Source: Selenomonadaceae bacterium (lineage in GTDB: Bacteria; Bacillota; Negativicutes; Selenomonadales; Selenomonadaceae). Taken from it: DNA of 64,000 nt. The translations under genes were made by a program, and so were the position numbers. Below are positions 1 to 64,000 of this stretch, one piece after another. Below the pieces are notes generated by a model. The model did no database searches. It was given only the letters and a program-made list of their open reading frames with translations, and had not been told where the DNA came from. Numbering within the stretch: position 1 is the stretch's first letter; the number at the start of each line of letters is the position of its first letter. The DNA is taken from positions 58,118 through 122,117 of the forward strand of contig JAGBMX010000137.1 in the NCBI GenBank assembly GCA_017634675.1, in the 5' to 3' direction.

Positions 1-2321
1 ATAAGGGAGGTAAAGACTCCGAGTAGGGACTGAACATCAAGAGGGTGCAAACCGATGGTAGGTTCATCAAATACAAAGACAGAGTCTTCTTGGCCGCGTC
101 CCATTTCGCTTGCCAATTTGAGCCGTTGCGCCTCGCCGCCAGACAAACCGGGAGTTTCCTCCCCAAGGGTCAGATAGCCTAACCCTAAGTTAGAAAGAAC
201 TGATAGGCGTTGATATACTGTTTTCATATCCTTACAAAATTCCAATGCCGTATCGACATCCATATCCATAAGTTCCGGTAAAGAATGAGCTTCTCCCGCT
301 TTATTGGTGTATTTCAACGTGTAGGCTTGTTTTCCGTAACGAGAACCTCGACAATCGGGGCAGGGGATATTAACATCCGGTAAAAACTGAACATCAAGAC
401 TGATTGCTCCCGTACCGTCGCAGGTATGGCAGCGGAGTTTACCCGTATTGTATGAAAAATCTCCCGCCTTGTAGCCCTTTGCCTTTGCTGCAGCAGAACG
501 AGCGTAGATTTTCCTGAGTTCATCGTGGACATTGGCGTAGGTGGCTACTGTGGAGCGGATATTGATTCCTATTGGAGCAGAGTCTATCAGTTTTACATGT
601 TTGATGTTTTCAGCCTGAATTGAAAGAACATGCTTTGGCAAAGGCATACCTGCAATATGAGCAGAGAGTCCCGGCACAAGACTTTCCAAAATAAGCGTAG
701 TCTTGCCGGAGCCGGAAACTCCGGTAATTACGGTGAATTTTCCCTTGGGAATGTCAATATTAAGGGGTTTTACCGTGTGAATGGCGGAAGTTTCCATATG
801 AATCCTGCCCTCGTCGAACATTTTGTCCCAAGGGGAGGACTTTCTCATGGATACATTGGCTGTTCCCGCAAGGAATGGAGCGATGAGTGATTTGCTGTCC
901 TTTTTTACATTTTCAGTTGACCCCTCGGTGATAATGTTACCGCCATTCGTTCCTGCCCCCATTCCCATCTCTATAATCCAATCAGATTCTTTCAAAATTT
1001 CCGTTTCGTGGTCAACGAGAATGATAGAATTTCCATCGGCAATAAGATCACGCATTACTCCTTTCAACCCCGCTATATTGGAAGGATGCAGACCTATAGA
1101 AGGTTCGTCCAACACGTATAGCACGCCGGTGGTACGGTTGCGCACGGCGCGCGCAAGTTGCATACGCTGACGTTCTCCCGTGGATAGAGTGGAGGACGCG
1201 CGGTCAAGGGTGAGATAGCCAAGTCCTAAGTCCATGAGTCGCTTGGCAACCGTATCGAATGACTCGCATATGCTTTTTGCCATAGGTCGCATATCTTTCG
1301 GCAAAGAAGCAGGGACTCCCGATACCCAATCTATGAGGGAAGTTAGGGTCATCTGCGTGGCTTCGGCAAGAGAGATGCCGCGAATAAGTGGCGCTCTTGC
1401 AGCTTCAGATAAACGTGAGCCGTTACACTTCGGACAGATTTCTTCTTTCAAAAATTTTTCCACACGTTTCATGCCTTTTTCATCTTTAACTTTGGCTAGG
1501 GCGTTTTCCACGGTATAGACGGCGTTGAAGTAAGTAAAATCCATTTCGCCGGCTGCGCCGCTGGTTTTGTTTTGGTAGATCATATGGTGCTTTACGGCAT
1601 CGCCGCGAAAAACAATATCCCGCTCCTTTTGGGTAAGTTCCCGAAAAGGTACATCCGTTCGCACACCCAAGTCCCGCGCTATGTCCTTCATCAGCGACCA
1701 CATGAGGGTTTGCCAAGGAAGTACCGCTCCTTCGTCTATGGTAAGCGATTCATCGGGGACAAGAGTGGATTCGTCAACTGTTCTCACCATTCCCGTACCG
1801 CCGCAATGTTCACAAGCGCCTTGGCTGTTAAAGGCCAATTCTTCTGCGCCGGGACCGTAGAAATGTTCGCCGCATTCCGGACAAACAAGCTCCTGCTCTG
1901 TCGCCACGGAGAGTGTCGGCGGCAGATAGTGACCGTTGGGGCAACGATGGCTGGCAAGTCTTGAGAACATAAGTCGCAAACTGTTCAAAAGTTCCGTTCC
2001 CGTTCCGAAAGTAGAGCGAATGCCCGGTACGCCGGGGCGTTGACGCAAAGCAAGAGCCGCCGGCACATATAGAACTTCGTCTACGTCGGCTTTTGCAGAA
2101 AATGTCATACGCCGTCTGGTATAAGTAGATAGAGCGTCCAAATAACGGCGAGAGCCTTCTGCATACAGTATGCCAAGGGCAAGGGAGGATTTGCCGGAGC
2201 CGGACACGCCGCAAATTCCGACAATTTTGCCTAATGGAATATCAACACTAATGTTTTTTAGATTATGCACCCTTGCGCCGCGAATTTTGATTAACTTGGG
2301 ATGTTCTGTATTTTGCTTCAT
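1..2321 (-). CDS. uvrA: UvrA-family ABC ATPase (excinuclease ABC subunit A paralogue); C-terminal end runs off the window
   Basis: Uninterrupted minus-strand frame from ATG at 2321 to position 1; it is missing from the ORF track because there is no stop in the window. My translation starts MKQNTEHPKLIKIRGARVHNLKNISVDIPLGKIVGICGVSGSGKSS (Walker A). It contains the ABC signatures LSTGERQRMQLA and LSGGEAQRLKLA plus Cys-rich zinc modules. RBS GGAGCAAG lies upstream. Confidence 0.85.
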   Translation of the reverse strand, partial: MKQNTEHPKLIKIRGARVHNLKNISVDIPLGKIVGICGVSGSGKSSLALGILYAEGSRRYLDALSTYTRRRMTFSAKADVDEVLYVPAALALRQRPGVPGIRSTFGTGTELLNSLRLMFSRLASHRCPNGHYLPPTLSVATEQELVCPECGEHFYGPGAEELAFNSQGACEHCGGTGMVRTVDESTLVPDESLTIDEGAVLPWQTLMWSLMKDIARDLGVRTDVPFRELTQKERDIVFRGDAVKHHMIYQNKTSGAAGEMDFTYFNAVYTVENALAKVKDEKGMKRVEKFLKEEICPKCNGSRLSEAARAPLIRGISLAEATQMTLTSLIDWVSGVPASLPKDMRPMAKSICESFDTVAKRLMDLGLGYLTLDRASSTLSTGERQRMQLARAVRNRTTGVLYVLDEPSIGLHPSNIAGLKGVMRDLIADGNSIILVDHETEILKESDWIIEMGMGAGTNGGNIITEGSTENVKKDSKSLIAPFLAGTANVSMRKSSPWDKMFDEGRIHMETSAIHTVKPLNIDIPKGKFTVITGVSGSGKTTLILESLVPGLSAHIAGMPLPKHVLSIQAENIKHVKLIDSAPIGINIRSTVATYANVHDELRKIYARSAAAKAKGYKAGDFSYNTGKLRCHTCDGTGAISLDVQFLPDVNIPCPDCRGSRYGKQAYTLKYTNKAGEAHSLPELMDMDVDTALEFCKDMKTVYQRLSVLSNLGLGYLTLGEETPGLSGGEAQRLKLASEMGRGQEDSVFVFDEPTIGLHPLDVQSLLGVFTSL

Positions 2322-2411
2322 AAAATCTTGCTCCTAACTTCTATATTGGCAGAAAAATAAATCTGTGATATGCTAAATTCATTAAAAATTTATGCAAGAA
2401 AGGTGATTGAA

Positions 2412-2867
2412 ATGCCAAAGAAAATCCTATTCGTTTGCCATGGGAATATCTGCCGATCCCCAATGGCGGAGTTTGTTATGAAGGATATGGTGCGTAAAGC
2501 CGGATTGGAAAAGGAAATTCTCGTGGATTCTAAAGCCTGCCGTACCGACGAAATCGGTTCCGACACTTATTACGGAACGAAAAATAAGCTCCGTGAAGAA
2601 GGCATACCGTTTACGCCAAGGAAAGCCAGTCAGATTACCGTTGCCGATTATGACAAATACGATTACATTATCGGCATGGATAGTGAAAATATGCGGGATT
2701 TGAGCCGTATAACCAAAGGCGATCCCAAAGGAAAGACACATCGTCTTTTGGAATTTGTCGGAGAGAGCCGCGATGTTGCCGATCCTTGGTACACCGATGA
2801 TTTTGACGCTACCTATCGTGATGTCGCTATTGGCTGTGAGGCGCTGCTGAAAACACTGACAAAGTAG
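2412..2867 (+). CDS. low-molecular-weight protein-tyrosine phosphatase
   Basis: MPKKILFVCHGNICRSPMAEF carries the CX5R(S) P-loop, and a DPWY motif lies near the C-terminus. The internal ATG at 2412 was chosen over the ORF-track start at 2370. Confidence 0.9.
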   Translation: MPKKILFVCHGNICRSPMAEFVMKDMVRKAGLEKEILVDSKACRTDEIGSDTYYGTKNKLREEGIPFTPRKASQITVADYDKYDYIIGMDSENMRDLSRITKGDPKGKTHRLLEFVGESRDVADPWYTDDFDATYRDVAIGCEALLKTLTK

Positions 2868-3031
2868 ACTAATTTATTCTGTATATCGTTACAAAATTCG
2901 TCTGACGATTCCTTAATTTTTGACATAAATTGAATACTATGATATTATAACTCTAAAATTACTACGAACGCAAGGAGGCGAGGAATATGGTAAACTATAG
3001 CGTTAAAACCCTCGTGAGCCTTGATTTTCCC

Positions 3032-3040
3032 GGGGGGGGG
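3032..3040 (+). repeat. poly-G tract, G9 (intergenic, at the end of an 18-codon mini-ORF)
   Basis: Counted directly from the sequence. Confidence 0.95.
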
Positions 3041-3188
3041 TAGATTTTAGTATAGATTTTGAAAATAAAAATTTCATACAAGAATATTTGCCGCGTGAAG
3101 CGGGCGCATTTTAAATGTGTTCGTTTTGCGTGGCTTTTTGTGTTTGAAAAAGGTAAAAATTTTATTGCTAAGAGGATGTTTGAAAACG

Positions 3189-4027
3189 ATGATAAAAACG
3201 TTAATTTATTGTGCCAGCGGTACAGGAGAGAGAGTTGCTTACTCGTTAGATGATGAGCGATATGAAGTTATCGGTTTGGTTGACAGTAATCCCGAGGTAT
3301 GGGGAAAGTCATTATATGGTATGGGGGGGTACTGCCGCCTTGTAAAATAAGGGAAATTGATTATGACTTAATCATAATTGCTAGATCTGTGTATGAAAAA
3401 GAAATTACGAATGATTTAGTAAATAAATATGGCGTAGATGAAAGTAAAATAGTAGCTTATCAACCTCAGACCCATGGAATTACGTGGGAAGATGAACGGA
3501 TTGTCATGTTGCGCAAGTGTATTTCGCTTATGAAGGAGCGAGATATTAGAGGAGATATGGCGGAAGTCGGGGTTTATACAGGCGAGTTCGCTAAACTTTT
3601 TAACCGTTATTATCCGGATAGAAAGCTTTATTTGTTTGATACTTTCGAAGGATTCGATTCAGAGCGTGACGCCGTCAATGCGGTGGACATCGATAACTTT
3701 AAAGATACATCTATAGATATAGTTTTAAATAAAATGAAGAACCCGAAAAATTGCATTGTAAGAAAGGGCTATTTTCCTGATACTGCGTACGGTATTGACG
3801 GAGATTTTGCTTTGGTAAGCCTTGATTGTGATTTGTATAATCCTATTTTGGCAGGATTGGAGTTTTTTTATCCCAAACTTGTACACGGCGGATATATTTT
3901 TGTACATGATTTCGGTTCTTATCATTATGAGGATGTAAAAAAAGCGGTGTTTGAGTTTTGCGGGCGTAACAACGCCATTATTTTTCCTTTGACGGATATA
4001 TGTTTGTCCATAGTGGTTTCAAAGTAA
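3189..4027 (+). CDS. TylF/macrocin-O-methyltransferase-like SAM methyltransferase, currently frameshifted at a G7 tract (phase-variable candidate, OFF)
   Basis: The N-terminal 47 codons (MIKTLIYCASGTGERVAYSLDDERYEVIGLVDSNPEVWGKSLYGMGG) are in frame 0. The remainder (VLPPCKIREIDYD...DMAEVGVYTGEFAKLF...LDCDLYNPILAGLEFFYPKLVHGGYIFVHDF) is in frame 2. The junction is G7 at 3323-3329; G8 would restore one ORF. Confidence 0.75.
3323..3329 (+). repeat. poly-G tract, G7 (frameshift point of methyltransferase 1)
   Basis: Counted directly from the sequence. Confidence 0.95.
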
Positions 4028-4040
4028 TCAGAGGAATTTT

Positions 4041-4960
4041 ATGAATACAGATTATTTGTTTGATGATGTAAAAAAGAACGAAGAGCATGGTTTTTACATG
4101 CTTGACGATAAGTACAGGAAAAAAATGAATGATTTTTATGAAAATGAGTACTATCAGCATGATCACGCTCTATATCAGCATAACGAATATGACGCCGTTG
4201 ACATGGCGCATAAAAACAATTTTTATGCGCAGAAGTTGTATATTATCAAAAAATATTCGGGGGGGGGTATACTTCGGAGTATCGAAGTTTCTTAGACATA
4301 GGTTGCGGCGAAGGTTTCGCTCTGCAATATTTTTATAATGCCGGGTGGAGCGTAACGGGGGTTGATTTTAGTTCTTACGGCATAACTGTGCATAATACGT
4401 CGATGAAAAAATTTCTGCTTCAAGGGGATTTTGAGAAAATTATAAACGAGCTTCATTCACAGGGAAAAACATTTGATTTTATAAATTCCGATAATGTGTT
4501 GGAACATTTGCCCGAGCCGGAAAAATTCTTCGAAAGCGTAAAAAAAGTTTCTAATGATAACACTATGCTTTGCGTTACGGTGCCTAACGATTTTTCCCGT
4601 ATCCAAAAATTGGCTTATGAAAACGGGTTTATCGACGGGGCTTTTTGGGTAGATAAGGAAACAAGCGAACATTTCAGTTATTTTTCCGTAGATTCTTTAT
4701 CTTCCTTGGGCTATGCCGCTGGGTATGAAAAATTAATCGCTACAGCAGATTGGCCTATAGATTTTTTCCTATTGCATAACCGTACAAATTACAGAAAGGA
4801 TAACGCCGTAGGGCATGATTGCCATATTGCTTGCGCATTGTTGGAAAACAGCATTTATGACGAATCTATGGATATTGCCGTAAACCTTTTTAAGACTCTG
4901 GCGGATGCCGGGGTAGGAAGAGAAATCAGCGTGTATTTTAAAATGGCGAAAGGTCGATGA
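4041..4960 (+). CDS. class I SAM-dependent methyltransferase, currently frameshifted at a G9 tract (phase-variable candidate, OFF)
   Basis: Frame 0 reads ...IIKKYSGGG and then stops at 4293-4295. Frame 2 continues YTSEYRSFLDIGCGEGFALQYFYNAGWSVTGVDFS (SAM-binding motif I) to the stop at 4960. The junction is G9 at 4259-4267; G10 or G7 would fuse the frames. Confidence 0.75.
4259..4267 (+). repeat. poly-G tract, G9 (frameshift point of methyltransferase 2)
   Basis: Counted directly from the sequence. Confidence 0.95.
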
Positions 4961-4963
4961 GAG

Positions 4964-6607
4964 ATGAAAGTGGCGTTGCTTTCAAATATTAATGCGGATC
5001 CCATCAACAGATATTTAAACGGTTGTAAAGATATTGAAATTTACGAACCTCAAGGTTATGGCAACGAACTTGGCGTATTGCTTAACAGAGATTCGTCTTT
5101 GTATGATTTCGCTCCGGATATGGTATTTATAATTACGGATTTAATGGAGTTAATTGGTCGCGATTTGGAAATAACTGCCGCCGGAAAAAAGATTGACGAA
5201 TGGTTTGCTCTTTTTGAAAGTTCGCTGAGCGAAGGGACGGTTTTTTACGTTTCAGATGCATTTGTACATGGATTTGAAGTAGATCTTGTTTGGGAAAGAA
5301 GCGTAATCACGGCTGTCGAAAACAAATGGGACGAAAATCTGTACGCCTTGGCAAATAAATATTCGAATGTTCGGGTTTTCGGATTAAATCGCATAATACG
5401 GCTATATGGTGAGAGCAACGCTTTTTCCCGTAAAATGTGGTATATGGGGAAAATACTTTATTCCGCCGTATTGCAAAAAGCTCTGGCGGAAGAAATAATT
5501 CACAGAACAGAGATAGAGATAAGGCAGCCTAAAAAGGCGTTGTTGCTTGATTTAGACAATACCTTGTGGAGAGGACTTGCCGGTGAAAACGATATTTCGC
5601 CTGTTATTTTATCTGAGGATGGGGTAGGCTTAGCGTATAAGAATTTTCAGAGAGGGATAAAGCTCTTAAAATCTCAAGGCGTTATATTGGGGATTGTGTC
5701 GAAAAACAATGAGGATGATGCGATATCTATAATAGAAAATCATCCTCATATGGTTCTGAGACTTGAGGATTTTGCAACGTATAGGATTAATTGGGAAAAC
5801 AAGGCTGAAAATATAGTATCAATATCCAAAGAGTTGAATATCGGATTGGATTCCATTGTTTTCATAGACGATAACAAAGCCGAGCAAGCGTTGATACGAG
5901 AAGCTTTGAGCCAAGTGTACGTTCCGGATTTTCCGGTTAATCCCGAGGAACTTTCGTCGTTTATAGCGGAAATTTACCGTCAATGTTTTGAAAAGCCGAT
6001 AGTTACTGATGAAGACAAAAATAAAACAAAACAGTATCGTGAAAACCAGACACGCAAGCAATTAATGAAAGCGTCTGTAGATTTTGCCGGATATTTGGAT
6101 AATCTAGAAATGCGTATGATTAGGGTAAATCCTGAAAAGCATAAAGAACGTTTGTTGCAGCTCGTAAACAAAACTAATCAATTTAACCTGACAACAAGAA
6201 GGCTAACGGAGCAGGAACTTGCAAATATTTTACGCGATAATAATTCGGAGGTCTTTCTTTATAGGGTACTGGATAGGTTCGGCGATAACGGCATTGTGGC
6301 TGCGGCAATGGTCGAGTATAGAAATGAGGCTGTAATAACAGAATTTACAATGAGTTGTCGGGTTATGGGAAGAAAAATAGAAGACGCAGTGATAGACGAT
6401 ATCGAAAAATATTCGGCAAGTCGCGGTTACGGCGAGCTTGTAGGCATATATATTCCCACGGAAAAGAATAAGCCGGTAAAGGATTTGTATTCGTCTTTGG
6501 GATATAAAAAAAGAGAGGTTTGCGACGACGGAACTTTTGAATTTGTTATTTCGCTAAAGGACGATTTGGTTAGAGATATTCACGTTGAAAGAACGACGGA
6601 GGTTTGA
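4964..6607 (+). CDS. FkbH-like HAD-IIIC phosphatase/acyl-carrier loader
   Basis: ALLLDLDNTLWRG (HAD DxDxT motif in the FkbH context), GIVSKNNEDDA, and a C-terminal GNAT-like region. An ACP gene follows immediately. Confidence 0.8.
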   Translation: MKVALLSNINADPINRYLNGCKDIEIYEPQGYGNELGVLLNRDSSLYDFAPDMVFIITDLMELIGRDLEITAAGKKIDEWFALFESSLSEGTVFYVSDAFVHGFEVDLVWERSVITAVENKWDENLYALANKYSNVRVFGLNRIIRLYGESNAFSRKMWYMGKILYSAVLQKALAEEIIHRTEIEIRQPKKALLLDLDNTLWRGLAGENDISPVILSEDGVGLAYKNFQRGIKLLKSQGVILGIVSKNNEDDAISIIENHPHMVLRLEDFATYRINWENKAENIVSISKELNIGLDSIVFIDDNKAEQALIREALSQVYVPDFPVNPEELSSFIAEIYRQCFEKPIVTDEDKNKTKQYRENQTRKQLMKASVDFAGYLDNLEMRMIRVNPEKHKERLLQLVNKTNQFNLTTRRLTEQELANILRDNNSEVFLYRVLDRFGDNGIVAAAMVEYRNEAVITEFTMSCRVMGRKIEDAVIDDIEKYSASRGYGELVGIYIPTEKNKPVKDLYSSLGYKKREVCDDGTFEFVISLKDDLVRDIHVERTTEV

Positions 6608-6608
6608 A

Positions 6609-6827
6609 ATGAGAGAGAAAATGATAGGTTTAATCGAAAAAACTTTAAATTTAGCCCATGGCGTTATCAATGAAGATACTAAAATTGAAGAAGTACCGGG
6701 GTGGGATTCTTTGGCCCATGTTTTGATTATCGGGGCCATTGAGTCGGATCTAGGCATTTCGATTCCATTAGACGAAGCTGTTGACATTGCTTCGGTCGGA
6801 GAATTATTTGAAAAAGCGGGGGTATAA
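6609..6827 (+). CDS. acyl carrier protein
   Basis: 72 aa with a GWDSLAHV phosphopantetheine-attachment-type motif. GGAGG RBS lies 6 nt upstream of ATG 6609, and the gene starts 2 nt after the FkbH stop. Confidence 0.8.
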   Translation: MREKMIGLIEKTLNLAHGVINEDTKIEEVPGWDSLAHVLIIGAIESDLGISIPLDEAVDIASVGELFEKAGV

Positions 6828-6829
6828 TA

Positions 6830-7804
6830 ATGGCTGCAACGCTTCGACTGATTACAAAAGATGATTTGGAAAGGATTATGAACTGGCGAATGTCCGAAAG
6901 GGTCACAAAATATATGAACACCAATCCTAAGCTGACTCTTGAAGGGCAGGAAAAATGGTTTGACTCTCTTGAAGGAAACGATAAAGTCAGGAACTGGATA
7001 ATTGAAGTAAACGGTGCGCCCGCCGGTTTGATCAATCTTGCGGATATTGATTGGGAAAAAGGAACTACGTCATGGGGGTATTATATAGGGGAGAATGATA
7101 AGCGTTCTTTAAAGTTGGCTGTATCCCTTGAAATGAGTTTATATGATTATTGTTTCGACGTTTTGGGATTTAACGAAGTACACAACGAAGTTTTTAAATT
7201 GAACGAAGGAGTATGGAAATTACACATAGCTTGCGGTTGCAAAGTGGTAAAAGAAGTTGTCGGCGAGGTGGAAAAAGAAGGAGTCGCTTACGACATAGTG
7301 CATCTTTCCATGGAACGCAACGAGTGGTTTAAAATTAGAGAAAAAAAGAAATATGAGAAGATAAATTTTGATGTGTTTGAAGGTATAATGGGGGGGGTAA
7401 CGGTACACCACATAGGCGTAGCAGTAGCGGACATAAAAAAATCAGTGGAAAGTTTTAAAAATTTCGGATGGGTTTGCGACGGAGAAATAATAAAAGATTC
7501 GTCTCGCAGCGTAAATCTTGCATTTTTAAAGAGGCGTAATTCAAACGAGATTTTGGAACTCGTATCTCCGATTAACGAACAGAGTCCGGTATTTGATATG
7601 CTTAATGCCAACAAAAATGTGGCGTTGCCCTATCATATTTGTTATGAAGTAAAGGATATAGATAAAACTGTGGATACTTTGAAATCCCGTAACTATATTC
7701 TTGTGGAAAAACCTAAACCGGCAATCGCTTTTCAACACAGACAAGTTGCTTTCTTGTTAAATCGCGATTCCGGTTTGTTGGAACTTTTGGAGGAAAGAAA
7801 ATAA
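6830..7804 (+). CDS. GNAT N-acetyltransferase fused to a VOC/glyoxalase (methylmalonyl-CoA-epimerase-like) domain
   Basis: The N-terminal half has RimJ/L-like GNAT features. The C-terminal half has VHHIGVAVADIKKSVESFKNFGW and ICYEV, typical of VOC/epimerase folds. An in-frame G8 tract (7390-7397) sits at the domain junction. Confidence 0.65.
   Translation: MAATLRLITKDDLERIMNWRMSERVTKYMNTNPKLTLEGQEKWFDSLEGNDKVRNWIIEVNGAPAGLINLADIDWEKGTTSWGYYIGENDKRSLKLAVSLEMSLYDYCFDVLGFNEVHNEVFKLNEGVWKLHIACGCKVVKEVVGEVEKEGVAYDIVHLSMERNEWFKIREKKKYEKINFDVFEGIMGGVTVHHIGVAVADIKKSVESFKNFGWVCDGEIIKDSSRSVNLAFLKRRNSNEILELVSPINEQSPVFDMLNANKNVALPYHICYEVKDIDKTVDTLKSRNYILVEKPKPAIAFQHRQVAFLLNRDSGLLELLEERK
7390..7397 (+). 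repeat. poly-G tract, G8 (in frame, at the GNAT/VOC junction)
   Basis: Counted directly from the sequence. Confidence 0.95.
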
Positions 7805-7810
7805 AAAGAA

Positions 7811-7853
7811 GGCTGTGAAGAAACTGAAAAACAGTTTCCTCACAGCCTTTTTA
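7811..7853. terminator. bidirectional hairpin terminator between convergent genes
   Basis: GGCTGTGAAGAAACTG / CAGTTTCCTCACAGCC forms a 16-bp stem with 1 mismatch, with an A-run before it and a T-run after it. Confidence 0.8.
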
Positions 7854-8303
7854 TGCGTTTTGTAACGTCTTTAAGCTTACAAATTCGTTTGCTTTTTGAA
7901 ATTTACTGCTTCCGTTTTGACTGCGGTAATTTAGAGTGTCCACATAGGAGCGGATACTGTCTGCTCCTTTTTTCATGCCGCCGGAGCCGTCGGAAAAAAT
8001 CTGCTTCGTGACACTTGAAAACGTCCCGTTGCCCATTTTCAGCACATCACTTGTAGTGCGACTTTTTGAGGATAACTTTTCGGTAAAATGCGTTCCGTCG
8101 CGATATATCCGAGCATTACCCCTGGCAAACCTGCTGTTGCCGATTTTAGTTTCGTTGCCGAAATTGGAAACATCCGTAAACGAATTATCCTGTTTGGAGA
8201 TGGTTGCGGTCATGGATTGACCGTTTTGTACAATCTCTCGATTTGTGCGTTGAAACAGGCTGCTGCCCCAATTTACCGCACCGAGCATCCCGGTAGAAGA
8301 CAT
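7851..8303 (-). CDS. hypothetical S/T/N/G-rich 150-aa protein
   Basis: Intact ORF, last gene of a minus-strand gene string, followed by a strong hairpin terminator. I recognise no motif. Confidence 0.45.
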   Translation of the reverse strand: MSSTGMLGAVNWGSSLFQRTNREIVQNGQSMTATISKQDNSFTDVSNFGNETKIGNSRFARGNARIYRDGTHFTEKLSSKSRTTSDVLKMGNGTFSSVTKQIFSDGSGGMKKGADSIRSYVDTLNYRSQNGSSKFQKANEFVSLKTLQNA

Positions 8304-8379
8304 AAAGCCTCACACCTTCCATGGAAAACCTTCTACACACTCTCATAATAGCATAATTTCAAAAAAAAATCCAGATTTT

Positions 8380-9039
8380 TTAATCAATAGTCAAAATTTT
8401 ATTTTTCAGCACATATACTAAAGCCTGTGTGCGGTCGGAAACATTTAATTTCCTGAAGATATTTGTGAGGTGATTTTTTACGGTTTTTTCGCTGACGCAG
8501 AGACTGTCGGCTATTTCTTGATTGCTTAAACCTTGGGTTATACAGCTTAACACGTCCATCTCCCGAAGGGTAAGACCGTTTGGACGGTGCCTTTTGTATA
8601 AGAGGCGAGCTTTTTCTATAATGTGTTCTTCCTTGCCGAAGAGTCTTTTGGCTATTTTAGGGTAAACAAACGCATTGCCTTTGTTTACTGCGTGAATTGC
8701 GCGAACAAGAGCCTCCGGCTCTACGTCTTTTAAAATATACCCAAGCGCGCCGTGTTTTAAGATTTCGAGAATATAGTTATCTCCATCGTGAATCGTAAGA
8801 GCTATAATTTTTGTCGGGATTTTTTTGCTCCCCAATTCTTTAGCTACCTCAAGCCCGTTTTTTTCAGGCATATTGATGTCCAAAAGCAGGATATCCGGGG
8901 AGAGTTCAAGGGTTTTTTTGATTGTTTCTTCACCATCTCCGGCTTCACCCACCACTTTTAAATCGTCTTCGAAGGAGAGCACGCGACGGATTCCCTCGCG
9001 AATAAGTGCGTGATCGTCCGCTATTAATATTGAAATCAT
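8380..9039 (-). CDS. NarL/FixJ-family response regulator (REC + LuxR HTH)
   Basis: MISILIADDHALIREG...LLLDINMP (receiver domain), then LTLREMDVLSCITQGLSNQEIADSLCVSEKTVKNHLTNIFRKL (LuxR HTH). ATG 9039 has a GGAG RBS; the ORF track extends to 9066. Confidence 0.9.
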   Translation of the reverse strand: MISILIADDHALIREGIRRVLSFEDDLKVVGEAGDGEETIKKTLELSPDILLLDINMPEKNGLEVAKELGSKKIPTKIIALTIHDGDNYILEILKHGALGYILKDVEPEALVRAIHAVNKGNAFVYPKIAKRLFGKEEHIIEKARLLYKRHRPNGLTLREMDVLSCITQGLSNQEIADSLCVSEKTVKNHLTNIFRKLNVSDRTQALVYVLKNKILTID

Positions 9040-9049
9040 ATCGTCACTC

Positions 9050-9793
9050 CTATATGCGTACTTCAAAACGACCGCCTTCCTTGGGAGGCTCTTGTTTTGG
9101 CGATATACTTGCGCTTTCTTTGGATTTTTTTTGTATCTGGGCTTGATAATCTCTTATTGCTTTTTTTTGAGGAACAGCAGATATATTTGAAGAAGGCATT
9201 TCAGCCGGTTCAGCCGCAAGGGAAGATAAATCTCTTTTGGAGAACCCTTGTGTATCCGATTGTTCCCTTATGAGAAATTTCTTTGCGAGGTAAACCAAAA
9301 GCGCCAATACGGCGGCAATCGTAAACCCCCAATACAGCGCGCTGTGCCCGCTATCGGAATTATGCAACCTAAAAGGAGGGGATGTTGTCGCCGCTTGCTG
9401 AGTTTCACCGCTATGCTCGTCCGGGAAAGTTTCTTTTACATTCACTCGATTTTCATTTCTGATATCTGACGCTTGAATTTGATTATTTTGTGGTTCGGCT
9501 GGGGTTTCTCTCGTATTTTTAGTGTTTTGAGACGGCTTTTCAGTTGAATTTTTGTTATTGTTTTCACCTGCCCGTTGACTCTCCTCGGGAGTTGACGTTG
9601 TAGTTTTAGAAAGAGGCCCCGAACCGTGAGCCACGGCATCCTTGGCTTTTTGTTCGTTTATGCTGTCGGTTGAAGTCGGACCGTAACTTTTAGGGCGCGG
9701 CATATCGGTTACGCTGCCACCGCCTTCAAGCACTACCCGCGGCGGCGTGGGAGGGGTAGGCGGCGTAGGAGGAGTAGGGAAGTTAAGCGCCAT
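9050..9793 (-). CDS. proline/threonine-rich, largely disordered single-pass membrane protein
   Basis: N-terminal PTPPTPPTPPTPP repeat and one hydrophobic helix (ALYWGFTIAAVLALLVYLA). The start overlaps the upstream stop (TAATG). Confidence 0.5.
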   Translation of the reverse strand: MALNFPTPPTPPTPPTPPRVVLEGGGSVTDMPRPKSYGPTSTDSINEQKAKDAVAHGSGPLSKTTTSTPEESQRAGENNNKNSTEKPSQNTKNTRETPAEPQNNQIQASDIRNENRVNVKETFPDEHSGETQQAATTSPPFRLHNSDSGHSALYWGFTIAAVLALLVYLAKKFLIREQSDTQGFSKRDLSSLAAEPAEMPSSNISAVPQKKAIRDYQAQIQKKSKESASISPKQEPPKEGGRFEVRI

Positions 9794-10758
9794 TAATTTG
9801 CATCTCCGAAAAGCAAGTAAGAAGTTGCCAAGCTATAGATACCTTCGCCGTAATCTTCGCGAATATCCGGACGTATCAAAAGATTCGGCAAAAATTTTAT
9901 AGATACTTCCTTAGAGGCAAGTTCAATAATTTTTTGTTTATCGTTTTCTCGTAACTTTTCGTTATAAAATATAACTCCGTGTGGATTCCAAAGCTGCGTT
10001 AAAATAACCAGGGTTTTTGCCGCATTTTCGATTGAATCACTAATGCTTAAATCGTTTCCCAAAGCTCCGGCAAAACCGTCGCGCCCTTTGTAGAGTTTGC
10101 CCTTTAGAAGTATTCCGCATCTTGGACTTTCCGATTTTTCCCAAGACACGCCTATAAGAGTTTCGCTTTCCGCAACTTTTCCGAAGAGTTTACCTGCGCC
10201 GTGTGTCGCCGCATGAATATCTCTAAAAAGGGTTACAGGTCGATTTATCTTAGAGAATAAAAGACTCGAAAGTGCTTCTCCTTTTAAAGCAGGATAGACG
10301 TTAGTTTCAAAGTTGCCCGCTATCTCCTCGCCGTCAAGTCCTAAGAGTATCGTTGTTATTTGAGGATATTTTTCAATGAAAGATTCAAATTCTTTTTGTA
10401 AAAATTCCGGTGTGACGTTATCGGTAATTGCCTCGCTACCCGTTATAACTTCGCCGAATAAATTTAATACAAACGAGGTAAGTTTAAAATTATTTCCTTC
10501 GCTCCAAATATAAGCTCCTAAAGCCAGTCGTTTTTCCGCAACAAAACGGTATTGTCTGGCAGGTCTTCCGCCGATTGTTACCGTATCTGTTATAAGTTCG
10601 GCGTCTCCACGTTTGATAAGAGCATCTAAATGAGCGTTGATTGTGACGACGCTAAGTCCGGTTTCTTTTGCAAGATTTGGTTTTGAAGTTACTTTAAGAC
10701 GCCTTAAGGCGTCAAGGGTAATTTCGAGATTTTTCGCCCGCATATCTTTCTTATCCAT
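9793..10758 (-). CDS. ROK-family-like transcriptional regulator (wHTH + sugar-kinase-like fold)
   Basis: The N-terminal wHTH-like segment (LAKETGLSVVTINAHLDALIKRG) is followed by an actin-like ATPase-type region. The assignment is by general resemblance only. Confidence 0.55.
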   Translation of the reverse strand: MDKKDMRAKNLEITLDALRRLKVTSKPNLAKETGLSVVTINAHLDALIKRGDAELITDTVTIGGRPARQYRFVAEKRLALGAYIWSEGNNFKLTSFVLNLFGEVITGSEAITDNVTPEFLQKEFESFIEKYPQITTILLGLDGEEIAGNFETNVYPALKGEALSSLLFSKINRPVTLFRDIHAATHGAGKLFGKVAESETLIGVSWEKSESPRCGILLKGKLYKGRDGFAGALGNDLSISDSIENAAKTLVILTQLWNPHGVIFYNEKLRENDKQKIIELASKEVSIKFLPNLLIRPDIREDYGEGIYSLATSYLLFGDAN

Positions 10759-10898
10759 ACAGCATCCCCTTTAGGGTAGAAATTACTTTATAAAGCTATG
10801 TTCTGATTGTACAAGATGAACCCAAAATTGTCAAGCTAAGCTAGAGAATTCACGCTAATTAGGTTAAAATTAATTTTATTTTGGATGGAGGAATTTTT

Positions 10899-11507
10899 AT
10901 GAAAAAGGGAACTACTTATGGTTACATTCGAGTGTCAACCGTTATGCAACATGATGACCGTCAAAGAGTCGCTATGAGGGAATTTGGCGTTGAATCTAAA
11001 TTTATATTTGCTGATAAACAAAGCGGCAAAGATTTTAATCGTCCGGCATATAAAAAACTAATGAAAAAACTCTCCGCCGGAGATGTTTTGGTGATTCAAA
11101 GCTTAGATAGGCTTGGTCGGGATTATAACGATATTTTGGAGCAATGGCGTATTATTACCAAGAAAAAACGAGCTTACATCGTAGTCTTAAATATGCCTAT
11201 TTTGGATACGAGAGTAAAAATAGCCGGTGATCTCACAGGTACTCTTATCTCTGATCTTGTACTCCAACTTCTTTCTTATGTGGCGCAGATGGAACGGGAG
11301 ATGAATCTTAGGCGCACGCTGGAGGGAATAGCGGCGGCGAAGGCGAGAGGTGTAAAGTTTGGACGAAGACCCATGGAACGCCCGAAAATTTATGAGACGA
11401 TTCGCCTGCGTTGGGAAGCCGGCGAATTATCGGCGCGTGAAGCTGCAAAACACATAGGAATAGCGCCTTCTACTTTTAGACGATGGGTGAAAACAGGCGA
11501 GCGATAA
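10899..11507 (+). CDS. serine recombinase (resolvase/invertase family)
   Basis: YGYIRVSTVMQHDDRQ (catalytic Ser), LVIQSLDRLGRDY, and a C-terminal HTH (AAKHIGIAPSTFRRW). GGAGG RBS precedes ATG 10899. Confidence 0.9.
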   Translation: MKKGTTYGYIRVSTVMQHDDRQRVAMREFGVESKFIFADKQSGKDFNRPAYKKLMKKLSAGDVLVIQSLDRLGRDYNDILEQWRIITKKKRAYIVVLNMPILDTRVKIAGDLTGTLISDLVLQLLSYVAQMEREMNLRRTLEGIAAAKARGVKFGRRPMERPKIYETIRLRWEAGELSAREAAKHIGIAPSTFRRWVKTGER

Positions 11508-11519
11508 ACCATGGTTTAT
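11504..11519. repeat. perfect 16-bp palindrome ATAAACCATGGTTTAT overlapping the recombinase stop codon
   Basis: Read directly. A second copy of GCGATAAACCATGG lies at 11595-11608. Confidence 0.8.
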
Positions 11520-11652
11520 GACCCGGCAATAAATAAAAAAAAATGGCAGGAAATTTGCGTTTTTTAGCGAAAATAATTTGTATAAAGTAGGTGGGCGATA
11601 AACCATGGGTTGCCGCCCACCCTGAATCGTAGAGTCTAAAGGAGCGGTTAAC

Positions 11653-12606
11653 ATGGCAAAAGAATTGCGTATGGAAAGAAAAGTTGTATTTACAGAGCGT
11701 CCTCCATTTCCTGAAAATATGCTTGTAGAACTTACTAACAAATGTAACCATCAATGTATTTTCTGTCACTATCGTCTTATGAGCCGTAAAAAAGCGGATT
11801 GTAATCGAGAATTTACCTTTGATATCATAAAACAAGCCTATGACAACGGTACGCGCGAGATTGGGTTTTATATGATAGGCGAGCCTTTTTTGAAGCGGGA
11901 TTTGGAGGAATACATTGCTTACGCCCATAATCTTGGTTTTACATACATTTATCTAACCACCAACGGCGCTTTGGCTACCTTAGAGCGCACCGTTAAATGT
12001 ATTGAGGCGGGATTAAACAGTATCAAATTCTCCATAAACGCCGCCACTACTGAGCATTACATACAAATACACGGGCACGACGATTATGAAACTGTAAAAA
12101 CAAATGTTCGCAATCTTAGCGAATATGTAAGAAAAAATAATATAGATCTTTCAATGTTTATCACTTTCGTAAAAACTAATATTACGTTAGATGATTTTGA
12201 TTTGTTGCTGGCGGATTTTTCATCCTTTGTTGACAAAATATACGAATGCGACTGCAACTCTCAAGGAACGCCTATAATCGAATTGATCAATAACGGTATT
12301 GTAAATCCTTTAATATACTTAAAAGAAAACCAAGAGCTATGCCAGATGGTTTTTAATCGCTTACATATAACTAGCGAAGGTTATTTAAACGCCTGTTGCG
12401 CAGATGCTGAAGGGCTTTTGAGCGCCGTTGATTTGCATGAAGTTTCACTAAAGGAAGCTTGGCATTCGGATATTATGGTTAATTTGCGTCGGCAATTTCT
12501 TAACAATACACTTAGTAAAGATGTTCTTTGCTATAACTGCTTACATAAAGAGCAACATAAGGTAAAGCCCTTAAACGAAGCGCTTTGGTCATCGAATGGA
12601 CGCTAA
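11653..12606 (+). CDS. radical SAM enzyme with C-terminal SPASM/twitch-like Cys cluster
   Basis: CNHQCIFC (CX3CX2C) lies near the N-terminus. The C-terminal Cys-rich region contains CDCNSQG, GYLNACCADAEG and CYNCLH. Confidence 0.85.
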   Translation: MAKELRMERKVVFTERPPFPENMLVELTNKCNHQCIFCHYRLMSRKKADCNREFTFDIIKQAYDNGTREIGFYMIGEPFLKRDLEEYIAYAHNLGFTYIYLTTNGALATLERTVKCIEAGLNSIKFSINAATTEHYIQIHGHDDYETVKTNVRNLSEYVRKNNIDLSMFITFVKTNITLDDFDLLLADFSSFVDKIYECDCNSQGTPIIELINNGIVNPLIYLKENQELCQMVFNRLHITSEGYLNACCADAEGLLSAVDLHEVSLKEAWHSDIMVNLRRQFLNNTLSKDVLCYNCLHKEQHKVKPLNEALWSSNGR

Positions 12607-12615
12607 TTATAAAAA

Positions 12616-14634
12616 ATGAGTCGTAATGTAGGAGGTTTACTGAAATTGAAAGAGTATAATATTGAAATACCGAAGTTTACAGCGCTTGAGAAAAAGCTTC
12701 AACAAGAGTCTGACTTTTTTAACTATATGAAGCTCTTGACAGAGGTTTTAACCCAGTATGTACTTATAATTACCGTTAGCGACACGCCTTCAGGTCCTAT
12801 GTTTACATCTGCTCATGCAAACGCTATGATGAGCGCACTTGGACTTGAAATGAATATGATGAATGCTTTTCGTATGCCTTATGTAGCAGTTATAGATCAT
12901 GGTAAGCTTGCGTATGAAAGCACGTCAAAAGGACGTGAGGAGCCTGTAATTGTGAATGGCAATTTAGGAGAACATACTCTTAGTATATATAGCGGAGGCC
13001 TTGACTGTAATCTTAATTTGGGGTTTGGATGTAATGCGCTAATCACCATAGATGGTACACATTATTTTGGAGACTTGGGATATAATTTTTTTCTATATAA
13101 CGTTAAAGATGACTATATTGCTGATATGTGCGTCTACGGAGCTTGGTATAATAGTGATGAACGTACGTTACACAGACCAACTTCCATTATAAAAGAGTTT
13201 ATCGCAAATTTAAATACCGGGGGGGGTATGCTTTGCTTTATGCATACACCTGTATTTACACCTTTATCAATGCGTTCAGAGCAGGAGAATCTTATTATTA
13301 ATTCAAAGTTTGGTTATAACATGATGTCTGATAAAAATGTTTTACAAAATATATGGAATAATAAAATTTTTCACTTCGTAAATGACTTTGACACCGAAGA
13401 AGATTTGCTCGAAGCTATAACGCCTCCAGACGCTTATGAGGATATTGATGGAATAATGAAGTTCAAAGACCATAAATCAAATGCGGTAAATACAAAAAAT
13501 GGAATACGGGTAACGACGGATCAACCGCAAAATCCCCAAAGAGCCATATATATTTTTGGTCCTTGCACAACTTTTGGAATAGGCGCAAAAGATAGTTATA
13601 CGATAGCGTCGTGTTTGCAGAGAAAATTAAACGAGTATTTGCCGGAGGAAAAATTCATAGTATATAATTATGGATTTTATATAAATGGCATAGGTGACGC
13701 TCAAGAACGACTCATAGCGATAATGAAATCATTGCCGATACAAAAAAACGATATTATTTTATTTGCGCAAAACGCTCCTTTTTACGGTATCCCATTTTGT
13801 GACTTAACCGAAAAATCAAAACGACCACATAATTACGGCGATATTTTTTTGGATAGCGGACATTTTACAGCTAACGGTAATCGTATGATAGCCGACGGTA
13901 TTTTTGATTTTTTAAAAAAATATGATTTTTTCAAAGATACGAAAATGAACATTACCAATGCTGGAGATTTAGGCGAAATAACTATTTTTGAAAATCACGA
14001 GAACGAACTTTTGACGATGTATAAATGTAAACTTAAAAATTTTTTCAAAACAAATATCTCTCCAAAAGTCGGTGCAATTGTTATGAACGCAAACCCTTTT
14101 ACATACGGACATCGCGCCTTGGTGGACGAAGCTTTGAAAAAATGCGATTACTTGATAGTTTTTGTCGTTGAAGAGGATAAATCCGATATACCTTTTAAAG
14201 ATAGGATTATGCTTGTAAGAGAAAATCTAAAAACGGAGTCCCGAGTTTTTATAATGCCTAGCGGAGAATTTATAATTTCCGGCAAGACTTTTAGCGAATA
14301 TTTCAGAAAAGAGAGTTTACAAGAGCAAAAAATAGATACTTCAAAAGATGTAATTCTTTTCGCAAAAGAAATTGCGCCATGCCTTAACATAAGCATTCGT
14401 TTTGCCGGCGAAGAGCCTACTGACAAAATTACGAGGCAATATAATGAGGATATGGCAAAAATTTTGCCTATGTATGGCATTGAGTTTATGGAGATAAAGC
14501 GAAAGATTACCGATGAAGGGGAAGTAATAAGCGCATCTACGGTAAGGAAACTTGTTAGAGCGTGCGAGTATGAGAAGTTAGAAACACTTGTTCCTCCCGT
14601 TACATTTGAGTATTTAAAGAGAAAATATTTGTAG
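12616..14634 (+). CDS. large multidomain protein: unknown N-terminal region, SGNH-like middle region, C-terminal CitC-type (citrate-lyase-ligase-like) adenylyltransferase domain
   Basis: The C-terminus has GAIVMNANPFTYGHRALVDEALKKCDYLIVFVVEEDKSDIPFKDR (NPFTxGH nucleotidyltransferase motif as in CitC). The middle has IYIFGPCTTFG ... DSGHFTANGNRMIA (SGNH block I/V-like, with Cys in place of Ser). An in-frame G8 sits at 13219-13226. An alternative TTG start at 12646 has an AGGAGG RBS. Confidence 0.7.
   Translation: MSRNVGGLLKLKEYNIEIPKFTALEKKLQQESDFFNYMKLLTEVLTQYVLIITVSDTPSGPMFTSAHANAMMSALGLEMNMMNAFRMPYVAVIDHGKLAYESTSKGREEPVIVNGNLGEHTLSIYSGGLDCNLNLGFGCNALITIDGTHYFGDLGYNFFLYNVKDDYIADMCVYGAWYNSDERTLHRPTSIIKEFIANLNTGGGMLCFMHTPVFTPLSMRSEQENLIINSKFGYNMMSDKNVLQNIWNNKIFHFVNDFDTEEDLLEAITPPDAYEDIDGIMKFKDHKSNAVNTKNGIRVTTDQPQNPQRAIYIFGPCTTFGIGAKDSYTIASCLQRKLNEYLPEEKFIVYNYGFYINGIGDAQERLIAIMKSLPIQKNDIILFAQNAPFYGIPFCDLTEKSKRPHNYGDIFLDSGHFTANGNRMIADGIFDFLKKYDFFKDTKMNITNAGDLGEITIFENHENELLTMYKCKLKNFFKTNISPKVGAIVMNANPFTYGHRALVDEALKKCDYLIVFVVEEDKSDIPFKDRIMLVRENLKTESRVFIMPSGEFIISGKTFSEYFRKESLQEQKIDTSKDVILFAKEIAPCLNISIRFAGEEPTDKITRQYNEDMAKILPMYGIEFMEIKRKITDEGEVISASTVRKLVRACEYEKLETLVPPVTFEYLKRKYL
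13219..13226 (+). repeat. poly-G tract, G8 (in frame, in the 672-aa gene)
   Basis: Counted directly from the sequence. Confidence 0.95.
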
Positions 14635-14664
14635 TGGATGATTATTAACAAAAATTAATTTTTG

Positions 14665-14891
14665 CCTGTCTGTAGACTTATTGTCGTTGTTTCCAATTTA
14701 AGAGGATACTCCCCCCGCCCCCCCTCTAGGAGGGGGGCTTTTATGTGGTTCATTCTTAGATAAGTGCCACAAAAGCAACAGTCAGAGAGCCTCCCTCTCA
14801 GAGGAAGGTGCCCGAAGAGCGGAGGGGTCGACCATGAAGAGCGCTATTTTTATTTTTGTACTACATGTGAATAGTAACAATACTTATTGTA
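14665..14891 (+). repeat. MITE-like element, family H, copy A (approximate ends)
   Basis: Shares the core CAGAGAGCCTCCC...GGTGCCCGAAG.GC.GAGGGGT.GACCATGAAGAGC and GTGAATAGTAAC with copies at 17949-18212 and, inverted, 44730-44965. Confidence 0.65.
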
Positions 14892-14923
14892 CAGACTGTA
14901 GACTTATTAAAAATAATTTTAAA

Positions 14924-15002
14924 ATGGGGGTCCAGAGGGGCGAAGCTCCTTTGGCGGGTCAAGGGCAGCGCCCTTGTGGGGTTTGGGGCAAAGCCCCAAA
15001 AA
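14924..15002 (-). repeat. GC-rich triple-hairpin repeat, family G, copy 1 (inverted)
   Basis: The reverse complement aligns with 48388-48466 and 49682-49761. Confidence 0.75.
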
Positions 15003-15080
15003 CTTCATTTTTCGACAGTCTGAACAATACTTATTGTAATTTCATTGTTTTGTCGATAATCTGCATTTTTTCAAAAATTA

Positions 15081-15108
15081 TGTAACACTTTTCATTTTCA
15101 GGCGTATA
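15081..15108 (+). promoter_or_regulatory. ECF-type promoter of P1: TGTAAC-N16-CGTATA
   Basis: TGTAAC at 15081-15086, a 16-nt spacer, and CGTATAAAG starting at 15103. It is part of a roughly 100-bp module repeated at P2 and P9. Confidence 0.6.
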
Positions 15109-15167
15109 AAGATACAGAAAGAAAAAAATAAAAGCCTTTAGGCAAACAATTTGAAAGGATGATTGTA

Positions 15168-15500
15168 ATGAAACTTAATAAGGAAAACAAACTAAGCAAT
15201 GATGAACTTGAACAGGTAGCCGGAGGTCATTGTGGGAATAGTTATAAAGATATGCAGCGAGCGTACGACAGGCAAATGCCGGGCTTTGAAAACATGGATC
15301 CCTCAAATATAGCTACGATGGTATATTGCCTCAAAAACTGGGATAAAGTGGTGGGAGAGCTAAAAAATATGTTCGCCCAATACGGAATCGAAATGACTTA
15401 CAAAAGCGACCCCTTAGAAGACAATCTTTATATGTACCAAGGCAGGCGGATTACCGACGGTCAAGCGTGGCAAATCCTCGACAGCCAAAGAAACCCCTGA
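15168..15500 (+). CDS. GG-leader cargo protein P1 (subfamily A)
   Basis: MKLNKENKLSNDELEQVAGG leader, then a 90-aa hydrophilic domain (HCGNSYKDM...YMYQGRRITDGQAWQILDSQRNP). RBS GAAAGGA and an ECF-type promoter lie upstream. Confidence 0.8.
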   Translation: MKLNKENKLSNDELEQVAGGHCGNSYKDMQRAYDRQMPGFENMDPSNIATMVYCLKNWDKVVGELKNMFAQYGIEMTYKSDPLEDNLYMYQGRRITDGQAWQILDSQRNP

Positions 15501-15542
15501 TTCCCATGAGTATCACGCTCATTAAAATTTTTTCAAAAATTA

Positions 15543-15570
15543 TGTAACACTTTTCATTTTCAATCGTATA
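15543..15570 (+). promoter_or_regulatory. ECF-type promoter of P2: TGTAAC-N16-CGTATA
   Basis: Same motif and spacing as for P1. Confidence 0.6.
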
Positions 15571-15629
15571 AAGATACAGAAAGAAAAAAATAAAAGCCTT
15601 TAGGCAAACAATTTGAAAGGATGATTGTA

Positions 15630-15974
15630 ATGAAACTTAATAAGGAAAACAAACTAAGCAGTGAGGAACTTGAGCAGGTAGTCGGAGGAAACGCTGGCGA
15701 AACTGCGCTTGAATCGGAATTTTTGCGAGACCTTGGATATAATATTCAAGAAATGGGTTTCTTTCACATGGAGCTTAATTGGGAAGAAGGGTCGGCTAAA
15801 GTCAGGGATGGATGGGCGCATTTCGGCGTAGATTGTCATACCGCCAGGTCGGTAAAAAACGAATATTACATCGACGGCAAGAGAGTTTCCAGGCGCCAGG
15901 CATTTCAGCATGCGGCATATAAAGCCGGAAAACCGTGGATCTATGATGATGATTATTCTAAATGCGCACTCTGA
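15630..15974 (+). CDS. GG-leader cargo protein P2 (subfamily B, divergent)
   Basis: MKLNKENKLSSEELEQVVGG leader. The 5' module is near-identical to P1. The core has ESEFLRDLGYN...GWAHFGVD...NEYYIDGKRVSRRQAFQHA. Confidence 0.8.
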   Translation: MKLNKENKLSSEELEQVVGGNAGETALESEFLRDLGYNIQEMGFFHMELNWEEGSAKVRDGWAHFGVDCHTARSVKNEYYIDGKRVSRRQAFQHAAYKAGKPWIYDDDYSKCAL

Positions 15975-16035
15975 TATAAAATGATAGGTTTACCCCCGAA
16001 ACATACGAAAAGAGATTTTTTCAAAAATTATGTAA

Positions 16036-16124
16036 GGCAACCTCTAAAAATTGCCTAATTTCCTTGATGTCTCCCCGCCCCTTCGGGGCGGGGAGACATC
16101 AAAAATAAGTTTTTAGAAGTGCCC
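16036..16124 (+). repeat. repeat element, family K, copy 1 (inserted in the P3 promoter module)
   Basis: Aligns along its length with 21923-22010. It contains the hairpin GATGTCTCCCCGCCCC-TTCG-GGGCGGGGAGACATC. Confidence 0.7.
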
Positions 16125-16151
16125 GTAACAATTTCCGTTTTCAGTCGTATA
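16124..16151 (+). promoter_or_regulatory. ECF-type promoter of P3-P4: CGTAAC-N16-CGTATA
   Basis: Same spacing. The -35 element abuts an inserted repeat element (16036-16124). Confidence 0.55.
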
Positions 16152-16203
16152 AAAATACAGAAATAAAACGTCTGAGGGCGAACGACACGAAAGGATGATT
16201 GTA

Positions 16204-16560
16204 ATGCAACTCGATAAAGAACACAAACTGAACGATGAGGAACTTGAGCAAGTATCGGGAGGATGCGACTATGAAACATCCGATGACAGCAAATTTTTGA
16301 ATGTTTTGCTCAGTGGAACCGATTATCATCGTTGCGATCGCTACGGCAAATTTAAAATTTTTTGGGGGAGCAGCAAACGTTACGGTCCATGTGAAGATAT
16401 CGAGAATTCTTGGAGGGTGCTTGGCATTGAGATGGTCCCTTACGCCTCTGATCGTAATGAATACTGGATGAACGGCAAACTACTTACGAGGGGCGAGGCT
16501 TGGGCCCATGCGGAGAAATTAGTGGGCAAGCACTTGGAACGCGCAGATTGGGACTGGTAA
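16204..16560 (+). CDS. GG-leader cargo protein P3 (subfamily B)
   Basis: MQLDKEHKLNDEELEQVSGG leader. The core has DDSKFLNVLL...RYG...WRVLGIEM...NEYWMNGKLLTRGEAWAHAEKLVGKHLERADWDW. Confidence 0.8.
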   Translation: MQLDKEHKLNDEELEQVSGGCDYETSDDSKFLNVLLSGTDYHRCDRYGKFKIFWGSSKRYGPCEDIENSWRVLGIEMVPYASDRNEYWMNGKLLTRGEAWAHAEKLVGKHLERADWDW

Positions 16561-16604
16561 CGTAAAAAGAAAAAAAGAACGTCTAAGAAAGGATAGTGAT
16601 TTAA

Positions 16605-16937
16605 ATGCCGAATTTTGAATATGCAAAACTCACCGATGATGAACTTGAGCAGGTAGCCGGAGGTCATTGCGGGGATAGTTATAAAGATATGCGTCAAGCG
16701 TACGAGAGGAAAATGCCGGGCTTTGAAAAACTGGATCCCGAGAGCCTGGATACGATGGTGTATTGTTTAAAAAACTGGGATAAAGTGGTGGGAGATCTAA
16801 AAAATATGTTCGCCCAATACGGAATCGAAATGACTTACAAAAGCGACCCATTAGAAGACAATCTCTATATGTACCAAGGCAGGCGCATTACTAACGGTCA
16901 AGCGTGGCAAATCCTCGACAGCCAAAGAAACCCCTGA
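16605..16937 (+). CDS. GG-leader cargo protein P4 (subfamily A; close paralogue of P1)
   Basis: MPNFEYAKLTDDELEQVAGG leader. By hand count the core differs from P1 at about 13 of 90 positions. It starts 44 nt after P3, so it is probably co-transcribed. Confidence 0.8.
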   Translation: MPNFEYAKLTDDELEQVAGGHCGDSYKDMRQAYERKMPGFEKLDPESLDTMVYCLKNWDKVVGDLKNMFAQYGIEMTYKSDPLEDNLYMYQGRRITNGQAWQILDSQRNP

Positions 16938-16998
16938 TTTCCATGAGTATGGTAGGTTTATCACTCAAACATACGAAAGAAAATTTTTAAAAAAAACA

Positions 16999-17026
16999 TG
17001 CAACATTTTTTGTTTTTTCTGAATAT
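16999..17026 (+). promoter_or_regulatory. ECF-type promoter of P5-P6: TGCAAC-N16-GAATAT
   Basis: Variant of the same motif, followed by the conserved AAAGCCTTTAGGCAA 5'-UTR box. Confidence 0.5.
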
Positions 17027-17086
17027 AAAGTACAGCAAGAATGAACGAAAGCCTTTAGGCAATGAGAAATCAAGGAGATGTTGAAA

Positions 17087-17461
17087 ATGGCAAAACGCGA
17101 AGAAATTCTCAAAAAAATTAATCTTGAACTTAATAAGTTGAGCGATGAAGAACTTGAACAAGTGGCGGGCGGCAATGCGGAGCAAACGTCAAATGACAGT
17201 CGCTTTCTTAACAGCTTGAACGGCTCGACAGACCGTTACGGCCCGGAACGTATCGCGTGGTCGTTTGGAATTCATAATGCGGAAATTGAAAAAGGTTGGG
17301 CGACAGTCGGAATAAAAGCAACAGTCTATTTCGCTTGCGGCGGTTTCGGCAAAAGCAACAGATATTATCTTAACGGCCGAGAAATCTCGCAGGAAGAGGC
17401 GCGTCAGCACGCAATGGAAGTCACTCAGCACTATATGACGGAAAAAGATTGGAAATGGTAA
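17087..17461 (+). CDS. GG-leader cargo protein P5 (subfamily B)
   Basis: MAKREEILKKINLELNKLSDEELEQVAGG leader. The core has NDSRFLNSLNGSTDRYG...GWATVGIK...NRYYLNGREISQEEARQHAMEVTQHYMTEKDWKW. AAGGAG RBS lies 10 nt upstream; the ORF track starts at 17078. Confidence 0.8.
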   Translation: MAKREEILKKINLELNKLSDEELEQVAGGNAEQTSNDSRFLNSLNGSTDRYGPERIAWSFGIHNAEIEKGWATVGIKATVYFACGGFGKSNRYYLNGREISQEEARQHAMEVTQHYMTEKDWKW

Positions 17462-17500
17462 AAAATTTTGCAACTATGTGAAATAGAGGAGATGTTTAAA

Positions 17501-17839
17501 ATGGTACAGAATATAGAGATGAACAAATTAAACGATAGCCAGCTTGAAAATGTTGCGGGCGGTTGCAGCTATGAGTCGTTTGAATTATTCCACGCTTTAA
17601 GAGGCAACAATGCCTTTCAGAAAGATTATCCCGGTCTTTTTGCTCCTCCGGTGAACCAGGAGGTTAAGATAGACGATAACATTATGGAGAAAGCGCTCTT
17701 GGAAAAGATGGGAATTAAGGCGCAGATTAATTGGGGGCCTGACGAATGGTTCGATTGCAATAAGTATGTGTCTGCAGACACCGGCAAGAGATTGTATCAT
17801 GATGATGTTATAAAAGCCATAAAGAATTACAAAGGTTAA
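17501..17839 (+). CDS. GG-leader cargo protein P6 (divergent)
   Basis: MVQNIEMNKLNDSQLENVAGG leader followed by a divergent 92-aa core. It starts 39 nt after P5 and is followed by a strong terminator. Confidence 0.7.
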   Translation: MVQNIEMNKLNDSQLENVAGGCSYESFELFHALRGNNAFQKDYPGLFAPPVNQEVKIDDNIMEKALLEKMGIKAQINWGPDEWFDCNKYVSADTGKRLYHDDVIKAIKNYKG

Positions 17840-17867
17840 AAAATTACCTTTTGTTGCTGAAACATAT

Positions 17868-17926
17868 AAGAGCCGATAGCTTGGTGACTAAGACCACAAG
17901 CTACCGGCTCTTGTACCGTTTTTCAC
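17868..17926 (+). terminator. rho-independent terminator after P6
   Basis: AAGAGCCGATAGCTTGGTG ... CACAAGCTACCGGCTCTT followed by a T-rich tail. Confidence 0.75.
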
Positions 17927-17948
17927 AGCATCATTTCCACAACGAATA

Positions 17949-18212
17949 GCACGGAGAGTGACTATTCACGGGTAATACAACATAGTGGTGCGAAAGGTGA
18001 ATTGGTGCCGTTCACGGTCGACCTCTCCACCGCTTCGCGGTCCCCCTCCCCTTTCAGGGGAGGCAATGTGAAGGTGACTTTTCTATTATATATCCACAAA
18101 ATGAGAAATCAGAGAGCCTCCCCTGAAAGGGGAGGTGCCCGAAGGGCAGAGGGGTTGACCATGAAGAGCAATATTTTCCTTTTTTTACTACCCGTGAATA
18201 GTAACCACGGAG
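17949..18212 (+). repeat. MITE-like element, family H, copy B (long imperfect inverted-repeat arms)
   Basis: The left end ...ACTATTCACGGG pairs with the right end CCCGTGAATAGTAAC. The internal arms (GTCGACCTCTCC...CCCCTTTCAGGGGAGGC versus GCCTCCCCTGAAAGGGGAGG...GGTTGAC) are also complementary. Confidence 0.7.
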
Positions 18213-18481
18213 AAGATTATTAGGTTAAATCGCCCCATCAATCATCTCCGTACTTTTTGTTTTGTCTGCCTTCTTGAAACCGCAATTATCCTGTTCACGC
18301 ATTGGATTCTTTCATTATTTTATATCGTCATAACCTTGTCACCAAATATTTTCTCAAATTGGTTTAAATTTTTATTCAACTTTCCCAGGACAAAACAGGC
18401 AGTAAATCCTTTATGGGATGCGCATTGCCGTTGATTAATACGAACTGCCATGAGGACTTTTACGCCATGGAGGCTGTGTTA

Positions 18482-18775
18482 TGACAAATTGCCGCTTTTG
18501 GCAATTTTGACGCCGAAAGACAGCGTTTGCTTTTTGGTCTTAAAAAGTGTGAGGATATTTGCGACGGGCGACTTTCGTTTTATTGCCAAAAAGTTAATCC
18601 GAATGAACGACCTAAGATTTATCGCGCTATTGACAAAGCGTTGGATATTGTGAGCAAAGAGCTGAACGAATTGAATGTCGAGGGCAATGGAGAAGCGGAA
18701 ATTTTCATGTCGTTTGCGGGCAAAAGTATTGCCGAAAGAATAGGCGAAGCGATGGACTGCGCTTCGTTAGGATGA
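18482..18775 (+). pseudogene. possible gene remnant (no proper start; upstream part in another frame)
   Basis: The open frame ...AAFGNFDAERQRLLFGLKKCEDICDGRLSFYCQKV...AMDCASLG has no ATG or RBS near its beginning. An upstream fragment (MGCALPLINTNCHEDFYAMEAVL) is in a different frame. A terminator follows. Confidence 0.25.
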
Positions 18776-18799
18776 CAAAAAATGTCGTAAAATAAATAA

Positions 18800-18855
18800 A
18801 CAAAAGCTACATTTCACAAATTATGATATGCTGAAATGTAGCTTTTGTTTTAAAT
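18800..18855 (+). terminator. rho-independent terminator
   Basis: ACAAAAGCTACATTTCA ... TGAAATGTAGCTTTTGT followed by TTTTAAATTTT. Confidence 0.75.
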
Positions 18856-19343
18856 TTTATCCGCATAATGCTTACGCTCTTCTTGAGGAAAAAATCGTTT
18901 AAAAAAAGGATTATAACTATAAGACGGCGAATTTTTAGAAGTCAGATATATATTAACTTAGATATATACTAAATTTATTTGAGCGAAAGTTCACTTAAAC
19001 GACGGCGTCGGAAATTCCGATTTGAACTTTAACAATAAATGAATCTTTGAAGGGGAATTGAAGCGTTGAAAATTCAGCGCGACCAGCGCTTGGTGCAACA
19101 GGGCTGGCTGTCAGTTCGAGTGCTACCGCCAAAATCTTGTCAATGCCGAAAAACAGGTGAAGGTTGCCAAATCTACGCTGGCAAGCATTGTGGGACTGTC
19201 CCAAGACACGGATGTGAAGCCGTCGGACATAAAAGCAATGGGGGTGCCGGTTGCCACGGACGCTTTGCGCTATGTCGCAACGGAAAAAGAAGGAGCCACG
19301 GCAGAACAGGCGCTGAAAGCCTCGCAAATGGAGAAGAATCCGG

Positions 19344-20009
19344 ATGAACATAAAGATTATTACAAGCGGTAAAAAACGGACGGATCCTTGGGGACAGCTG
19401 GCGGTAAAAGCCATTCATGATGAACAGGCATTTACGGAGCTTTACGAATATTTTTTCCCAAGGGTCTATCAATATCTGCTGAAAAAAACACAGGACAGCC
19501 ATCTCGCAGACGAAATGGTGGAGAGCGCCTTTGTCCGTATGTATCAGCACTTATCTCAGTACGTCCCGGAGAAAGGCGCCTTTTCCACATGGCTGTTCCG
19601 CATTGCCCAAAACGTATTGAATAAGCATTACGGCAGCAAGGCAGTGACTATGCATACGGCTTGGGAGGAAACTTTCGATCCCGCCGCGCCGGAGAAAGAA
19701 ACTCCGGAGGAGCAAGCACTTACCAAAGAACGCAGCAGGGAGTTGCGCGACGCCATAATGAAATTGCCACCTCGCCAGCGTCAGATATTGGAGATGACCT
19801 ACTGGCTTGATATGAAGTCTGCGGACATAGCCGAACAGATGGGCATGGCTCCCAGTTCCGTCAGAGTAGCCTTAAAGCAGGCAAGGGACGCGCTGCGGAA
19901 ACTTTTTGCGAAAAAAATTGCAGTCTATGGGGGAGGCGATAAAAAACGCGACTTGCGTAATGGTGGCGCACAGACTAAATACCATAAAAAAAGCGGATAT
20001 TATTTATGA
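19344..20009 (+). CDS. ECF-type sigma-70 family RNA polymerase sigma factor
   Basis: Region 2: FTELYEYFFPRVYQYLLKKTQDSHLADEMVESAFVRMYQHL...FSTWLFRIAQNV. Region 4: LPPRQRQILEMTYWLDMKSADIAEQMGMAPSSVRVALKQARDALRKL. Confidence 0.85.
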   Translation: MNIKIITSGKKRTDPWGQLAVKAIHDEQAFTELYEYFFPRVYQYLLKKTQDSHLADEMVESAFVRMYQHLSQYVPEKGAFSTWLFRIAQNVLNKHYGSKAVTMHTAWEETFDPAAPEKETPEEQALTKERSRELRDAIMKLPPRQRQILEMTYWLDMKSADIAEQMGMAPSSVRVALKQARDALRKLFAKKIAVYGGGDKKRDLRNGGAQTKYHKKSGYYL

Positions 20010-20118
20010 AATCAAAGACGGAGCAGTCATTCGGTACGATAGCTTTGAAGAATTTGAAAAAACTAGGAATATAGCATGATATACCTTGTAAAAAAAAAGA
20101 AAAAATTTAAAAAAAAAT

Positions 20119-20146
20119 CATAACAGTTTGCTGCCTTCGAGGATAT
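20119..20146 (+). promoter_or_regulatory. weaker copy of the array promoter ahead of ORF 20172-P7: CATAAC-N16-GGATAT(AAAG)
   Basis: Motif and spacing similar to the other copies. Confidence 0.35.
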
Positions 20147-20171
20147 AAAGAATGAAGAGAGGTGATAGAGA

Positions 20172-20435
20172 ATGAGGAACGAAACGTTAGAACAGGAATT
20201 GAGCGCGTTCGACTTTTCCCTCTGTCATCCCGTTCGTACGCACTTACTTAATAAGCTGCTCACTATCCACAGGGCAGACAACGTTGCTACGGAGCAGCCT
20301 AGTCGTAAATGGACATTCGCCCGTCTGGACGATAAGGAACTGAACTGGGTTGTAGCTGCGGGCAGCGTCGGAAATTTGCAAAACTCTGAAGAATGGAAAG
20401 AAAGGGTGACGGATCATGTCATTAAAAGAAAGTAA
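20172..20435 (+). CDS. 87-aa hypothetical protein with an internal leader-like motif (LDDKELNWVVAAG)
   Basis: RBS AGAGGTGA. The 3' end overlaps the P7 start by 20 nt. A weaker copy of the array promoter lies upstream. Confidence 0.5.
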   Translation: MRNETLEQELSAFDFSLCHPVRTHLLNKLLTIHRADNVATEQPSRKWTFARLDDKELNWVVAAGSVGNLQNSEEWKERVTDHVIKRK

Positions 20436-20754
20436 AAAATTGAGTGTTGAAGATCTTGAGGGTGTGTCTGGCGGTACGATTATCGAAACGGTGGCTGACA
20501 GCGTAGAGCTTTACAAGCGTGGTCTGTTGAACAAAGAATACGATGGTTGCGCGGCCGTCCGGGACAAGTTGCATGGCATGGGCTATAGCGGCTATGTGGA
20601 TATGGGCGGCATAGCCAAAGGCAATATTTATACGGATAAGGATGGCAACACGATTACACGTCAGCAATTCTGGAAAAACTTCGATGCGGAAAACGGCACT
20701 AAGATTATCCGCAGCAGCCAGTATGATGGTTTAAAAGACGCTTTGGGGATGTAA
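20416..20754 (+). CDS. GG-leader cargo protein P7 (divergent)
   Basis: MSLKESKKLSVEDLEGVSGG leader. The core ends in ...NIYTDKDGNTITRQQFWKNF..., matching the family C-terminal motif. A terminator follows. Confidence 0.7.
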   Translation: MSLKESKKLSVEDLEGVSGGTIIETVADSVELYKRGLLNKEYDGCAAVRDKLHGMGYSGYVDMGGIAKGNIYTDKDGNTITRQQFWKNFDAENGTKIIRSSQYDGLKDALGM

Positions 20755-20767
20755 TGCTCAGATTATA

Positions 20768-20815
20768 AAAAGGGTCCTGTTGATGCCGAAAAGCATCAGC
20801 AGGACCCTTTTTTTC
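20768..20815 (+). terminator. rho-independent terminator after P7
   Basis: AAGGGTCCTGTTGATGC ... GCATCAGCAGGACCCTT followed by TTTTTT. Confidence 0.85.
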
Positions 20816-20879
20816 GGGAATTGGGTAATTTGTTTGCCGCCAAAGTAATATTCTCTGTCATTGCCATCTCTGCCAAATA

Positions 20880-20935
20880 AAAAAATGGGCTGTCGCAAGA
20901 AGTAATTTACCAATTCTTGCGACAGCCCATTTTTG
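20880..20935 (-). terminator. rho-independent terminator after P8
   Basis: ATGGGCTGTCGCAAGAA ... TTCTTGCGACAGCCCAT, flanked by A and T runs. Confidence 0.8.
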
Positions 20936-20945
20936 TATCGCCTTA

Positions 20946-21299
20946 CTAATGCCAATCATTATATGACATATAATGACCGGTGACTTCCATGGCGTGTTGA
21001 CGCGCCTGTTCGTGTGAGATGGGCGTGATATTTCCGCCGTCAATGAGCACATATTGAATTTTCGTATCATAATCCGTAGGGTCACCGGGGCAAATAATGC
21101 CTACTCCAAGTTTTGCCCATGCATTTTCAATGATTAAAAGTCGATCCTTGGAGTTATGTATTTTCCATGCGCCATAACGATCCGTCGAACCGTTCAACGA
21201 GTTCAAAAAACGGCTGTCATCCGCCAAGTCGTAAGCGCTTCCCCCTACAACCTGCTCCAATTCCTCATCGTTCAGCTTTTCATTTTCATGATTTTTCAT
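20946..21299 (-). CDS. GG-leader cargo protein P8 (subfamily B)
   Basis: MKNHENEKLNDEELEQVVGG leader. The core has DDSRFLNSLNGSTDRYGAWK...NAWAKLGVG...EQARQHAMEVTGHYMSYNDWH. AGGAG RBS is present. The ORF-track N-terminal extension to 21431 overlaps P9 and was rejected. Confidence 0.8.
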   Translation of the reverse strand: MKNHENEKLNDEELEQVVGGSAYDLADDSRFLNSLNGSTDRYGAWKIHNSKDRLLIIENAWAKLGVGIICPGDPTDYDTKIQYVLIDGGNITPISHEQARQHAMEVTGHYMSYNDWH

Positions 21300-21370
21300 T
21301 TTAATAGCTCCTTTTTTACTTTTGATTTCACATAAGCGCTTAGCGCGAAACACCGTTTCGCAGGTCGTTG

Positions 21371-21700
21371 TCACCAATCCCAATCCGCGCGCTTCAAGTG
21401 CTTGCCCACCACTTGCTCCGCGTGTAGCCACGCTTCATCTCGGGAGACCTGTCTGCCATTGATACGATAACTGTAATCGAAGTTATCTCCAGTGCACTCA
21501 AATTCGACGCCCACCGATGCCCATGCTCTCCTTATTTCGTCCTTGTGACCTTTGACTGTCCAAGCGCCATATCTCCCGCATTGTCCCTCGTGCCCTCGAA
21601 GCAGCACATTCAAGAATCTCGAATCCTGGTCGAGTTGACCGCCGCCGACAACCTGCTCCAGTTCATCATTGGTGAGTTTGTCTTCCTTATTGAGTTCCAT
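21371..21700 (-). CDS. GG-leader cargo protein P9 (subfamily B)
   Basis: MELNKEDKLTNDELEQVVGG leader. The core has QDSRFLNVLLRG...RYGAW...AWASVGVEF...YSYRINGRQVSRDEAWLHAEQVVGKHLKRADWDW. The same 5' promoter module as P1/P2 is present in inverted orientation. Confidence 0.8.
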   Translation of the reverse strand: MELNKEDKLTNDELEQVVGGGQLDQDSRFLNVLLRGHEGQCGRYGAWTVKGHKDEIRRAWASVGVEFECTGDNFDYSYRINGRQVSRDEAWLHAEQVVGKHLKRADWDW

Positions 21701-21758
21701 TTCAATAATCCTTTCACATTGTTCGCCTAAAGGCTTTTATTTTTTCTTTCTGTATCTT

Positions 21759-21786
21759 TATACGCTTGAAATCGAAAGATGTTACA
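21759..21786 (-). promoter_or_regulatory. ECF-type promoter of P9-P8: TGTAAC-N16-CGTATA (minus strand)
   Basis: The reverse complement of 21701-21800 matches the P1/P2 5' module almost base for base. Confidence 0.6.
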
Positions 21787-21825
21787 TAATTTTAAAAAAA
21801 TTAAAAACAAGTTTTTAAAAATGCC

Positions 21826-21872
21826 CTAAAACAAAACCGGCTGTCCTCCGCTTAAAAAGCAGGGGACAGCCG
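21826..21872. terminator. hairpin terminator between the phosphatase cassette and the P9 promoter
   Basis: CCGGCTGTCC ... GGACAGCCG, with A and T runs on both sides. Confidence 0.65.
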
Positions 21873-21887
21873 ATTTTAAAGTTTTTT

Positions 21888-21919
21888 TATTCGCATCCCA
21901 TAGAGATTGTGATTAAACC
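21888..21919. repeat. left copy of a 32-bp inverted repeat bracketing the histidine phosphatase gene
   Basis: TATTCGCATCCCATAGAGATTGTGATTAAACC. Its reverse complement matches 22763-22794 at 29 of 32 positions by hand alignment. Confidence 0.8.
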
Positions 21920-21922
21920 AAA

Positions 21923-22010
21923 GACACCTCTAAAAACCATTTGATTTCCCTTAGACTTCCCGCCGCAAAGGGCGTGGAATCATCAAAAACGAGTCTTTAG
22001 AGATGCCCCA
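21923..22010 (+). repeat. repeat element, family K, copy 2
   Basis: Aligns with 16036-16124. A partial third copy of the AAAAAYRAGTYTTTARARRTGCCC motif lies at about 21803-21826. Confidence 0.7.
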
Positions 22011-22019
22011 AAGTAATTT

Positions 22020-22742
22020 TCAATATTTGCCGTTAAGATGAACGGTAGAATTTAGAAGCATAAGCCTCCACTGACCGTTTTCATATTCAAGCACGTTTAC
22101 GCAGGTGTTGTCCTGACCTAACTTCAAGAACATACTTGGATCCATGCCAAGAGCTCTTATGATAACAGCGCGGTTCACCGTTCTGTGTGCGCCTATAAAA
22201 ATGGTTTTGCCGGGGTATTTTTTCACTGTGTCTTCTAAGGCTTTCATACCCCTGTCCCCTACGTCCGCAAAGCTTTCGCCGCCCGGATATTTGACGAGCC
22301 AAGGAGTTTCTTTTAACTGTTTTTCAATTTCGGGATATTTTTTATAAGCGTCGGGTCTGGTCATGCCGGTTAAATCGCCAAAATCTATTGTTTTAAATCT
22401 TACATCGGTATAGGCGATTTTTTGGTTGTGCAGGGCAGCTACCTTTTCGGTAGTTTGCATGGCGCGTTTAAACGGAGTGGAAATAAAAACATCTATATGG
22501 GTGTTTTTGAGAGCCTGTGCCAACAATTCCGCCTGTTTGAAGCCGGTTGCGTTCAAGCTTGGATCGGCATTGCCCTGGAATATGTCTTTGCGATTGAACT
22601 CGGTCTGTCCGTGTCTTGCCAAAATAACTCTTGTGACTTGACCTTGCGCGGCTGCAAAAGCCGGAGTCGCCACAATGAATAAAGCCAAAACAGCCACAAA
22701 CTGAAAGATTTTTTTGCTAAAACGATTAAAAATTTTCAACAA
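22020..22742 (-). CDS. secreted histidine phosphatase superfamily protein (phosphoglycerate-mutase-like)
   Basis: Signal peptide (VAVLALFIVATPAFAAAQG) and the RHGQTEFN catalytic motif. GAGGAGG RBS. Confidence 0.8.
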   Translation of the reverse strand: MLKIFNRFSKKIFQFVAVLALFIVATPAFAAAQGQVTRVILARHGQTEFNRKDIFQGNADPSLNATGFKQAELLAQALKNTHIDVFISTPFKRAMQTTEKVAALHNQKIAYTDVRFKTIDFGDLTGMTRPDAYKKYPEIEKQLKETPWLVKYPGGESFADVGDRGMKALEDTVKKYPGKTIFIGAHRTVNRAVIIRALGMDPSMFLKLGQDNTCVNVLEYENGQWRLMLLNSTVHLNGKY

Positions 22743-22762
22743 AATTCCTCCTCAATATAGGC

Positions 22763-22794
22763 GGTTCAATCACAATCTCTACTGGATGCGAATA
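22763..22794. repeat. right copy of the 32-bp inverted repeat
   Basis: GGTTCAATCACAATCTCTACTGGATGCGAATA. Confidence 0.8.
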
Positions 22795-22810
22795 TTTTAG
22801 GAACTGCTGC

Positions 22811-24508
22811 CTACGCAAAATATTTTTGCTCGTCCAGCATACCCGCTTTTTTGGCTACGATAAAAGATGTGGTTATGTTGGCGCTTTCGTTGCAAACACC
22901 GTTGAACATAGATGCTAGGGGTTCAATGCAGAGGATCACGGAGATTGCTTCGGGAGGCACGCCCACCACGGTGAAAAGGTAGGCGATGCAGATGATGCCG
23001 CCGCAGGGAATGGGCGGTTTTGCAATAGCCATGACAAATACGGAAAGCCATAGGGTCAGAAACATCTCCGCAGGTATCTCCAGATTGTAAACTCTCATAA
23101 ACATAATAGTCACAAGAGAGAAGAAGACGCAGTTGCCCGCCTTATTTAGCTGCACCCCCACGGGAATGGAAAAAGCCGCCAGCTTGCCGTCAATGCCCAA
23201 TTTCTCGGCGCAAAATTTCAGCACGAAGGGCAGCCGCGCATGGGAACTGGACACGGTGAATATCAATGGAGAAAGAGCGGCAAGTTTTTTAATGGCCTTT
23301 ATTGGGGATATTTTGCCGAAGAGAAGAACCGCGCAGGCTGCTACAGCCCACACGATAAGGATACCCAACGCCAAACCGCCGAAGAGTTTGCCGAAGGCAA
23401 GCAGGGATTCTATGCCGGTGCCGGCAAAGAGGGACAGCATAGAAAGGAACACCACCAAGGGAATAGCCTTCACTATGAGCTTGAGGACGGCAAGAACAAA
23501 GCGGAACACAAAATCTATTACTTCCACTGCGCCTTTGGCTTTCTCCCCCATGTTGTTGATGATGAAGCCGAAAAATATGGCAAGGAACATAACCTGTAGG
23601 ATATTGTCCCCCTTAAAGGGATCCACCAGGTTCCTAGGGACGATGTTTAAGAGCATATCCGCCAAAGACACATTTTGCCCCGGGGCGTTTCCCCCGCCGG
23701 AGGATGAAATGCCCGCTTGTATGTAGCTAAAATCTCCGGTGAAGATGAAAATCCCCAAAAAGAGAGCCAATAGTACGGTGATGAGCTGCATAAAGCCGGA
23801 CACCATCACCATCCTGCCCCCCAGCTTGCCAATGAGAGCAGCGTCGGAAATGTTTGTGATGCCGGCGATAATGGCGAAAAAGGTCACGGGAGCCATCATC
23901 ATGTGCAGAGCGTTCAGAAAAAGGCTGCGCACGGGATTGATGAAGCTGTTGTTGACGGCGGCAATGGCGGCGTTGTCCAAAACGCTCTGGGCAATGAGAC
24001 CGCCTACAATCCCCAAAATGAGCGCGCACACAGTATAGATGAGCTGTTTCTTTGTGGAATTAAGCTCTCGCAGCTTGATGGTGACGATGTTCTTGCCGTT
24101 TTTGCGTACGCAGGAAAGCCTTTGCCGATTGGTTTTTAGTATGGCCAGCCTGTAGGCTTCCTCCTCGTCCCCATCTTCTTGCTCGGTTACGCTGGGAATT
24201 GGATTGTACTCTCTGCCACAGACTTCTAAGCGAAGGTCTGTTTCCCTCCAAGCTCGCTTTAATGACACGTCTGCGGAAAAATCCTCGCCACGACGCGCAG
24301 GATGCTCTAGTGCGGGCGCAGGAGCGTGATGCGACTGGTTGCGCCCGCCTTCCATGCCCTTCTTAAGACGAAAGAACATTTCCTCCATAAGAAGCTGCGC
24401 CATGGTAATTTCCTTGACGGAAAGCCCCGCCTCTTTAAGATGCGCCGCCACTTCCTGCCGTCCTTGGCTGAAATTTTGGGCGGAAACTGTGATGCTGTTT
24501 TTTTCCAT
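22811..24508 (-). CDS. dicarboxylate/amino acid:cation symporter (DAACS) family transporter with about 150-aa N-terminal cytoplasmic extension
   Basis: Multi-pass hydrophobic core with SSSHARLP and VGVQLNKAGN-type motifs typical of the GltP/SstT-like family. ATG 24508 was preferred to GTG 24514. Confidence 0.75.
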   Translation of the reverse strand: MEKNSITVSAQNFSQGRQEVAAHLKEAGLSVKEITMAQLLMEEMFFRLKKGMEGGRNQSHHAPAPALEHPARRGEDFSADVSLKRAWRETDLRLEVCGREYNPIPSVTEQEDGDEEEAYRLAILKTNRQRLSCVRKNGKNIVTIKLRELNSTKKQLIYTVCALILGIVGGLIAQSVLDNAAIAAVNNSFINPVRSLFLNALHMMMAPVTFFAIIAGITNISDAALIGKLGGRMVMVSGFMQLITVLLALFLGIFIFTGDFSYIQAGISSSGGGNAPGQNVSLADMLLNIVPRNLVDPFKGDNILQVMFLAIFFGFIINNMGEKAKGAVEVIDFVFRFVLAVLKLIVKAIPLVVFLSMLSLFAGTGIESLLAFGKLFGGLALGILIVWAVAACAVLLFGKISPIKAIKKLAALSPLIFTVSSSHARLPFVLKFCAEKLGIDGKLAAFSIPVGVQLNKAGNCVFFSLVTIMFMRVYNLEIPAEMFLTLWLSVFVMAIAKPPIPCGGIICIAYLFTVVGVPPEAISVILCIEPLASMFNGVCNESANITTSFIVAKKAGMLDEQKYFA

Positions 24509-24517
24509 AAACACACC

Positions 24518-25727
24518 TTATCTGAAAAATTCGTCGATACGCCCTGCGACTTTCATGATGTCGTCCAAACGCGGGAACAGGTTTTTCCTTGTTTCCTCCA
24601 CGTGGAAGGCTTTTAATTCAGGGGCAATCTGCACGTGTTTTCTGGGGAAGAGTGCGCCGCGTAAGAGTCCAAAGGCATCCAAGAGAGTTTTAATATCCGC
24701 AAGTCTTTCCTCGTCTTGTGTGTCAAAGTAAATGGCAAGGAGCGTGTTGTAGAAGCGGAGCATATTCTCCTGATTCATTCCGTGGACTTTTTGTCTGGTT
24801 TCCGAGCCGCTGTAACGGGCGTGGAAAGCGTTGCCCGCCAAGTCAAAGATTGGGTGGCCGTAACCGATGTCCGCCATGTCTATAACCACGATCTCGCCCT
24901 TTTGGTACATGACGTTGCCGGCGTGGTAGTCGCAATGCACCATGGTGGAACGGTCGGGTATGGTGTCGATGAGCTTGTGAAGGCTCTCTGTCTCATGACT
25001 GTCAAAGCCGTCGTCGCTATTCATGCCGTCCGCCCAGCTGTGCCATGTGTCTTTAAGGGAATTGAAGCCTCCCATTTCCTTAATGTCAGTTTGATGGATA
25101 ATCTTGTAGGTGTCCACAAACTTTCGGGTAATTTCGTCAAACTCGTCCATATGAGAAGTGATGCTTGGAGATGCGACCTACCGTGTCCGCATCTCCAAGC
25201 ATCTCAAAGACCACGCCGTAAGACTTATCGCACGTCACTAAATCATAGGAAATGGGCGTAGGTATTCCCACCACAAAAGCTTTCTTTGCAAGGTCTATCT
25301 CTTGCTTAATCTTGGGTAGAGGAACGCCTGCGGTGTAGAGTTTGACAATGGTTTCGGGATCTATGCGGTAGACGGTGCTGGATCTCCCTTTGCCCACGAT
25401 TTCTGCGCCCTCGATACTGATTTCCCTCATTTTCTTCTCAATGTTCATCAAGCTGGTGAACTTTGTCATGTCAAAGATTTCATAAACATCTTTGGACACA
25501 TTTCGTACTGTGAGCTTGTTTTTTCCCATTTTATTTTGGGTAGCGAGGAGCAGCCTGAGTCCGGCGCTGGAAATATAGGTCAGGGCATCGGCGTCAAAGA
25601 GAATTTCCCGACCGGGATTGGCGGAAATAATTTCGTTTATTTCCTTTTGAAGCGCAGGGACGTTTTTGGCGTTGATTTCCCCTTCAAAAAAGATGGTAAG
25701 CAAATTGTCTTGGACAGAAGTTTTCAT
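24518..25727 (-). pseudogene. STAS domain fused to an aminoglycoside-phosphotransferase/choline-kinase-like kinase, split by a +1 frameshift near 25140-25150
   Basis: ORF 25137..25727 encodes STAS (TYISSAGLRLLL) plus the kinase N-lobe. ORF 24518..25150 encodes the kinase C-lobe (HCDYHAGNVM catalytic loop, IDMADIGYGHP). The two ORFs overlap in different frames. Confidence 0.7.
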
Positions 25728-27328
25728 GGTTGAACATTCCTTTCGTTTTCAAACGCGTGATATATAAGTTCTAACATAGTGATGTCGTCCGACTGCTCGG
25801 CTTTGCCCGCATACTTTGTTAGAATTGATAGCATTTCATTGATGTCTGCCTTTGCGTTTTTCCCGAGCGCTTCGGTTGCTTTTAACAGGCGTTTTTCTTC
25901 GAAGAAACCGTTTTCCTCGTTTCTTGCTTCGGTAACGCCGTCGGTGTAGAGGATGAGACTGTCACCCGGACTTAGTTTCAGGGTTCTTGTGGGAAAGGCA
26001 AGCCCATCCACCATGCCCAAGATGGGGCTGTCGGCTTTGTTTAGAAAGCGGCATTTTCCGCCGGCTTTGAGAACAGGGGGATTATGTCCCGCGTTGGCGT
26101 AGACAAATTCTCCCGTTTTTATGTCAAGAATCCCTGTGAAGACAGTGACAAACATATTTTCTTCATTGACGTTAACGAGAGCGTTGTTGGTTTCCTCGAA
26201 GACCTGACCAAGTTTGTCCGCCCCCGCAAAAAGGAGACTTTCCTTTAAAAGGGTCTTGGCAATCACCATGAAGAGCGCGGCAGGCACTCCCTTGTCCGAA
26301 ACGTCGGCTACGGTTATAGCCAAATGCCTCTCGTCAATGAAGTAAAAATCGTAGAAATCCCCTCCCACCTCTTTGGCGGGTTGCATTATTGCCGCCAGAT
26401 CAAACTCTTTCCTAACAAAAGGTTTCCCCACCCTAGGCAACATCCCTGCTTGTATGCGGGTGGCAACAGATAATTCCGTTTCGATACGCTCCTTTTGGGC
26501 GCTCATTTTGGACAGATGTTCCGTATAGGCGGCAAGCTCGTCCATCATGGTGTTGAAGCTCTCCGCCAAAGTTTCAAGTTCGTCGCCGGTATCTATGGAG
26601 AGCTTCTTTTCAAAATTACCTCTTGCAATCTCTCTGGCTCTCTCCGTCAAGAGATTTATGGGCGCCGCAAAACTTTTTACCAGACGCACATTGGCTTTTA
26701 AGATAGCGACCAGGATGCACACAAAGAGCAGAGCCGACAGCATCGCCATAAGGAGGAAGAATTTTTGCAAACCTGCGCTGTAGTCGCTGATAATGCCTTG
26801 GGTGTATTCCTCGATTCTGTGCACGCTTGCCATGGCTTCGGCTTTGCTCTTTACGGTGCAAATGCTCCAGCCAACGTCAGGAAGGGGCGCATAAGCGAGA
26901 TAATACTCCCTGCCCTCCACGACTACCTCTGCCAGCCCCACTTCTCCTTTCATTATACGCTGAGCCACCGCCGCCAAATCGCTGTTCTCCGAACTCAATA
27001 AATCCCTGGGGCATTCCGTTGCCGAGAACGGACCTTCCTTCAAGGGAGAAATAATGATTTCCCCTTTTTGACCCACGATAAAGCTAAAATCAGTTTCTAT
27101 ATCTTCATTACTGTTCATACGCGTCAGTATGTAATCGGTGTTAAGATCTGCCAGGGCTACGCCGGCGAAGCCATTTTCATCGTAATAGGGAGCGCAGACA
27201 GAAATGCAGTAGCCGCCGTAGGATGTAATATAAGGCTCGGTGTAGATAAGCTTTTGAGCTTCCTTAGTGTCAAGATACCACCTTCGGGACATATAATCAT
27301 AAGTGCTCCGAAGTGGTTCACTGCACAA
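25724..27328 (-). CDS. SpoIIE/PP2C-type phosphatase with partial Cache, TM and HAMP modules (apparently 5'-truncated)
   Basis: HAMP region (PINLLTERAREIARGNFEKKL...ELETLAESFNTMMDEL) and PP2C region (ATRIQAGMLP...GGDFYDFYFIDERHLAITVADVSDKGVPAALFM...DGVTEA). The open frame begins only 18 codons above a TTG, with no N-terminal TM helix. Confidence 0.8.
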   Translation of the reverse strand: MCSEPLRSTYDYMSRRWYLDTKEAQKLIYTEPYITSYGGYCISVCAPYYDENGFAGVALADLNTDYILTRMNSNEDIETDFSFIVGQKGEIIISPLKEGPFSATECPRDLLSSENSDLAAVAQRIMKGEVGLAEVVVEGREYYLAYAPLPDVGWSICTVKSKAEAMASVHRIEEYTQGIISDYSAGLQKFFLLMAMLSALLFVCILVAILKANVRLVKSFAAPINLLTERAREIARGNFEKKLSIDTGDELETLAESFNTMMDELAAYTEHLSKMSAQKERIETELSVATRIQAGMLPRVGKPFVRKEFDLAAIMQPAKEVGGDFYDFYFIDERHLAITVADVSDKGVPAALFMVIAKTLLKESLLFAGADKLGQVFEETNNALVNVNEENMFVTVFTGILDIKTGEFVYANAGHNPPVLKAGGKCRFLNKADSPILGMVDGLAFPTRTLKLSPGDSLILYTDGVTEARNEENGFFEEKRLLKATEALGKNAKADINEMLSILTKYAGKAEQSDDITMLELIYHAFENERNVQP

Positions 27329-27498
27329 TGGAGCAAGTTTTTGCTTGGTAACGAAAAGGCCTTCCCAAAGTCTTCCCTATTAATGAAAAATTTTTCGTTA
27401 ATGAGCTAGGTTAATGTGTGAGAGCCAGCTAAATTTATTTAGAGGTTTACATTAAGTAAAAAAACGCAACCGCAATTAGCGTTTCTTTGAAAATATAT

Positions 27499-27528
27499 TT
27501 GACGATTAAACTGATTTTATGCTATACT
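27499..27528 (+). promoter_or_regulatory. sigma-70-type promoter of rpsO-pnp
   Basis: TTGACG, an 18-nt spacer ending in TGC, then TATACT. Confidence 0.5.
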
Positions 27529-27618
27529 TTTATCGTTGTTAATCTCCTTTGGCTAGGATTTGGCGATACTCCGACGCTTTCTTGGCCGATGGATAGTTAA
27601 AATTTAGGAGGAAATAAA

Positions 27619-27885
27619 ATGCTAACCCAGGAAAAAAAACAGGAAATCATAAAGACTCATGCCGTACATGCTGGAGATACAGGCTCTCCCGAGGTTCAAA
27701 TTGCGGTTTTAACGGCCAAAATCCAGTATTTAACCGAACACTTGAAGGTGCATAAAAAGGATTTTCATTCTCGTCGCGGACTTTTGAAGATGGTTGGTCG
27801 CCGCCGCCGTTTCCTTGATTATTTGAAGAAAAATGATATTGAACGTTATCGCGCTATTGTGTCTAAATTAAATCTCAGAAAATAA
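27619..27885 (+). CDS. rpsO: 30S ribosomal protein S15
   Basis: 88 aa with [14 protein letters not shown]...[37 protein letters not shown]. Confidence 0.97.
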
Positions 27886-27951
27886 ACAAAAAAAGGGGGT
27901 GTGATTTTTTCACAGTCCCTTTTTTTCATAATGTACGTTTGGAGGATAAAT

Positions 27952-30021
27952 ATGCAGAGTTTTGAAATGGAACTTGGCGGACGAAAACTTATTGTTGAAC
28001 ATGGCAAAATGGCAAAACAAGCCAACGGCGCCGCGCTTGTAAGATACGGTGATACCGTTGTGTTGGTCACGGCTACGGCTTCTGCGGAGCCTAGGGAAGG
28101 GGTGGATTTCTTTCCGCTTACTGTTGACTATGAAGAAAAAATGTACGCTGCGGGGAAAATTCCAGGAGGCTTTATAAAACGAGAGGGCAGACCTTCAAGC
28201 GATGCGGTGCTTTGCGCTCGTCTTATTGATAGGCCTATTCGTCCGCTTTTTCCGGAGGGTTACAGAAATGACGTACAAATCGTGGCTACTGTGCTTTCGG
28301 TAGAGCAGGATAATGCGCCGGAATTAGTAGGTATGATAGGTGCCAGCATCGCCCTTATGGTATCGGACATTCCTTTTCTTGGACCTATAGCGGGAGTTCG
28401 TGTAGGACGTATCGATGATAGATTTATCATAAATCCTACTGAAAAAGAGCGGGAGATTTCAACTTTAAATTTAACCGTGGCGGGTTCCAAGGGTGCTGTT
28501 ATGATGGTCGAGGCGGGAGCTAACGAACTTCCCGAAGAAGTTATTTTAGACGCTATACTGTTCGGTCACGAAGAGATAAAAAAGATTGTGGCATTTGAGG
28601 AAGAAATTGCCGCGGCAGTAGGTAAAGAAAAACGCGAGGTTAAGCTTTTTACCGTAGATGAAACGCTAAACCAGGCCATTCGCGAATTTGCTTGGGAAAA
28701 ATTGGACAAAGCCGTAAGAAATCCAGATAAACAAACTAGGGACGCCAATGTTAACGAAGTGCGTCAAGAGGTTAAGGATAATTTCCTGACGGAATATCCT
28801 GAAAGTGAAAAAGAAATCGAATACATTTTATATAAGGCTGAAAAAGAAATTGTTCGACACATGATAACCCATGAGAAGATACGTCCTGATGGCAGAGCTG
28901 TTGAAGAAGTTCGTCCTATTTCCTGCGAAGTGGGAGTTTTACCGCGTCCTCACGGTTCAGGTCTCTTCACTCGAGGTCAAACTCAAGTCCTGACTGTTAC
29001 GACGCTTGGTCCAATGAGCGATGAACAGATTATTGACGGACTTGGTCCTGAAACAACCAAACATTATATTCATCACTATAATTTCCCGGGCTATAGCGTA
29101 GGCGAGGCTCGTCCCGTTAGAAGCCCGGGACGCAGGGAAATTGGACACGGCGCTCTTGCCGAGCGGGCTCTTGTTCCCGTTATCCCAAGCACTGAGGATT
29201 TTCCATATACTATTAGATTGGTGTCCGAAGTATTGGAATCCAACGGTTCAAGTTCCATGGGAAGTGTTTGTGGCAGTACTCTTTCTCTTATGCATGCGGG
29301 GGTTCCAATTAAACGTCCGGTGTCTGGCGTGGCAATGGGGCTTGTTAAAGACGGTGACGCATATACCATATTAACCGATATTCAGGGCATGGAAGACGCT
29401 TTAGGAGATATGGATTTTAAAGTGGCGGGAACAGAAGTTGGGGTCACTGCCATTCAAATGGATATAAAAGTTGCCGGAATCAGTCGCGAAATACTGGCTT
29501 CTGCTCTCGCTCAAGCTAAACGAGGTCGAGCTTTTATCTTGAGCAAAATGCTTGAGTGTATAAAGGAACCTGCGTCGGATCTTTCAAAATATGCCCCCCG
29601 AGTAGAAGTTATGCAGATAAAGATTGATAAAATTCGCGATGTAATAGGAACCGGCGGAAAGGTTGTCCGCGGCATTATTGAAGAAACCGGTGCTACCATT
29701 GACATACACGAAGACGGCAACATTTTTATCGCATCAAGCGATGAAAATAGCATGAAGAAGGCTCGTCGAATGATTGAAGCTATTGTTAAGGAAATAGAAG
29801 TTGGCGAAATCTATACCGGCACAGTTACAAGGCTTTTAAAATTTGGAGCTTTCGTTGAACTTTTACCGGGTAAAGAAGGGCTTTGCCACATATCGCAAAT
29901 CGCGCCCAAACGCGTTGAAAAAATAGAAGATGCGGTTAAAGTCGGTGACGAGCTAACCGTCAAAGTTGTTGAAATTGATGATAAGGGACGTATAAATGTT
30001 AGCCACAAGGCAGTATTGTAA
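27952..30021 (+). CDS. pnp: polyribonucleotide nucleotidyltransferase (PNPase)
   Basis: Two RNase PH domains plus KH and S1 ([32 protein letters not shown]). GGAGG RBS precedes ATG 27952. Confidence 0.97.
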
Positions 30022-30072
30022 CATAAAACTTTTTTGCTGTTTATGAATTTCCATTATGTTGTTTCAAAGGAA

Positions 30073-30133
30073 GCGCTATACGAAAAAACCCTTCTCTCCT
30101 AAGAGGAGGGTTTTCTCGTATAGCGTTACTTTT
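30073..30133 (+). terminator. terminator after pnp
   Basis: Long stem GCGCTATACGAAAAAACCC ... GGGTTTTCTCGTATAGCG. Confidence 0.75.
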
Positions 30134-30178
30134 CATAGAGGAATAGGGTATGAAGTGAATAATAAGATTTTCCTATAA

Positions 30179-31393
<1,215 letters not shown>

Positions 31394-31396
31394 CCA

Positions 31397-31495
31397 ATTA
31401 TTAAAGTTTTTTCTTTCTCTTTTTTCTTTGTTACTTTCTTTTTTCTCTTTCTTTTTTACAAAAAAGAAAGAGAAAAAAGAAAGTAAGAAACTAAC
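31397..31495 (+). repeat. polypyrimidine/polypurine palindromic repeat, family R, copy 1
   Basis: ATTATTAAAGTTTTTTCTTTCTC...; perfect 27-nt arms at 31431-31457 and 31460-31486. Confidence 0.85.
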
Positions 31496-31524
31496 TTTTA
31501 AACATAAACGAAGGAAGTGTAGAT

Positions 31525-31815
31525 ATGTCGGGAGATATGATGGCGGGGCTTATGACGTGGGGTCCTGCGCTTTTAATGGTGTTCATGTTGTATTTTCTTT
31601 TGATAAGACCGCAGAAGAAGGCGCAAAAGAAGAGGAACGAGATGCTTGAGAAGCTAAAGCGCGGCGATAAGGTTATGACGATTGGCGGGCTTTACGGAAC
31701 TATTGTGGATATAAGCGAAAAGCAAGTTAAACTGGCGGTAGAAGGCGGCGTACGGCTTGAATTTGCCCGTTCCGCAATAAGCGCAAACATAACCGAGGAT
31801 GGGGAAGAAACTTGA
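31525..31815 (+). CDS. yajC: preprotein translocase subunit YajC
   Basis: One TM helix, then FLLIRPQKKAQKKRNEMLEKLKRGDKVMTIGGLYGTIV. Confidence 0.9.
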   Translation: MSGDMMAGLMTWGPALLMVFMLYFLLIRPQKKAQKKRNEMLEKLKRGDKVMTIGGLYGTIVDISEKQVKLAVEGGVRLEFARSAISANITEDGEET

Positions 31816-32396
31816 ATATTCAGGAAGAAAAAAGGGCGTTACGGGAAAAGATACGCGCAAAGAGATTGGGAATACCCGTAAAAATGCGGGAGCATCTGAG
31901 CGAAAAAATACTGGCGGAACTTTCACGGGAATCTTTTTTTCACACAGACGAATTCGTATTTTTGTATGCGTCCATGCCGGAAGAAGTGCAGCTTTACGGA
32001 CTTATTCGCTTTATGCTCGATACCGGAAGAAAGATTGCTATTCCTTCAATTAAAGGAAAAGGCGAGATGGAAGCCGTGGAGCTTTCGTCGGGAATGGATT
32101 TAAAGCAGGACGAATTCGGCCTTTTGACGGTTGCAAAGGATAAAAGAAGGATTGTGCCGCCGGAAGCTATCGGACTTGTTATAGTGCCGGGAGTAGCGTT
32201 TTCCGAAGAAGGACATAGATTAGGCATGGGCGGCGGGTATTACGATAATTTTTTGAGGGATTCTGCGCCTCATGCGTATCGCGCGGCACTTGCCTTTGAC
32301 GTTCAGTTGCAAGATAAAATCCCAACCGAAAAACACGATGAAAAGGTTGATTATATAATAACGGAATCTCGCAGTATCGCTGTAAAGAAAGGGTGA
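31812..32396 (+). CDS. 5-formyltetrahydrofolate cyclo-ligase
   Basis: LVIVPGVAFSEEGHRLGMGGGYYDNFL motif. TTG start overlaps the yajC stop. Confidence 0.85.
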   Translation: MNIQEEKRALREKIRAKRLGIPVKMREHLSEKILAELSRESFFHTDEFVFLYASMPEEVQLYGLIRFMLDTGRKIAIPSIKGKGEMEAVELSSGMDLKQDEFGLLTVAKDKRRIVPPEAIGLVIVPGVAFSEEGHRLGMGGGYYDNFLRDSAPHAYRAALAFDVQLQDKIPTEKHDEKVDYIITESRSIAVKKG

Positions 32397-33652
32397 ATGC
32401 TTTGCAAAGACAGCATACCATAAAATTATTATCATGTGTTTTTATAATTGTGGCGGTATTCTTTATCTTTGTGTCCCCGCTGGCGCATTCAATTCGTCAG
32501 GGATTAGACCTTCAAGGCGGCACTCATGTGGTTTTGGAGGCTGAGGATACGGAAGAAGCTAAGGTCAACGACGACGCTATGGGGCGCGTTGTTAAAATAA
32601 TGGAAAAACGCGTGAACGAACTTGGATTAACGGAGCCTATTATACAGAGGGAAGGCGAAAGACGAATTATCATCGAACTTCCCGGTATAAAAGACCCGGA
32701 CGCCGCCATTAAAACCATAGGCAAAACAGCTGTATTGGAGTTTAAGGACGAAGAAGGAAACACCGTATTAACGGGCAATGACTTAAAAGACGCTCAAGCG
32801 GCGACCAATCCGCAGGGCGGCGGTCATGTGGTACATCTTGAGTTTTCAGATGAAGGCGGTAAGAAGTTTGGAGAGCTCACACTAAAAAATGTGGGACGCA
32901 CTATTTCCATATTGCTTGACGGCGAAGTGTTGACTGCGCCTAACGTAAGAGAGCCTATCATGGGCGGGCGCGCAGAGATTTCGGGACAGCGCACATTGGA
33001 AGAAGCGCAGCAACTTGCGGTGCTTTTACGAAGCGGCGCTCTTCCCGTTAAGGTAAACATAATTGAAACCAGAACTGTAGGACCTTCCTTGGGGCAAGAT
33101 TCCAAGGATAAGAGCGAGTTTGCCTTTGCGGTAGGCATTGGAGCGGTTTTGCTCTTTATGCTTTTGGTGTATAAGGTGCCGGGCATCATAGCGGACGTTG
33201 CGCTTATGGCGTATACGATGTTGCTTTTATTCGTGCTTAAAATGCTGGACGCTACGTTGACTTTGCCGGGTGTTGCGGGTATTATTCTTTCAATAGGTAT
33301 GGCGGTCGATGCTAACGTACTTATATTTGAACACTTTAAGGAAGAATACAGAACGGGAAAAAGCCTTCGTCTTGCTATGGACGCAGGATTTAACCGCGCC
33401 TTTACCACTATTTTCGACTCGAACATAACGACGATTATAGCCGCCGCCGTGCTGTTTTTCTTAGGCACCGGCACTATTCGCGGATTTGCCATTACTTTGG
33501 GACTCGGCGTGTTTTTAAGTATGTTTACTGCGATAACTTTGACCCAGTATATGCTTAAAGAACTCATTGCAGCGAGACTATTTACCAATGTTTCGCTTTA
33601 CGGTACGGACGATGTGATTTTTTCGGGAAAGGGAGTGACGAAGAGTGAATAA
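32393..33652 (+). CDS. secD: protein translocase subunit SecD
   Basis: GLDLQGGTHVVLEA and a C-terminal 6-TM RND-like region. Confidence 0.93.
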   Translation: MNALQRQHTIKLLSCVFIIVAVFFIFVSPLAHSIRQGLDLQGGTHVVLEAEDTEEAKVNDDAMGRVVKIMEKRVNELGLTEPIIQREGERRIIIELPGIKDPDAAIKTIGKTAVLEFKDEEGNTVLTGNDLKDAQAATNPQGGGHVVHLEFSDEGGKKFGELTLKNVGRTISILLDGEVLTAPNVREPIMGGRAEISGQRTLEEAQQLAVLLRSGALPVKVNIIETRTVGPSLGQDSKDKSEFAFAVGIGAVLLFMLLVYKVPGIIADVALMAYTMLLLFVLKMLDATLTLPGVAGIILSIGMAVDANVLIFEHFKEEYRTGKSLRLAMDAGFNRAFTTIFDSNITTIIAAAVLFFLGTGTIRGFAITLGLGVFLSMFTAITLTQYMLKELIAARLFTNVSLYGTDDVIFSGKGVTKSE

Positions 33653-34544
33653 GTTTGACATAGCTTCAAGAGGTAAGCTGTGGTTCATAATATCGGCTCT
33701 TATCATAATCCCGGGACTTATCTGCATAGGCGTTAAAGGCTTTAATTTCGGCATAGATTTCACCGGCGGTACGATTATAGATTTAAAGTTTGAAAATCCC
33801 GTAACCGTTTCCGCCGTGCGCGACGCTATTAAACCCTATGGCTTAGACGGCGCAACCATTCAGCTTGCGGGGAGCGATTCCGATATCGCTTCGTCTGAAT
33901 CCGTCATGATTCGCACCGCAGATATGGAAGAAGAGCAGCGTAAGGAGGTAATGGCGGGCATTAAGTCGAGTGTCGGCGATTATCAGGTGATGCGCGAAGA
34001 AAAAGTCGGGGCGGTCATCGGCTCGGAGCTCATCTTAAACGCCGTGGAGGCGCTTGTGGTATCTTGGCTCTTAATTATAGCCTACGTTGCGTATAGATTC
34101 GAGTGGCGTTTCGGCGTATCTGCCGTGCTTGCGCTTATACACGATATTATAATAGTTTTGGTTGTGTTTTCCCTTACGGGGCGGCAGGTTGATTCTTCCT
34201 TTGTTGCGGCGCTCCTCACTATTGTCGGTTATTCCATAAACGATACCATCGTTATATTTGACCGTGTCCGAGAAAATCTGCGACTGCATTTTGCGAAAAA
34301 CGGCAATATATATGAGCTTGTAAACAAAAGCATATATCAAACCCTTCGCCGTTCGTTGTATACGGTTTTCACAGTATTGTTTACGACTTTTGCGCTGTAT
34401 GTTTTTGGCGGCGAAACCACGAAAGATTTTGCTTTTGCGCTTCTTGTGGGTTTTGCAAGCGGTTGTTATTCGTCAATCTTTATCGCAAGCCCGCTTTGGA
34501 TTTACTTTAAAAATCGGGACGAAAAAAAGAAACGGGTTAAATAA
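33645..34544 (+). CDS. secF: protein translocase subunit SecF
   Basis: GIDFTGGTIIDLKF and YSINDTIVIFDRVREN. Confidence 0.93.
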   Translation: MNKFDIASRGKLWFIISALIIIPGLICIGVKGFNFGIDFTGGTIIDLKFENPVTVSAVRDAIKPYGLDGATIQLAGSDSDIASSESVMIRTADMEEEQRKEVMAGIKSSVGDYQVMREEKVGAVIGSELILNAVEALVVSWLLIIAYVAYRFEWRFGVSAVLALIHDIIIVLVVFSLTGRQVDSSFVAALLTIVGYSINDTIVIFDRVRENLRLHFAKNGNIYELVNKSIYQTLRRSLYTVFTVLFTTFALYVFGGETTKDFAFALLVGFASGCYSSIFIASPLWIYFKNRDEKKKRVK

Positions 34545-34558
34545 AGGGAGGAAAAAAT

Positions 34559-36019
34559 TTGGACAAACCTAAGTTTGCCTCGGTCGTTTTCTCTGCCTTT
34601 GCCCTACTCTTTTTTTTAGGTAACGGGCTTATTCCCATAAGCGACCCCGTAGAAGTCAACTACGCCATGACAGCCAAGGAAATGTTGGAGTCGGGGGACT
34701 ATGTATCGCCGCGTATTTACGGTAATCCGTGGTTCGATAAGCCGGTGTTCTTTTATTGGGAGATATTGGCGGCGTTTAAGTTTATAGGAATAACGGATTT
34801 TGCCGCAAGGTTTTTTCCCGCCCTCATGTCGTTGTTGGGACTTTTTCTTATTTATATATTCGCAGGCGTATTATACGGGAAAAAAGTAGGCATCTATTCG
34901 GTGATTATCCTTGGTACATCGTTGATTTATTGGTGTTTGTCAAAACTCATCATTACGGATACGACTCTGTTTTTCTTTATGAACGGCGCTCTTGTCGCTT
35001 TTTATTTGGCGTATAGTCAAAACATACCGAAATTATATTATCTTGCCTATTTATTTGCGGGTCTGTCGGTTTTGACGAAAGGTCCCGTAGGATTAGCGGT
35101 GCCGGGAGCGATTATACTTCTGTTCTTGCTCTGGGATAAAAACATAAAAGCCTTGCTAAAGATGAAATTATTAAGCGGGCTTGCGCTTTTTCTCCTTGTC
35201 TGCGCGCCTTGGTACATAGCCATGACGAACTTGCACGGCGACGCTTTTATAGATACGTTTTTGGGCGTGCATAACTATTTAAGGGCGACGGTTTCGGAAC
35301 ATCCCAAATGGGACGTTTGGTATTATTATACGGGCATATTTTTTATAGGCGCGTTTCCGTGGTGCTTTGCGCCGATAGCGGCGTTATATAGAAGGATAAA
35401 GGCTAAGAATTTTTCGCTTACGAGAGAGCAGAGATTTTTGATTGTGTGGGCTGTTTTTATTCCGGTTCTGTTTCAATGTATGGCGACAAAATATCCTACC
35501 TATTCTTTCCCCGCATTTTTCCCCGTCGCTATTTTGATTGCGCTTTTCTTAAAGGATAGGGAAAAATTGTTTAAAGGCGTTGCAATCTTTGCGTTTCTGT
35601 TTTCTGTTGCCGCTATCTCCTTTATAACGGTAAAAGGAGAAGAAAACGGTCATTTTGCGGGTAAACCCATAGGAATATATCTAAAAGATCACGCAACAAA
35701 AGACGATGTCATTTTAAGCATGGGAGACTATCGCGCTTCAATTCCTTTCTACAGCGGGAAAATCATGTATCAGCTAGATACAAAGGAGCGGATAGAAGAA
35801 CGGGAAAACAAAGGACTCGATTGGTCGAAAAAACAAGTTATGCCGTTCATCTCCTACGATGAAATACCTTGGGACAATCCAATTTATTTAGTGGTTGAAG
35901 AACATAAAGTAAGGGAATTTGATAAATTGAAAAATTCCAAGGAATGGAAGCTTATTATGACTTCCACAGAAAAGGATAAGGTTATATGGCTTTATAAAAA
36001 AGAGAAAATTGCAAAATAG
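34559..36019 (+). CDS. ArnT/PMT-like family 39 glycosyltransferase (copy 1)
   Basis: Multi-TM protein with DPVEVNYAMTAKEMLESGDYVSPRIYGNPWFDKPVFFYW. TTG start with AGGGAGG RBS. Confidence 0.8.
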   Translation: MDKPKFASVVFSAFALLFFLGNGLIPISDPVEVNYAMTAKEMLESGDYVSPRIYGNPWFDKPVFFYWEILAAFKFIGITDFAARFFPALMSLLGLFLIYIFAGVLYGKKVGIYSVIILGTSLIYWCLSKLIITDTTLFFFMNGALVAFYLAYSQNIPKLYYLAYLFAGLSVLTKGPVGLAVPGAIILLFLLWDKNIKALLKMKLLSGLALFLLVCAPWYIAMTNLHGDAFIDTFLGVHNYLRATVSEHPKWDVWYYYTGIFFIGAFPWCFAPIAALYRRIKAKNFSLTREQRFLIVWAVFIPVLFQCMATKYPTYSFPAFFPVAILIALFLKDREKLFKGVAIFAFLFSVAAISFITVKGEENGHFAGKPIGIYLKDHATKDDVILSMGDYRASIPFYSGKIMYQLDTKERIEERENKGLDWSKKQVMPFISYDEIPWDNPIYLVVEEHKVREFDKLKNSKEWKLIMTSTEKDKVIWLYKKEKIAK

Positions 36020-36039
36020 TTTAAAAGGGGAGAATTGAT

Positions 36040-37518
36040 ATGGTGAGGATTTTGATATTATTGCTTGTATCGGTTCTTCTTTTTTTTGTGGGAAATAATC
36101 TTTTACCATTTACGGATCCTGTTGAGGGTAATTATACTCAAACCGCGAAGGAAATGCTGTTTTCGGGGGATTATTTTTCGCCCAGAATTTACGGGGGTTA
36201 TTGGTACGATAAGCCTGTGTTCTTTTATTGGGAACTTATAGCGGCTTATAAAATGTTTGGCATAAACGAATTTGCCGCAAGATTTTTTCCTGCGCTTATG
36301 GCGACTTTGGGCGTGTTTGCCACATATTTCTTCGGTAGAAAATTATTTGATAAAATCGTCGGTTTTATCGCGGCCGTAATTTTAATGACGTCTCTTGAAT
36401 ATTGGTATATCGCTCATGCGGTTATAACCGATATGACGCTCTTTTTAACGGTGTCGCTTACTCTGATATTCTTTTATGTAGGTTATACCGAAAATCGTTC
36501 GAGATATTTTTACGCGGCGTATTTTATGTCGGCTATAGCTGTGCTTACAAAAGGACCTATCGGGCTGTGTCTGCCGGGGCTTATTATACTTTTGTTTTTG
36601 CTTTCCGAGAAGAATTTAGGATACTTAAAAAAACTCTGTATTCCCACGGGGATGATTTTATTTTTAGCAGTTGTTTCAACGTGGTACTATCCCATGTATA
36701 AAATCCACGGTTCGGATTTTATAATGACATTTTTGGGCGTGCATAATGTTTTGAGAGCCTCGGTTTCGGAACACCCCGAGGTGAATGTGTGGTATTATTA
36801 TACTCTCGTATTTATAGCTGGCTTTTTCCCTTGGAGTTTCTATGTGATTCCTAAGGTTATAAAAAAATATTACGCTAAATTAAGAGAGAAATTAGCGTTT
36901 CCAAAATTTGACAAAAGCCAAAAATTTCTTTTAATCTGGGCTGTTGCGGTTTTCGTTGTGTTCCAGAGTTTTGCCACCAAATATGTTACTTATACATTGC
37001 CTTATATGATGCCGATTGCGATTTTGTTTGCCTTGGTTATAAAGGAAAACATCAAAATTTTTAAGATAACGGCTGTTGCTATTACTGTTCTTTTGCCCAT
37101 ACTCCTCTTTACCGTTGCTATTCCCATGTGCGAAAAGAATTCGGAAAAGGACGCGGCGGCGGTTATGAAGACTTATGCGAATAACGGCGCATATTTAATA
37201 TCCGTTGGCGGGCGTTATCCCACTACGTTGGTGTTTTATTCCGATTGCGAAATTGTGCGGGTTGACAACAGAAAGAGAGTAATGACTCTAAGACCTAACG
37301 GGCTTACATGGAAAGCGACCAACGTCATGCCGATTCTTCCCTTTGACGCATTGCCGGAAAATCGTGATATTGTGGCGTTCGTGCGAAAAAAGCAAAAAGA
37401 CGATTTTTTGCGCCATGTTAAGGGGAAGTGGAATTTGGTGGACGAAACGAGGACGGCTTATATATATGAAAGAAAGCGTCTGACTATACCCAATTATTTT
37501 TATGAGGAACAAAGATGA
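36040..37518 (+). CDS. ArnT/PMT-like family 39 glycosyltransferase (copy 2, tandem paralogue)
   Basis: DPVEGNYTQTAKEMLFSGDYFSPRIYGGYWYDKPVFFYW; collinear with copy 1. Confidence 0.8.
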   Translation: MVRILILLLVSVLLFFVGNNLLPFTDPVEGNYTQTAKEMLFSGDYFSPRIYGGYWYDKPVFFYWELIAAYKMFGINEFAARFFPALMATLGVFATYFFGRKLFDKIVGFIAAVILMTSLEYWYIAHAVITDMTLFLTVSLTLIFFYVGYTENRSRYFYAAYFMSAIAVLTKGPIGLCLPGLIILLFLLSEKNLGYLKKLCIPTGMILFLAVVSTWYYPMYKIHGSDFIMTFLGVHNVLRASVSEHPEVNVWYYYTLVFIAGFFPWSFYVIPKVIKKYYAKLREKLAFPKFDKSQKFLLIWAVAVFVVFQSFATKYVTYTLPYMMPIAILFALVIKENIKIFKITAVAITVLLPILLFTVAIPMCEKNSEKDAAAVMKTYANNGAYLISVGGRYPTTLVFYSDCEIVRVDNRKRVMTLRPNGLTWKATNVMPILPFDALPENRDIVAFVRKKQKDDFLRHVKGKWNLVDETRTAYIYERKRLTIPNYFYEEQR

Positions 37519-38882
37519 AGCGTGATATTCCCGTTATTTTAGGCAAGACGTACGAAATAAATATAGAGTCGTTGGGCGCTTTCGGCGAGGGCGTGGGCAG
37601 AGTTGACGGTTTTACGGTCTTTATTGACGGCGCGCTTAAAAACGAAAAAGTTTTGGGGAAAGTTACCGAAGTAAAGAAAAATTACGCAGTTTGCAGTTTA
37701 GAAAAAATTTTAGAGAAAAGCCCCGACAGAATCGAGCCTATTTGCCCACTCTTTTACGAATGCGGCGGTTGTCAGCTTCAACATCTTTCGTATGATGCGC
37801 AACTTGCTTATAAATATGAATTGGTTAAGGATTTAATTCAAAGGATAGGCAAGATAAAAGATGCGGAAATTCTTCCCGTGTTAGGAGCTGAAAATCCCCT
37901 GCATTACCGGAACAAGATGCAGTTCCCCGTGAAGAAAGAAGGGGGAAAAGTCGTCATCGGCTGTTTTAAAAGGGGCACTCACAAGGTTATTGATTCAATT
38001 CATTGTTATATAGAAAACGAAAGCAACAACGAACTTGTGAACGCCGCGAGGGAGATTATAAACAAGCTGAAAATTCCCGTATATGATGAAGATACCCACA
38101 GGGGCGTAATTCGTCATATAATGGGCAGAGTAGGGGAGAAAGGCGCATTAATGGCGGTTATCGTCACAGCAACAAAGGAATTTCCAAAGGGTAAGGAGTT
38201 TTCAAAGCTTTTAAGGGAAAGACTGCCCAATTTGGTGAGTATACATCAAAACATACAAACTTACCATAACAATGTAATACTAGGTAGGGACACGGTAAAA
38301 CTTTTCGGTAAGGAAACCATTTACGATAAAATCGGAAAGTTGCGTTTTCATATTTCGCCGCGTTCGTTTTTTCAGGTAAATACCAAACAGGCGGAGGTTT
38401 TATATGAAACGGCACTGCGTTTTGCGGGACTTACCGGAAATGAAACTGTTATAGACGCATATTGCGGAACCGGTACAATATCGCTTTTTTTGGCGCAAAA
38501 GGCAAAAAAAGTTTACGGAGTGGAAATAGTATCCTCCGCTATAGCGGACGCAAAAAAGAATGCCAGAGAGAACAACATACGAAACGCTGAATTTATCGTT
38601 GGCGATGCGATAAAAGTATTGCCTAAGCTTTATAAAACTGGAGTAAGGGCTGATGTGATAGTTTTAGACCCGCCAAGAGCGGGAACTACTGAAATTGTGC
38701 TTGAAACTTTTGCGAGAATGCAGCCCAACCGCATAGTATATGTTTCGTGTAACCCGGCGACTTTAGCGAGAGATTTGGCATTTTTAGAAACCCTCAATTA
38801 CAAAACGAAAAAAATTCAGCCCGTGGATATGTTTCCGCAAACGAATTCGGTGGAAAGCGTTGCGTTGGTAGAAAGAGCGTAA
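37515..38882 (+). CDS. rlmD: 23S rRNA (uracil-C5)-methyltransferase RlmD/RumA family
   Basis: TRAM domain, Fe-S Cys cluster CPLFYECGGCQLQH, SAM motif DAYCGTGT, and catalytic VYVSCNPATLARD. Confidence 0.9.
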   Translation: MKRDIPVILGKTYEINIESLGAFGEGVGRVDGFTVFIDGALKNEKVLGKVTEVKKNYAVCSLEKILEKSPDRIEPICPLFYECGGCQLQHLSYDAQLAYKYELVKDLIQRIGKIKDAEILPVLGAENPLHYRNKMQFPVKKEGGKVVIGCFKRGTHKVIDSIHCYIENESNNELVNAAREIINKLKIPVYDEDTHRGVIRHIMGRVGEKGALMAVIVTATKEFPKGKEFSKLLRERLPNLVSIHQNIQTYHNNVILGRDTVKLFGKETIYDKIGKLRFHISPRSFFQVNTKQAEVLYETALRFAGLTGNETVIDAYCGTGTISLFLAQKAKKVYGVEIVSSAIADAKKNARENNIRNAEFIVGDAIKVLPKLYKTGVRADVIVLDPPRAGTTEIVLETFARMQPNRIVYVSCNPATLARDLAFLETLNYKTKKIQPVDMFPQTNSVESVALVERA

Positions 38883-38894
38883 GGAGCGAAGATT

Positions 38895-39389
38895 TTGCAT
38901 ATTGTTTTGATAGAACCCGAAATTCCCGGAAATACCGGAAATATCGCAAGGCTTTGCGCAGGGACGGGTATAGACTTGCATCTTGTAAAACCTTTGGGAT
39001 TTTCGGTTGACGATAAACATTTGAAACGTGCGGGGCTTGATTATTGGCATTTGGTATCGGTGCATTATCACGAAAACTTTGACGAGGTACTGCAAAAATA
39101 TAACGGTAATAAATTTCATTTTTGTTCTACAAAAGCCGCAAAGATTTATTCCGACACAACATTCGGCAAAGACGATTTATTGGTGTTTGGAAAGGAAACG
39201 GCGGGAATCCCCGAAAATATTTTGAAAGCGCATTGGGAAGATACCGTAAGAATACCCATGCAAGAAGGGGCGCGTTCGCTTAATCTCTCAAACGCCGTTG
39301 CGGTGGTGGCTTACGAGGCGCTCCGCCAACAGCAATTTTTGGCGCTTTTAAAATCGGGACCAGGGCTTAGAATGGATGGTAATTCATGA
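38895..39389 (+). CDS. trmL: tRNA (cytidine/uridine-2'-O)-methyltransferase TrmL (SpoU family)
   Basis: IVLIEPEIPGNTGNIARLC, LLVFGKETAGIP and RSLNLSNAVAVV. Confidence 0.9.
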   Translation: MHIVLIEPEIPGNTGNIARLCAGTGIDLHLVKPLGFSVDDKHLKRAGLDYWHLVSVHYHENFDEVLQKYNGNKFHFCSTKAAKIYSDTTFGKDDLLVFGKETAGIPENILKAHWEDTVRIPMQEGARSLNLSNAVAVVAYEALRQQQFLALLKSGPGLRMDGNS

Positions 39390-40306
39390 AAAACAAAGAC
39401 GAATTTTTAAAAGAGGCAAAAAGCGTTTTGAAAGCGGGGCGGATTTTGGAAAACGCTCCGATGAAGGACTATACGACTTTTCACATAGGCGGTCCCGCAG
39501 ATTTTCTGGTGTTTCCCGCCTCAATGGAAGAAGTGAGCGGAATGTTTTCCCTCTTTTCCCGTTATGAAATTCCGTATATGATTTTAGGCAACGGCTCTAA
39601 TGTGCTTGTGCGGGACAAGGGAGTAAGAGGTGCGATTTTAAAATTCGGCGAACCTTTTTCAAAGATAGAACTTGCAAGCGATACGGAAATCGTGGCGGGG
39701 GCGGGAGCGTCCCTTAAAGACGTGGCGACCTTCGCGGCGGACAACGAACTTACAGGGCTTGAATTTGCCATAGGGATCCCAGGCAGTATAGGCGGCGCGG
39801 TATTTATGAATGCCGGAGCTTACGGCAGCGAGATGAAAAACGTAGTCGAAAAAGTCCGTTCGGTTTCGCCAGACGGCGCTTTTCACGAATTTTGGGCAAA
39901 CGAACTTGGTTTATCTTATAGGCAAAGTATTTTTCAAAATAACAATCATGCGATAACCGCAGTAAAACTTCGTCTTTCTAAAGGCGAAGGAGAAACCATT
40001 CGCTTTAAGATGGAAGACTTGACCAAAAGACGCGAAGAAAAGCAACCTCTTGAAATGCCCAGCGCAGGAAGTACCTTTAAACGTCCAACCGGATATTTTG
40101 CCGGTACTTTAATTGACCAAACAGGATTAAAGGGATTAAGAGTAGGCGGCGCGGAGGTTTCAAAAAAACACGCAGGTTTTGTTATAAACAGGGGTGACGC
40201 TACGGCGGAGGACGTGCTAAATCTTATCGAAGAAGTAAAGCGTCGGGTTTTTGAGGCTCACGGAGTTAAACTTTATCCCGAAGTCAGAATTGTGGGCGAA
40301 GAATGA
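39386..40306 (+). CDS. murB: UDP-N-acetylenolpyruvoylglucosamine reductase
   Basis: YTTFHIGGPADFLVFP, ILGNGSNVLV and PSAGSTFKRP. Confidence 0.95.
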   Translation: MKNKDEFLKEAKSVLKAGRILENAPMKDYTTFHIGGPADFLVFPASMEEVSGMFSLFSRYEIPYMILGNGSNVLVRDKGVRGAILKFGEPFSKIELASDTEIVAGAGASLKDVATFAADNELTGLEFAIGIPGSIGGAVFMNAGAYGSEMKNVVEKVRSVSPDGAFHEFWANELGLSYRQSIFQNNNHAITAVKLRLSKGEGETIRFKMEDLTKRREEKQPLEMPSAGSTFKRPTGYFAGTLIDQTGLKGLRVGGAEVSKKHAGFVINRGDATAEDVLNLIEEVKRRVFEAHGVKLYPEVRIVGEE

Positions 40307-40318
40307 GGTGCGTTACTG

Positions 40319-40978
40319 ATGATAATTTACGCTGTGCATGAGGGCGGAAAATATTTGCCAGTTCGGGAGAGTTTTAATGTAAAGCCCGAAGGAAAACGGG
40401 GGATTTATGTAAATTTAACCAATCGTTGCAACTGTTCTTGCGTTTTTTGTCTGCGTTCAAAAAAGGATATGGATGAGGATGCGAGCCTTTGGATAAAAGA
40501 AGAACCGACGGTTGACGAAGTAAAGCGAGAAATTGAAGCTCTTCCCATTGATATGGTATCAGAAATTGTGTTTTGCGGTTTTGGGGAACCGACCATCAGG
40601 CAGGACGATTTAGTTAAACTTTTGAAGTATGTAAAGCAAGAATATAAGAACATACCCACAAGGATTAACACTAACGGGCTTGGAGAACTTTACAACAAAA
40701 GAGAGATAGCAAAAGAATTTGAAGGCATATTAGATACGGTTTCAATAAGTTTAAACGCCTCAAACGCAAAGCGTTATCTTGAGCTTACGAGAGCCAAATA
40801 CGGGGAGCAATCCTTTGAAGCTATGCTTACGTTTGCCGAACACGCAAAAAAATACGTGCCAAACGTAGTGATGACCGTTGTGGAAAAGGTTGAAGACGAG
40901 GAAGAAATAGAAAAATGCCGCAATCTTTGCGACTCAAGAGGGCTTAAACTTCGAGTTAGAACTTATGAGGACAAGTGA
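40319..40978 (+). CDS. small radical SAM protein
   Basis: VNLTNRCNCSCVFCLR (CX3CX2C) and FCGFGEPT. Confidence 0.75.
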   Translation: MIIYAVHEGGKYLPVRESFNVKPEGKRGIYVNLTNRCNCSCVFCLRSKKDMDEDASLWIKEEPTVDEVKREIEALPIDMVSEIVFCGFGEPTIRQDDLVKLLKYVKQEYKNIPTRINTNGLGELYNKREIAKEFEGILDTVSISLNASNAKRYLELTRAKYGEQSFEAMLTFAEHAKKYVPNVVMTVVEKVEDEEEIEKCRNLCDSRGLKLRVRTYEDK

Positions 40979-40982
40979 TGTT

Positions 40983-41675
40983 ATGAGGGGAACTTTTTAC
41001 GGAATTGGCGTTGGTCCCGGCGACAGCGAACTTCTGACATTAAAAGCGGTTAAAATTTTGCATAATATCGATGTTGTCATAGCTCCCAAAACAGAAAAAA
41101 ACGAAGGCAGTATCGCCCTTGATATTGTAAAGCCTTATTTAAATGAAGATGTGGAGATTTGTTATCAAGTATTTTCGATGGTAAAAGATTTTCAAAAAGA
41201 TTTTTCACTGTGGGAACAAAATAAAATTGAAATCAAAGCGATTTTGGACGCGGGAAAAAACGCGGCTTTTTTGACCCTCGGCGACCCTATGTTTTACAGC
41301 ACTTATATTTATATTTTTAAGTTGTTGCAAAAGGACGGAGTAAAAATTGAAACCGTGCCGGGGATTCCTGCGTTTGTCGCTATTGCGGCAAAATATAACC
41401 AACCGATAGTAGAAGGCAACGATATTTTGTCGATTATTCCCGCCACGGCGAATGCGTCGGAAATTGAAGCCGCTTTGACACATTCTGATGCTGCGGTGTT
41501 GATGAAAGTTTATAAAAATTTAAATGATATAGAACGAACGCTTGAAATTTGCGGCTATGGTGATACGCTTATGGTGAGCAGATTAGGCTTTGATGATGAG
41601 AAAAACATTGATTTAAAAACTTTTGACGGTGCGGATTTAAATTATCTTTCGACAATACTTGCGAGAAGGAAATAG
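40983..41675 (+). CDS. cbiL: precorrin-2/cobalt-factor-2 C20-methyltransferase
   Basis: GTFYGIGVGPGDSELLTLKAV, FLTLGDPMFYST and VPGIPAF. The ORF-track start is 40965. Confidence 0.85.
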   Translation: MRGTFYGIGVGPGDSELLTLKAVKILHNIDVVIAPKTEKNEGSIALDIVKPYLNEDVEICYQVFSMVKDFQKDFSLWEQNKIEIKAILDAGKNAAFLTLGDPMFYSTYIYIFKLLQKDGVKIETVPGIPAFVAIAAKYNQPIVEGNDILSIIPATANASEIEAALTHSDAAVLMKVYKNLNDIERTLEICGYGDTLMVSRLGFDDEKNIDLKTFDGADLNYLSTILARRK

Positions 41676-41689
41676 AAAAGAGGGTTGCC

Positions 41690-42640
41690 ATGCTTAATAT
41701 TTACTGTTCTGACAACGATGGCGCGCTTCAGGAATTAACCCTTGATACGCTTAAGACTGGGGCTTGGATCAGTATAACCGACCCTACTCCTTATGAGTTA
41801 AAACTTGTTGGCGAGGTAACAGAGGTAGAGCCGGATTTTCTGCGCTCGGCGCTTGACGACGAGGAGCGTTCTCATACGGATGTTGAAGATAACGCAGTGT
41901 TAGTATTGACGAATGTGCCTGTTGTGCGTGACGGAGAATACGACGCTTTGCCGCTTGGCGTAATTTTAACGGAGGATTATATAATAACTGTATGTCTCGA
42001 AGAAACTCCAGTAATGGCTGAATTTAATGTACGCACGGCAAAACTTTTCCGCACTTTTAAGCGAACTCGCTTTTTGTTTCAAATTTTATATAAATCCGTG
42101 ACATACTATCTGAAATATTTGCGGCAAATCAGCCGCCAATCCGAAGAAATCGAAGACCGTTTAAGAGTGTCTATGAAAAATAAAGATATTTTAAGGCTTT
42201 TAGAATTGCAAAAGGGCTTGACGTATTTTAATGCGGCTCTGCGTTCGGATGGCGTGGTGCTTGATAAACTTCTTAGGCATCGCACAAATCATGGGTCAAC
42301 GAATATCATTCGCATATATGAAGAGGACGAGGAACTTTTGGAGGACGTTATAATCGAAAACAAGCAGGCGCGTGAAATGGTCGAGATGTATGGTAAAATT
42401 TTAGCAAGACAGGCGGATACGTTTTCGTCCATAATTTCCAACAACCAGAACTCGGTCATGAAATTTTTGGCGGCTATAACCATAATTATCGCTATTCCAA
42501 CCGTTATAGCAAGCTTTTTCGGCATGAACGTTCCGATTCCTTTCGGCGAAAACCAAAACGGATTTTTATATATAATGCTTATCGCCGTAAGCGGATCGGG
42601 AGCCTTAGCCTATGCTTTTTGGCGAAGGAATATGTTCTGA
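41690..42640 (+). CDS. corA: CorA-family magnesium/cobalt transporter
   Basis: C-terminal two TM helices with the FGMNVP (GMN) motif. Confidence 0.88.
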   Translation: MLNIYCSDNDGALQELTLDTLKTGAWISITDPTPYELKLVGEVTEVEPDFLRSALDDEERSHTDVEDNAVLVLTNVPVVRDGEYDALPLGVILTEDYIITVCLEETPVMAEFNVRTAKLFRTFKRTRFLFQILYKSVTYYLKYLRQISRQSEEIEDRLRVSMKNKDILRLLELQKGLTYFNAALRSDGVVLDKLLRHRTNHGSTNIIRIYEEDEELLEDVIIENKQAREMVEMYGKILARQADTFSSIISNNQNSVMKFLAAITIIIAIPTVIASFFGMNVPIPFGENQNGFLYIMLIAVSGSGALAYAFWRRNMF

Positions 42641-43089
42641 TGAAAGATGCCGATTATATGCGTCTGGCGATTGCAGAGGCGAAAAAAGCCTCCGATATGG
42701 GAGAAGTTCCTGTAGGAGCGGTTATCATTGACGAAGATGGAGAAGTTATCGCAAAAGCGCATAATCTAAGAGAAACTTCAAACGATCCAACGGCTCACGC
42801 AGAGATTTTAGCTATCCGAAACGCCGGCGAAAAACTTCGTAAATGGCGGCTTGAGGATTTAACGCTATACGTTACGTTAGAACCGTGCCCTATGTGCGCA
42901 GGAGCGATTTTGGAAAGCCGAATCGGACGCTTGGTATACGGCGCGATGGATATAAGGCGAGGTGGAGTAGAGTCAATTTTTGCGCTGTTGTGGCATAAAG
43001 AAATTAGCAGTAACACAGAGATAAGAGCGGGCGTTTTGGAAGATGAATGTAAAGAGTTGTTAGAGAAATTTTTCACAGAAAAAAGATGA
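42640..43089 (+). CDS. tadA: tRNA adenosine(34) deaminase
   Basis: HAE and PCPMCAGA zinc motifs. ATG overlaps the corA stop (TGATG). Confidence 0.92.
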   Translation: MKDADYMRLAIAEAKKASDMGEVPVGAVIIDEDGEVIAKAHNLRETSNDPTAHAEILAIRNAGEKLRKWRLEDLTLYVTLEPCPMCAGAILESRIGRLVYGAMDIRRGGVESIFALLWHKEISSNTEIRAGVLEDECKELLEKFFTEKR

Positions 43090-43315
43090 TTGATCCACGT
43101 CAAATTATTTAGAGAATAAAGAGTGTATAATAACCTCTTTAAGAACATAAGAAACATCGTCAATGGTTAAATACCAATTACCGCTAAAAGTTTTGACTAC
43201 CAAATCTCTTTTGTAGTAAACGAGGTAGGAAACGAGATACTTTTTTAATTGACAAAGAAAAAATAAGTTCTTATAATGATAAGGAAATTTGTATGATTTA
43301 AAGGAGTGCGTTTAC

Positions 43316-44710
43316 ATGGCCAAACCTGTAAAAATTATGGAAACCGTGCTTCGCGACGGACATCAGTCTCTTCTTGCCACTCGAATGCGTATTGAAGATA
43401 TGTTGCCAGAACTTGGCGCTCTTGACAAAATAGGCTATAAAGCCCTTGAGGCTTGGGGCGGCGCCACATTCGACACTTGTCTTCGTTTTTTGAATGAGGA
43501 TCCTTGGGAAAGACTTAGGACACTTAAACAAAATTTAAAAACCCCGATTCAAATGCTCTTAAGAGGGCAAAATTTATTGGGATATAATCATTATTCCAAC
43601 GATGTGGTTGAAAAATTTGTACAAAAAGCATCCGAACATGGTGTGGGCGTATTCCGTATATTCGATGCTTTAAATGACGTGCGAAATTTAAAAGTAGCGA
43701 TTAATGCTGCTCTTAACTGCCCTGAAAAACCTGAAGTTCAGGGTTGCCTTGTATATACCATAAGTCCGGTTCACACTAACGAGTCTTTTGTAGAGCTTGC
43801 AAAGGAACTAAAAAATATGGGATGTCATTCCGTTTGCATAAAGGATATGTCCGGTCTTTTGAAACCTTATGTAGCGGAGGACCTTATTAAAAAGTTGAAA
43901 GAAGGATTGGGTGAAGATTTCCCTATCGACTTACATACTCATTGCACTTCGGGTTTCGGTCACGCTACATATTTAAAGGCAGTCGAAGCAGGAGTAGATA
44001 TTATAGATTGCGCTCTTGCTCCTTTTTCAAGTGATACGTCACAACCTTGCACCGAAACCATGGTAGCTGCCCTTGAAGGCACAGAGCGTGATACTAAATT
44101 AGATCGTGCGGCTATTTCAGCGATTTCTAAAAATTTTATAGCGGTAAAACAGCGTATTATAAAGGAATTCAATTTAAAAGGTTATTTTGATGTTAATCCC
44201 AACGTGCTTGATTTCCAGATTCCTGGCGGTATGCTTTCAAATCTTGCCAATCAATTAAAGGAAAACGGTATGGAAGATCGTTATCAGGATCTTTTGGCGG
44301 AAATGCCAAGAGTTAGAAAAGACGTTGGTTATCCGCCGTTGGTTACTCCTTCCAGTCAAATCGTCGGTACAATGGCAACATTTAATGTAATGACAGCCCC
44401 GCACAGATATAAAATGGTACCAAACGAATTTAAGGATCTTGCCCGCGGTAAATTCGGTCGTTGCCCGGTGCCTGTTGATAAGCGATTCCTAACCGATACT
44501 CTCAAAATAAAAGAATCAGATATTATAGATGATTGCTCCATTGAGGACGCAAAGGGAATGTCGTTTAACGATTTTGCAGAAGAGATGAAGGCTAAAGGCT
44601 ATCTTAATCCGTCCGAAGAAGATGTGCTCAGTTATGCCCTTTTCCCGCAAGTGGCCGAGGAATTTTTCAAAAAACATTACAGTCCGATAACGGCGTATGT
44701 AAAAAAATAA
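43316..44710 (+). CDS. oxaloacetate decarboxylase alpha / transcarboxylase 5S-type carboxyltransferase subunit (no biotinyl domain seen)
   Basis: IMETVLRDGHQSLLATRM and a TIM-barrel carboxyltransferase region. The protein ends without an AMKM biotin motif. Confidence 0.85.
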   Translation: MAKPVKIMETVLRDGHQSLLATRMRIEDMLPELGALDKIGYKALEAWGGATFDTCLRFLNEDPWERLRTLKQNLKTPIQMLLRGQNLLGYNHYSNDVVEKFVQKASEHGVGVFRIFDALNDVRNLKVAINAALNCPEKPEVQGCLVYTISPVHTNESFVELAKELKNMGCHSVCIKDMSGLLKPYVAEDLIKKLKEGLGEDFPIDLHTHCTSGFGHATYLKAVEAGVDIIDCALAPFSSDTSQPCTETMVAALEGTERDTKLDRAAISAISKNFIAVKQRIIKEFNLKGYFDVNPNVLDFQIPGGMLSNLANQLKENGMEDRYQDLLAEMPRVRKDVGYPPLVTPSSQIVGTMATFNVMTAPHRYKMVPNEFKDLARGKFGRCPVPVDKRFLTDTLKIKESDIIDDCSIEDAKGMSFNDFAEEMKAKGYLNPSEEDVLSYALFPQVAEEFFKKHYSPITAYVKK

Positions 44711-44729
44711 ATGTATCTCGAGAACTGAT

Positions 44730-44965
44730 AGGTTTTTGGGTCAGATTGTAGATAAATCAATAAAATTACAATAAAAATTGTGCTTTTCATGGTGCTCCTT
44801 CCGCCTTTCTGGCACCTTCCTCTGATATAGAGGCGCTATGATTGTTGCTTTTGCGCCTTTATTTTCAGCTTGAGCTAAAAGAAAGCCCTGTCCCAGAGGA
44901 GGGTAGGGGAGTGTCCCCTGAAGATAGGTGGAAATGGAAAGTAACAACAGTGATTCTGCATTCTG
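44730..44965 (-). repeat. MITE-like element, family H, copy C, inserted in the terminator of the carboxyltransferase gene
   Basis: Flanked by the 14-bp direct repeat TCTCGAGAACTGAT at 44716-44729 and 44966-44979. The core matches family H in inverted orientation. Confidence 0.7.
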
Positions 44966-44968
44966 TCT

Positions 44969-44996
44969 CGAGAACTGATGAGTTCTCGTTTTTTTA
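44969..44996 (+). terminator. rho-independent terminator of the carboxyltransferase gene
   Basis: CGAGAAC-TGATGA-GTTCTCG followed by TTTTTTT. Confidence 0.8.
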
Positions 44997-45005
44997 TATT
45001 TTATA

Positions 45006-45056
45006 TTGACAACCTGTCGATTTTAATTTATTATTATTCTGACACGAAGTAAATTA
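45006..45056 (+). promoter_or_regulatory. promoter/operator of the TetR gene
   Basis: TTGACA-N17-TATTAT, with the palindrome GACAAcCTGTC overlapping -35 and the box GACACGAAGTAAATTA downstream. Confidence 0.55.
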
Positions 45057-45076
45057 TTTATGACAAAGGAGAAGAT

Positions 45077-45706
45077 ATGCCAAAAGTTACGGAAGAATTT
45101 TTGCTTGCGAGGCGTGAAGAAATCATCGACGCTTGCGCAAAACTTTATGAAACCATGAGTTTTAAGGAAATTACCCTGAAGGAAATCGGAAAAGCCACCT
45201 CTTTTAACCGCACTTCCATATACAATTATTTTGATACGAAGGAAGAAATTTTTCTCGCGCTTATGCAACGAGAATACGAAATTTGGGTGAAAGAACTCGA
45301 CGCTCTCTGCAATGAAAACGAAACGCTTTCAAGAGAGGGACTTGCAAAGGCGTTGGCGCTTTCATTGGAAAAACGCGGAAGGCTTTTAAAACTCTTGTCG
45401 ATGAACCATTTCGATATGGAGGAAAACAGCCGTCACGAAAATTTAGTGGAGTTTAAAAAATCTTACGGCGCATCTTTAAACGCCGTAAAACGCTGTGTCG
45501 ATAAATTCTGCCCAAATATGACCGAGACGGAAAAACAAAAATTTCTGTACGCATTTTTCCCGTTTATTTACGGAATTTATCCTTACGCCGTTGTAAGCGA
45601 TAAACAGAAAAAAGCCATGGAAGATGCGGGAATTGATTTTAAATATCACAGCGTATATGAGATTGCTTTTAATTGCTTGGAAAAGCTCTTAAAGGAGGGA
45701 ACATGA
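45077..45706 (+). CDS. TetR/AcrR family transcriptional regulator
   Basis: N-terminal HTH FKEITLKEIGKATSFNRTSIYNYFDTKEEIF. Confidence 0.88.
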   Translation: MPKVTEEFLLARREEIIDACAKLYETMSFKEITLKEIGKATSFNRTSIYNYFDTKEEIFLALMQREYEIWVKELDALCNENETLSREGLAKALALSLEKRGRLLKLLSMNHFDMEENSRHENLVEFKKSYGASLNAVKRCVDKFCPNMTETEKQKFLYAFFPFIYGIYPYAVVSDKQKKAMEDAGIDFKYHSVYEIAFNCLEKLLKEGT

Positions 45707-45709
45707 AAA

Positions 45710-45981
45710 GTGAACCGACGTAATTTTATAAAAATCTTCGGCTTTGGGGCGTTAAGGTTGCGTCAAACAGCTACGAAATATATTTAAGCGATCCGATGCC
45801 GGATGAAATGGATATGCTCTTAAAAATCACGGACAGGGAACATATAGTTTACGGCAGCGACTATCCTTATGTTTTATCTCCGATTTTGCTGAAAAAGAAG
45901 GAAGCTCTCGACAGAGAACTTTCGGCGCGTAATTGGACGGAACAAGTTTATGTAAAAAATGCGGCGACTTTAATGTCGTAA
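45710..45981 (+). pseudogene. gene remnants: Tat-like signal fragment plus C-terminal amidohydrolase-like fragment
   Basis: VNRRNFIKIFGFGAL... stops at 45785-45787. A separate frame encodes ...HIVYGSDYPYV..., a C-terminal amidohydrolase-type motif. The middle of the gene is missing. Confidence 0.4.
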
Positions 45982-45999
45982 ATTTTTTTGAATTTTATA

Positions 46000-46049
46000 T
46001 TGACAACTTGTCGTTTATTCTATATTATAAATGACACAAAGTAAATTAC
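46000..46049 (+). promoter_or_regulatory. second copy of the same promoter/operator ahead of the flavoprotein cluster
   Basis: TTGACA-N17-TATTAT, the palindrome GACAAcTTGTC, and the box GACACAAAGTAAATTA. Confidence 0.55.
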
Positions 46050-46082
46050 AACAAGTCGTTTTTATTGTTAGGAGAGAACGAC

Positions 46083-46631
46083 ATGAAAGCTTTAGTCGTA
46101 TGCGGCAGTATGCGAAAAAACGGAAACACGAACATTTTAGCCGATGAGTTTATAAAGGGCGCAAAGGAAGCCGGGCACGAGGCGGAAAAAGTTTCACTCA
46201 GAGATTTAACCTTCGGCGATTGTTTCGGTTGCAGGGCTTGTCACGGTAACGGAGGAATTTGCGTACAAAAGGACGATATTGGAAATGTCCTTGAAAAAAT
46301 GAAATCCGCCGATGTGATAGTTCTCGCTTCGCCTATGTATTATTTTACTTGGACAGGTTTAATGAAAAGATTTTTGGACAGGACGTACCCTCTGTTGCCT
46401 ATATTAAAAAACAAGGATTTTTATCTTATCACTCTTGGCGGAGTGCCGGACAAAAAATATATGGCAAACATTTTATCCGACTTTTCCATGTATGTTGGGT
46501 GCTTCAAAGAGTTTAATCAAGTAGGCTGCCGAGTTGCGGGAAATGTTATTGCAACTTCCGCTCTTAAACCGGGAGCCGTTCGCGAATCAAAAGCGTTGGA
46601 AGAAGCCTACGAGCTTGGCAAGAATATTTAG
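46083..46631 (+). CDS. flavodoxin-like fold NAD(P)H-dependent FMN reductase family protein
   Basis: MKALVVCGSMRKNGNTN and LASPMYYFTWTGLMKRFLDR. Confidence 0.75.
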   Translation: MKALVVCGSMRKNGNTNILADEFIKGAKEAGHEAEKVSLRDLTFGDCFGCRACHGNGGICVQKDDIGNVLEKMKSADVIVLASPMYYFTWTGLMKRFLDRTYPLLPILKNKDFYLITLGGVPDKKYMANILSDFSMYVGCFKEFNQVGCRVAGNVIATSALKPGAVRESKALEEAYELGKNI

Positions 46632-46643
46632 GAGGCGTAATAT

Positions 46644-46946
46644 ATGTTTCTCATAACTCAAACACTAATACCCGAAAAAATCCCCGAAGGCAAGGGCGAC
46701 GAACTTTTTAAAGGTCACGTCGCTTGGTTTACCCGTCATTTTGAAAAAGGCGATTTTATCTTGGTTGGTCCCTATACCGATAAAAAAATGGCGGGAATCA
46801 TGATTTCTCCTCTTGAAACCCGTGAAGCCGTCGAAGCCGTCTTAAAAGATGATGTGTACTATGCGGACGGTTTGGCAAATTATGAAGTACGTTCCTTCAC
46901 GGCGGGCAAAATCGCCGAGAATTTCTCATCGTTCGCTGGTAAATAA
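46644..46946 (+). CDS. YciI-like small protein
   Basis: 100 aa with H...F.....G.....GP pattern (GHVAWFTRHFEKGDFILVGPY). Confidence 0.5.
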   Translation: MFLITQTLIPEKIPEGKGDELFKGHVAWFTRHFEKGDFILVGPYTDKKMAGIMISPLETREAVEAVLKDDVYYADGLANYEVRSFTAGKIAENFSSFAGK

Positions 46947-46967
46947 AATTACGGAGGTCTAAGCAAT

Positions 46968-47702
46968 ATGAATAAATTCCTGAAAAAATGTCTGACGCTC
47001 TGTCTTGGAGGTATCATAATGGCAAGTTCGACGGCGATGGCTCATTCTATTCGCACTCCCGAAGGCAATATGCCCATGGTGCATTGGGCTGTACTGGAAT
47101 CAACTCCTGGCAATCTGGCCGCCATGGGCGCAATCGGGGCAAAGACCGTTGCGCCGCAAACCGCAAAGGAATCGGGCACATACGCTCTTTACGGCGCGGT
47201 TGACATTAATAATCACGATTTAATGCGACTTTTGGAAATTTACGAAAGCTATGAAGCCTACAGAATCCACAGTACAAGCGAAGCGTTTCAGGAATATCGC
47301 GCGGCAAGGTTTCCCATGCTAAAAAATCTTAAAATCCTTGAAGTTAACGGCATAGCATTAGAGCAAAAAGAGAATGGCGCAGCTACGGTCGTTTATATGC
47401 ATCGTTATGAAGTCAAACCCGAAAAATTAGCCGAATACCAACACTTGGCCACAGCTGAAGCCATTCGCGCCGTTGACGAGGACGACGGAGTTATGGGGAT
47501 GTTTGTGACCGCAGAACACGACAATCCCAACATCATTCACACGATGGAGCTTTATCGCGATAAAGCCGCTTGCGAACGGTACATCAAATCCTCAAAATCC
47601 AAAGAATTTCAAAACAAGATATCCGCTATGTTCATAAATTCTCGGGAGATTGTAAATCTTCCCGCAAATATTCCCATGAGTACAAAGGGGTCTCGCAAAT
47701 GA
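46968..47702 (+). CDS. exported tandem ABM (antibiotic-biosynthesis-monooxygenase-like) domain protein
   Basis: Signal peptide followed by two ferredoxin-like repeats (LLEIYESYEAYRIHSTSEAFQEY / TMELYRDKAACERYIKSSKSKEFQ). Confidence 0.5.
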   Translation: MNKFLKKCLTLCLGGIIMASSTAMAHSIRTPEGNMPMVHWAVLESTPGNLAAMGAIGAKTVAPQTAKESGTYALYGAVDINNHDLMRLLEIYESYEAYRIHSTSEAFQEYRAARFPMLKNLKILEVNGIALEQKENGAATVVYMHRYEVKPEKLAEYQHLATAEAIRAVDEDDGVMGMFVTAEHDNPNIIHTMELYRDKAACERYIKSSKSKEFQNKISAMFINSREIVNLPANIPMSTKGSRK

Positions 47703-48382
47703 ACAGGAGAGATTTTATAAAAATAAGCGGAGTCGGCGCAATGACCTTGCTTTTATCGGGTTGCGGACTTTCAGCGCTCACAGGTAGCGAAAACAAAGCG
47801 GCGGCGGAAATTCCCGCTAAAGGCAGCGTATCGGGAGGCAATAAAATGAAAATAGTAGTTATCAATTCAAGCCCTCATTCGGACGACGAATCCACATCAA
47901 AATACTTATCCGCGCGTTTCACTGAAGGCGCAAAGAGCGCGGGACACGATGTATTCGTATTCGATGCGGCGAGAGAGGAAACACATCCTTGCAGCGGTTG
48001 CGACCGTTGCGGCATGGACGGGCCCTGCGTGTGGAACGATGCGATAGAAAACAAACTAATGCCAAAAATGCTTGAAGCCGATCTTTTGGTTCTCGCAACT
48101 CCCCTTTACTACTACGGTATGTCGGCGCAACTCAAAACCATTGTAGACCGTTTCTACTCCCGCACCGGCAAACTTCACAACAAAAAATCCATAATAATCG
48201 CCACGGCGTACAACAGCGCCGACTGGACAATGGAAGCCCTATCCGCTCACTACAACACTTTAGTCCGCTACATGGAATGGCAAGACGTGGGTCAAATCTG
48301 GGGCATCGGCTGCGGCTCCCGCTCCTTAGTCGAAAGCTCCAAGTTCGGCGACCAAGCTCAAAAAATCGGCTCTAATTTGTGA
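47699..48382 (+). CDS. Tat-signal lipoprotein with flavodoxin-like FMN-reductase domain
   Basis: MNRRDFIKISGVGAMTLLLSGCG (twin-Arg plus lipobox), KIVVINSSPHSD and LATPLYYYGMSAQLKTIVDRF. ATGA overlap with the upstream gene. Confidence 0.7.
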   Translation: MNRRDFIKISGVGAMTLLLSGCGLSALTGSENKAAAEIPAKGSVSGGNKMKIVVINSSPHSDDESTSKYLSARFTEGAKSAGHDVFVFDAAREETHPCSGCDRCGMDGPCVWNDAIENKLMPKMLEADLLVLATPLYYYGMSAQLKTIVDRFYSRTGKLHNKKSIIIATAYNSADWTMEALSAHYNTLVRYMEWQDVGQIWGIGCGSRSLVESSKFGDQAQKIGSNL

Positions 48383-48387
48383 GATGT

Positions 48388-48466
48388 TGGGACTCCGTCC
48401 CAAACCCTGCAAGGGGCGCTGCCCCTTGACCCCGCCAAAGGGCATTGCCCTCTGGACTCCCGGGTA
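48388..48466 (+). repeat. GC-rich triple-hairpin repeat, family G, copy 2
   Basis: GGGACTCCGTCCC / AAGGGGCGCTGCCCCTT / GGGCATTGCCC. Confidence 0.75.
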
Positions 48467-48493
48467 CGCTATCTGACAGTTTAAACAAAATCG

Positions 48494-48591
48494 ATTATTA
48501 AAGTTTTTTCTTTCTCTTTTTCTTTGCTTCTTTCTTTTTCTCTTTCTTTTTTACAAAAAAGAAAGAGAAAAAGAAAGAAGAAGAAACTAAC
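48494..48591 (+). repeat. family R palindromic repeat, copy 2
   Basis: Same ends (ATTATTAAAG...GAAACTAAC) and same CT/GA palindrome as copy 1. Confidence 0.85.
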
Positions 48592-48617
48592 CTATAAAAG
48601 AAAACTAGGAGGAAAAC

Positions 48618-49049
48618 ATGAAAATAAAAAAAGTAGTGGCGGCGCTGTGCGGCGGAATGATGATGGTTATGAGTGTAGCGCCTGTGATGGCGGCTGATGC
48701 GAAAGGGGATAGACCTGTGGCGAAAAAGATTGTGCAGACGGCGGGAAGAGACGCTTTGGGAGATTTTGCTCCCGATTTTGCTAGGTACAACGATGATATT
48801 TTGTTTGGCGAAGTGTGGTCTAAAAACGATGTGCTTTCATTGCATGACCGCAGTATTGTTACGATTTCGGCGTTAGTTGCGAGCGGCGTTATAGACAGTT
48901 CGCTTAAATATCACATTCAGACGGCAAAAAGTAACGGTGTGACAAAGGAAGAGATGGCGGAGATAATCACTCAGCTTGGGTTTTATGCGGGCTGGCCAAA
49001 GGCTTGGGCGGCGTTTCGCATGGCAAAAGAAGTTTATGCGGATAAGTGA
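48618..49049 (+). CDS. exported carboxymuconolactone decarboxylase (CMD) family protein
   Basis: Signal peptide, LHDRSIVTISALVASG and EIITQLGFYAGWPKAWAAF. Confidence 0.7.
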   Translation: MKIKKVVAALCGGMMMVMSVAPVMAADAKGDRPVAKKIVQTAGRDALGDFAPDFARYNDDILFGEVWSKNDVLSLHDRSIVTISALVASGVIDSSLKYHIQTAKSNGVTKEEMAEIITQLGFYAGWPKAWAAFRMAKEVYADK

Positions 49050-49066
49050 AATAAAGGAGTGATTTT

Positions 49067-49681
49067 ATGCGTAAATTATGGACGCTTTTACTGTCCGTTT
49101 TTATTATAACTACTTTCACGGCTTGCGGGGGAACTACAGGCGCAAGCGCCGATAAGAAAGCCTCAAACTCGACCCCTGCTTCAAGCGAAAGCAAGCAAAC
49201 CGCATCAAATACAAGCAAAACTTTAGTAGTATATTTCTCCTGCTCCGGCAACACCAAAAAATTGGCGCAAACCGCCGCAACTGCGTTAAACGCTGACATT
49301 TATGAAATCGTTCCCGAAAAGCCTTATACGAATAACGATCTCAACTACAACGACGAAAGCACCCGTGCCACCGTAGAGCAAAAGGACGATAAGGCTCGTC
49401 CAAAACTTAAAGATAAAAACGCCAACATCGCCGCTTACGACAAAATCGTTATAGCGTATCCAATTTGGTGGGGGCAAGCGCCTCGCATTGTGGACACATT
49501 CCTTGAAAGCTACGACTTTTCCGGAAAGACTATCGCGCCTATTTGCACATCGGGCGGCAGCGACGTAGGTTCAAGCGCGGATTATCTAAAATCCATAACT
49601 CGCGGTTCCGCCAATTGGAAACTCGGCAAAAAATTCTCTCCCTCCGCTTCTGCGCAGGAACTTAAATCTTTGTTTGATTAA
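49067..49681 (+). CDS. lipoprotein flavodoxin
   Basis: Lipobox FTACGG, LVVYFSCSGNTKKLA and IAYPIWWGQAPRIV. Confidence 0.75.
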   Translation: MRKLWTLLLSVFIITTFTACGGTTGASADKKASNSTPASSESKQTASNTSKTLVVYFSCSGNTKKLAQTAATALNADIYEIVPEKPYTNNDLNYNDESTRATVEQKDDKARPKLKDKNANIAAYDKIVIAYPIWWGQAPRIVDTFLESYDFSGKTIAPICTSGGSDVGSSADYLKSITRGSANWKLGKKFSPSASAQELKSLFD

Positions 49682-49761
49682 TTGGGACTTCGTCCCAAAC
49701 CCTACAAGGGGCGCTGCCCCTTGACCCCGCCAAAGGGCATTCGCCCTCTGGACACCTGGGT
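49682..49761 (+). repeat. GC-rich triple-hairpin repeat, family G, copy 3
   Basis: Near-identical to copy 2. Confidence 0.75.
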
Positions 49762-49813
49762 AGTAAAAAACCTTTCACTTAACATTTTGCATTGAGTGAA
49801 AGGTTTTTCTTTT

Positions 49814-50140
49814 TTATTCCACGCCCGGGAAAGACGTTACATATTTAATTTTAATATCGGGAAAATTTTCTACGAACTGAATCGTAAAATCCTCGCCGTA
49901 TTCCACGAATTTCCATTCGCCGATATTATTGGGGAAGGAATCGACGACTTTTACTTTTAAATCGGGAAACGAGTTTACAACTTTAACCTTAATATCCGCA
50001 AAATGCTCAACAACTTTCACCTTGCCGCATAACTTAATGCCCTTATAATATCCGTCCTTGTTGATTGCGGATGCCGCCGCTGCGGGAACTGTCATGATAA
50101 AAAGCAACAGCAACGTAAATATGACTGTGAATTTTTTCAT
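49814..50140 (-). CDS. small exported protein with internal F-P/A-D-[IL]-K-[VI]-K-[VY]-V repeats
   Basis: Signal peptide, then four repeats: FADIKVKVV, FPDLKVKVV, FPNNIGEWKFV and FPDIKIKYV. Confidence 0.55.
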   Translation of the reverse strand: MKKFTVIFTLLLLFIMTVPAAAASAINKDGYYKGIKLCGKVKVVEHFADIKVKVVNSFPDLKVKVVDSFPNNIGEWKFVEYGEDFTIQFVENFPDIKIKYVTSFPGVE

Positions 50141-50162
50141 CGTAACTCCCCCGTAAACAGTA

Positions 50163-51473
50163 TTATTTACCGTTAGCGACTTTTCTAAACGCTTTTCCGG
50201 CCGCCTCTATGGTTTTTTCAATATCTTCCTTCGTATGCGCCAACGACATAAATATAGTTTCAAATTGCGACGGAGCCAGATATATTCCTTCGTTTAGCAT
50301 AGAGTGGAACCATATTTTAAAAGCGTTTTGATCGCAGTTTTCCGCATCTTTGTAATCCCAAATTTCTTCTTTGGAAAAAAAGATTCCAAACATTGAGCCA
50401 GCTTGATGAGTTACTACATTTACTCCAACTTCTTTTGCCTTCGCCTCAATCCCTAATACAAGTTCCTTTGTTTTAAGGGTAAGCGCGCGGCTTGCGTCCA
50501 CTCCGTCAAAATCTCGGCGCAAAATCTCAAGAGTAGCGATACCCGCAGACATTGCCAACGGGTTGCCCGAAAGAGTTCCCGCCTGATAAACTTTCCCAAG
50601 CGGCGCGACATAATCCATAATATCGCGCCTGCCACCGTACGCCGCAACGGGCAGACCGCCGCCGATAATTTTCCCCAAACAGGTAATATCCGGGGTAATG
50701 CCGTAGGCCGCTTGCGCCCCGCCTAAGGACGCGCGAAAACCGCACATAACTTCGTCAAAAATTAAAATCGTCCCGTATTTTTTCGTAATCTCGCGAAGCG
50801 AACGAAGATAGCCCTGTTTGGGAAGGATAAGCCCCATATTTCCCGCAACAGGCTCGATTATAAGCGCGGCTATTTCCTCGCCGTATTTTTCAAATACGGC
50901 TTCCATCGCTTCAATATCGTTATACGGCACGGGAATCGTATCGCTTGCGACGCTTTTCGTCACGCCCAAAGAACTTGGCGTGCCGAAAGTCGCTGCGCCG
51001 GAACCTGCGCTTACCAACAATGAATCGCTGTGTCCGTGATAACAACCGATACATTTTACAATCTTATTCCGTCCCGTAAATCCTCTTGCTAAGCGCAGTG
51101 CGCTCATGGTGGCTTCCGTTCCCGAATTTACCATACGGATTTTTTCTATGCTCGGGTAAAACTCTTGAACCAACTTAGCCAAGCGAGTTTCGAGCAAAGT
51201 AGGCGCGCCGTAACTTGTCCCGTTTTCGGCGGCCTTTTTTATCGCGTCGATTACCTCGTCGTTAGCGTGACCTACAACCATAGGACCCCATGAGCCGACA
51301 TAATCTATATATTCGTTGCCGTCGATGTCGTATATTTTAGACCCTTTTGCCTTTGCTATAAAAGGCGGCGTACTTTCCATAGCGGAAAACGAACGCACGG
51401 GACTGTTCACGCCCCCGGGCATAAGCTCTTTCGCTTCTTCAAAAGCCGCTTTTGATTTGTCCAATGAAAGCAT
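50163..51473 (-). CDS. hemL: glutamate-1-semialdehyde 2,1-aminomutase
   Basis: MPGGVNSPVRSF, and a PLP region with the lysine in the context TCLGKIIGGG. The start was trimmed to ATG 51473 because the ORF-track N-terminus translates an intergenic repeat. Confidence 0.93.
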   Translation of the reverse strand: MLSLDKSKAAFEEAKELMPGGVNSPVRSFSAMESTPPFIAKAKGSKIYDIDGNEYIDYVGSWGPMVVGHANDEVIDAIKKAAENGTSYGAPTLLETRLAKLVQEFYPSIEKIRMVNSGTEATMSALRLARGFTGRNKIVKCIGCYHGHSDSLLVSAGSGAATFGTPSSLGVTKSVASDTIPVPYNDIEAMEAVFEKYGEEIAALIIEPVAGNMGLILPKQGYLRSLREITKKYGTILIFDEVMCGFRASLGGAQAAYGITPDITCLGKIIGGGLPVAAYGGRRDIMDYVAPLGKVYQAGTLSGNPLAMSAGIATLEILRRDFDGVDASRALTLKTKELVLGIEAKAKEVGVNVVTHQAGSMFGIFFSKEEIWDYKDAENCDQNAFKIWFHSMLNEGIYLAPSQFETIFMSLAHTKEDIEKTIEAAGKAFRKVANGK

Positions 51474-51508
51474 ATTTTTCCTTTCTATAAATAGGGCATT
51501 TCTAAAAA

Positions 51509-51596
51509 CCTTACTTTCTTTTTCTCTTTTCTTTTTTGTAAAAAAGAAAAGAGAAAAAGAAAGTAACAAAGAAAAAGAGAAAAGAAAAAACTTTAT
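51509..51596 (-). repeat. family R palindromic repeat, copy 3 (inverted)
   Basis: Lies between hemB and hemL. It creates the spurious N-terminal extension of the hemL ORF. Confidence 0.8.
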
Positions 51597-51628
51597 CAAA
51601 CCTAAATTCTAAATTTAGTCCATTTTTT

Positions 51629-51700
51629 CATTAAAGTTCTTTTTCTTTCTTTTGGTTCTTTTCTTTCTTTTTCTTTCAAGAAAAAGAAAGAAAAGAACGG
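51629..51700 (+). repeat. family R-like palindromic repeat, copy 4 (shorter variant)
   Basis: GTTCTTTTCTTTCTTTTTCTTTCAAGAAAAAGAAAGAAAAGAAC. Confidence 0.75.
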
Positions 51701-51703
51701 TTT

Positions 51704-52678
51704 TTAAAAATTATCTTTATGCAACCATTTAGCCGCATCAATGGCGTGATAAGTTATGATAATGTTCGCCCCTGCGCGTTTCATTCCGAGAAGGCTCTCC
51801 AATACGATTCTCTTCTCGTCAATCCAACCGTTCGCCGCCGCAGCCTTAACCATTGCGTATTCGCCGCTGACGTTATATACCGCAAGCGGAAGGTTTATGT
51901 TTTCCTTTACGGTTTTCACGATGTCCAAATAAGCGAGCGCAGGTTTTACCATGATAATATCCGCGCCTTCTTCAACGTCAAGCAAGGCTTCTCGCGCTGC
52001 CTCTTTTGCGTTTGCAGGGTCCATTTGATATTGTTTGCGATCGCCAAACTGCGGCGCGCTGTTTGCCGCGTTCCTAAACGGACCGTAGTAAGCGGACGCA
52101 TATTTTACGGCGTAAGACATAATTGACACGTTATGCAAACCATTTGCGTCCAACGCTTCTCTGATAGCTTTTACCCGCCCGTCCATCATATCCGACGGCG
52201 CAACAATATCCGCGCCCGCTTTCGCCTGACTTAGAGCGACTTTCTGCAACAGCTCGAGCGTCGCATCGTTATCTACATAATTACCGCAAAGTTTGCCGCA
52301 ATGACCATGGCTTGTATACTGGCAAAGACAAACGTCGCCCACTATCGCCAAATTCGGCAGAGCTTCCTTTATAGCCGCCATTCCTCGTTGCACGGGGCTT
52401 TTCATATCCCAAGCGGAAGAGCCGATTTCATCTTTATATTCGGGCAACCCGAACACTTCTACAGACGGTATGCCAAGCGAAGCAACTTCCCTTGCAACTT
52501 TTACCGCCTCGTCAACCGAGAGATGATAACAACCCGGCATACCGGGAATTTCCTCTTTAACGCCTTCGCCGGGCACTACAAAAATCGGATATACAAAATC
52601 GTCAACGCTCAACGTAGTTTCTGCAACCATCTTGCGTAAATTCTCGGAAACACGCAAACGGCGCGGTCGTATCAACAT
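51704..52678 (-). CDS. hemB: porphobilinogen synthase (zinc type)
   Basis: RPRRLR, GDVCLCQYTSHGHCG (Cys-rich Zn site) and IIMVKPALAYLD. Confidence 0.95.
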   Translation of the reverse strand: MLIRPRRLRVSENLRKMVAETTLSVDDFVYPIFVVPGEGVKEEIPGMPGCYHLSVDEAVKVAREVASLGIPSVEVFGLPEYKDEIGSSAWDMKSPVQRGMAAIKEALPNLAIVGDVCLCQYTSHGHCGKLCGNYVDNDATLELLQKVALSQAKAGADIVAPSDMMDGRVKAIREALDANGLHNVSIMSYAVKYASAYYGPFRNAANSAPQFGDRKQYQMDPANAKEAAREALLDVEEGADIIMVKPALAYLDIVKTVKENINLPLAVYNVSGEYAMVKAAAANGWIDEKRIVLESLLGMKRAGANIIITYHAIDAAKWLHKDNF

Positions 52679-52680
52679 AT

Positions 52681-54186
52681 TTACAACTCCCTTAAAACTT
52701 CAACCAATCCGGGTATCGTATACTCCTTTGCCACAACGTCCGCCGTTACGCCGTAATTTTTCAGAGTTTCCGCAGTAACGGGGCCTATGCAAGCAGTTTT
52801 TATATTTTGCAAAAGTTCTGCGCCGCCAATCAATTTTACGAAATTTTTTACGGTGGACGAACTGGTAAATGTCACAACGTCAATTTCCCCGCTTAATAAT
52901 TTCTCCCGCAATTTTTCGCCGTTTTGTTCGTCCTTAACGGTTTTGTACGCCGCCGCAACTTCCACTTTTGCGCCGAAATCCTTTAAAGAGTCTACAAGTG
53001 TTTCTCTCGCAACCTCCGCCCGAGGTATCAAAATATTGTCAGACTCGTTTACTTTACCCTTCAAAGCATCAATTATACCTTCCGCGCGAAATTCATCGGG
53101 GCATAAATCCGCAACAATACCGTAAACTAAAAGTTCCGCCGCCGTCGCAGTTCCGATTGCGGCTATTTTCGCATTATAAAGGGCGCGGCTGTCAAGTTTT
53201 GCCTTTTGAAGCCTTGCAAAAAAATGTCTGACCCCGTTGACGCTTGTGAAAATTATCCAACTGTAACCATTAATTCTTGACAAAGCGTTATCAAGCCCCA
53301 AATAATTATCGCTAGGCTCGCTTATCTTTATTACGGGGGCTTCCGTAACCCTCGCTCCCAATTCCTCCAATTTTTCCGTCAAAGCCGAAGCCTGCGCCCT
53401 CGCCCTTGTCACCAAAATCCGTTTTCCGAAAAGCGGGCGGTTTTCGTTGTCGAACCAACGAAGTTCGTTTCGTAAATTCACCACATTCCCCAATACAAAT
53501 ACGGCGGGAGGTTTTAAACCGTTTTTCGCAACGTCCTCCGCCGCATTTTCCAAAGTTGTAATTAGTGTCTCTTGCTCGGGTCTTGTGCCCCATCTCACAA
53601 AAGCCGCCGGAGTATTGCCCGCTCTTCCGTTCTCCATCAATTTTTTTGTAATTTTCGGCAGATTTTCAATGCCCATCAAAAAAACAAGGGTATCGGTAGC
53701 GGTTGCAAGACAAGTCCAATTTATGCTTGAGTTTTCTTTGTTTGGGTCCTCATGTCCCGTCACTACGGCAAAAGACGCGGCAACGTTTCTGTGAGTCACG
53801 GGAATCCCCGCATACGCCGCGGCGGCTATGGCGCTTGTCACACCCGGCACTATTTCAAACGGTACGTTTTCTTCCTTTAAGTAAAGAGCCTCTTCGCCAC
53901 CGCGTCCGAAAACAAACGGGTCGCCGCCCTTTAATCTTACGACGGTTTTCCCCTCTTTAGCCTTATTCGCCAAAAGCCTATTTATGTCCTCCTGCCGCAT
54001 CGCGTGGTTGCTCGAGGCTTTCCCCACATAAATCCGCTCGGCGGTCTCGGGCGCAAAAGACAGTATCTTCTCCTCCGCCAATCTGTCGTACACCAATACT
54101 TCAGCCTTCGACAGCGCAACCACAGCCTTCAGCGTCAAAAGCCCCACATCTCCGGGACCTGCGCCCACAAGATAAACTTTTCCCAT
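52681..54186 (-). CDS. cobA: uroporphyrinogen-III C-methyltransferase / uroporphyrinogen-III synthase fusion
   Basis: MGKVYLVGAGPGDVGLLTLKA, RLKGGDPFVFGRGGEE and VPGVTSA, followed by a HemD-like C-terminal half. Confidence 0.9.
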   Translation of the reverse strand: MGKVYLVGAGPGDVGLLTLKAVVALSKAEVLVYDRLAEEKILSFAPETAERIYVGKASSNHAMRQEDINRLLANKAKEGKTVVRLKGGDPFVFGRGGEEALYLKEENVPFEIVPGVTSAIAAAAYAGIPVTHRNVAASFAVVTGHEDPNKENSSINWTCLATATDTLVFLMGIENLPKITKKLMENGRAGNTPAAFVRWGTRPEQETLITTLENAAEDVAKNGLKPPAVFVLGNVVNLRNELRWFDNENRPLFGKRILVTRARAQASALTEKLEELGARVTEAPVIKISEPSDNYLGLDNALSRINGYSWIIFTSVNGVRHFFARLQKAKLDSRALYNAKIAAIGTATAAELLVYGIVADLCPDEFRAEGIIDALKGKVNESDNILIPRAEVARETLVDSLKDFGAKVEVAAAYKTVKDEQNGEKLREKLLSGEIDVVTFTSSSTVKNFVKLIGGAELLQNIKTACIGPVTAETLKNYGVTADVVAKEYTIPGLVEVLREL

Positions 54187-54644
54187 AATTATAAACCGCC
54201 TTTCTGCGAAAGGCACCGATGAGGTTATGAAATTACGATGCAAATTCCGCTGAGTTATAATTTTTGCTTAATTTTGTGGTAGATGGGTTAAAATGCCTTA
54301 ATTCAAGTTTTTTCTTCGCCAGAAGAAAAAACTACATACGTCAGCATTTCAACAAGACGTCCGAGAGGCGGGAGATTTAAACTCCCGCCTTTCTTCCAAT
54401 ATAGCCCCCCACCTAAGAGGTGGGGGACATCTAGTCTTGTTATATTTTTTACTGAAAGTTATTCTTATTTCCTATATAAAAATGAGCTGTGAAAGACTAC
54501 AAATTAGCTTTTTCACAGCCCATTTTTATTACGGAAAGTCGTATAAAAGATGGGCAATTATATCTACCCACAGATTCTGATGAAAAGTCATTTTTTCCTA
54601 ACGGAGAAAAATAGATTATGATATTCAAATGCTAAGATAGTTTT

Positions 54645-55811
54645 TTATTTTATTGCTTGAATAATTTTTTCTTCGATTTCCTTCAAAACGTTTTCGGATG
54701 GTACGTTTATATTACGAATGTTTTCCAAACAAATTTCACAACCGGCAGCTTTTAATTCTTCTTCAACAAGTTTTATGCTTTGTCCGCCCCAACCATAAGA
54801 ACCAAACGCGAACGCTTTGTGATTTTTCGGTTGCAACCCTTTTAGATAGCAAAGGAACGCTGCAACGGTTGGCATCATTTGGTTATTTATTGTAGGGGAG
54901 CCAACGGCCAAATATTTGCTGTCAAAAAGCTCAGTAACAATATCTGACAATTCGTTAGTCTTTAAATCGTAGAAAACGGCAGGTATACCACAAGCTGCAA
55001 ATGCATCGGTTATTGTTTTAGCCATAATCTCGGTAGAGTGCCACATACTGTCGAAAACGATAACCGCTCGGTCTTTAACATCATAACGGCTCCAACTTTC
55101 ATAGCAAGAAAGAATATCATTAATGTGATTTTTCCAGCTTATGCCGTGACCTGTTAATATCATCTCTATATCGTAGCCAGCGAGCGCTTTTAAGGCTGCC
55201 TGAGCTTGTTTCCCGTAAGGCATTAAAATATTTGCAAAATACTTTTTTGCTTCCCACAAAACGAGCGGAAGATCTATTTCGGAATCAAAACGTTCGGTTG
55301 AAGCAAAGTGCTGACCAAATGCGTCGTTGGAAAAGAGAATTTTTTCTTCGGGGCAATAGGTTACCATGCTGTCCGGCCAGTGAAGCATTGGAGTAGTTAC
55401 AAAAGACAAGGTTCTCTTCCCAATATTTATGGTATCGCCAGCCTTAACGGTTTGATAATTAAGATTACCATAATGAGCAGTTAAACCTTTCTGTCCATTT
55501 GGAAAACTGGTTATAATCTTTGCGTCTGGCGCAATTCTCGATATAAAAGGAAGACCGCCGGAATGATCCATCTCAACATGACTAGAGATAATATAATCGA
55601 TTTTTGTAGGATCGATAACAGAAGATATGCGAGATAGCATTTCATCCTCGAAACCGTGTTTTACGGTATCAATGAGAGTGATTTTGTCATCTATTATAAG
55701 ATAAGAATTATAAGTAGCGCCGTGACCCGTTTTATATCCGTGAAAATTTCTAAGAGACCAATCGATAGCGCCGACCCAATAAATATTGTCTTTCATTTTT
55801 ACAGCTTTCAT
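54645..55811 (-). CDS. flavodiiron protein (metallo-beta-lactamase-like + flavodoxin domains)
   Basis: YNSYLIIDDK, SHVEMDHSGG (di-iron ligands) and a C-terminal flavodoxin domain (AVIVFDSMWHSTE). The start is uncertain: 55811, 55796 or 55844. Confidence 0.88.
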   Translation of the reverse strand: MKAVKMKDNIYWVGAIDWSLRNFHGYKTGHGATYNSYLIIDDKITLIDTVKHGFEDEMLSRISSVIDPTKIDYIISSHVEMDHSGGLPFISRIAPDAKIITSFPNGQKGLTAHYGNLNYQTVKAGDTINIGKRTLSFVTTPMLHWPDSMVTYCPEEKILFSNDAFGQHFASTERFDSEIDLPLVLWEAKKYFANILMPYGKQAQAALKALAGYDIEMILTGHGISWKNHINDILSCYESWSRYDVKDRAVIVFDSMWHSTEIMAKTITDAFAACGIPAVFYDLKTNELSDIVTELFDSKYLAVGSPTINNQMMPTVAAFLCYLKGLQPKNHKAFAFGSYGWGGQSIKLVEEELKAAGCEICLENIRNINVPSENVLKEIEEKIIQAIK

Positions 55812-56050
55812 AAAATCCGCCTTTCTAAAAAAATCCTTTAGCAAAAGAAATTATTCTACAAAAAAAAAAAAATTCCTGTAAAAAATTTTCAAAACATGAT
55901 TTTATTAATTCCAAGAAAATATTATGACTTTATCAACCACACTTTTTATAAAAAAATTTAACTTCGTATAATTCCTATTATAGTTAGTTAAATTTCTAAT
56001 AAAAGAATACGCTTTGGAATTACCCAAAGCGTATTCTTTATTATATCCAA

Positions 56051-57400
56051 TTACACAATACCGTGAGCCATCATGACATCCGCAACTTTTTTAAATGCCG
56101 TCATGTTTGCACCTGCAACTAAATCATCGGGGTCTGCGAAAGCTTCCGCGTTTTTCTTTGAAGATTCGTAGATGTTCTTCATTATGTTCTTTAATTTCTC
56201 GTCGACTTCCTCGAAAGTCCACTGCAAACGTTCGGAGTTCTGAGCCATTTCAAGCGCACTTGTCGCAACGCCGCCTGCATTTGCCGCTTTTGCCGGAGCA
56301 AAGAGAACTTTATGGTCTTGGAAATACTTGATTGCATCGAGCGTGGAAGGCATATTTGCACCCTCGCCAACAGCTATAACGCCGTTAGCCACAAGAGCTT
56401 TTGCGCTGTCAAGGTTGATTTCGCTTTGAGTTGCGCAAGGAAGTGCAATGTCACATTTAACCGTCCAAACGCCGGAGCAACCTTCGTGATACTCAGCGTT
56501 CGGATGCTTCTCAACATATTCTTTAATGCGTCCGCGGCGAACCTGCTTGATTTCTTTAACGGTGTCAAGCTTAATCCCGTCGGGATCGTAAACATAACCG
56601 TTTGAATCTGAACAGGTGACGACTTTGCCGCCAAATGTTTGAGCCTTTTCAATAGCATAAGTAGCAACGTTGCCGGAACCTGATACAACAATGGTCTTGC
56701 CATTAATATCAATGTTCTTTGCATCGAGCATATTCTTTACAAAATAAAGCAGACCGTAACCTGTGGCTTCGGTACGCGCCAAACTGCCCCAATAATCCAC
56801 GCCTTTTCCGGTAAGCACGCCCGCATCGTAAGAATCACGGAGGCGTTTATATTGTCCGAAAAGATAGCCGATTTCGCGACCGCCAACGCCAATATCGCCT
56901 GCAGGAATATCAATGTTAGGACCAATATGACGGTAAAGCTCTGTCATAAAGCTCTGGCAGAACTTCATAACTTCGTTGTCAGATTTTCCTTTAGGATCAA
57001 AATCGGAACCACCCTTGCCGCCGCCGATGGGAAGCCCTGTCAAAGCGTTCTTAAATGTCTGCTCGAATGCGAGAAATTTCAAGATGCTTAAATTTACACT
57101 TGGATGAAAACGAAGACCGCCTTTATATGGTCCGATTGCGCTGTTCATCTGGACTCTGAAGCCGCGGTTCACATGAATCTCGCCCTTATCGTCCTGCCAA
57201 GGAACTCTAAACGTAACAATGCGCTCCGCTTCAACCATGCGCTCCAAAATCTTTGCTTCCTTGTACTGAGGATTTTTTTCAAGCACAGGTATAATGGTCG
57301 TCAACACTTCTTTAACAGTGTTCTGGAACTCAACCTCGTTTGGATCCTTCTTTGCAACCAAATCCAAAACCTCATTGACATAAGCTTTCATATCAGCCAT
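56051..57400 (-). CDS. gdhA: NAD(P)-specific glutamate dehydrogenase
   Basis: GPYKGGLRFHP, LPIGGGKGGSDFDP and VSGSGNVA. Confidence 0.95.
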   Translation of the reverse strand: MADMKAYVNEVLDLVAKKDPNEVEFQNTVKEVLTTIIPVLEKNPQYKEAKILERMVEAERIVTFRVPWQDDKGEIHVNRGFRVQMNSAIGPYKGGLRFHPSVNLSILKFLAFEQTFKNALTGLPIGGGKGGSDFDPKGKSDNEVMKFCQSFMTELYRHIGPNIDIPAGDIGVGGREIGYLFGQYKRLRDSYDAGVLTGKGVDYWGSLARTEATGYGLLYFVKNMLDAKNIDINGKTIVVSGSGNVATYAIEKAQTFGGKVVTCSDSNGYVYDPDGIKLDTVKEIKQVRRGRIKEYVEKHPNAEYHEGCSGVWTVKCDIALPCATQSEINLDSAKALVANGVIAVGEGANMPSTLDAIKYFQDHKVLFAPAKAANAGGVATSALEMAQNSERLQWTFEEVDEKLKNIMKNIYESSKKNAEAFADPDDLVAGANMTAFKKVADVMMAHGIV

Positions 57401-57518
57401 ACTTTTCTTCCTTTCCACTCTTGAAACCAATCTCAATTTTTAATTTCTTTTCTCTTTCAGACAGATTTTAAGCAATTTATCTCATTAGAATCTGTTGTAC
57501 CCGTAGGTGTTTTTTTTA

Positions 57519-57571
57519 AAATAAAGAGAAAGAAATCAACAAAGAAAAGAGAAAGAAAAATTTTTAATAAT
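57519..57571 (-). repeat. family R repeat, copy 5 (half element)
   Basis: The reverse complement ATTATTAAAAATTTTTCTTTCTCTTTTCTTTGTTGATTTC... matches the outer arm of copy 1. Confidence 0.6.
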
Positions 57572-57736
57572 TTTTCGAGATTTGCATCAATATCTTTAAC
57601 ACAGGCATTATATAACAGGCATTTTTCTCTTGCAATATTTTGATTATATGTATTTTTGTATACATCGTTGTTGATCTTGAACAGGAATTTTGACGGTTAA
57701 ATATTCAGTTTTCACTTATTCAACTATCTCTGAATT

Positions 57737-57973
57737 TTAAACATCTCCATCAACGCCTCTGCGTTTCAATAAATCCCTTATAGCTTCCACGCTCGTAAAG
57801 TTTTGCGGTGTTAAATCCGTCCCCGCAAACTCTACATTATATTCTTCTTCCAATCTCGCAAAGAGATCCTGCATATCCATGGAATCTATAAGCCCATCGC
57901 TTACAAAATCTTCGCTTTCCTCATAATTATTCTTAGGATTAAGTTCCTTTAGTATTTCTATTATCTTCTTCAT
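57737..57973 (-). CDS. small acyl/peptidyl-carrier-like protein
   Basis: 78 aa with GLIDSMDMQDLF, a DSx carrier-protein serine context. Confidence 0.6.
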   Translation of the reverse strand: MKKIIEILKELNPKNNYEESEDFVSDGLIDSMDMQDLFARLEEEYNVEFAGTDLTPQNFTSVEAIRDLLKRRGVDGDV

Positions 57974-57994
57974 GATTTCTCCTATTGAGGAATA

Positions 57995-59233
57995 TTATGC
58001 TGTTGCTTTCTTCAAAGCTTTATTTATCTTTTCCGCCATACCTTTGATTTTTGCAATGGGTACGGAGCAAACTGCAACTCTTACGCCCAACTTCAACGGC
58101 ACGGCATAAATCAAATCCTCATGCAAAATATCGCAAACTTTCCCCGGATCATTTGCGGGTACCGACAAGAAGAATCCACCGGTATAAGGAAGCGCAGCAA
58201 GCCCCGCCTCTTTTGCCTCTTTCATAAAAAGATCGCCTCTTGCCTGAATTAAGGCGTGAGCTTCTTCCCTGTCCTTTTCAAATGCGGCAAAAACTTCTTT
58301 ATCATTTTGTATGCGAAGCAAAAGTTCCATAGCTCCGCGATTTATATTGCTCCAAGCGGCTCTGCTTGAATACTTCATTACATCGTTAAATTCGTCGATA
58401 ACGCTTTTGCTGGAACTTGCCGCAACCAACGCTCCTGTGCGCTGACCATAGAACGTATACCCTTTAGACATACTGAAAGAAAACAGCGCCAAGATATTTT
58501 CCGGTAAGTCTCCGAATTTTTTCATAAATCTACGCACTGCGTTCTTTTCTCCAGCATAATCAATATAAGCTATATCCACAAGTATAGTAACTTTTTTTCC
58601 GTTTTTGGCGTAGGTTTTAAACAAGTCTATAATTTTGTCCCAATCGGCTTCCGTCAATTGGAAACCGGTGGGATTATGCGCCGGTGTATTTAATATTACC
58701 AAAAGCGACTCTTGTGTTATATATATATCCTCAACCTTACCTTTAAACGAATCAAAGTTAAAATTTCTGTTCTCGTCAAACAGCGTGAAATTCTCCAGAT
58801 TTGCTCCGTGTTCACGACAAATCACATTATATGTGCCCCAGTACCAATCAGAAGTAAGAACCTTCTCGCCTATTTCGGAATAATTCATTATGGCATGATG
58901 AATTGCGCCCGTACCACCCGCCGTTGCTACCGCAGAAGTATAGGCGTTCGGCTTTTGTTCGAGAAAAGTCAATTCCTGAACAGCGTTAAGGTACTCGGGA
59001 ATTCCCGATATAGGCGCGTAAGCCGCTATCTTTTCAATGGGCATTTCCTTATATACCTTTTCCATTGTAGGTAAAGTTATAAGTTTTTCATTATCATCCA
59101 GCATAACGCCAATCGTAGCGTTGGTAACTTTATCTGCTCCAAACTTCTCCGCAGCTTCCTTGCAAGCCGCCGCCGCCCCAAATATCACATCGTTTAATTT
59201 TTTTCCCGCTGATTGCGTAGCCGCCATACTCAT
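57995..59233 (-). CDS. class I (AspC/TyrB-like) aminotransferase
   Basis: NPTG, and FSFSMSKGYTFYGQRTGAL (SxSK PLP lysine with YGxRxG). The start was chosen at the ATG 6 nt after GAGGTG. Confidence 0.8.
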   Translation of the reverse strand: MSMAATQSAGKKLNDVIFGAAAACKEAAEKFGADKVTNATIGVMLDDNEKLITLPTMEKVYKEMPIEKIAAYAPISGIPEYLNAVQELTFLEQKPNAYTSAVATAGGTGAIHHAIMNYSEIGEKVLTSDWYWGTYNVICREHGANLENFTLFDENRNFNFDSFKGKVEDIYITQESLLVILNTPAHNPTGFQLTEADWDKIIDLFKTYAKNGKKVTILVDIAYIDYAGEKNAVRRFMKKFGDLPENILALFSFSMSKGYTFYGQRTGALVAASSSKSVIDEFNDVMKYSSRAAWSNINRGAMELLLRIQNDKEVFAAFEKDREEAHALIQARGDLFMKEAKEAGLAALPYTGGFFLSVPANDPGKVCDILHEDLIYAVPLKLGVRVAVCSVPIAKIKGMAEKINKALKKATA

Positions 59234-59323
59234 TTCCAGCACCTCATATATCTTTCAATTTGATTCTTTACTTTCTTTTGTTTTTCAGTATTCTCTTTAA
59301 AGAAAGAGAATACCGAAAGCAAC

Positions 59324-60553
59324 TTACCTATTAGGGAAAAACTCATCGTGGATAGCATTGACCGCCTCTTTGACGTGACCGCCCTTGATTAAGCAAGAGA
59401 GACTGATTTCTGACGTGCTGATAATCTCGATGTTGACGCCGGCTTTAGCAAGAGCTCCGAACATTCTGGCGGCAATTCCCGGATTACCCAACATACCTGC
59501 GCCTACGATGGAAATTTTTGTTACGTTTTCCTCTATCAAAACCTTGGAGGCGTTTAATTCTTTTGCAACTGTTTCCATAACCTCTTTAGCTTTGGTTAAA
59601 TCGTCATTTGAAACGGTGAAAACCATGTCGGTGATGTTTTTCTCGATATTACGCATACTTTGAACAATCATGTCAACGTCAACGTTAGCTTTAGCAAGGG
59701 CGTCGAAAATTTTGTGAGCTATGCCCGGCGTATCGGATATACCTAAGACAGCGATTTTAGTGACATTTTCATCATGAGCAACGCCTCTTATAACAAAACT
59801 TTTTTCTTCCATTGAATAATCCCCCTGAATAATAGTTCCCGAAGCCTTAGTAAATGTAGAGCGCACATGAATGGGGATTTTAAAAATCTCGCCCATCTCA
59901 ACGGAACGAGGCTGCATGACTCCCGCGCCAAGACGCGCCATTTCAAGCATCTCGCTGTATGTAATTTCTTTAATCTTTCTGGCGGACGGTACTATTCTCG
60001 GATCTGCCGAATACACGCCTTCAACGTCCGTGTATATTTCGCAAGAATCTGCCCCTAAAGCGCCGGCAAGGGCAACGGCAGAAGTGTCCGAGCCACCGCG
60101 GCCTAATGTCACTGGATCGCCTAAGCTGTTGGAGCCTTGAAAGCCCGCCACTACTACGATATTTCCCTTGTTAAGTTCTTCATGTACTCGTTCGGGAGTA
60201 ATGTCTAAAATGCGTCCTTTTGTATACGCCGAATCGGTTTGAAGACCAACCATAGGTCCTGTGAGTGACACTGCAGGATGTCCCAATGTTTGAAACGCCA
60301 TGGATAAAAGCGCAATGGATACCTGTTCGCCCGTTGTAAGAAGCATATCCATCTCACGTGGAAATTTATACGGTTCGCCATTTATGCCTTTAGCAAGGCT
60401 TATAAGTTCGTCTGTAGTATCTCCCATAGCGGACACTACCATAACTATTTTGTCATCGTCTTTCTTTTCTTCCAAGATTCTCTTAGCCACAGACATCATT
60501 TTTTCCGTAGTCGCAACAGAACTTCCGCCAAATTTTTTTACGATAAGAGCCAT
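59324..60553 (-). CDS. aspartate kinase (two C-terminal ACT domains)
   Basis: IVKKFGGSSV, VVSAMGDTTD and GRGGSDTSA. Confidence 0.93.
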   Translation of the reverse strand: MALIVKKFGGSSVATTEKMMSVAKRILEEKKDDDKIVMVVSAMGDTTDELISLAKGINGEPYKFPREMDMLLTTGEQVSIALLSMAFQTLGHPAVSLTGPMVGLQTDSAYTKGRILDITPERVHEELNKGNIVVVAGFQGSNSLGDPVTLGRGGSDTSAVALAGALGADSCEIYTDVEGVYSADPRIVPSARKIKEITYSEMLEMARLGAGVMQPRSVEMGEIFKIPIHVRSTFTKASGTIIQGDYSMEEKSFVIRGVAHDENVTKIAVLGISDTPGIAHKIFDALAKANVDVDMIVQSMRNIEKNITDMVFTVSNDDLTKAKEVMETVAKELNASKVLIEENVTKISIVGAGMLGNPGIAARMFGALAKAGVNIEIISTSEISLSCLIKGGHVKEAVNAIHDEFFPNR

Positions 60554-60779
60554 GCGCATCCTTCCTCGCTATAGAAAATTAAAAACTAGATGTGATTATA
60601 ACCTAAATTTAACGCTTAGTCTATATAAATTGTAATGAATACATGAATTTTTCTCATCTATTCTTAATAGAGGAATTAGCGTGTTTATGTAGAATATAAT
60701 TGGTATACAGTAATTTGAAATTCAGAAGGAACGCTCTTGGTGGAAATTTGATCAAAATTTCGAACAGGGAGGGATTATC

Positions 60780-62414
60780 GTGGGAATTCGCGGTCGGCTC
60801 TTAAGCCTTTCGGTTATCGCTGCCGTTACAATATTAATTATTGCAACTATGGGTTACTATCAAGCTTCAGTCGTAGTAAAAGAAAGCGCTGAGGAAAAAC
60901 TTTTGGCAAAGGTTGGAAAAGCGTCTTCAGGTTTTGAGACATGGCTTTTGCAGAAACAGCGAATAGCGATAGATACAGCTCATTTCATGGAAGATTTAGA
61001 CGATAATTTAAAAGGCGATCGCAAATTTTTAAATGTATACCGAGGAGACGAAACAGTTTTAAATATTGCTTACGCTGATGAAACAGGTCGATTTACTTCG
61101 TATGTTCGAAAAGATTTTCAGAATGTGGACGTGCATACGAGAGATTGGTATATTAATTTAATGAAAGAAAAGCAGCCTACTTTTACGAATCCGTATGAAT
61201 CGCTTTCAATCGGTAATGTGGTAATATCCGCAACGGCGCCGATTTTTAAAAACGGCAAATTTTACGGCGGTATCTGTGTTAATATCGGCATTGGCTCGCT
61301 TTTGGCGCAAGTTGGAGCAATGAATTACGAAGGAAGCGGAGAAGGATTTTTGTTTGATGAACAGGGACATTTAATCGCCACCTTCGCCGCTACCGCAGGA
61401 AAATCCATAAGTGAAATATCTGCGTTGGCTCACCATGAAACAGAAATTATGACGGGAGGATCTATAGGCTTGTCATCTATTCAGGATGGCAATGTGGTAA
61501 GTTACGCAAGAGTGCCGTCAACTGGTTGGATATTGGCTTTTGCTGTGCCGGAGCAAGTCGTATATGCTCCATTAAGCAGAATCCGCACTACTTATATTGT
61601 ATTGACTATTTTAGGGATTATTGCCATTATTGCCATGTTTAAATTTTGCATGACATTCGCTAATGATATTGTTACAAGTGTTCGCGCCGTAGAAAAACGA
61701 GCGGTTGAGATTGCGAAAGGAAACCTTGCTTTTAGGGATTTGCCCGTAAAAACTAATGACGAAATAGGAGAGCTTACAAAGTCGTTTAATACGATGCAAC
61801 GCGATTTGAAAAAGCTCGTTGGAACTACCAAAGAAGCGGCTGATGGAGTTTTATCATCCTCTAAGAATTTATTGCAATACGTTGAGATGAACGCCGAATC
61901 CACAAGAGAAATTGCAAGACTTGCAAGTCTCGTATCGAAAAGCATGACAAGACAAATGGAAGACGTTATGAAAACGGCCGGTCATGTGGACGCAGCCTTC
62001 TCCGATATGGACGAATTAGCTAAAAATGCGGAACTGTTGGAAAAAAACATAAGCGCCGCTTCAACAAACGCTTCTTTTGTATTTGAAGATGTTAAGACCA
62101 TACTGGCGAACGATGAAAATGAAAAAGCCCTTGCAAAATGTTTCGAATCTCTTTTCGAAACATTCGAAGGGCTTGCAAGAGATGCCGGTGAACTTACTGC
62201 CATTGTAAGAGCCGTGGAAGAAAGAACCGGATATATAATAGACAATGTAAACTCCATGGACACCGTGAGCAGAGAAACTGCCAAAAGCGCAGAGACAATA
62301 GAAACTGCAATCGAAGCGCAAGAAGCGGCGGTGCTTGACATTGTGGCAAGCGCCGAAGCTATGGATAACCTTGCAAAGAGTCTTGAAGAAAACGCCAAAA
62401 GATTTAAGTTGTAA
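60780..62414 (+). CDS. dCache-HAMP membrane sensor, MCP-like but without a recognisable signalling-tip motif
   Basis: Two TM helices flank a Cache-like periplasmic region, followed by HAMP (DEIGELTKSFNTMQRDL). The C-terminal 200-aa coiled-coil-like region lacks the LLALNAxIEAARAGE/GFAVVA core. GTG start. Confidence 0.7.
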   Translation: MGIRGRLLSLSVIAAVTILIIATMGYYQASVVVKESAEEKLLAKVGKASSGFETWLLQKQRIAIDTAHFMEDLDDNLKGDRKFLNVYRGDETVLNIAYADETGRFTSYVRKDFQNVDVHTRDWYINLMKEKQPTFTNPYESLSIGNVVISATAPIFKNGKFYGGICVNIGIGSLLAQVGAMNYEGSGEGFLFDEQGHLIATFAATAGKSISEISALAHHETEIMTGGSIGLSSIQDGNVVSYARVPSTGWILAFAVPEQVVYAPLSRIRTTYIVLTILGIIAIIAMFKFCMTFANDIVTSVRAVEKRAVEIAKGNLAFRDLPVKTNDEIGELTKSFNTMQRDLKKLVGTTKEAADGVLSSSKNLLQYVEMNAESTREIARLASLVSKSMTRQMEDVMKTAGHVDAAFSDMDELAKNAELLEKNISAASTNASFVFEDVKTILANDENEKALAKCFESLFETFEGLARDAGELTAIVRAVEERTGYIIDNVNSMDTVSRETAKSAETIETAIEAQEAAVLDIVASAEAMDNLAKSLEENAKRFKL

Positions 62415-62446
62415 AAAAACCGCCGCTGAATTGCGACGGTTTTTCT
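62415..62446. terminator. bidirectional terminator between the sensor gene and glyS
   Basis: AAAAAAACCGCCGC-TGAATT-GCGACGGTTTTT. Confidence 0.7.
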
Positions 62447-62447
62447 T

Positions 62448-64000
62448 TTACGCCAACACTATCTTATCAAAAGCCGCGACCTCTTTTATCATATCGTCGA
62501 TGCCTTTTAACAGCGCCAGCCTGTTTTCCTTTATCTTTTTATCTTTATCCATAACCATGACCGCATCGAAAAATTCGTTTATCGGCCCGGTAAGTTCCGT
62601 AAACGCATGGAGCGCTTTTTCGTAATCTCCCGCGGCAATTCCCGCTTTAGCGTCCGTTTTTACCTTTTTGTACGCATTGTATAAATTGCCTTCGGAAGTT
62701 TCTTTAAACAATCCTTCGTCAACATTGTCGCTCGTCGCGTTTTTGGCGAGGTTGCCCACTCGGTTAAACGCCTGTATTGCGTTCTTTGACTCGGAAGTTT
62801 TTACAAATTCGCCTACAGCTTCGGCGCGAAGCAACGCGGCATACGGATCGTCTACGTTTTCAAGCACGGCATCCATAACGTCGTAACGAATCCCTTTTTC
62901 AGTAAACAAATTCTTTAACCTAAGCCGCATAAAATCAGCGACATTTTGCTGCATCGCCTCTACTTCGCTCTTTTTATAAAGTTCCATCGCCTTTGCAACC
63001 AGCGCATTAAGCGAAAGGTGAAGTTTCGCTTCCGTCAAGATTCCTACAAAACCCAAAGCCTGCCTACGAAGCGCAAACGGATCCTGCGAGCCTGTCGGAA
63101 TCTTGCCGCGGCTAAACGTACCCACGATGTTGTCGATTTTATCCGCAAGGCTTAGTATTTTGCCCGCATCCGTTTTGGGAAGTTCATCTCCCGCAAAACG
63201 AGGCATATACTGTTCGTCTATCGCCGTGGCTACCCCTTCGCATCTGCCTTCTAAGAGAGCGTATTCGCGCCCCATAACGCCTTGGAGTTCCGTAAACTCC
63301 GTAACCATTCCCGTCACCAAGTCCGCCTTCGATATGAGAGCGGCTTTTTCTGCGTGTTTACGGGTTTTTTCGTCGGAATTAAAAGCGTCGCATAAGAACT
63401 TCGAGAGTTCATGAAGTCGCTCTGTCTTTTCATAGACAGAACCCAAACCCTCTTGGAAAACCACCGTCTTCAAGCGTTCCCGATGTTCTTCCAAGGTCTT
63501 TTTCCTATCCTCTTCAAAGAAGAATTTAGCGTCCTCAAGCCTTGCTTTCAAAACTCTTTCGTTACCGTGCGCCACGGTATCCAAATGCTCTTTCCCGCCG
63601 TTTCTCACGGTTAAAAACAGGGGCATGAGCTTCCCGTTTGAATCTCTCACGGGGAAATATCTCTGATGATCCCGCATGGGCGTAATAACGGCGGCTTCCG
63701 GCAAAGACAAGTACGCTTCTTCAAAGCTTCCCGCAAGAGGCGTGGGGTATTCCACCAAGTACAATACTTCCTCAAGCAAATCTTCCGTTATCTCCGCAAC
63801 TCCACCTTTTTCCTCAGCGACAGACTTTAATCCTTCAACTATTTTCTCCCTGCGTTTTTCGGGGTCTACAATCACAAAAGCCTTTTCGCAATCCGCTTCG
63901 TAATCGCCTGCAGAAGCTATGCTAAATTCGCCGCCGTATAACGCTCTGTGTCCCCTTGATTTACGATCGCTCTTGACGTTCGCTATCTCAAAAGGTATTA
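62448..64000 (-). CDS. glyS: glycine--tRNA ligase beta subunit; N-terminal part lies beyond the window end
   Basis: IVDPEKRREKI..., FPVRD..., PTGSQDPFALRR. The frame stays open upstream of 63875 to the window edge. Confidence 0.9.
   Translation of the reverse strand, partial: IPFEIANVKSDRKSRGHRALYGGEFSIASAGDYEADCEKAFVIVDPEKRREKIVEGLKSVAEEKGGVAEITEDLLEEVLYLVEYPTPLAGSFEEAYLSLPEAAVITPMRDHQRYFPVRDSNGKLMPLFLTVRNGGKEHLDTVAHGNERVLKARLEDAKFFFEEDRKKTLEEHRERLKTVVFQEGLGSVYEKTERLHELSKFLCDAFNSDEKTRKHAEKAALISKADLVTGMVTEFTELQGVMGREYALLEGRCEGVATAIDEQYMPRFAGDELPKTDAGKILSLADKIDNIVGTFSRGKIPTGSQDPFALRRQALGFVGILTEAKLHLSLNALVAKAMELYKKSEVEAMQQNVADFMRLRLKNLFTEKGIRYDVMDAVLENVDDPYAALLRAEAVGEFVKTSESKNAIQAFNRVGNLAKNATSDNVDEGLFKETSEGNLYNAYKKVKTDAKAGIAAGDYEKALHAFTELTGPINEFFDAVMVMDKDKKIKENRLALLKGIDDMIKEVAAFDKIVLA

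Follow-up and report, generated by a model that had tools for sequence, protein, structure and literature searches.

The question raised by this locus is whether a cluster of poly-G tracts in a rumen bacterium is a genuine contingency locus and, if so, which surface structure it diversifies. Poly-G contingency loci acting on nonulosonic-acid glycans are textbook knowledge in Campylobacter and in a small number of further host-adapted pathogens, and an earlier note on this DNA had proposed a phase-variable surface-decoration system in what looked like a lineage different from the classical ones. The lineage is indeed another one: the host is a member of the Selenomonadaceae (class Negativicutes, phylum Bacillota) from the rumen, and the window, by which we mean the whole 64,000-nt stretch analysed, belongs to a metagenome-assembled genome (MAG). 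We consider it probable, judging from the sequence comparisons presented below, that this is a real contingency locus in which stochastic poly-G and inversion switching tailors a nonulosonic-acid glycan, most probably that of flagellin.

Poly-G tracts in the window and in near-identical contigs

The five tracts lie where the earlier note had placed them: T1 (G9, 3032–3040), T2 (G7, 3323–3329), T3 (G9, 4259–4267), T4 (G8, 7390–7397) and T5 (G8, 13219–13226). Its claim that the 64 kb contain no other G or C run of at least 7 also holds, with the sole exception of a C7 run in a terminator stem (14718–14724). The G run-length spectrum of the window is bimodal, with 21 runs of G5, one of G6, one of G7, two of G8 and two of G9. 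An order-1 Markov model predicts 0.43 runs of at least G8 in the 64 kb and 0.10 of at least G9; four (about a ninefold excess) and two are observed, respectively. All runs of G8 or more fall within 10.2 kb, with the G on the sense strand in every case. The enrichment that the note had suspected is thus present in the DNA counted, the 64-kb window plus some 100 kb of related loci, where the tracts are over-represented relative to composition. Each of the five is a homopolymer of at least about 7 nt located within an ORF or a 5' control region. The genes concerned encode modification enzymes, as had been claimed, namely a TylF-like O-methyltransferase (T2), a class-I SAM methyltransferase (T3), a GNAT–VOC fusion (T4) and a CitC-like adenylyltransferase-family protein (T5), while T1 is upstream of the first methyltransferase; the stated spread over at least four genes is found, four tracts being intragenic and the fifth lying in a short leader ORF 5' of operon 1.

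Tract lengths were compared in about 17 contigs, 97.5–100% identical, from other metagenome samples and sister MAGs, and every one of the five tracts proved variable. Seven of the nine indels across the 17 contigs are in these tracts, the remaining DNA being almost indel-free, and the A9 and T8 runs of the same contigs do not vary in length. Over 11,519 bp, contig L001 differs from the window by a single G at T2, and contig L002 differs from it by one G at T1 and two SNPs; tract length is thus polymorphic among otherwise near-identical sequences.

Switchable genes, leader ORF and inverton

In-silico reading frames are set by tract length in four genes, those with T2 and T3 being OFF and those with T4 and T5 ON in the window. 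Gain or loss of one unit is enough to turn a full-length product into a truncated one or back, as seen from these frames and from natural alleles of T3, T4 and T5. We propose that the region from 2.9 to 14.7 kb (about 12 kb) is a low-GC accessory island that tailors a pseudaminic/legionaminic-type surface glycan, and that its operon 1 consists, in this order, of a promoter, a leader, two O-methyltransferase genes and genes for an FkbH-domain protein, an acyl carrier protein (ACP) and a PseH-like GNAT–VOC protein (the genes and signals described here are on the + strand). The first methyltransferase, TylF-like with a C2185-like N-terminal domain (3189–4027; Pfam TylF, E=2e-17), is frameshifted at T2; G8 would restore an intact protein of 279 aa, which aligns end to end with homologues of 278–282 aa, and other contigs carry G7 or G6. 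The class-I SAM methyltransferase (4041–4960; Pfam Methyltransf_23/11/31) is frameshifted at T3 and intact, with 306 aa, at G10, a natural ON allele that is present in contig L071; the lengths found at T3 are 9, 10 and 14, the G14 being in L073. The FkbH-domain/HAD-IIIC protein (547 aa, 4964–6607), named 'HAD-IIIC family phosphatase' by NCBI, scores 269 bits with TIGR01686 (FkbH) for a cut-off of 147, and is predicted to load a glyceryl unit onto an ACP. A dedicated ACP gene (72 aa, 6609–6827; PP-binding and TIGR00517 matches, below cut-off) does start 2 bp downstream, and the FkbH–ACP pairing is kept in more than 40 loci. The last gene (6830–7804) encodes a PseH-like GNAT N-acyltransferase fused to a VOC (methylmalonyl-CoA-epimerase-like) domain. 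Its GNAT domain reaches 90.4 bits with PseH TIGR03585, just under the cut-off of 93.1, and has the sugar N-acyltransferase FdhC as best PDB match. T4 is in frame at the linker between the two domains; its states are A+G7, 8 and 9, and in the three contigs with G9 (L068, L082 and L083) the gene is broken into two ORFs, a GNAT of 209 aa and a VOC of 126 aa. As this G9 state is restricted to a single sub-lineage of about 98% identity, it could be a fixed difference.

According to the mechanism that we propose, a glyceryl unit would be built on the ACP, O-methylated, and then transferred to the 4-amino group of a UDP-sugar precursor, where it would replace the acetyl group. Slipped-strand mispairing at the five tracts would create stochastic diversity of expression, T2 and T3 each toggling a methyltransferase between full-length and truncated forms, T4 deciding whether the fusion or a GNAT-only protein is made, T5 switching the 672-aa enzyme of operon 2, and T1 altering the length of the leader ORF ahead of a terminator-like hairpin. 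We infer that the tracts revert at high frequency and that T1 and the inversion described below affect transcription.

The sigma-70-like promoter of operon 1 (2920–2948; TTGACA-17-TATTAT, TG-extended) matches the consensus at 11 of 12 positions; there are two such matches between 2800 and 14900, and this is the only one on the + strand. It is followed by the leader ORF (2987–3043), which has an AAGGAGG ribosome-binding site ahead of it and 18 codons at G9. With G9, G8, G11 or G12 at T1 the leader stops at 3043–3050, and G10 or G7 lengthens it to 41–42 codons, the last base of its stop codon being 3114. Contigs L001 and L003 share the G9 of the window at T1, and L002 and L071 have G10; the leader ORF is short in the window, L001, L003 and L071, and long in L002. 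Between the leader and the first gene lies a terminator-like hairpin (3090–3134; 21-bp stem, -30.7 kcal/mol), which is present in the MFE fold as well as in the centroid fold and is followed by CUUUUUGUGUUUG (U-run). These features make it conceivable, although doubtful at present, that T1 is a phase-variable transcription attenuator. With a short leader ORF the hairpin would be free to form before the first gene, whereas with a long one the stop codon would coincide exactly with the hairpin apex, so that a ribosome translating the leader would open the 5' arm of the hairpin and let transcription continue through the whole of operon 1. If this were true, T1 would be a master switch above the per-gene switches T2–T4.

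Operon 2 is preceded by a small serine recombinase gene (10881–11507; Resolvase and HTH, Pfam Resolvase E=1e-29), whose product matches Sin, the Tn3 and gamma-delta resolvases and the Gin invertase in the PDB. Beside it, just upstream of operon 2, is an inverton (11509–11608) composed of a 78-bp segment (11520–11597) between the inverted repeats CCATGGTTTAT (11509–11519) and ATAAACCATGG (11598–11608), each being one half of a near-palindromic 16-bp site; this site overlaps the stop codon of the recombinase gene. Both orientations are observed, A in the window, L080 and L078, and B in L077, L081, L082, L079 and the L002 junction; sample ERZ28655212 contains both, and they were also assembled in independent samples. 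Position 11519 is the break point of many contigs. The recombinase is presumed to be the invertase of this segment, which it would flip before operon 2. A consensus scan called no promoter within the segment; the only element facing operon 2 in orientation A is a TATAAA (11581–11586) with a TG before it. The first gene of operon 2 (11653–12606) encodes a 317-aa radical SAM/SPASM protein (Pfam Radical_SAM and SPASM), and the second (12616–14634) a 672-aa protein with a C-terminal citrate-lyase-ligase-like (CitC-like) adenylyltransferase domain (Pfam Citrate_ly_lig, E=1e-56); together they may add a further modification. T5 is in frame at codon 202 of the latter gene. Near-identical contigs have 8 or 9 G at this tract, and the G9 of L069 and of a JGI contig breaks the gene into parts of 228 and 454 aa. 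The intrinsic terminator of operon 2 (14717–14738), in which the C7 run pairs with a G6 run (14732–14737), comes directly after this gene.

Target glycan and alternative readings

The window contains none of the pse/leg core genes (PseB, PseC, PseH, PseG, PseI, PseF), no flagellin or other flagellar genes and no Maf-type transferase. The lack of core Pse genes makes the island a tailoring module rather than the pathway itself, and its target has to be deduced from other genomes. In locus L094 the same cassette (methyltransferases, FkbH, ACP, GNAT) lies amid pseB, pseC, pseG, pseF and pseI, all above equivalog cut-offs. The GNAT orthologue (TIGR03585, 91.8 bits for a cut-off of 93.1) occupies the only vacant slot, that of PseH. 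This cassette, which at 62–77% identity is the closest one accompanied by a full pathway, comes directly after flaG-fliD-fliS-flgN. The FkbH–ACP–GNAT cassette is also kept in Lachnospiraceae loci, with NeuB and a CMP-NulO synthetase in seven of eight. The island therefore probably acylates and methylates a nonulosonic-acid glycan of the flagella; flagellin as its target is deduced from these neighbourhoods, and the modification chemistry is a prediction. It is possible, but on balance unlikely, that switching is real and that the decorated glycan is instead an LPS O-antigen or capsule nonulosonic acid. The Lachnospiraceae cassettes are surrounded by abundant GT2, GT52, polysialyltransferase-like, GtrII and ABC-transporter genes and by no flagellar genes, the 672-aa homologue of Selenomonas sp. 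AB3002 is within a legionaminic-acid cluster that carries GT52 and GT1, and the window itself is devoid of flagellar genes, but the position of the L094 cassette next to flagellar genes argues for the flagellin glycan.

An improbable reading is that the island is being lost, the homopolymer indels being simply the commonest inactivating mutations of decaying accessory genes, with no adaptive switching role. Such decay could account for the OFF state of T2 in six sequences out of six and of T3 in six out of seven, for the second methyltransferase of L094, which is fragmented without a G tract, and for homologues of the 672-aa gene being split in seven of seven contigs of two other loci. However, outside the tract each gene has intact frames on both sides and once repaired aligns end to end with its homologues, an ON allele of T3 exists, one gene has different OFF lengths (G9 and G11) around its ON length (G10), and the G run spectrum is bimodal. 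Furthermore, homologues of 44–77% identity have the T2 and T5 sites at an unchanged codon position: T2 is G8, also out of frame, in the 77%-identical homologue of L094, and the T5 site is G7 (in the isolate Selenomonas sp. AB3002), G8, G9 or G11 in homologues of 44–62% identity. Tract sites are thus kept across several Selenomonadaceae species, including a cultured isolate, with 7–14 G that decay would have eroded. Homopolymer artefacts are very improbable, for although short-read metagenome assembly produced the window and most of the contigs compared with it, and G homopolymers are error-prone, the tracts are internal with conserved flanks, the same sites are found again by independent studies and assemblers, in other species and in an isolate genome, T4 is G8 in nine agreeing contigs and T3 is G9 in five, and the A9 and T8 runs are constant. 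In conclusion, the phase-variable surface decoration put forward in the earlier note is supported, at the level of sequence, by frame effects, length variation, the conserved T2 and T5 sites and the presence of cassettes inside Pse/Leg pathways.

Comparison with known systems

If contingency switching is the correct reading, a Campylobacter-type strategy is used by diderm Firmicutes of the rumen, with poly-G tracts and an inverton combined in one island. In that case flagellar or surface glycans would seem to be under strong fluctuating selection in this commensal ecosystem, with phages, protozoal grazing and host antibody as candidate pressures. 'Frameshifted' glycan genes in MAGs of Selenomonadaceae should not be taken for pseudogenes or assembly errors, and FkbH–ACP–GNAT together with the two O-methyltransferases makes up a compact candidate pathway by which pseudaminic acid would receive glyceroyl-type N-acyl groups.

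The flagellin glycosylation locus of Campylobacter jejuni also encodes an HAD-IIIC/FkbH-like protein, ACPs and a SAM methyltransferase. In strain NCTC 11168 this O-glycosylation locus (Cj1293–Cj1342) contains ten poly-G/C tracts (PMC3068675), and 2,3-di-O-methylglyceroyl-Pse is known in C. jejuni, where it depends on the poly-G gene Cj1295. The two loci share several intragenic tracts and an intergenic one clustered in pseudaminic/legionaminic acid tailoring genes, ON/OFF control by frameshift, and a glyceroyl-type, O-methylated N-acyl group on Pse, known there and predicted here. They differ in that the present host is a Bacillota/Negativicutes rumen commensal and not a Campylobacterota pathogen, in that the tract-bearing families are the TylF-like and class-I methyltransferases, the PseH-like GNAT–VOC and the CitC-like protein instead of maf, the 617/1318 family and Cj1295, and in that the predicted acyl site is the 4-amino group (future N7) and not N5; the recombinase inverton and the leader-ORF tract also set the island apart. 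Like known invertons (Hin/Gin-type serine invertases, Bacteroides polysaccharide promoters, C. difficile flagellar and cwpV switches), the present one is short, bounded by inverted repeats and placed directly ahead of a surface-modification operon, with a site-specific recombinase beside it and both orientations in natural populations; unlike them, it is very small (78 bp) and its repeats are half-sites that run into the recombinase stop. Finally, an FkbH protein above cut-off beside a dedicated ACP and O-methyltransferases recalls the glyceryl-ACP polyketide pathways (methoxymalonyl-ACP, tetronates), but there is no PKS in the island, and the acyl group is predicted, from the nature of the encoded enzymes, to be passed to an amino sugar by the PseH-like GNAT.

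Five poly-G tracts in a low-GC island

A direct count of the window bears out the five poly-G tracts of the earlier note, T1 (G9, 3032–3040), T2 (G7, 3323–3329), T3 (G9, 4259–4267), T4 (G8, 7390–7397) and T5 (G8, 13219–13226), as well as their clustering: all five lie inside 10.2 kb, with G on the sense strand in each. The claim that, small repeat elements aside, the 64 kb hold no other G or C run of at least 7 is correct for G runs and incorrect for C runs, as one C7 is present at 14718–14724. This C7 pairs with a G6 (14732–14737) in a hairpin that is followed by CTTTTAT and lies directly 3' of the stop codon of the 672-aa gene; the pair was rejected as a sixth contingency tract, being the stem of an intrinsic terminator. 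Clustered long G runs exceed chance in this window of 42.7% GC: the spectrum falls from 102 G4 to 21 G5 and one G6, then rises again (one G7, two G8, two G9), and an order-1 Markov model of the 64-kb window predicts 0.43 runs of at least G8 and 0.10 of at least G9, against four and two observed. The longest homopolymer of the window is an A13 (55860–55872), just upstream of a minus-strand gene whose ORF ends at 55844.

The tracts sit in an island of 35–41% GC, compared with 45–49% in its flanks, with genes for a UvrA-like protein and for an LMW phosphatase on its left; the right-hand part of the window carries housekeeping genes (PNPase, Tgt, SecDF, MurB, GlyS). No RNA genes were found in the window by Rfam and tRNA scans. 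Operon 1, on the plus strand, starts with a strong sigma-70-like promoter (2920–2948), a leader ORF (2987–3043) that has an AAGGAGG ribosome-binding site and holds T1, and a 21-bp hairpin with a U-run (3090–3134). It then encodes a TylF-like O-methyltransferase (3189–4027; T2 at codon 45) and a class-I SAM methyltransferase (4041–4960), whose T3, at codon 73, precedes the SAM motif by ten residues. These are followed by an FkbH-domain protein (4964–6607), an acyl carrier protein (ACP, 6609–6827) and a GNAT-VOC fusion (6830–7804; T4 at codon 187, in the inter-domain linker). Operon 2 is composed of a radical SAM/SPASM gene (11653–12606) and the 672-aa gene (12616–14634; T5 at codon 202), whose product has a citrate-lyase-ligase-like C-terminal domain. 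The tracts are thus in modification-enzyme genes or, for T1, in a leader upstream of them, as had been proposed. T2 and T3 break their genes in the window, the full-length frame requiring G8 and G10 respectively, and T4 and T5 are in frame. A 242-aa ORF starting at ATG 3299 was rejected as the real methyltransferase because homologues need 37 residues upstream of this ATG; in addition, only 1 nt separates its GAGG from the start codon.

Between the operons, a minus-strand block (7851–10758) encodes a LuxR-type response regulator (8380–9066) and three further proteins that match no family, including one of 150 aa that is rich in Ser, Thr, Asn and Gly (7851–8303); no histidine kinase was recognised in this block. 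Small paralogous ORFs (83–127 aa, no Pfam match) are found at 14760–18210 and 21240–21800, with an ECF-type sigma factor (19344–20009) among them. They contain repeats of 100–300 bp with 80–96% identity (15065–15226/15527–15688, 15189–15488/16626–16925, 14767–14878/18094–18205) and an inverted copy at 21642–21800, and could represent a further set of variable or recombining genes.

Tract-length variation and conservation of the tract sites

Of the island proteins, five match NCBI MAG proteins MBO6179703–712 (Selenomonadaceae bacterium; 159.5-kb contig), either identically or as products of the same gene. About 17 contigs of other samples (ENA, Logan, JGI and NCBI assemblies) were obtained by exact-protein look-ups and are 97.5–100% identical to the island; metagenome contigs scanned for an exact 24-mer gave no match, and look-ups of housekeeping proteins by exact sequence gave no record. 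In these close relatives all five tracts vary in length, the lengths compared being those of population consensus sequences, not of reads. Contig L001 differs from the window over 11,519 bp by no substitution and a single gap, a G missing from T2. In L002, T1 has gained a G, the sole gap, and there are two substitutions. T1 is G9 or G10; T2 is G7 or G6, its ON length G8 never being seen; T3 is G9, G10 or G14, with an intact 306-aa methyltransferase in L071 (G10) and G14 in the sister MAG GCA_017530025.1. T4 is G8, G9 or A+G7, the latter in frame; its G9 form follows one sub-lineage (three contigs, ~98% identity), in which the gene is split into 209 + 126 aa. T5 is G8 or G9; L069 and one JGI contig have the G9, which splits the gene into 228 + 454 aa. 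Seven of the nine indels in the island alignments fall within the five tracts, and A9 and T8 runs (8361, 9125, 9161) are invariant across the compared contigs, which argues against a general homopolymer artefact. Apart from the tracts, a 158-bp dispersed repeat (54288–54445) has an inverted copy of 88% identity in L001 (1464–1620), ~3.5 kb upstream of the left end of the window.

The tract sites are also found in diverged homologues. Many database entries of the 672-aa family are only 437–476 aa long and cover the C-terminal two thirds; their DNA reveals an upstream ORF of ~195 aa that ends in a poly-G at the T5-homologous position. One such locus has G11 (L084, 9933), G11 (L085, 2139) and G9 (L086, 667), where ON would be G10, and a second has G8 (L088, 5572; L089, 2694), where ON would be G9; these homologues stand alone in other genomic contexts, not one of the tracts is in frame, and the radical-SAM partner is missing from all of them. 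In the isolate Selenomonas sp. AB3002 (L092, GCA_000702545.1), a 44%-identical orthologue has an in-frame G7 at the T5 codon; in the same legionaminic-acid cluster a C9 (2342–2350) splits a PglD-like acetyltransferase, and the next gene has a second in-frame G7 (the two G7 are at 10556–10562 and 12825–12831). In another species (L094), a methyltransferase of 77% identity has an out-of-frame G8 at the T2 site. Once repaired to 279 aa, the window methyltransferase aligns over its full length with homologues of 278–282 aa, T2 falling in a variable loop. In ~100 kb of related loci, all G/C runs of at least 8 except one are within glycan-tailoring genes. A C9 with an A9 directly after it is intergenic in L093, from another MAG (8645–8662; GCA_029782595.1), ~1.3 kb upstream of an intact cassette. 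Long tracts kept at fixed sites across 44–77% identity fit the prediction of selection for mutability, not that of decay. That the island is a contingency locus is well supported.

Predicted function of the cassette and its switches

The 547-aa protein scores above the FkbH family cut-off (269 vs 147 bits), and the GNAT domain reaches 90.4 on the PseH equivalog (cut-off 93.1), its best solved relative being FdhC, which N-acylates a sugar. The C-terminal half of GNAT-VOC resembles methylmalonyl-CoA epimerase and glyoxalase; a PDB sequence search with the 672-aa protein gave no match. The best matches of the FkbH protein among genome contigs are 53%-identical Lachnospiraceae proteins, which served for gene context, not for tract comparison. 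The FkbH–ACP–GNAT triad is kept there at ~50% identity, and the top families among 112 neighbouring ORFs are GT2, NeuB, CMP-sugar cytidylyltransferase, GT52 and polysialyltransferase-like; NeuB is present in seven of the eight loci, and so is the cytidylyltransferase. The L094 cassette (a methyltransferase with the G8, methyltransferase remnants, FkbH, ACP and GNAT-VOC) is flanked by pseB, pseC, pseG, pseF and pseI, all above NCBIfam equivalog cut-offs, and occupies the sole missing step, PseH, in a cluster that comes immediately after flaG-fliD-fliS-flgN. In AB3002, the orthologue of the 672-aa gene lies in a LegB/NeuC/NeuB/CMP-synthetase/GT52 cluster. From these scores and contexts we infer that operon 1 would make glyceryl-ACP, O-methylate it and N-acylate a Pse precursor, the state of T2 and T3 setting the methylation pattern and that of T4 whether the VOC domain is attached. 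Since natural GNAT-only homologues of ~180–190 aa exist, the OFF state of T4 may yield an alternative enzyme instead of a null. Because the 64-kb window has neither pse/leg core genes nor flagellar genes, we only infer the glycan target, flagellin or polysaccharide.

T1 could act at another level. With G9, G8, G11 or G12 the leader ORF has 18–21 codons and ends at 3043–3050; with G10 or G7 it has 41–42 codons, and the last base of its stop codon is 3114, where the 3090–3134 hairpin (−30.7 kcal/mol) has its apex. We hypothesize that T1 might be a master switch of operon 1 through translation-dependent disruption of the terminator. The cassettes of L093 and L094 have no homologous leader in front of them, so T1 is lineage-specific.

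A 78-bp segment (11520–11597, within 11509–11608) between the small serine recombinase gene (10881–11507) and operon 2 is invertible. Nearly all contigs that enter from the left stop at 11519, and L002 past this position reads the reverse complement of 11554–11608. Full-length contigs carry the segment in the window orientation (L080, L078) or inverted (L077, L081, L082, L079), and sample ERZ28655212 holds both junction types. The 11-bp inverted repeats are halves of a near-palindromic ATAAACCATGGTTTAT site that overlaps the stop codon of the recombinase, which is Sin/gamma-delta/Gin-like. In the window orientation TG-TATAAA (11579–11586) faces operon 2 and a GC-rich hairpin at 11590–21 would form at the transcript 5' end; a consensus scan found no full promoter in the 78 bp. 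Tentatively, this orientation would be ON.

Comparison with Campylobacter jejuni

Literature searches found nothing relevant on FkbH and flagellin glycosylation, and no paper in the library searched tying Selenomonas or Negativicutes to homopolymeric-tract phase variation. In C. jejuni, the di-O-methylglyceroyl modification appears to be tied to FkbH/ACP genes. The C. jejuni locus has ten poly-G/C tracts, and di-O-methylglyceroyl-Pse requires a poly-G gene there (PMC3068675). The proposal of the same architecture in a different lineage is borne out, the C. jejuni mechanism and logic being shared by an island of the Selenomonadaceae (Negativicutes, Bacillota); the island differs from the C. jejuni locus in its lineage, in the gene families that bear the tracts, in the predicted position of acylation and in its added inverton.

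What the first reader, a model, noticed from the sequence alone, without database searches (positions are those of the whole stretch)
3189..4960. Two adjacent methyltransferase genes are both in the OFF frame at their poly-G tracts
Seen directly for methyltransferase 1: with G7 at 3323-3329 the TylF-like gene terminates after ...GMGGYCRLVK. One extra G gives ...YGMGGVLPPCKIREIDYD..., continuous with the 242-aa downstream ORF.

Seen directly for methyltransferase 2: with G9 at 4259-4267 the gene stops after ...YSGGGILRSIEVS. G10 or G7 gives ...YSGGG-YTSEYRSFLDIGCGEGF..., continuous with the SAM-binding domain.

Both need the same +1/-2 change. Two independent frameshifts located exactly at homopolymers argue for switching rather than random decay.
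Basis: seen in the sequence. Interest (0 to 1): 0.7.

Follow-up and report, generated by a model that had tools for sequence, protein, structure and literature searches.

The report
Poly-G on/off switches in sugar-methylation genes
Two neighbouring methyltransferase genes of a rumen Selenomonadaceae bacterium are each interrupted only by the length of a run of G's, and related strains and species show different run lengths, so they are most likely reversible on/off switches for decorating a surface sugar, a mechanism well known from Campylobacter but not reported in this group.

Summary
G7 at 3323-3329 and G9 at 4259-4267 each break an otherwise intact gene. One extra G restores a 279-aa TylF-type O-methyltransferase and a 306-aa class I SAM methyltransferase, and both align end to end with homologues.

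Switching is favoured over decay:
- Near-identical contigs of the same strain differ by indels only at G tracts (MT1 G7/G6, upstream tract G9/G10).
- A 99%-identical strain carries G14 in MT2.
- Other species have a G tract at the same codon of both genes, in mixed ON and OFF states.
- GGG-GGG is otherwise absent from this genome's long ORFs.
- A relative's truly decayed MT2 shows what real decay looks like.

The genes head an operon with FkbH, ACP and a PseH-like GNAT fused to a VOC domain. In relatives this cassette sits among pseudaminic-acid and flagellar genes. It probably builds an O-methylated glyceroyl group on a nonulosonic acid.

Two further tracts belong to the operon, one in a leader ORF ahead of a strong terminator and one at the GNAT/VOC boundary.

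Caveats: there are no read-level data, and no clean ON allele was seen in this species; MT1 is OFF in all ten contigs.

This is a known kind of switch in a new taxon.

The parts
2920..2948 (+). Sigma-70-like promoter of the operon (TTGACA, 17-nt spacer, TATTAT, with TG before the second hexamer)
   Evidence: It matches 11 of 12 consensus positions and is the best site in 2300-8400. This is a consensus match only.
2987..3043 (+). Short leader ORF (18 aa, MVNYSVKTLVSLDFPGGG*) behind an AGGAGG Shine-Dalgarno. It ends just after a third tract, G9 at 3032-3040. With G10 it becomes a 42-aa ORF stopping at TAA 3112-3114.
   Evidence: Translation is. The tract is G9 in four strain-A contigs and G10 in L002 and L088. 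The 42-aa form was called as a gene in L002 and L088. It has no homologue outside the species.
3090..3144 (+). Intrinsic-terminator-like hairpin (21-bp stem, -30.7 kcal/mol, then UUUUUGUGUU) between the promoter and the MT1 start. The stop codon of the G10 leader ORF lies in its apical loop.
   Evidence: Strain B keeps the hairpin (-27.9 kcal/mol) despite two substitutions in its 5' arm. No Rfam family matches the region.
3189..4027 (+). MT1, a TylF-family O-methyltransferase with a C2185-like N-terminal domain, frameshifted at its tract
   Evidence: Pfam TylF scores 63.8 bits against a cut-off of 23. Homologues of 278-282 aa cover 100% of the repaired protein at 75-77% identity. The AlphaFold model has pLDDT 88.8, and its best fold matches are the sugar O-methyltransferases SpnH, NovP, MycF and CalS11.
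3323..3329 (+). MT1 tract G7 (OFF; ON at G8 or G5). It encodes a Gly-rich, indel-tolerant loop at residues 45-47 of the N-domain.
   Evidence: The tract is G6 in L001, which is otherwise identical over 11.5 kb.
4041..4960 (+). MT2, a class I SAM-dependent methyltransferase (Methyltransf_23, UbiG-like), frameshifted at its tract
   Evidence: Pfam Methyltransf_23 scores 68.1 bits. Homologues of 300-310 aa cover 97-98% of the repaired protein.
4259..4267 (+). MT2 tract G9 (OFF; ON at G10 or G7), in the variable linker just before SAM-binding motif I (LDIGCGEG)
   Evidence: The tract is G14 in L087, L148 and L149, and G18 plus CT (in frame) in L088.
4964..6607 (+). FkbH-domain / HAD-IIIC protein (547 aa), intact
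   Evidence: TIGR01686 FkbH scores 269 bits against a cut-off of 146.65.
6609..6827 (+). Acyl carrier protein (72 aa)
   Evidence: PP-binding and acyl_carrier hits, all below the curated cut-offs. The position between FkbH and GNAT is conserved in relatives.
6830..7804 (+). PseH-like GNAT N-acyltransferase fused to a VOC/glyoxalase (methylmalonyl-CoA-epimerase-like) domain. It carries a fourth tract, G8 at 7390-7397, in frame at the domain boundary.
   Evidence: G7 would place a stop immediately after the tract, giving a 189-aa GNAT-only protein. That protein would end where the natural GNAT-only gene of L086 ends. The tract is G8 in all six contigs that cover it.
7809..7849 (.). Hairpin with 18 pairs, reported on the minus strand with a T-run on that strand. 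It lies directly after the operon and probably marks its end.

Best explanation
MT1 and MT2 are contingency (phase-variable) genes. Slipped-strand mispairing at their coding-strand poly-G tracts changes tract length during replication. That moves each gene independently into or out of frame.

In this assembly the majority alleles (G7 and G9) are both OFF.

The two genes lead an operon with an FkbH-domain protein, an ACP, and a PseH-like GNAT fused to a VOC domain. By inference, FkbH loads a glyceryl unit on the ACP. The GNAT transfers it to an amino group of a pseudaminic- or legionaminic-type sugar precursor. The two methyltransferases O-methylate the glyceroyl hydroxyls.

Switching the two genes would then give unmethylated, mono-methylated or di-O-methylated glyceroyl sugars on flagellin or another surface glycoconjugate, that is four glycoforms from one clone.

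Shown here: frames, gene intactness, tract polymorphism, tract conservation, synteny.

Inferred: reversibility and rate, the substrate, and the target structure.
For: 1. Single lesion per gene. One extra G restores full-length proteins that align end to end with homologues, and every invariant alignment column, including Asp 151, 213 and 215, carries the shared residue here.

2. Same-strain contigs L001-L004 differ from the window by 0-2 SNPs in up to 11.5 kb. Their only indels are at tracts: MT1 G6 in L001, upstream G10 in L002. L152 carries the same tract lengths as the window.

3. A 99%-identical strain has MT2 G14 in three contigs. L088 has an in-frame 309-aa MT2.

4. The tract sits at the same codon in other species.
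- MT1: G8 OFF in L085, against a 13-nt G8CG4 that is ON in L089. The alignment of L089 3110-3821 shows only two substitutions besides the tract, and the last 600 nt of MT1 are identical. G8 ON in L146. G8 OFF in L155. G7 in frame in L005.
- MT2: G8 ON in L090, L144 and L145. G7 OFF in L146.

5. Tracts are over-represented and clustered, and GGG-GGG is otherwise avoided.

6. Both tracts encode variable, length-tolerant Gly loops or linkers.

7. An internal control for decay: the tract-less MT2 of L085 carries a 1-nt deletion, two nonsense codons, a gap of about 115 nt in the alignment and an insertion of about 19 nt that repeats adjacent sequence. The window's genes carry nothing of the kind.

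8. Function. The FkbH domain scores above cut-off, the GNAT scores just below the PseH cut-off, and MT1 has the fold of sugar O-methyltransferases. In L085 the cassette sits in the order FliD-FliS-FlgN-PseB-PseC-PseG-PseF-MT1-MT2-FkbH-ACP-GNAT/VOC-NeuB. It lies next to PseF in L146 and next to NeuB in L086.

9. Precedent. C. jejuni 11168 carries 2,3-di-O-methylglyceroyl pseudaminic acid, ten G/C tracts and an FkbH-domain gene (cj1302) in its flagellin glycosylation locus (PMC3068675, PMC7099621, bioRxiv 10.64898/2026.04.20.719630).
Against: - No read-level data exist, so all lengths are assembly consensus.
- MT1 is OFF in all 10 conspecific contigs (G7 nine times, G6 once), and G7 is short for a fast switch.
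- MT2 is OFF in 10 of 11 contigs. The single ON contig (L088) has lost the C before the tract and gained CT after it, which simple slippage cannot produce and which may be an assembly error.
- These genes are dispensable in the family. MT2 is decayed in L085 and absent from L086 and L147, and the MT1 N-terminus is missing in L144 and L145.
- There are too few substitutions between strains to test for purifying selection.
- In this genome the cassette is not next to pse or flagellar genes, so the target glycan is inferred from relatives only.
Confidence: 0.7

Rival explanations
1. These are young pseudogenes. Both genes were inactivated by the commonest kind of indel, slippage at a homopolymer. 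They are now drifting among OFF lengths without any adaptive, reversible switching in this species.
For: MT1 is OFF in 10 of 10 conspecific contigs and MT2 in 10 of 11. The family loses these genes readily. MT2 shows 5 non-synonymous against 2 synonymous differences between strains, though the intact FkbH gene shows 13 against 10.
Against: Neither gene has a second lesion, whereas the decayed MT2 of L085 has at least five. Tracts at the same codons persist across species that differ by 25-30% at the nucleotide level, and ON alleles occur there. The rare GGG codons are kept.
Confidence: 0.15
2. This is a homopolymer sequencing or assembly error. The real genome has in-frame tracts, and both genes are simply ON.
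For: Homopolymers are error-prone. Three strain-B contigs begin inside the upstream tract, and the L088 junction looks artefactual, so assemblers clearly struggle at these sites.
Against: The same G7 and G9 recur in independent assemblies from different samples and pipelines: ENA scaffolds, ENA k141-named contigs, Logan contigs and NCBI MAG records. From general knowledge, consensus calls at G7-G9 from Illumina data are normally reliable.
Confidence: 0.05
3. The genes are expressed despite the OFF DNA. Full-length or functional protein is made by RNA-polymerase slippage or ribosomal frameshifting at the G run, or from internal starts. Examples are the 242-aa ORF from ATG 3299, which keeps the whole TylF domain, and the MT2 C-terminal ORF. 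On this view the tracts tune the level of expression rather than switch it.
For: The 242-aa ORF contains the complete catalytic domain. Stand-alone TylF-domain homologues without the N-domain exist, for example L017-L024, which match only residues 97/104-279. From general knowledge, long homopolymers can cause transcriptional slippage.
Against: ATG 3299 has GAGG only 1 nt upstream, which is poor Shine-Dalgarno spacing. The N-terminal regions are conserved in orthologues. No frameshift-stimulating element is evident. This could not be tested with these tools.
Confidence: 0.1

Closest known systems
[quoted passage not shown]
   Same: Both have intragenic G tracts of about 8-10 in the 5' part of genes that modify pseudaminic or legionaminic acid. 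Both have several tracts clustered in one glycosylation locus, plus one intergenic tract. In both, ON/OFF works by frameshift. The C. jejuni locus also holds an FkbH-domain gene (cj1302), and the strain makes 2,3-di-O-methylglyceroyl-Pse (PMC3068675, PMC7099621, bioRxiv 10.64898/2026.04.20.719630).
   Different: The phylum differs (rumen Selenomonadaceae, Negativicutes). The tract-bearing genes here are a TylF-type and a Methyltransf_23 methyltransferase, not Cj1295, maf or 617-family genes. In this genome the cassette is detached from pse and flagellar genes. Switching rates and glycan chemistry are untested here.
Phase-variable capsule methyltransferases of C. jejuni (cj1420, cj1426)
   Same: These are SAM-dependent methyltransferase genes switched by poly-G tracts, and they alter methylation of a surface glycan (bioRxiv 10.64898/2025.12.14.694251).
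   Different: Their target is capsular polysaccharide. No homology to them was tested here.
FkbH/ACP glyceryl-ACP pathway (methoxymalonyl-ACP route of FK520-type polyketides)
   Same: Both combine an FkbH-domain loader, a dedicated ACP and O-methyltransferase(s) in one operon. The family's chemistry is taken from general knowledge.
   Different: No FkbK/FkbI-type dehydrogenases and no PKS are present. Instead there is a PseH-like GNAT, which suggests transfer of the acyl group to an amino sugar.
TylF-family sugar O-methyltransferases (SpnH, NovP, MycF, CalS11)
   Same: MT1's catalytic domain has their fold and a Pfam TylF hit above cut-off. Asp residues at alignment-invariant positions are conserved.
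   Different: Identity is only 19-23%. MT1 has an extra Rossmann-like N-terminal domain (C2185-like_N) that carries the tract. Its substrate is unknown.

Membership tests
Simple-sequence-repeat phase-variable (contingency) gene | Homopolymeric tract of about 7 or more inside the ORF, usually in the 5' part, longer than genome background | tested here: met
   G7 lies at codons 45-47 of 279 and G9 at codons 73-76 of 306. Runs of 8 or more number 4 against 0.70 expected, and all are clustered.
Simple-sequence-repeat phase-variable (contingency) gene | A change of tract length alone toggles between a full-length and a truncated product, and the gene is otherwise intact | tested here: met
   Adding 1 G or removing 2 restores proteins of 279/278 aa and 306/305 aa that cover 97-100% of homologues.
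Simple-sequence-repeat phase-variable (contingency) gene | Tract-length polymorphism among clonal or near-identical genomes | tested here: met
   MT1 is G7 or G6 and the upstream tract G9 or G10, on backgrounds with 0-2 SNPs per 11.5 kb. MT2 is G9, G14 or G18 between 99%-identical strains. These are consensus-level calls only.
Simple-sequence-repeat phase-variable (contingency) gene | Both ON and OFF alleles occur in the same species | tested here: inconclusive
   In this species MT1 is never ON, and MT2 is ON only in L088, which has a suspicious junction. In a sister species MT1 is OFF (G8, L085) and ON (13 nt, L089) on near-identical sequence.
Simple-sequence-repeat phase-variable (contingency) gene | High-frequency, reversible switching measured in a clonal lineage | not testable with these tools
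   This needs reads or cultures.
TylF-family O-methyltransferase (MT1) | Pfam PF05711 above the gathering score, the fold of metal-dependent sugar O-methyltransferases, and conserved Asp residues | tested here: met
   TylF scores 63.8 bits against 23. Foldseek against SpnH, NovP and MycF gives E values of 1e-9 to 1e-8. D151, D213 and D215 are invariant. Their role in metal binding was not verified.
Class I SAM-dependent methyltransferase (MT2) | Methyltransf_23/11/12 domains above cut-off, with motif I present | tested here: met
   PF13489 scores 68.1 bits against 27, and the LDIGCGEG motif follows the tract.
FkbH/ACP glyceryl-loading system | FkbH domain above the curated cut-off with an adjacent dedicated ACP | tested here: met
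   TIGR01686 scores 269 bits against 146.65. A 72-aa ACP gene starts immediately downstream, though its hits are below curated cut-offs.
FkbH/ACP glyceryl-loading system | Formation of glyceryl-S-ACP from 1,3-bisphosphoglycerate | not testable with these tools
   This is a biochemical assay.
Pseudaminic-acid / flagellin glycosylation island | Physical linkage to pse/neuB genes and flagellar genes | tested here: not met
   In this window the cassette lies between an LMW-PTP gene and a LuxR-type regulator, and the rest of the window is housekeeping. Linkage is present in relatives L085, L086 and L146. The assignment to nonulosonic-acid modification therefore rests on orthologue context.
Pseudaminic-acid / flagellin glycosylation island | PseH-type N-acyltransferase | tested here: inconclusive
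   TIGR03585 PseH scores 90.4 bits against a cut-off of 93.1.

The most novel reading that the evidence does not exclude
The operon may be a multi-tier, four-tract combinatorial switch.

1. A poly-G tract in a species-specific leader ORF decides whether ribosomes stop 47 nt before a strong intrinsic terminator (G9) or read into its 5' arm and stop in its loop (G10). This would gate transcription of the whole operon, a phase-variable attenuator.
2. Two tracts switch the two O-methyltransferases independently.
3. A tract placed exactly at a domain boundary toggles the acyltransferase between a GNAT-VOC fusion (G8) and a GNAT-only enzyme (G7).

All of this would be in a rumen commensal of the Negativicutes, where SSR phase variation has not been described.
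Probability: 0.2. Interest if true: 0.7.

Novelty: new member of a known kind. Interest (0 to 1): 0.45.

Why it matters
Poly-G contingency loci are textbook for host-adapted pathogens such as Campylobacter, Helicobacter, Neisseria and Haemophilus.

Finding the same logic in uncultured rumen Selenomonadaceae would show that stochastic surface-glycan variation also operates in gut commensals. The evidence is conserved tracts at the same codons of two methyltransferase genes in several species.

The likely selective agents are flagellotropic phages, protozoal grazing or host antibodies.

The finding has practical value for annotation. Pipelines currently call these genes as fragments or 'hypothetical proteins'. 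Metagenomic reads could be mined for tract-length distributions.

It also yields a concrete biosynthetic hypothesis for the methylated glyceroyl substituent of pseudaminic acid: FkbH, ACP and GNAT plus two O-methyltransferases. The papers consulted name only Cj1295 as required for that substituent in C. jejuni.

Tried and rejected
The source species was identified instead from NCBI names of exact-match proteins.
- The metagenome-contig scan with the FkbH protein found no conspecific contig. It found only relatives at 63% identity or less, which were useful for tract conservation.
- A synonymous versus non-synonymous comparison between strains had too few substitutions to say anything.
- I considered the upstream tract as a promoter-spacer switch. 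TTGATT (3021-3026) to TAGATT (3041-3046) leaves only 14 nt at G9, and any such transcript would still meet the terminator, so I rejected it.
- I considered the leader region as a known riboswitch or leader. Rfam gave no hit.
- I considered the 42-aa leader product as a conserved small protein or a gene remnant. It has no homologues outside the species and no tblastn hit in related loci.
- More distant MT1 homologues (39-56% identity) are not linked to FkbH, ACP or GNAT. I did not use them for the functional inference.
- My first scripts had off-by-one starts and one timed out. They were redone. For the leader ORF, I re-derived the G9 and G10 translations from the frame-2 translation and checked them against the 42-aa gene calls in L002 and L088 and against P0255.
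Full report
**Observation**

The sequence is as described.

- MT1 starts at ATG 3189. With G7 at 3323-3329 it reads ...SLYGMGGYCRLVK*.
- G8 gives a 279-aa protein ending at 4027. G5 gives the same protein minus one Gly.
- MT2 starts at ATG 4041. With G9 at 4259-4267 it reads ...KKYSGGGILRSIEVS*.
- G10 gives a 306-aa protein ending at 4960.
- Both genes need +1 or -2.

**Are these real genes with one lesion each?**

Repaired MT1 carries a TylF domain (63.8 bits, cut-off 23) behind a C2185-like N-terminal domain. Repaired MT2 is a Methyltransf_23 class I enzyme.

MT2 homologues are 300-310 aa and cover 97-98%.

All invariant alignment columns carry the shared residue in the window's MT1, including D151, D213 and D215.

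An AlphaFold model of MT1 is confident (pLDDT 88.8). It places the tract-encoded residues in a loop of the N-terminal Rossmann-like domain. Its catalytic domain matches the sugar O-methyltransferases SpnH, NovP, MycF and CalS11.

In both proteins the tract encodes a Gly-rich stretch that varies in sequence and length among homologues:
- MT1: YGM-GGV, YGL-GRV, YGGGGV, YGFGEGV.
- MT2: KKYSGGGY, KKWGGY, NKWRSASE.

Changes of three bases should therefore be tolerated.

**Source**

Exact-match proteins are named by NCBI as 'MAG... [Selenomonadaceae bacterium]' (MBO6179700-03), on a 159,541-bp contig. The metagenome contigs that carry the locus have record names beginning XIEF21-1; from memory of Xie et al. 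2021, not from a tool result, I take these to be ruminant gut samples.

The annotation pipeline split both genes into fragments or called them hypothetical.

**Switching or decay?**

Four other lines of evidence bear on the question.

*(a) Same-strain contigs.* L001-L004 match the window with 0-2 mismatches in up to 11.5 kb. Their only indels are tract lengths. L152 and L154 were compared at the tracts only.

| Tract | Lengths seen |
|---|---|
| MT1 | G6 in L001, G7 in the others |
| Upstream tract | G10 in L002, G9 in the others |
| MT2 | G9 in all seven |
| GNAT tract | G8 in all six |

These counts also draw.

*(b) A strain about 99% identical.*
- MT2 is G14 in three contigs (L087, L148, L149). 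This is the other OFF frame, and the pipeline called a 278-aa chimera from the third frame.
- All three contigs begin inside the upstream tract.
- L088 has 'tatt-G18-ct-tatact', which is in frame and gives a 309-aa MT2. Its junction cannot arise by simple slippage and may be an assembly artefact.

*(c) Other species.* These share 70-75% nucleotide identity with the window in MT1. They carry G tracts at the homologous codons, in mixed states.

| Locus | MT1 | MT2 |
|---|---|---|
| L085 | G8, OFF | no tract, decayed |
| L089 | 13 nt (G8CG4), ON | no tract, intact |
| L146 | G8, ON | G7, OFF |
| L155 | G8, OFF | contig too short to cover it |
| L090 | G8 at contig edge, state unknown | G8, ON |
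| L144, L145 | N-terminus missing | G8, ON |
| L005 | G7, in frame | none detected |
| L086, L147 | no tract (non-repetitive codons), intact | absent |

The alignment of L089 3110-3821 against L085 shows only two substitutions besides the tract, and the last 600 nt of MT1 are identical. The table draws.

More distant family members also carry N-domain tracts: Helicobacter pullorum G13 and a Selenomonas ruminantium MAG G7.

*(d) Background.*
- G/C runs of 8 or more: 4 observed, 0.70 expected.
- All six runs of 7 or more lie within 2.9-15 kb.
- GGG is the rarest Gly codon, and GGG-GGG occurs only twice in 25 long ORFs, the number of in-frame tracts those ORFs contain.

*A useful control.* The tract-less MT2 of L085 is truly decayed. 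Relative to L089 it has a 1-nt deletion, two nonsense codons, a gap of about 115 nt in the alignment and an insertion of about 19 nt that repeats adjacent sequence. Neither gene in the window shows anything like this.

*Weaknesses.*
- There are no reads.
- MT1 is never ON in ten conspecific contigs, and its tract is short.
- The only ON MT2 allele in this species is questionable.
- Substitutions between strains are too few to test selection.

I put reversible tract-mediated switching at about 0.7. Young pseudogenes are the main rival.

**Operon and likely function**

The genes are tightly packed, in this order:

| Coordinates | Gene |
|---|---|
| 3189-4027 | MT1 |
| 4041-4960 | MT2 |
| 4964-6607 | FkbH-domain protein (269 bits, cut-off 147) |
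| 6609-6827 | ACP |
| 6830-7804 | PseH-like GNAT (90.4 bits, cut-off 93.1) fused to a VOC domain resembling methylmalonyl-CoA epimerase |

A hairpin terminator follows at 7809-7849.

Orthologous cassettes sit inside nonulosonic-acid and flagellar clusters:
- L085: FliD-FliS-FlgN-PseB-PseC-PseG-PseF-MT1-MT2(pseudogene)-FkbH-ACP-GNAT/VOC-NeuB.
- L146: next to PseF.
- L086: next to NeuB.

Close MT1 orthologues are linked to FkbH, ACP and GNAT wherever the contig reaches that far.

From the established chemistry of the FkbH family (a glyceryl unit loaded on an ACP), I infer an N-glyceroyl substituent on a Pse- or Leg-type sugar, with its two hydroxyls methylated by the two methyltransferases. That would be the 2,3-di-O-methylglyceroyl group known on C. 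jejuni 11168 flagellin. The C. jejuni glycosylation locus also has an FkbH-domain gene and ten G/C tracts (PMC3068675, PMC7099621, bioRxiv 10.64898/2026.04.20.719630).

In this window the cassette is not linked to pse or flagellar genes. The target is therefore inferred.

*The leader.*
- A near-consensus promoter lies at 2920-2948 (11 of 12 positions).
- It is followed by AGGAGG and a leader ORF starting at 2987. The ORF contains a third tract, G9 at 3032-3040.
- With G9 the ORF stops at 3041-3043.
- With G10, as in L002 and L088, and as implied by the 42-aa protein P0255 from a 743-bp contig of strain B, the ORF runs 42 aa. Its stop (3112-3114) falls in the apical loop of a 21-bp hairpin of -30.7 kcal/mol followed by a U run (3090-3144).
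- That hairpin lies between the promoter and MT1.
- No better promoter lies downstream of the hairpin.
- The peptide has no homologues, and Rfam has no match.

The layout suggests a tract-dependent attenuator, but this is speculative. From general knowledge, transcription and translation are poorly coupled in some Firmicutes, which would weaken the idea.

*The GNAT tract.* A fourth tract, G8 at 7390-7397, is in frame and sits exactly at the GNAT/VOC boundary. G7 would put a stop directly after it. The resulting 189-aa GNAT would end where the natural GNAT-only gene of L086 ends.

**Comparison and novelty**

Mechanistically this is the well-known SSR contingency-locus design of Campylobacter glycosylation genes.

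The held literature has no paper combining Selenomonas with homopolymeric tracts. A broader search on Negativicutes and phase variation listed nothing relevant among its top hits.

I class the finding as a new member of a known kind, of moderate interest. The attenuator and domain-toggle readings are the more novel but unproven parts.

Noticed in passing
window 13219-13226 (in ORF 12616-14634): A fifth tract, G8, lies in frame at codon 202 of a 672-aa protein whose C-terminus is a citrate-lyase-ligase / cytidylyltransferase-like domain. A change of 1 G either way would truncate the protein at 228-235 aa. The gene follows a radical SAM/SPASM gene at 11653-12606.
   Followed up: partly
window 14711-14737: The sequence is C6-G-C7, then tctagga, then G6, followed by CTTTTAT. 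This is a C/G homopolymer hairpin about 80 nt after the stop of the 672-aa ORF. It looks like a terminator but is built from slippery runs.
   Followed up: no
window 15058-17900 and 20378-20754: Seven paralogous small genes (about 110-127 aa) share an upstream repeat and an N-terminal 'NKLSNDELEQVAGG' double-glycine leader motif. They lie downstream of the radical SAM/SPASM gene. The arrangement looks like a multi-precursor bacteriocin or RiPP locus.
   Followed up: no
window 10881-11621: A serine recombinase (resolvase/invertase-like, 208 aa) ends in a perfect 16-nt palindrome, ATAAACCATGGTTTAT (11503-11518). A second imperfect copy lies at 11584-11611. All four same-strain metagenome contigs L001-L004 end at window position 11519. 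This may be a recombination site or the edge of a variable or mobile segment.
   Followed up: partly
L085 6780-7600 versus L089 3830-4760: In a sister species whose MT2 has no G tract, one contig carries an MT2 with at least five independent lesions and another carries an intact copy. Where no switch exists, the gene is lost irreversibly.
   Followed up: yes
L087, L148, L149 (position 1): Three independent contigs of the 99%-identical strain all begin inside the upstream G tract ('GGGGTAGATTTT...'). Assemblies break there, which fits either length heterogeneity or poor read quality at that tract.
   Followed up: no
L025 8067 (Helicobacter pullorum), L042, L050, L015: Distant MT1-family genes and their neighbours carry long G/C tracts (G11-G14, C11) in Helicobacter species, a Helicobacteraceae MAG and a Treponema MAG. 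This methyltransferase family recurrently sits in tract-rich loci across phyla.
   Followed up: partly
window 34559-37518: Two adjacent paralogous PMT_2 (dolichyl-phosphate-mannose-type) glycosyltransferase genes lie among housekeeping genes. They are unrelated to the tracts.
   Followed up: no

What the first reader, a model, noticed from the sequence alone, without database searches (positions are those of the whole stretch)
11653..14634. Radical SAM/SPASM enzyme paired with a 672-aa protein combining an unknown domain, an SGNH-like domain with Cys in the nucleophile position, and a CitC-type adenylyltransferase domain
Seen directly: a CX3CX2C radical SAM with a C-terminal Cys cluster is followed 9 nt later by a large ORF. 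The last 180 aa or so of that ORF carry the NPFTYGH...FVVEEDKSDIPFKDR pattern that I know from citrate-lyase ligase (CitC), which adenylates acetate and loads it on a carrier thiol. The middle has SGNH block I/V-like motifs, but reads GPCTT where GDSxx is expected. The first 300 aa are unrecognisable to me.

The pair lies directly upstream of the GG-leader array, which suggests a RiPP-type maturase pair. However, it also carries a G8 tract like the glycan-type locus at 3-8 kb, and an ACP is encoded at 6609. The pair could therefore instead acylate a carrier protein or surface polymer.

The combination of domains is unusual either way.
Basis: partly seen in the sequence, partly recalled or inferred. 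Interest (0 to 1): 0.65.

Follow-up and report, generated by a model that had tools for sequence, protein, structure and literature searches.

The report
Phase-variable sugar-tailoring enzyme pair
A rumen/gut Selenomonadaceae bacterium carries a two-gene operon (a radical SAM enzyme plus an uncharacterised three-domain enzyme that probably activates a free acid with ATP and hangs it on a surface sugar) that is switched on and off by a flippable DNA segment and a slippery G-run; it is not a peptide-maturation pair.

Summary
The 11653-12606 ORF is a radical SAM enzyme with a partial SPASM (twitch-like) domain. The 12616-14634 ORF has three parts: an ILEI-like N-domain, an SGNH-like domain with Cys at the nucleophile position, and a CitC-type HIGH-nucleotidyltransferase domain.

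The RiPP interpretation is not supported. None of 88 loci encoding relatives carries a GG-leader gene. The rSAM has no room for a recognition domain. A strong terminator separates the pair from the GG array, and the GG genes have their own repeated upstream elements.

Both genes belong to glycan tailoring. The closest rSAM relatives lie in nonulosonic-acid (NeuB/CMP-synthetase) loci, and relatives of the fusion lie among glycosyltransferases. In two species SGNH-CitC and an rSAM of this family form a single polypeptide.

The operon has two phase switches:
- A 78-bp segment (11520-11597), next to an Mpi-like serine invertase gene, occurs in both orientations in public assemblies.
- The G8 tract sits at a homologous site that reads G6 to G11 in relatives, and many relatives are truncated there.

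Best model (inferred): acyl-AMP formation, then an acyl-Cys317 intermediate, then acyl transfer to a nonulosonic-acid-type sugar, with a radical tailoring step alongside. The SGNH-Cys/CitC family (716 cluster representatives) turned up in none of my literature searches.

The parts
10881..11507 (+). Serine recombinase (resolvase/invertase, Mpi-like), directly upstream of the switch.
   Evidence: Pfam Resolvase 1.4e-29 plus an HTH. The best NCBIfam model is the master DNA invertase Mpi family, 1e-12 over the full length but below its cut-off.
11496..11524 (.). Left inverted repeat of the switch (core CCATGGTTTAT, 11509-11519).
   Evidence: Inverted-repeat pair I10. The inversion breakpoint lies at 11519/11520.
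11520..11597 (.). 78-bp invertible segment. The only promoter-like motifs lie on the strand that points at the rSAM gene in the window's orientation.
   Evidence: The segment is reverse-complemented in L094/L095, the same species at 98.2% identity, with identical flanks. Run X4 carries the inverted form. Runs X1 and X3 show opposite-strand joints, and their contigs break at the repeats. The promoter assignment is weak.
11593..11621 (.). Right inverted repeat of the switch (core ATAAACCATGG, 11598-11608).
11653..12606 (+). Radical SAM enzyme with one twitch-like (partial SPASM) auxiliary cluster domain and no RRE.
   Evidence: Close relatives sit in nonulosonic-acid loci.
12616..14634 (+). Three-domain enzyme (672-aa ORF; the likely start is TTG 12646, giving 662 aa).
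12673..13485 (+). N-terminal beta-rich domain (residues ~20-290), distantly ILEI/FAM3-like. Proposed role: acceptor (glycan) binding.
   Evidence: AF2 pLDDT is mostly 75-95. ILEI Pfam hits occur in 16 of 20 relatives. There is no PDB fold match.
13219..13226 (+). G8 homopolymer (codons 202-204, in a low-confidence loop). G8 keeps the frame; G7, G9 and G10 stop translation at about aa 228-237.
   Evidence: The homologous tract reads G6, G7, G9, G11 and G11 in relatives, including otherwise identical alleles. Eleven of the 34 nearest cluster representatives start at residues 199-236.
13522..13935 (+). SGNH/GDSL-like domain (residues 303-440), with Cys317 (codon 13564-13566) in the nucleophile position and the D413-x-x-H416 motif.
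13981..14622 (+). CitC-type HIGH-nucleotidyltransferase (adenylate-forming) domain (residues 456-669), with the NPFTYGH and ISAS.VR motifs.
14717..14738 (+). Intrinsic terminator (7-8 bp G+C stem followed by a T-run) that closes the operon before the GG array.

Best explanation
The pair is a phase-variable, two-gene glycan-tailoring operon of a Selenomonadaceae bacterium. It most likely decorates a nonulosonic-acid-type (pseudaminic/legionaminic-like) sugar of a surface glycan.

Proposed mechanism; every chemical step is inferred:
1. The CitC-like domain uses ATP to turn a free short carboxylic acid into an acyl-AMP.
2. The acyl group passes to Cys317 of the SGNH-like domain as a covalent acyl-enzyme. 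The thiol plays the part that the carrier thiol plays for CitC.
3. The His416/Asp413 pair catalyses transfer to a hydroxyl or amino group of the sugar. The sugar may still be CMP-activated and may be held by the lectin-like N-domain.
4. The rSAM/twitch enzyme performs an oxygen-independent radical tailoring step on the same sugar or acyl group. Candidates are oxidation, epimerisation or dehydration, as BtrN, DesII and AprD4 do on other sugars.

Expression (the sequence features are shown; the regulatory effect is inferred) is gated twice. An Mpi-like serine invertase flips a 78-bp segment just upstream of the operon. Slippage of the G8 tract truncates the three-domain enzyme after about 230 residues.
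For: Domains and catalytic residues:
- In 80 relatives the nucleophile position is Cys in 58 and Ser in 16. His, Asp and Asn of the SGNH set and the HxGH/ISxxxR set of the CitC domain are near-invariant.

Glycan context:
- The Selenomonas sp. AB3002 orthologue follows NeuB, PtmE-like and CMP-synthetase genes directly and precedes a GT52 gene.
- Tandem paralogues lie among glycosyltransferases in another locus.
- Among the +/-2 neighbours in 60 species, GT2 (18) and Radical_SAM (11) are the commonest families.
- The rSAM's 54-61% relatives all lie in NeuB/CTP_transf_3/DegT loci.
- The window itself has FkbH, an ACP, a PseH-like GNAT and O-methyltransferase genes 4 kb upstream.

Link between the two genes:
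- They form an operon in the window.
- Single ORFs of the form CBS-SGNH-CitC-rSAM occur in L071 and L050. Their rSAM part matches the window rSAM family HMM over its full length (6e-15 and 6e-18).
- L067 has a same-family rSAM (1e-45) plus two more rSAM genes around its SGNH-CitC gene.

Switches:
- The inversion is seen, and the invertase gene.
- The tract polymorphism is seen.

Precedents from established knowledge:
- CitC acetylates a thiol via acetyl-AMP.
- SGNH-like PatB, AlgJ/AlgX and CASD1 O-acetylate carbohydrates through acyl-enzyme intermediates. PatB and AlgJ/AlgX appear in the hit list.
Against: - No biochemical datum exists. The acid, the acceptor and the rSAM reaction are all unknown.
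- The window holds no nonulosonic-acid core genes (NeuB or CMP-synthetase).
- Several close relatives stand alone, away from glycan genes. With my tblastn panel only 29 of 64 long loci showed glycan genes.
- The close rSAM relatives examined lack an SGNH-CitC neighbour.
- The N-domain's lectin-like nature rests on weak HMM hits only.
- The HIGH domain could transfer a nucleotide rather than form an acyl-adenylate.
- No consensus promoter was found in the invertible segment.
- Tract and orientation variation were seen in assemblies and contigs, not in raw reads.
Confidence: 0.55

Rival explanations
1. RiPP maturase pair. The rSAM/SPASM enzyme and the three-domain enzyme modify the downstream GG-leader proteins (15159-17839 and 20416-21700).
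For: The pair lies about 500 nt upstream of the array. The GG leaders give weak hits to rSAM-modified RiPP leader models such as TIGR04149 (E about 0.01-0.03). The rSAM matches SPASM.
Against: - None of 88 loci with relatives of the fusion holds a GG-leader homologue.
- The rSAM relatives examined lie in nonulosonic-acid loci.
- There is no RRE; the CX3CX2C starts at residue 31.
- A terminator lies between the pair and the array.
- Each GG gene has its own conserved upstream element, and an ECF sigma gene lies in the array.
- The GG cores are about 90 aa and Cys-poor.
Confidence: 0.03
2. Carrier-protein loader. The CitC-like domain loads a carboxylate onto the phosphopantetheine thiol of the ACP at 6585-6827 (or another carrier), as CitC loads citrate-lyase ACP. 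The SGNH-like domain edits or transfers the load.
For: CitC's natural acceptor is a carrier thiol (established knowledge). An ACP with FkbH and a PseH-like GNAT lies 5 kb upstream. One relative's locus (L042) also has FkbH and an ACP.
Against: - FkbH loads its ACP by itself (established knowledge).
- Only 1 of 88 loci has such a set.
- The ACP locus is separated from the pair by four minus-strand genes and the invertase gene.
- The conserved internal Cys/Ser nucleophile makes an external thiol unnecessary.
Confidence: 0.07
3. Nucleotidyl or phospho-alcohol transfer. The HIGH domain makes or transfers a CMP/AMP-linked group (for example a glycerol-phosphate-type substituent), and the SGNH-like domain acts as esterase or phosphotransferase. 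No acyl-adenylate is formed.
For: The domain also matches CTP_transf_like and PPAT structures. Some relatives neighbour Glyphos_transf, LicD and IspD genes. An rSAM relative is fused to a cytidylyltransferase in a phosphonate locus.
Against: - The match to Citrate_ly_lig (191 bits) is far stronger than to generic cytidylyltransferases (26 bits).
- TIGR00124 aligns across the whole ligase half.
- A Cys/Ser-His-Asp set fits acyl transfer better.
Confidence: 0.15
4. De-acylation and recycling. The SGNH-like domain removes an O-acyl group from a sugar (an esterase like NanS), and the CitC-like domain re-activates the released acid.
For: Most SGNH enzymes are hydrolases, as in the hit list.
Against: - A Cys nucleophile fused to an adenylate-forming domain points to the acyl flowing towards the enzyme.
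- Phase-variable control and biosynthetic neighbours fit addition of a decoration.
Confidence: 0.05

Closest known systems
CitC, [citrate (pro-3S)-lyase] ligase (TIGR00124 / PF08218)
   Same: The C-terminal HIGH-nucleotidyltransferase-type ligase half is the same, with NPFTxGH and ISAS.VR conserved. The expected chemistry is also the same: acid plus ATP gives acyl-AMP, which passes to a thiol.
   Different: There is no GNAT-like N-half. The score is below the equivalog cut-off. No citrate lyase genes are nearby. The acceptor thiol is probably an internal Cys of a fused SGNH-like domain. The context is glycan tailoring.
SGNH-like carbohydrate O-acyltransferases (PatB/Ape-type, AlgJ/AlgX, OatA C-domain, CASD1)
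   Same: SGNH-like fold with a nucleophile-His-Asp set, and a covalent acyl-enzyme passed to a sugar hydroxyl. CASD1 acts on CMP-sialic acid, a nonulosonic acid.
   Different: Those enzymes use Ser and take the acyl group from acetyl-CoA or a membrane partner. Here the nucleophile is mostly Cys, and the donor would be made in cis by an adenylating domain. The protein appears cytoplasmic, though no signal-peptide or membrane-segment prediction was run.
Dlt D-alanylation pathway (DltA adenylation, DltC thiol carrier, DltD SGNH-like transferase)
   Same: The logic is the same: adenylate an acid, park it on a thiol, and transfer it to a cell-surface polymer with an SGNH-like enzyme.
   Different: Dlt uses an ANL adenylase, a separate carrier protein and an MBOAT. 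Here the whole path would sit in one polypeptide built from unrelated adenylation machinery.
Twitch/SPASM radical SAM sugar-tailoring enzymes (BtrN, DesII, AprD4)
   Same: A small rSAM with one auxiliary cluster and no peptide-recognition domain, encoded in sugar pathways.
   Different: No significant specific similarity was shown. The generic NCBIfam hits are all far below their cut-offs. The substrate and reaction are unknown.
Contingency loci of Campylobacter jejuni flagellin glycosylation (e.g. Cj1295, PMC3068675) and Mpi-controlled invertible polysaccharide promoters of Bacteroides fragilis
   Same: Poly-G tracts inside nonulosonic-acid tailoring genes, and a serine invertase gene next to a short invertible element in front of glycan genes.
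   Different: Both switch types act on one operon in a Negativicutes bacterium. The inverted-repeat sequence (ATAAACCATGG) and the genes under control are different.

Membership tests
CitC, [citrate (pro-3S)-lyase] ligase | Citrate_ly_lig C-terminal ligase domain with the HxGH-type and ISxxxR motifs. | tested here: met
   PF08218 1.3e-56 over residues 485-667. The motifs are invariant in 80 relatives.
CitC, [citrate (pro-3S)-lyase] ligase | Full-length equivalog score, including the GNAT-like N-half. | tested here: not met
   TIGR00124 scores 181.7 bits against a cut-off of 262.1. Only model positions 115-328 align.
CitC, [citrate (pro-3S)-lyase] ligase | Encoded with citrate lyase subunit genes (citDEF). 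| tested here: not met
   None of the annotated neighbours in the window is a citrate lyase subunit. The neighbours of relatives are glycan genes.
SGNH/GDSL hydrolase-acyltransferase superfamily | Profile similarity to solved SGNH enzymes, with blocks I, III and V aligned. | tested here: met
   1yzf 3.9e-6, 9otv 1.3e-5, plus PatB and AlgJ/AlgX. GpC aligns on GDS and D..H on block V. Pfam GDSL hits are weak, in 4 of 20 relatives.
SGNH/GDSL hydrolase-acyltransferase superfamily | Serine nucleophile in block I. | tested here: not met
   Cys317 in this protein. Across the family the position is Cys in 58, Ser in 16 and other in 6 of 80. It is therefore a Cys variant of the fold.
Radical SAM superfamily, SPASM/twitch subgroup | CX3CX2C cluster motif. 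| tested here: met
   C31, C35 and C38 are kept in 100% of 106 relatives. Pfam Radical_SAM 9e-16.
Radical SAM superfamily, SPASM/twitch subgroup | Full seven-Cys SPASM motif for two auxiliary clusters. | tested here: not met
   Only five Cys are conserved (230, 248, 249, 293, 296), with CX2C instead of CX2CX5CX3C. The twitch model NF033640 matches residues 227-303.
rSAM-SPASM RiPP maturation system | Co-occurrence with precursor peptide genes across genomes. | tested here: not met
   No GG-leader homologue in any of 88 loci. The rSAM relatives examined lie in nonulosonic-acid loci.
rSAM-SPASM RiPP maturation system | RiPP recognition element (PqqD-like) in or beside the maturase. | tested here: not met
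   Only 30 residues precede the CX3CX2C. No PqqD-type hit was found in either protein.
Invertible DNA switch (inverton) driven by a serine invertase | A segment flanked by inverted repeats, found in both orientations. | tested here: met
   Inverted repeats I10. L094/L095 and run X4 carry the inverted form. Runs X1 and X3 show opposite-strand joints at 11519/11520 and 11597/11598.
Invertible DNA switch (inverton) driven by a serine invertase | A cognate recombinase encoded nearby. | tested here: met
   A resolvase-family gene ends inside the left repeat. That it catalyses this particular inversion cannot be tested here.
Invertible DNA switch (inverton) driven by a serine invertase | A promoter (or other expression signal) inside the segment. 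| tested here: inconclusive
   Only weak sigma-70-like motifs, all on the strand facing the operon in the window orientation. The single RNA run was uninformative.
Homopolymeric-tract contingency gene | Tract length varies between otherwise identical alleles and sets the reading frame. | tested here: met
   L006 and L007 have G11 and L008 has G9, with no other mismatch in 2 kb. Truncated relatives start at the tract. These are assemblies, so read-level variation within one population could not be tested with these tools.

The most novel reading that the evidence does not exclude
The three-domain protein would found a new class of self-contained glycan acyltransferases that need neither CoA nor a carrier protein. 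It would take free fermentation acids from the gut or rumen (acetate, propionate, lactate, hydroxy-acids), activate them with ATP on a CitC-type domain, hold them on a cysteine in an SGNH fold, and write them onto nonulosonic acids. A dedicated radical SAM partner, fused to it in some species, would perform a radical modification of sialic-acid-like sugars, for which my searches found no report. The whole operon would be under combined inversion and slipped-strand phase variation, giving surface antigen diversity.
Probability: 0.3. Interest if true: 0.8.

Novelty: new variant of a known kind. Interest (0 to 1): 0.62.

Why it matters
- **Open question for sialic-acid-like sugars.** Pseudaminic and legionaminic acids carry many O- and N-acyl decorations, and for many of these no transferase has been assigned (my knowledge; not checked here). 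A widespread enzyme family could fill part of that gap. It has 716 cluster representatives and occurs in Firmicutes, Bacteroidota, Desulfovibrionaceae, Campylobacteraceae, spirochaetes and an archaeon.
- **New route to glycan acylation.** The family would show a route that bypasses acyl-CoA.
- **Radical SAM chemistry.** The recurrent link with radical SAM enzymes, including natural fusions, points to radical chemistry on such sugars. My full-text searches for 'radical SAM' with 'nonulosonic' found no paper.
- **Phase variation in a commensal.** The double switch shows that commensal rumen and gut Selenomonadaceae vary their surface glycans as Campylobacter and Bacteroides do. That matters for phage and host-immune interactions.
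- **Annotation.** The finding is a caution against calling a RiPP cluster from adjacency of an rSAM/SPASM gene to GG-leader genes.

Tried and rejected
- **N-domain fold search.** Foldseek of the N-domain model against the PDB found nothing below E = 0.29. Foldseek of the whole model returned only the HIGH-nucleotidyltransferase domain.
- **N-domain sequence search.** A profile search with the N-domain returned a single extra protein, which has an ILEI domain.
- **Literature.** Searches for CitC-like domains in glycan contexts, and for radical SAM with nonulosonic acids, found nothing relevant.
- **Read-level test of tract length.** It failed because the public runs are kept as contigs only. 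One contig does end exactly at the tract, which is only suggestive.
- **RNA.** The one RNA run holds a single 244-nt contig inside the rSAM gene. It gives no transcription start and no orientation information.
- **Metagenome scan for the repeat.** The scan for GCGATAAACCATGGKTT gave only single, apparently chance matches in unrelated environments.
- **Other checks.**
  - Rfam found nothing in the window.
  - tblastn with the window's rSAM found only three distant neighbours. A family HMM was needed to recognise the fused and neighbouring rSAMs.
  - A consensus promoter scan found no convincing promoter in the invertible segment.
- **Rejected readings.**
  - A genuine CitC: fails the cut-off, the N-half and the context.
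  - A RiPP maturase pair.
  - A mobile-element resolvase unrelated to the pair: the inversion abuts the operon.


Full report
**What is there**

The window comes from a Selenomonadaceae bacterium of the rumen or gut. The best relatives and the runs that hold the sequence are gut and goat-gut metagenomes.

ORF 11653-12606 (317 aa) has the radical SAM motif CNHQCIFC at residues 31-38 and a C-terminal Cys-rich domain. Pfam gives Radical_SAM 9e-16 and SPASM 7e-7. In 106 relatives the conserved Cys are 31/35/38 plus 230, 248, 249, 293 and 296. That amounts to one twitch-like auxiliary site rather than the full SPASM motif. Only 30 residues precede the first cluster, so there is no room for a peptide-recognition (RRE) domain.

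Nine nucleotides after the rSAM stop begins a 672-aa ORF (12616-14634). The true start is probably TTG 12646, behind an AGGAGG. This matches the 662-aa NCBI-annotated 99% relative and the N-termini of the homologues.

**The three domains**

*Residues 456-669.* These are a CitC-type ligase domain. PF08218 scores 1.3e-56. TIGR00124 scores 1.9e-53 but falls below its equivalog cut-off and covers only the C-terminal two thirds of the model. Sequence and fold searches against the PDB find only the generic HIGH-nucleotidyltransferase fold, namely PPAT, NMNAT and PanC.

*Residues about 303-440.* These are SGNH-like. A profile of this segment from 28 relatives hits solved GDSL/SGNH enzymes: 1yzf at 3.9e-6, 9otv at 1.3e-5, then PatB, AlgJ and AlgX. 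The family's G-x-C aligns on G-D-S, and D-x-x-H aligns on block V. In an 80-member alignment the nucleophile position is Cys in 58 and Ser in 16. H416 is kept in 76, D413 in 64 and N351 in 70. A Cys/Ser alternation at one position is what a catalytic nucleophile would show. This SGNH-Cys domain has 716 cluster representatives at E <= 1e-3 in a 1.8-billion-protein library.

*Residues about 20-290.* These fold confidently into a beta-rich domain in AlphaFold models. The domain has no PDB neighbour. Sixteen of 20 relatives, though not this protein itself, give weak hits to the ILEI/FAM3 family, best 1.3e-5. In wider relatives this part is replaced by CBS, FrhB/ferredoxin, epimerase or other modules. 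SGNH-Cys plus CitC is therefore the conserved core.

**Where the family lives**

- In Selenomonas sp. AB3002 the orthologue follows a legionaminic-type set (dehydratase, DegT, acetyl- and formyltransferase, NeuC-like, NeuB, PtmE-like, two GFO/MocA, CMP-synthetase) and precedes a GT52 sialyltransferase-family gene.
- Another contig has two tandem paralogues among glycosyltransferases, an ATP-grasp gene and a methyltransferase gene.
- In the 60 GTDB species where I could call the gene, the commonest families among the two genes on each side are GT2 (18), Radical_SAM (11), epimerases, methyltransferases, Glyphos_transf, LicD and FrhB-like.
- Some close relatives stand alone.
- No locus of 88 holds a homologue of any GG-leader protein, and only one holds FkbH with an ACP.

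For the rSAM, the three closest relatives with usable contigs (54-61% identity) all lie inside NeuB / CMP-nonulosonate synthetase / DegT loci, twice as tandem rSAM paralogues.

The window itself has, 4 kb upstream, a nonulosonic-acid tailoring set. It comprises a TylF-type and a second methyltransferase, FkbH (269 bits, above its cut-off), an ACP, and a GNAT that scores 90.4 bits on the PseH model (cut-off 93.1) and is fused to a glyoxalase-fold domain.

**Are the two genes really partners?**

Yes, on three grounds:
- They form an operon that ends at a strong terminator (14717-14738).
- Radical SAM genes are the second most frequent neighbours of the family.
- In two species (L071, 1256 aa; L050, 1237 aa) one ORF reads CBS - SGNH-Cys - CitC - small linker domain - rSAM/SPASM.

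The rSAM part of those two ORFs matches an HMM built from the window rSAM's relatives over its full length, at 6e-15 and 6e-18. L067 has a same-family rSAM (1e-45) three genes upstream of its SGNH-CitC gene and two more rSAM/SPASM genes flanking it. These sit amid DegT, formyl-, methyl- and carbamoyl-transferase and transketolase genes. The L071 locus is an exopolysaccharide cluster with pyruvyl transferase, FrhB-like, hexapeptide transferase and DUF4422 genes.

**Not a RiPP pair**

Besides the absent co-occurrence and the absent RRE, the GG genes are a separate unit. Each has its own conserved 34-160-nt upstream element. An ECF sigma gene lies within the array, followed by a small ORF of unknown function.

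**Phase variation, switch 1**

The gene just upstream (10881-11507) is a serine recombinase. Its best NCBIfam match is the Mpi master-invertase family, 1e-12 and below the cut-off. Between this gene and the rSAM gene lie inverted repeats with cores CCATGGTTTAT and ATAAACCATGG.

Two independent assemblies of the same species (98.2% identity) have identical flanks, but the 78 bp between the repeats is reverse-complemented. In Logan contigs, run X4 carries the inverted form. Runs X1 and X3 show opposite-strand joints exactly at 11519/11520 and 11597/11598, with the assembly graph breaking at the repeats, as expected for mixed orientations.

Related repeat copies with other flanks occur in the same samples, which suggests several switches in this genome. 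I could not find a consensus promoter. The only promoter-like motifs lie on the strand that faces the operon in the window's orientation, so the reading 'ON in the window' is tentative.

**Phase variation, switch 2**

The G8 tract (13219-13226) lies in a low-confidence loop of the N-domain. G8 keeps the frame, while G7, G9 and G10 stop translation near residue 230. The homologous site carries G6, G7, G9, G11 and G11 in relatives. Three contigs with a 2-kb gene identical at every other base differ only in G11, G11 and G9. Eleven of the 34 nearest cluster representatives begin at residues 199-236, that is, at or just after the tract.

G-runs of 7 or more are enriched in the window, 12 against 3.7 expected, and cluster in the 3-13 kb region. 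One of them splits a methyltransferase gene (4041-4295 and 4388-4960). Another differs between the window (G8) and L094/L095 (G9) in the PseH-like gene. The pair also has a low G+C content: 35.8% against 42.7% for the window.

**Mechanism**

*Shown:*
- the domain identities and the conservation of the catalytic sets;
- the glycan and nonulosonic-acid context;
- the gene fusion;
- the two sequence switches.

*Inferred:* the CitC-like domain makes an acyl-AMP from a free acid. The acyl moves to Cys317. The SGNH-like His/Asp pair transfers it to a hydroxyl or amine of a nonulosonic-acid-type sugar, as PatB, AlgJ/AlgX and CASD1 do with acetyl. The logic parallels DltA-DltC-DltD, compressed into one chain. 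The rSAM adds an oxygen-independent radical step on the same molecule. The acid, the acceptor and the rSAM reaction are all unknown.

The main rival is that the HIGH domain transfers a nucleotide or phospho-alcohol rather than forming an acyl-adenylate.

**Novelty**

I found no paper that links CitC-like domains, or radical SAM enzymes, with nonulosonic-acid or glycan tailoring. The parts and the regulatory devices are known kinds. The architecture (SGNH with Cys plus CitC-type ligase, with an rSAM partner) and its double switch in a Negativicutes commensal are new variants.

Noticed in passing
window 3032-7804: A nonulosonic-acid tailoring locus with four G7-G9 tracts (3032, 3323, 4259, 7390). 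It comprises a TylF-type O-methyltransferase, a second methyltransferase that appears split by the G9 at 4259-4267 (ORFs 4041-4295 and 4388-4960), FkbH, an ACP, and a PseH-like GNAT fused to a glyoxalase/methylmalonyl-CoA-epimerase-fold domain. This suggests a phase-variable (O-methyl)glyceroyl decoration of a pseudaminic-type sugar. The 7390 tract is G8 here and G9 in L094/L095.
   Followed up: partly
window 15059-17839 and 20096-21745: An array of at least nine paralogous 109-127-aa proteins with an ELEQVAGG double-glycine leader. Each is preceded by a conserved upstream element (TTTTTTCAAAAATTATGTAACACTTT-like, family D7). An ECF sigma gene (19344-20009), followed by a small ORF of unknown function (20172-20435), lies in the middle. 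112-nt direct repeats at 14767 and 18094 bracket the plus-strand block. Only the leader parts match known families.
   Followed up: partly
Logan contigs of runs X1, X3, X5, X7 laid on window 11490-11621: The ~30-bp repeat sequences of the switch recur with different flanks. In one 2.3-kb contig (X5) two inverted copies lie about 95 bp apart. The genome probably has several related invertible elements, as in a master-invertase regulon.
   Followed up: partly
L071:8765-12535 and L050:8762-12475: Single ORFs of 1256 and 1237 aa that read CBS - SGNH(Cys) - CitC-like - small Rossmann-like linker - radical SAM/SPASM. These are natural fusions of the two activities encoded by the pair.
   Followed up: yes
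L011:9635-12976 and L019:8477-12118: Other family members carry C-terminal extensions. In L011 the extension resembles ATP sulfurylase by my reading of its motifs (QTRNPxHxAH, GRDHAG; no domain search was run on it). In L019 it looks like an NAD-dependent epimerase/SDR, again by eye only. The SGNH-CitC module seems to be a portable tailoring unit.
   Followed up: no
L093:7001-8482: A relative of the window's rSAM (43% identity) is fused to a cytidylyltransferase-like domain. It sits beside a PEP-mutase/cytidylyltransferase fusion, an Fe-alcohol dehydrogenase and a Glyphos_transf-like gene, which looks like a phosphonate-glycan locus.
   Followed up: no
window 7851-10758 (minus strand): Four genes lie between the glycan locus and the invertase gene. 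One is a LuxR-type response regulator (8380-9066). The other three (150, 247 and 321 aa) have no significant family match; the 321-aa protein has only a sub-threshold ROK hit.
   Followed up: no
window 600-2250: About 1.6 kb of higher G+C sequence (48.6%) with only short, mutually overlapping ORFs on both strands and no Rfam match. It could be a decayed gene or an unrecognised non-coding element.
   Followed up: no
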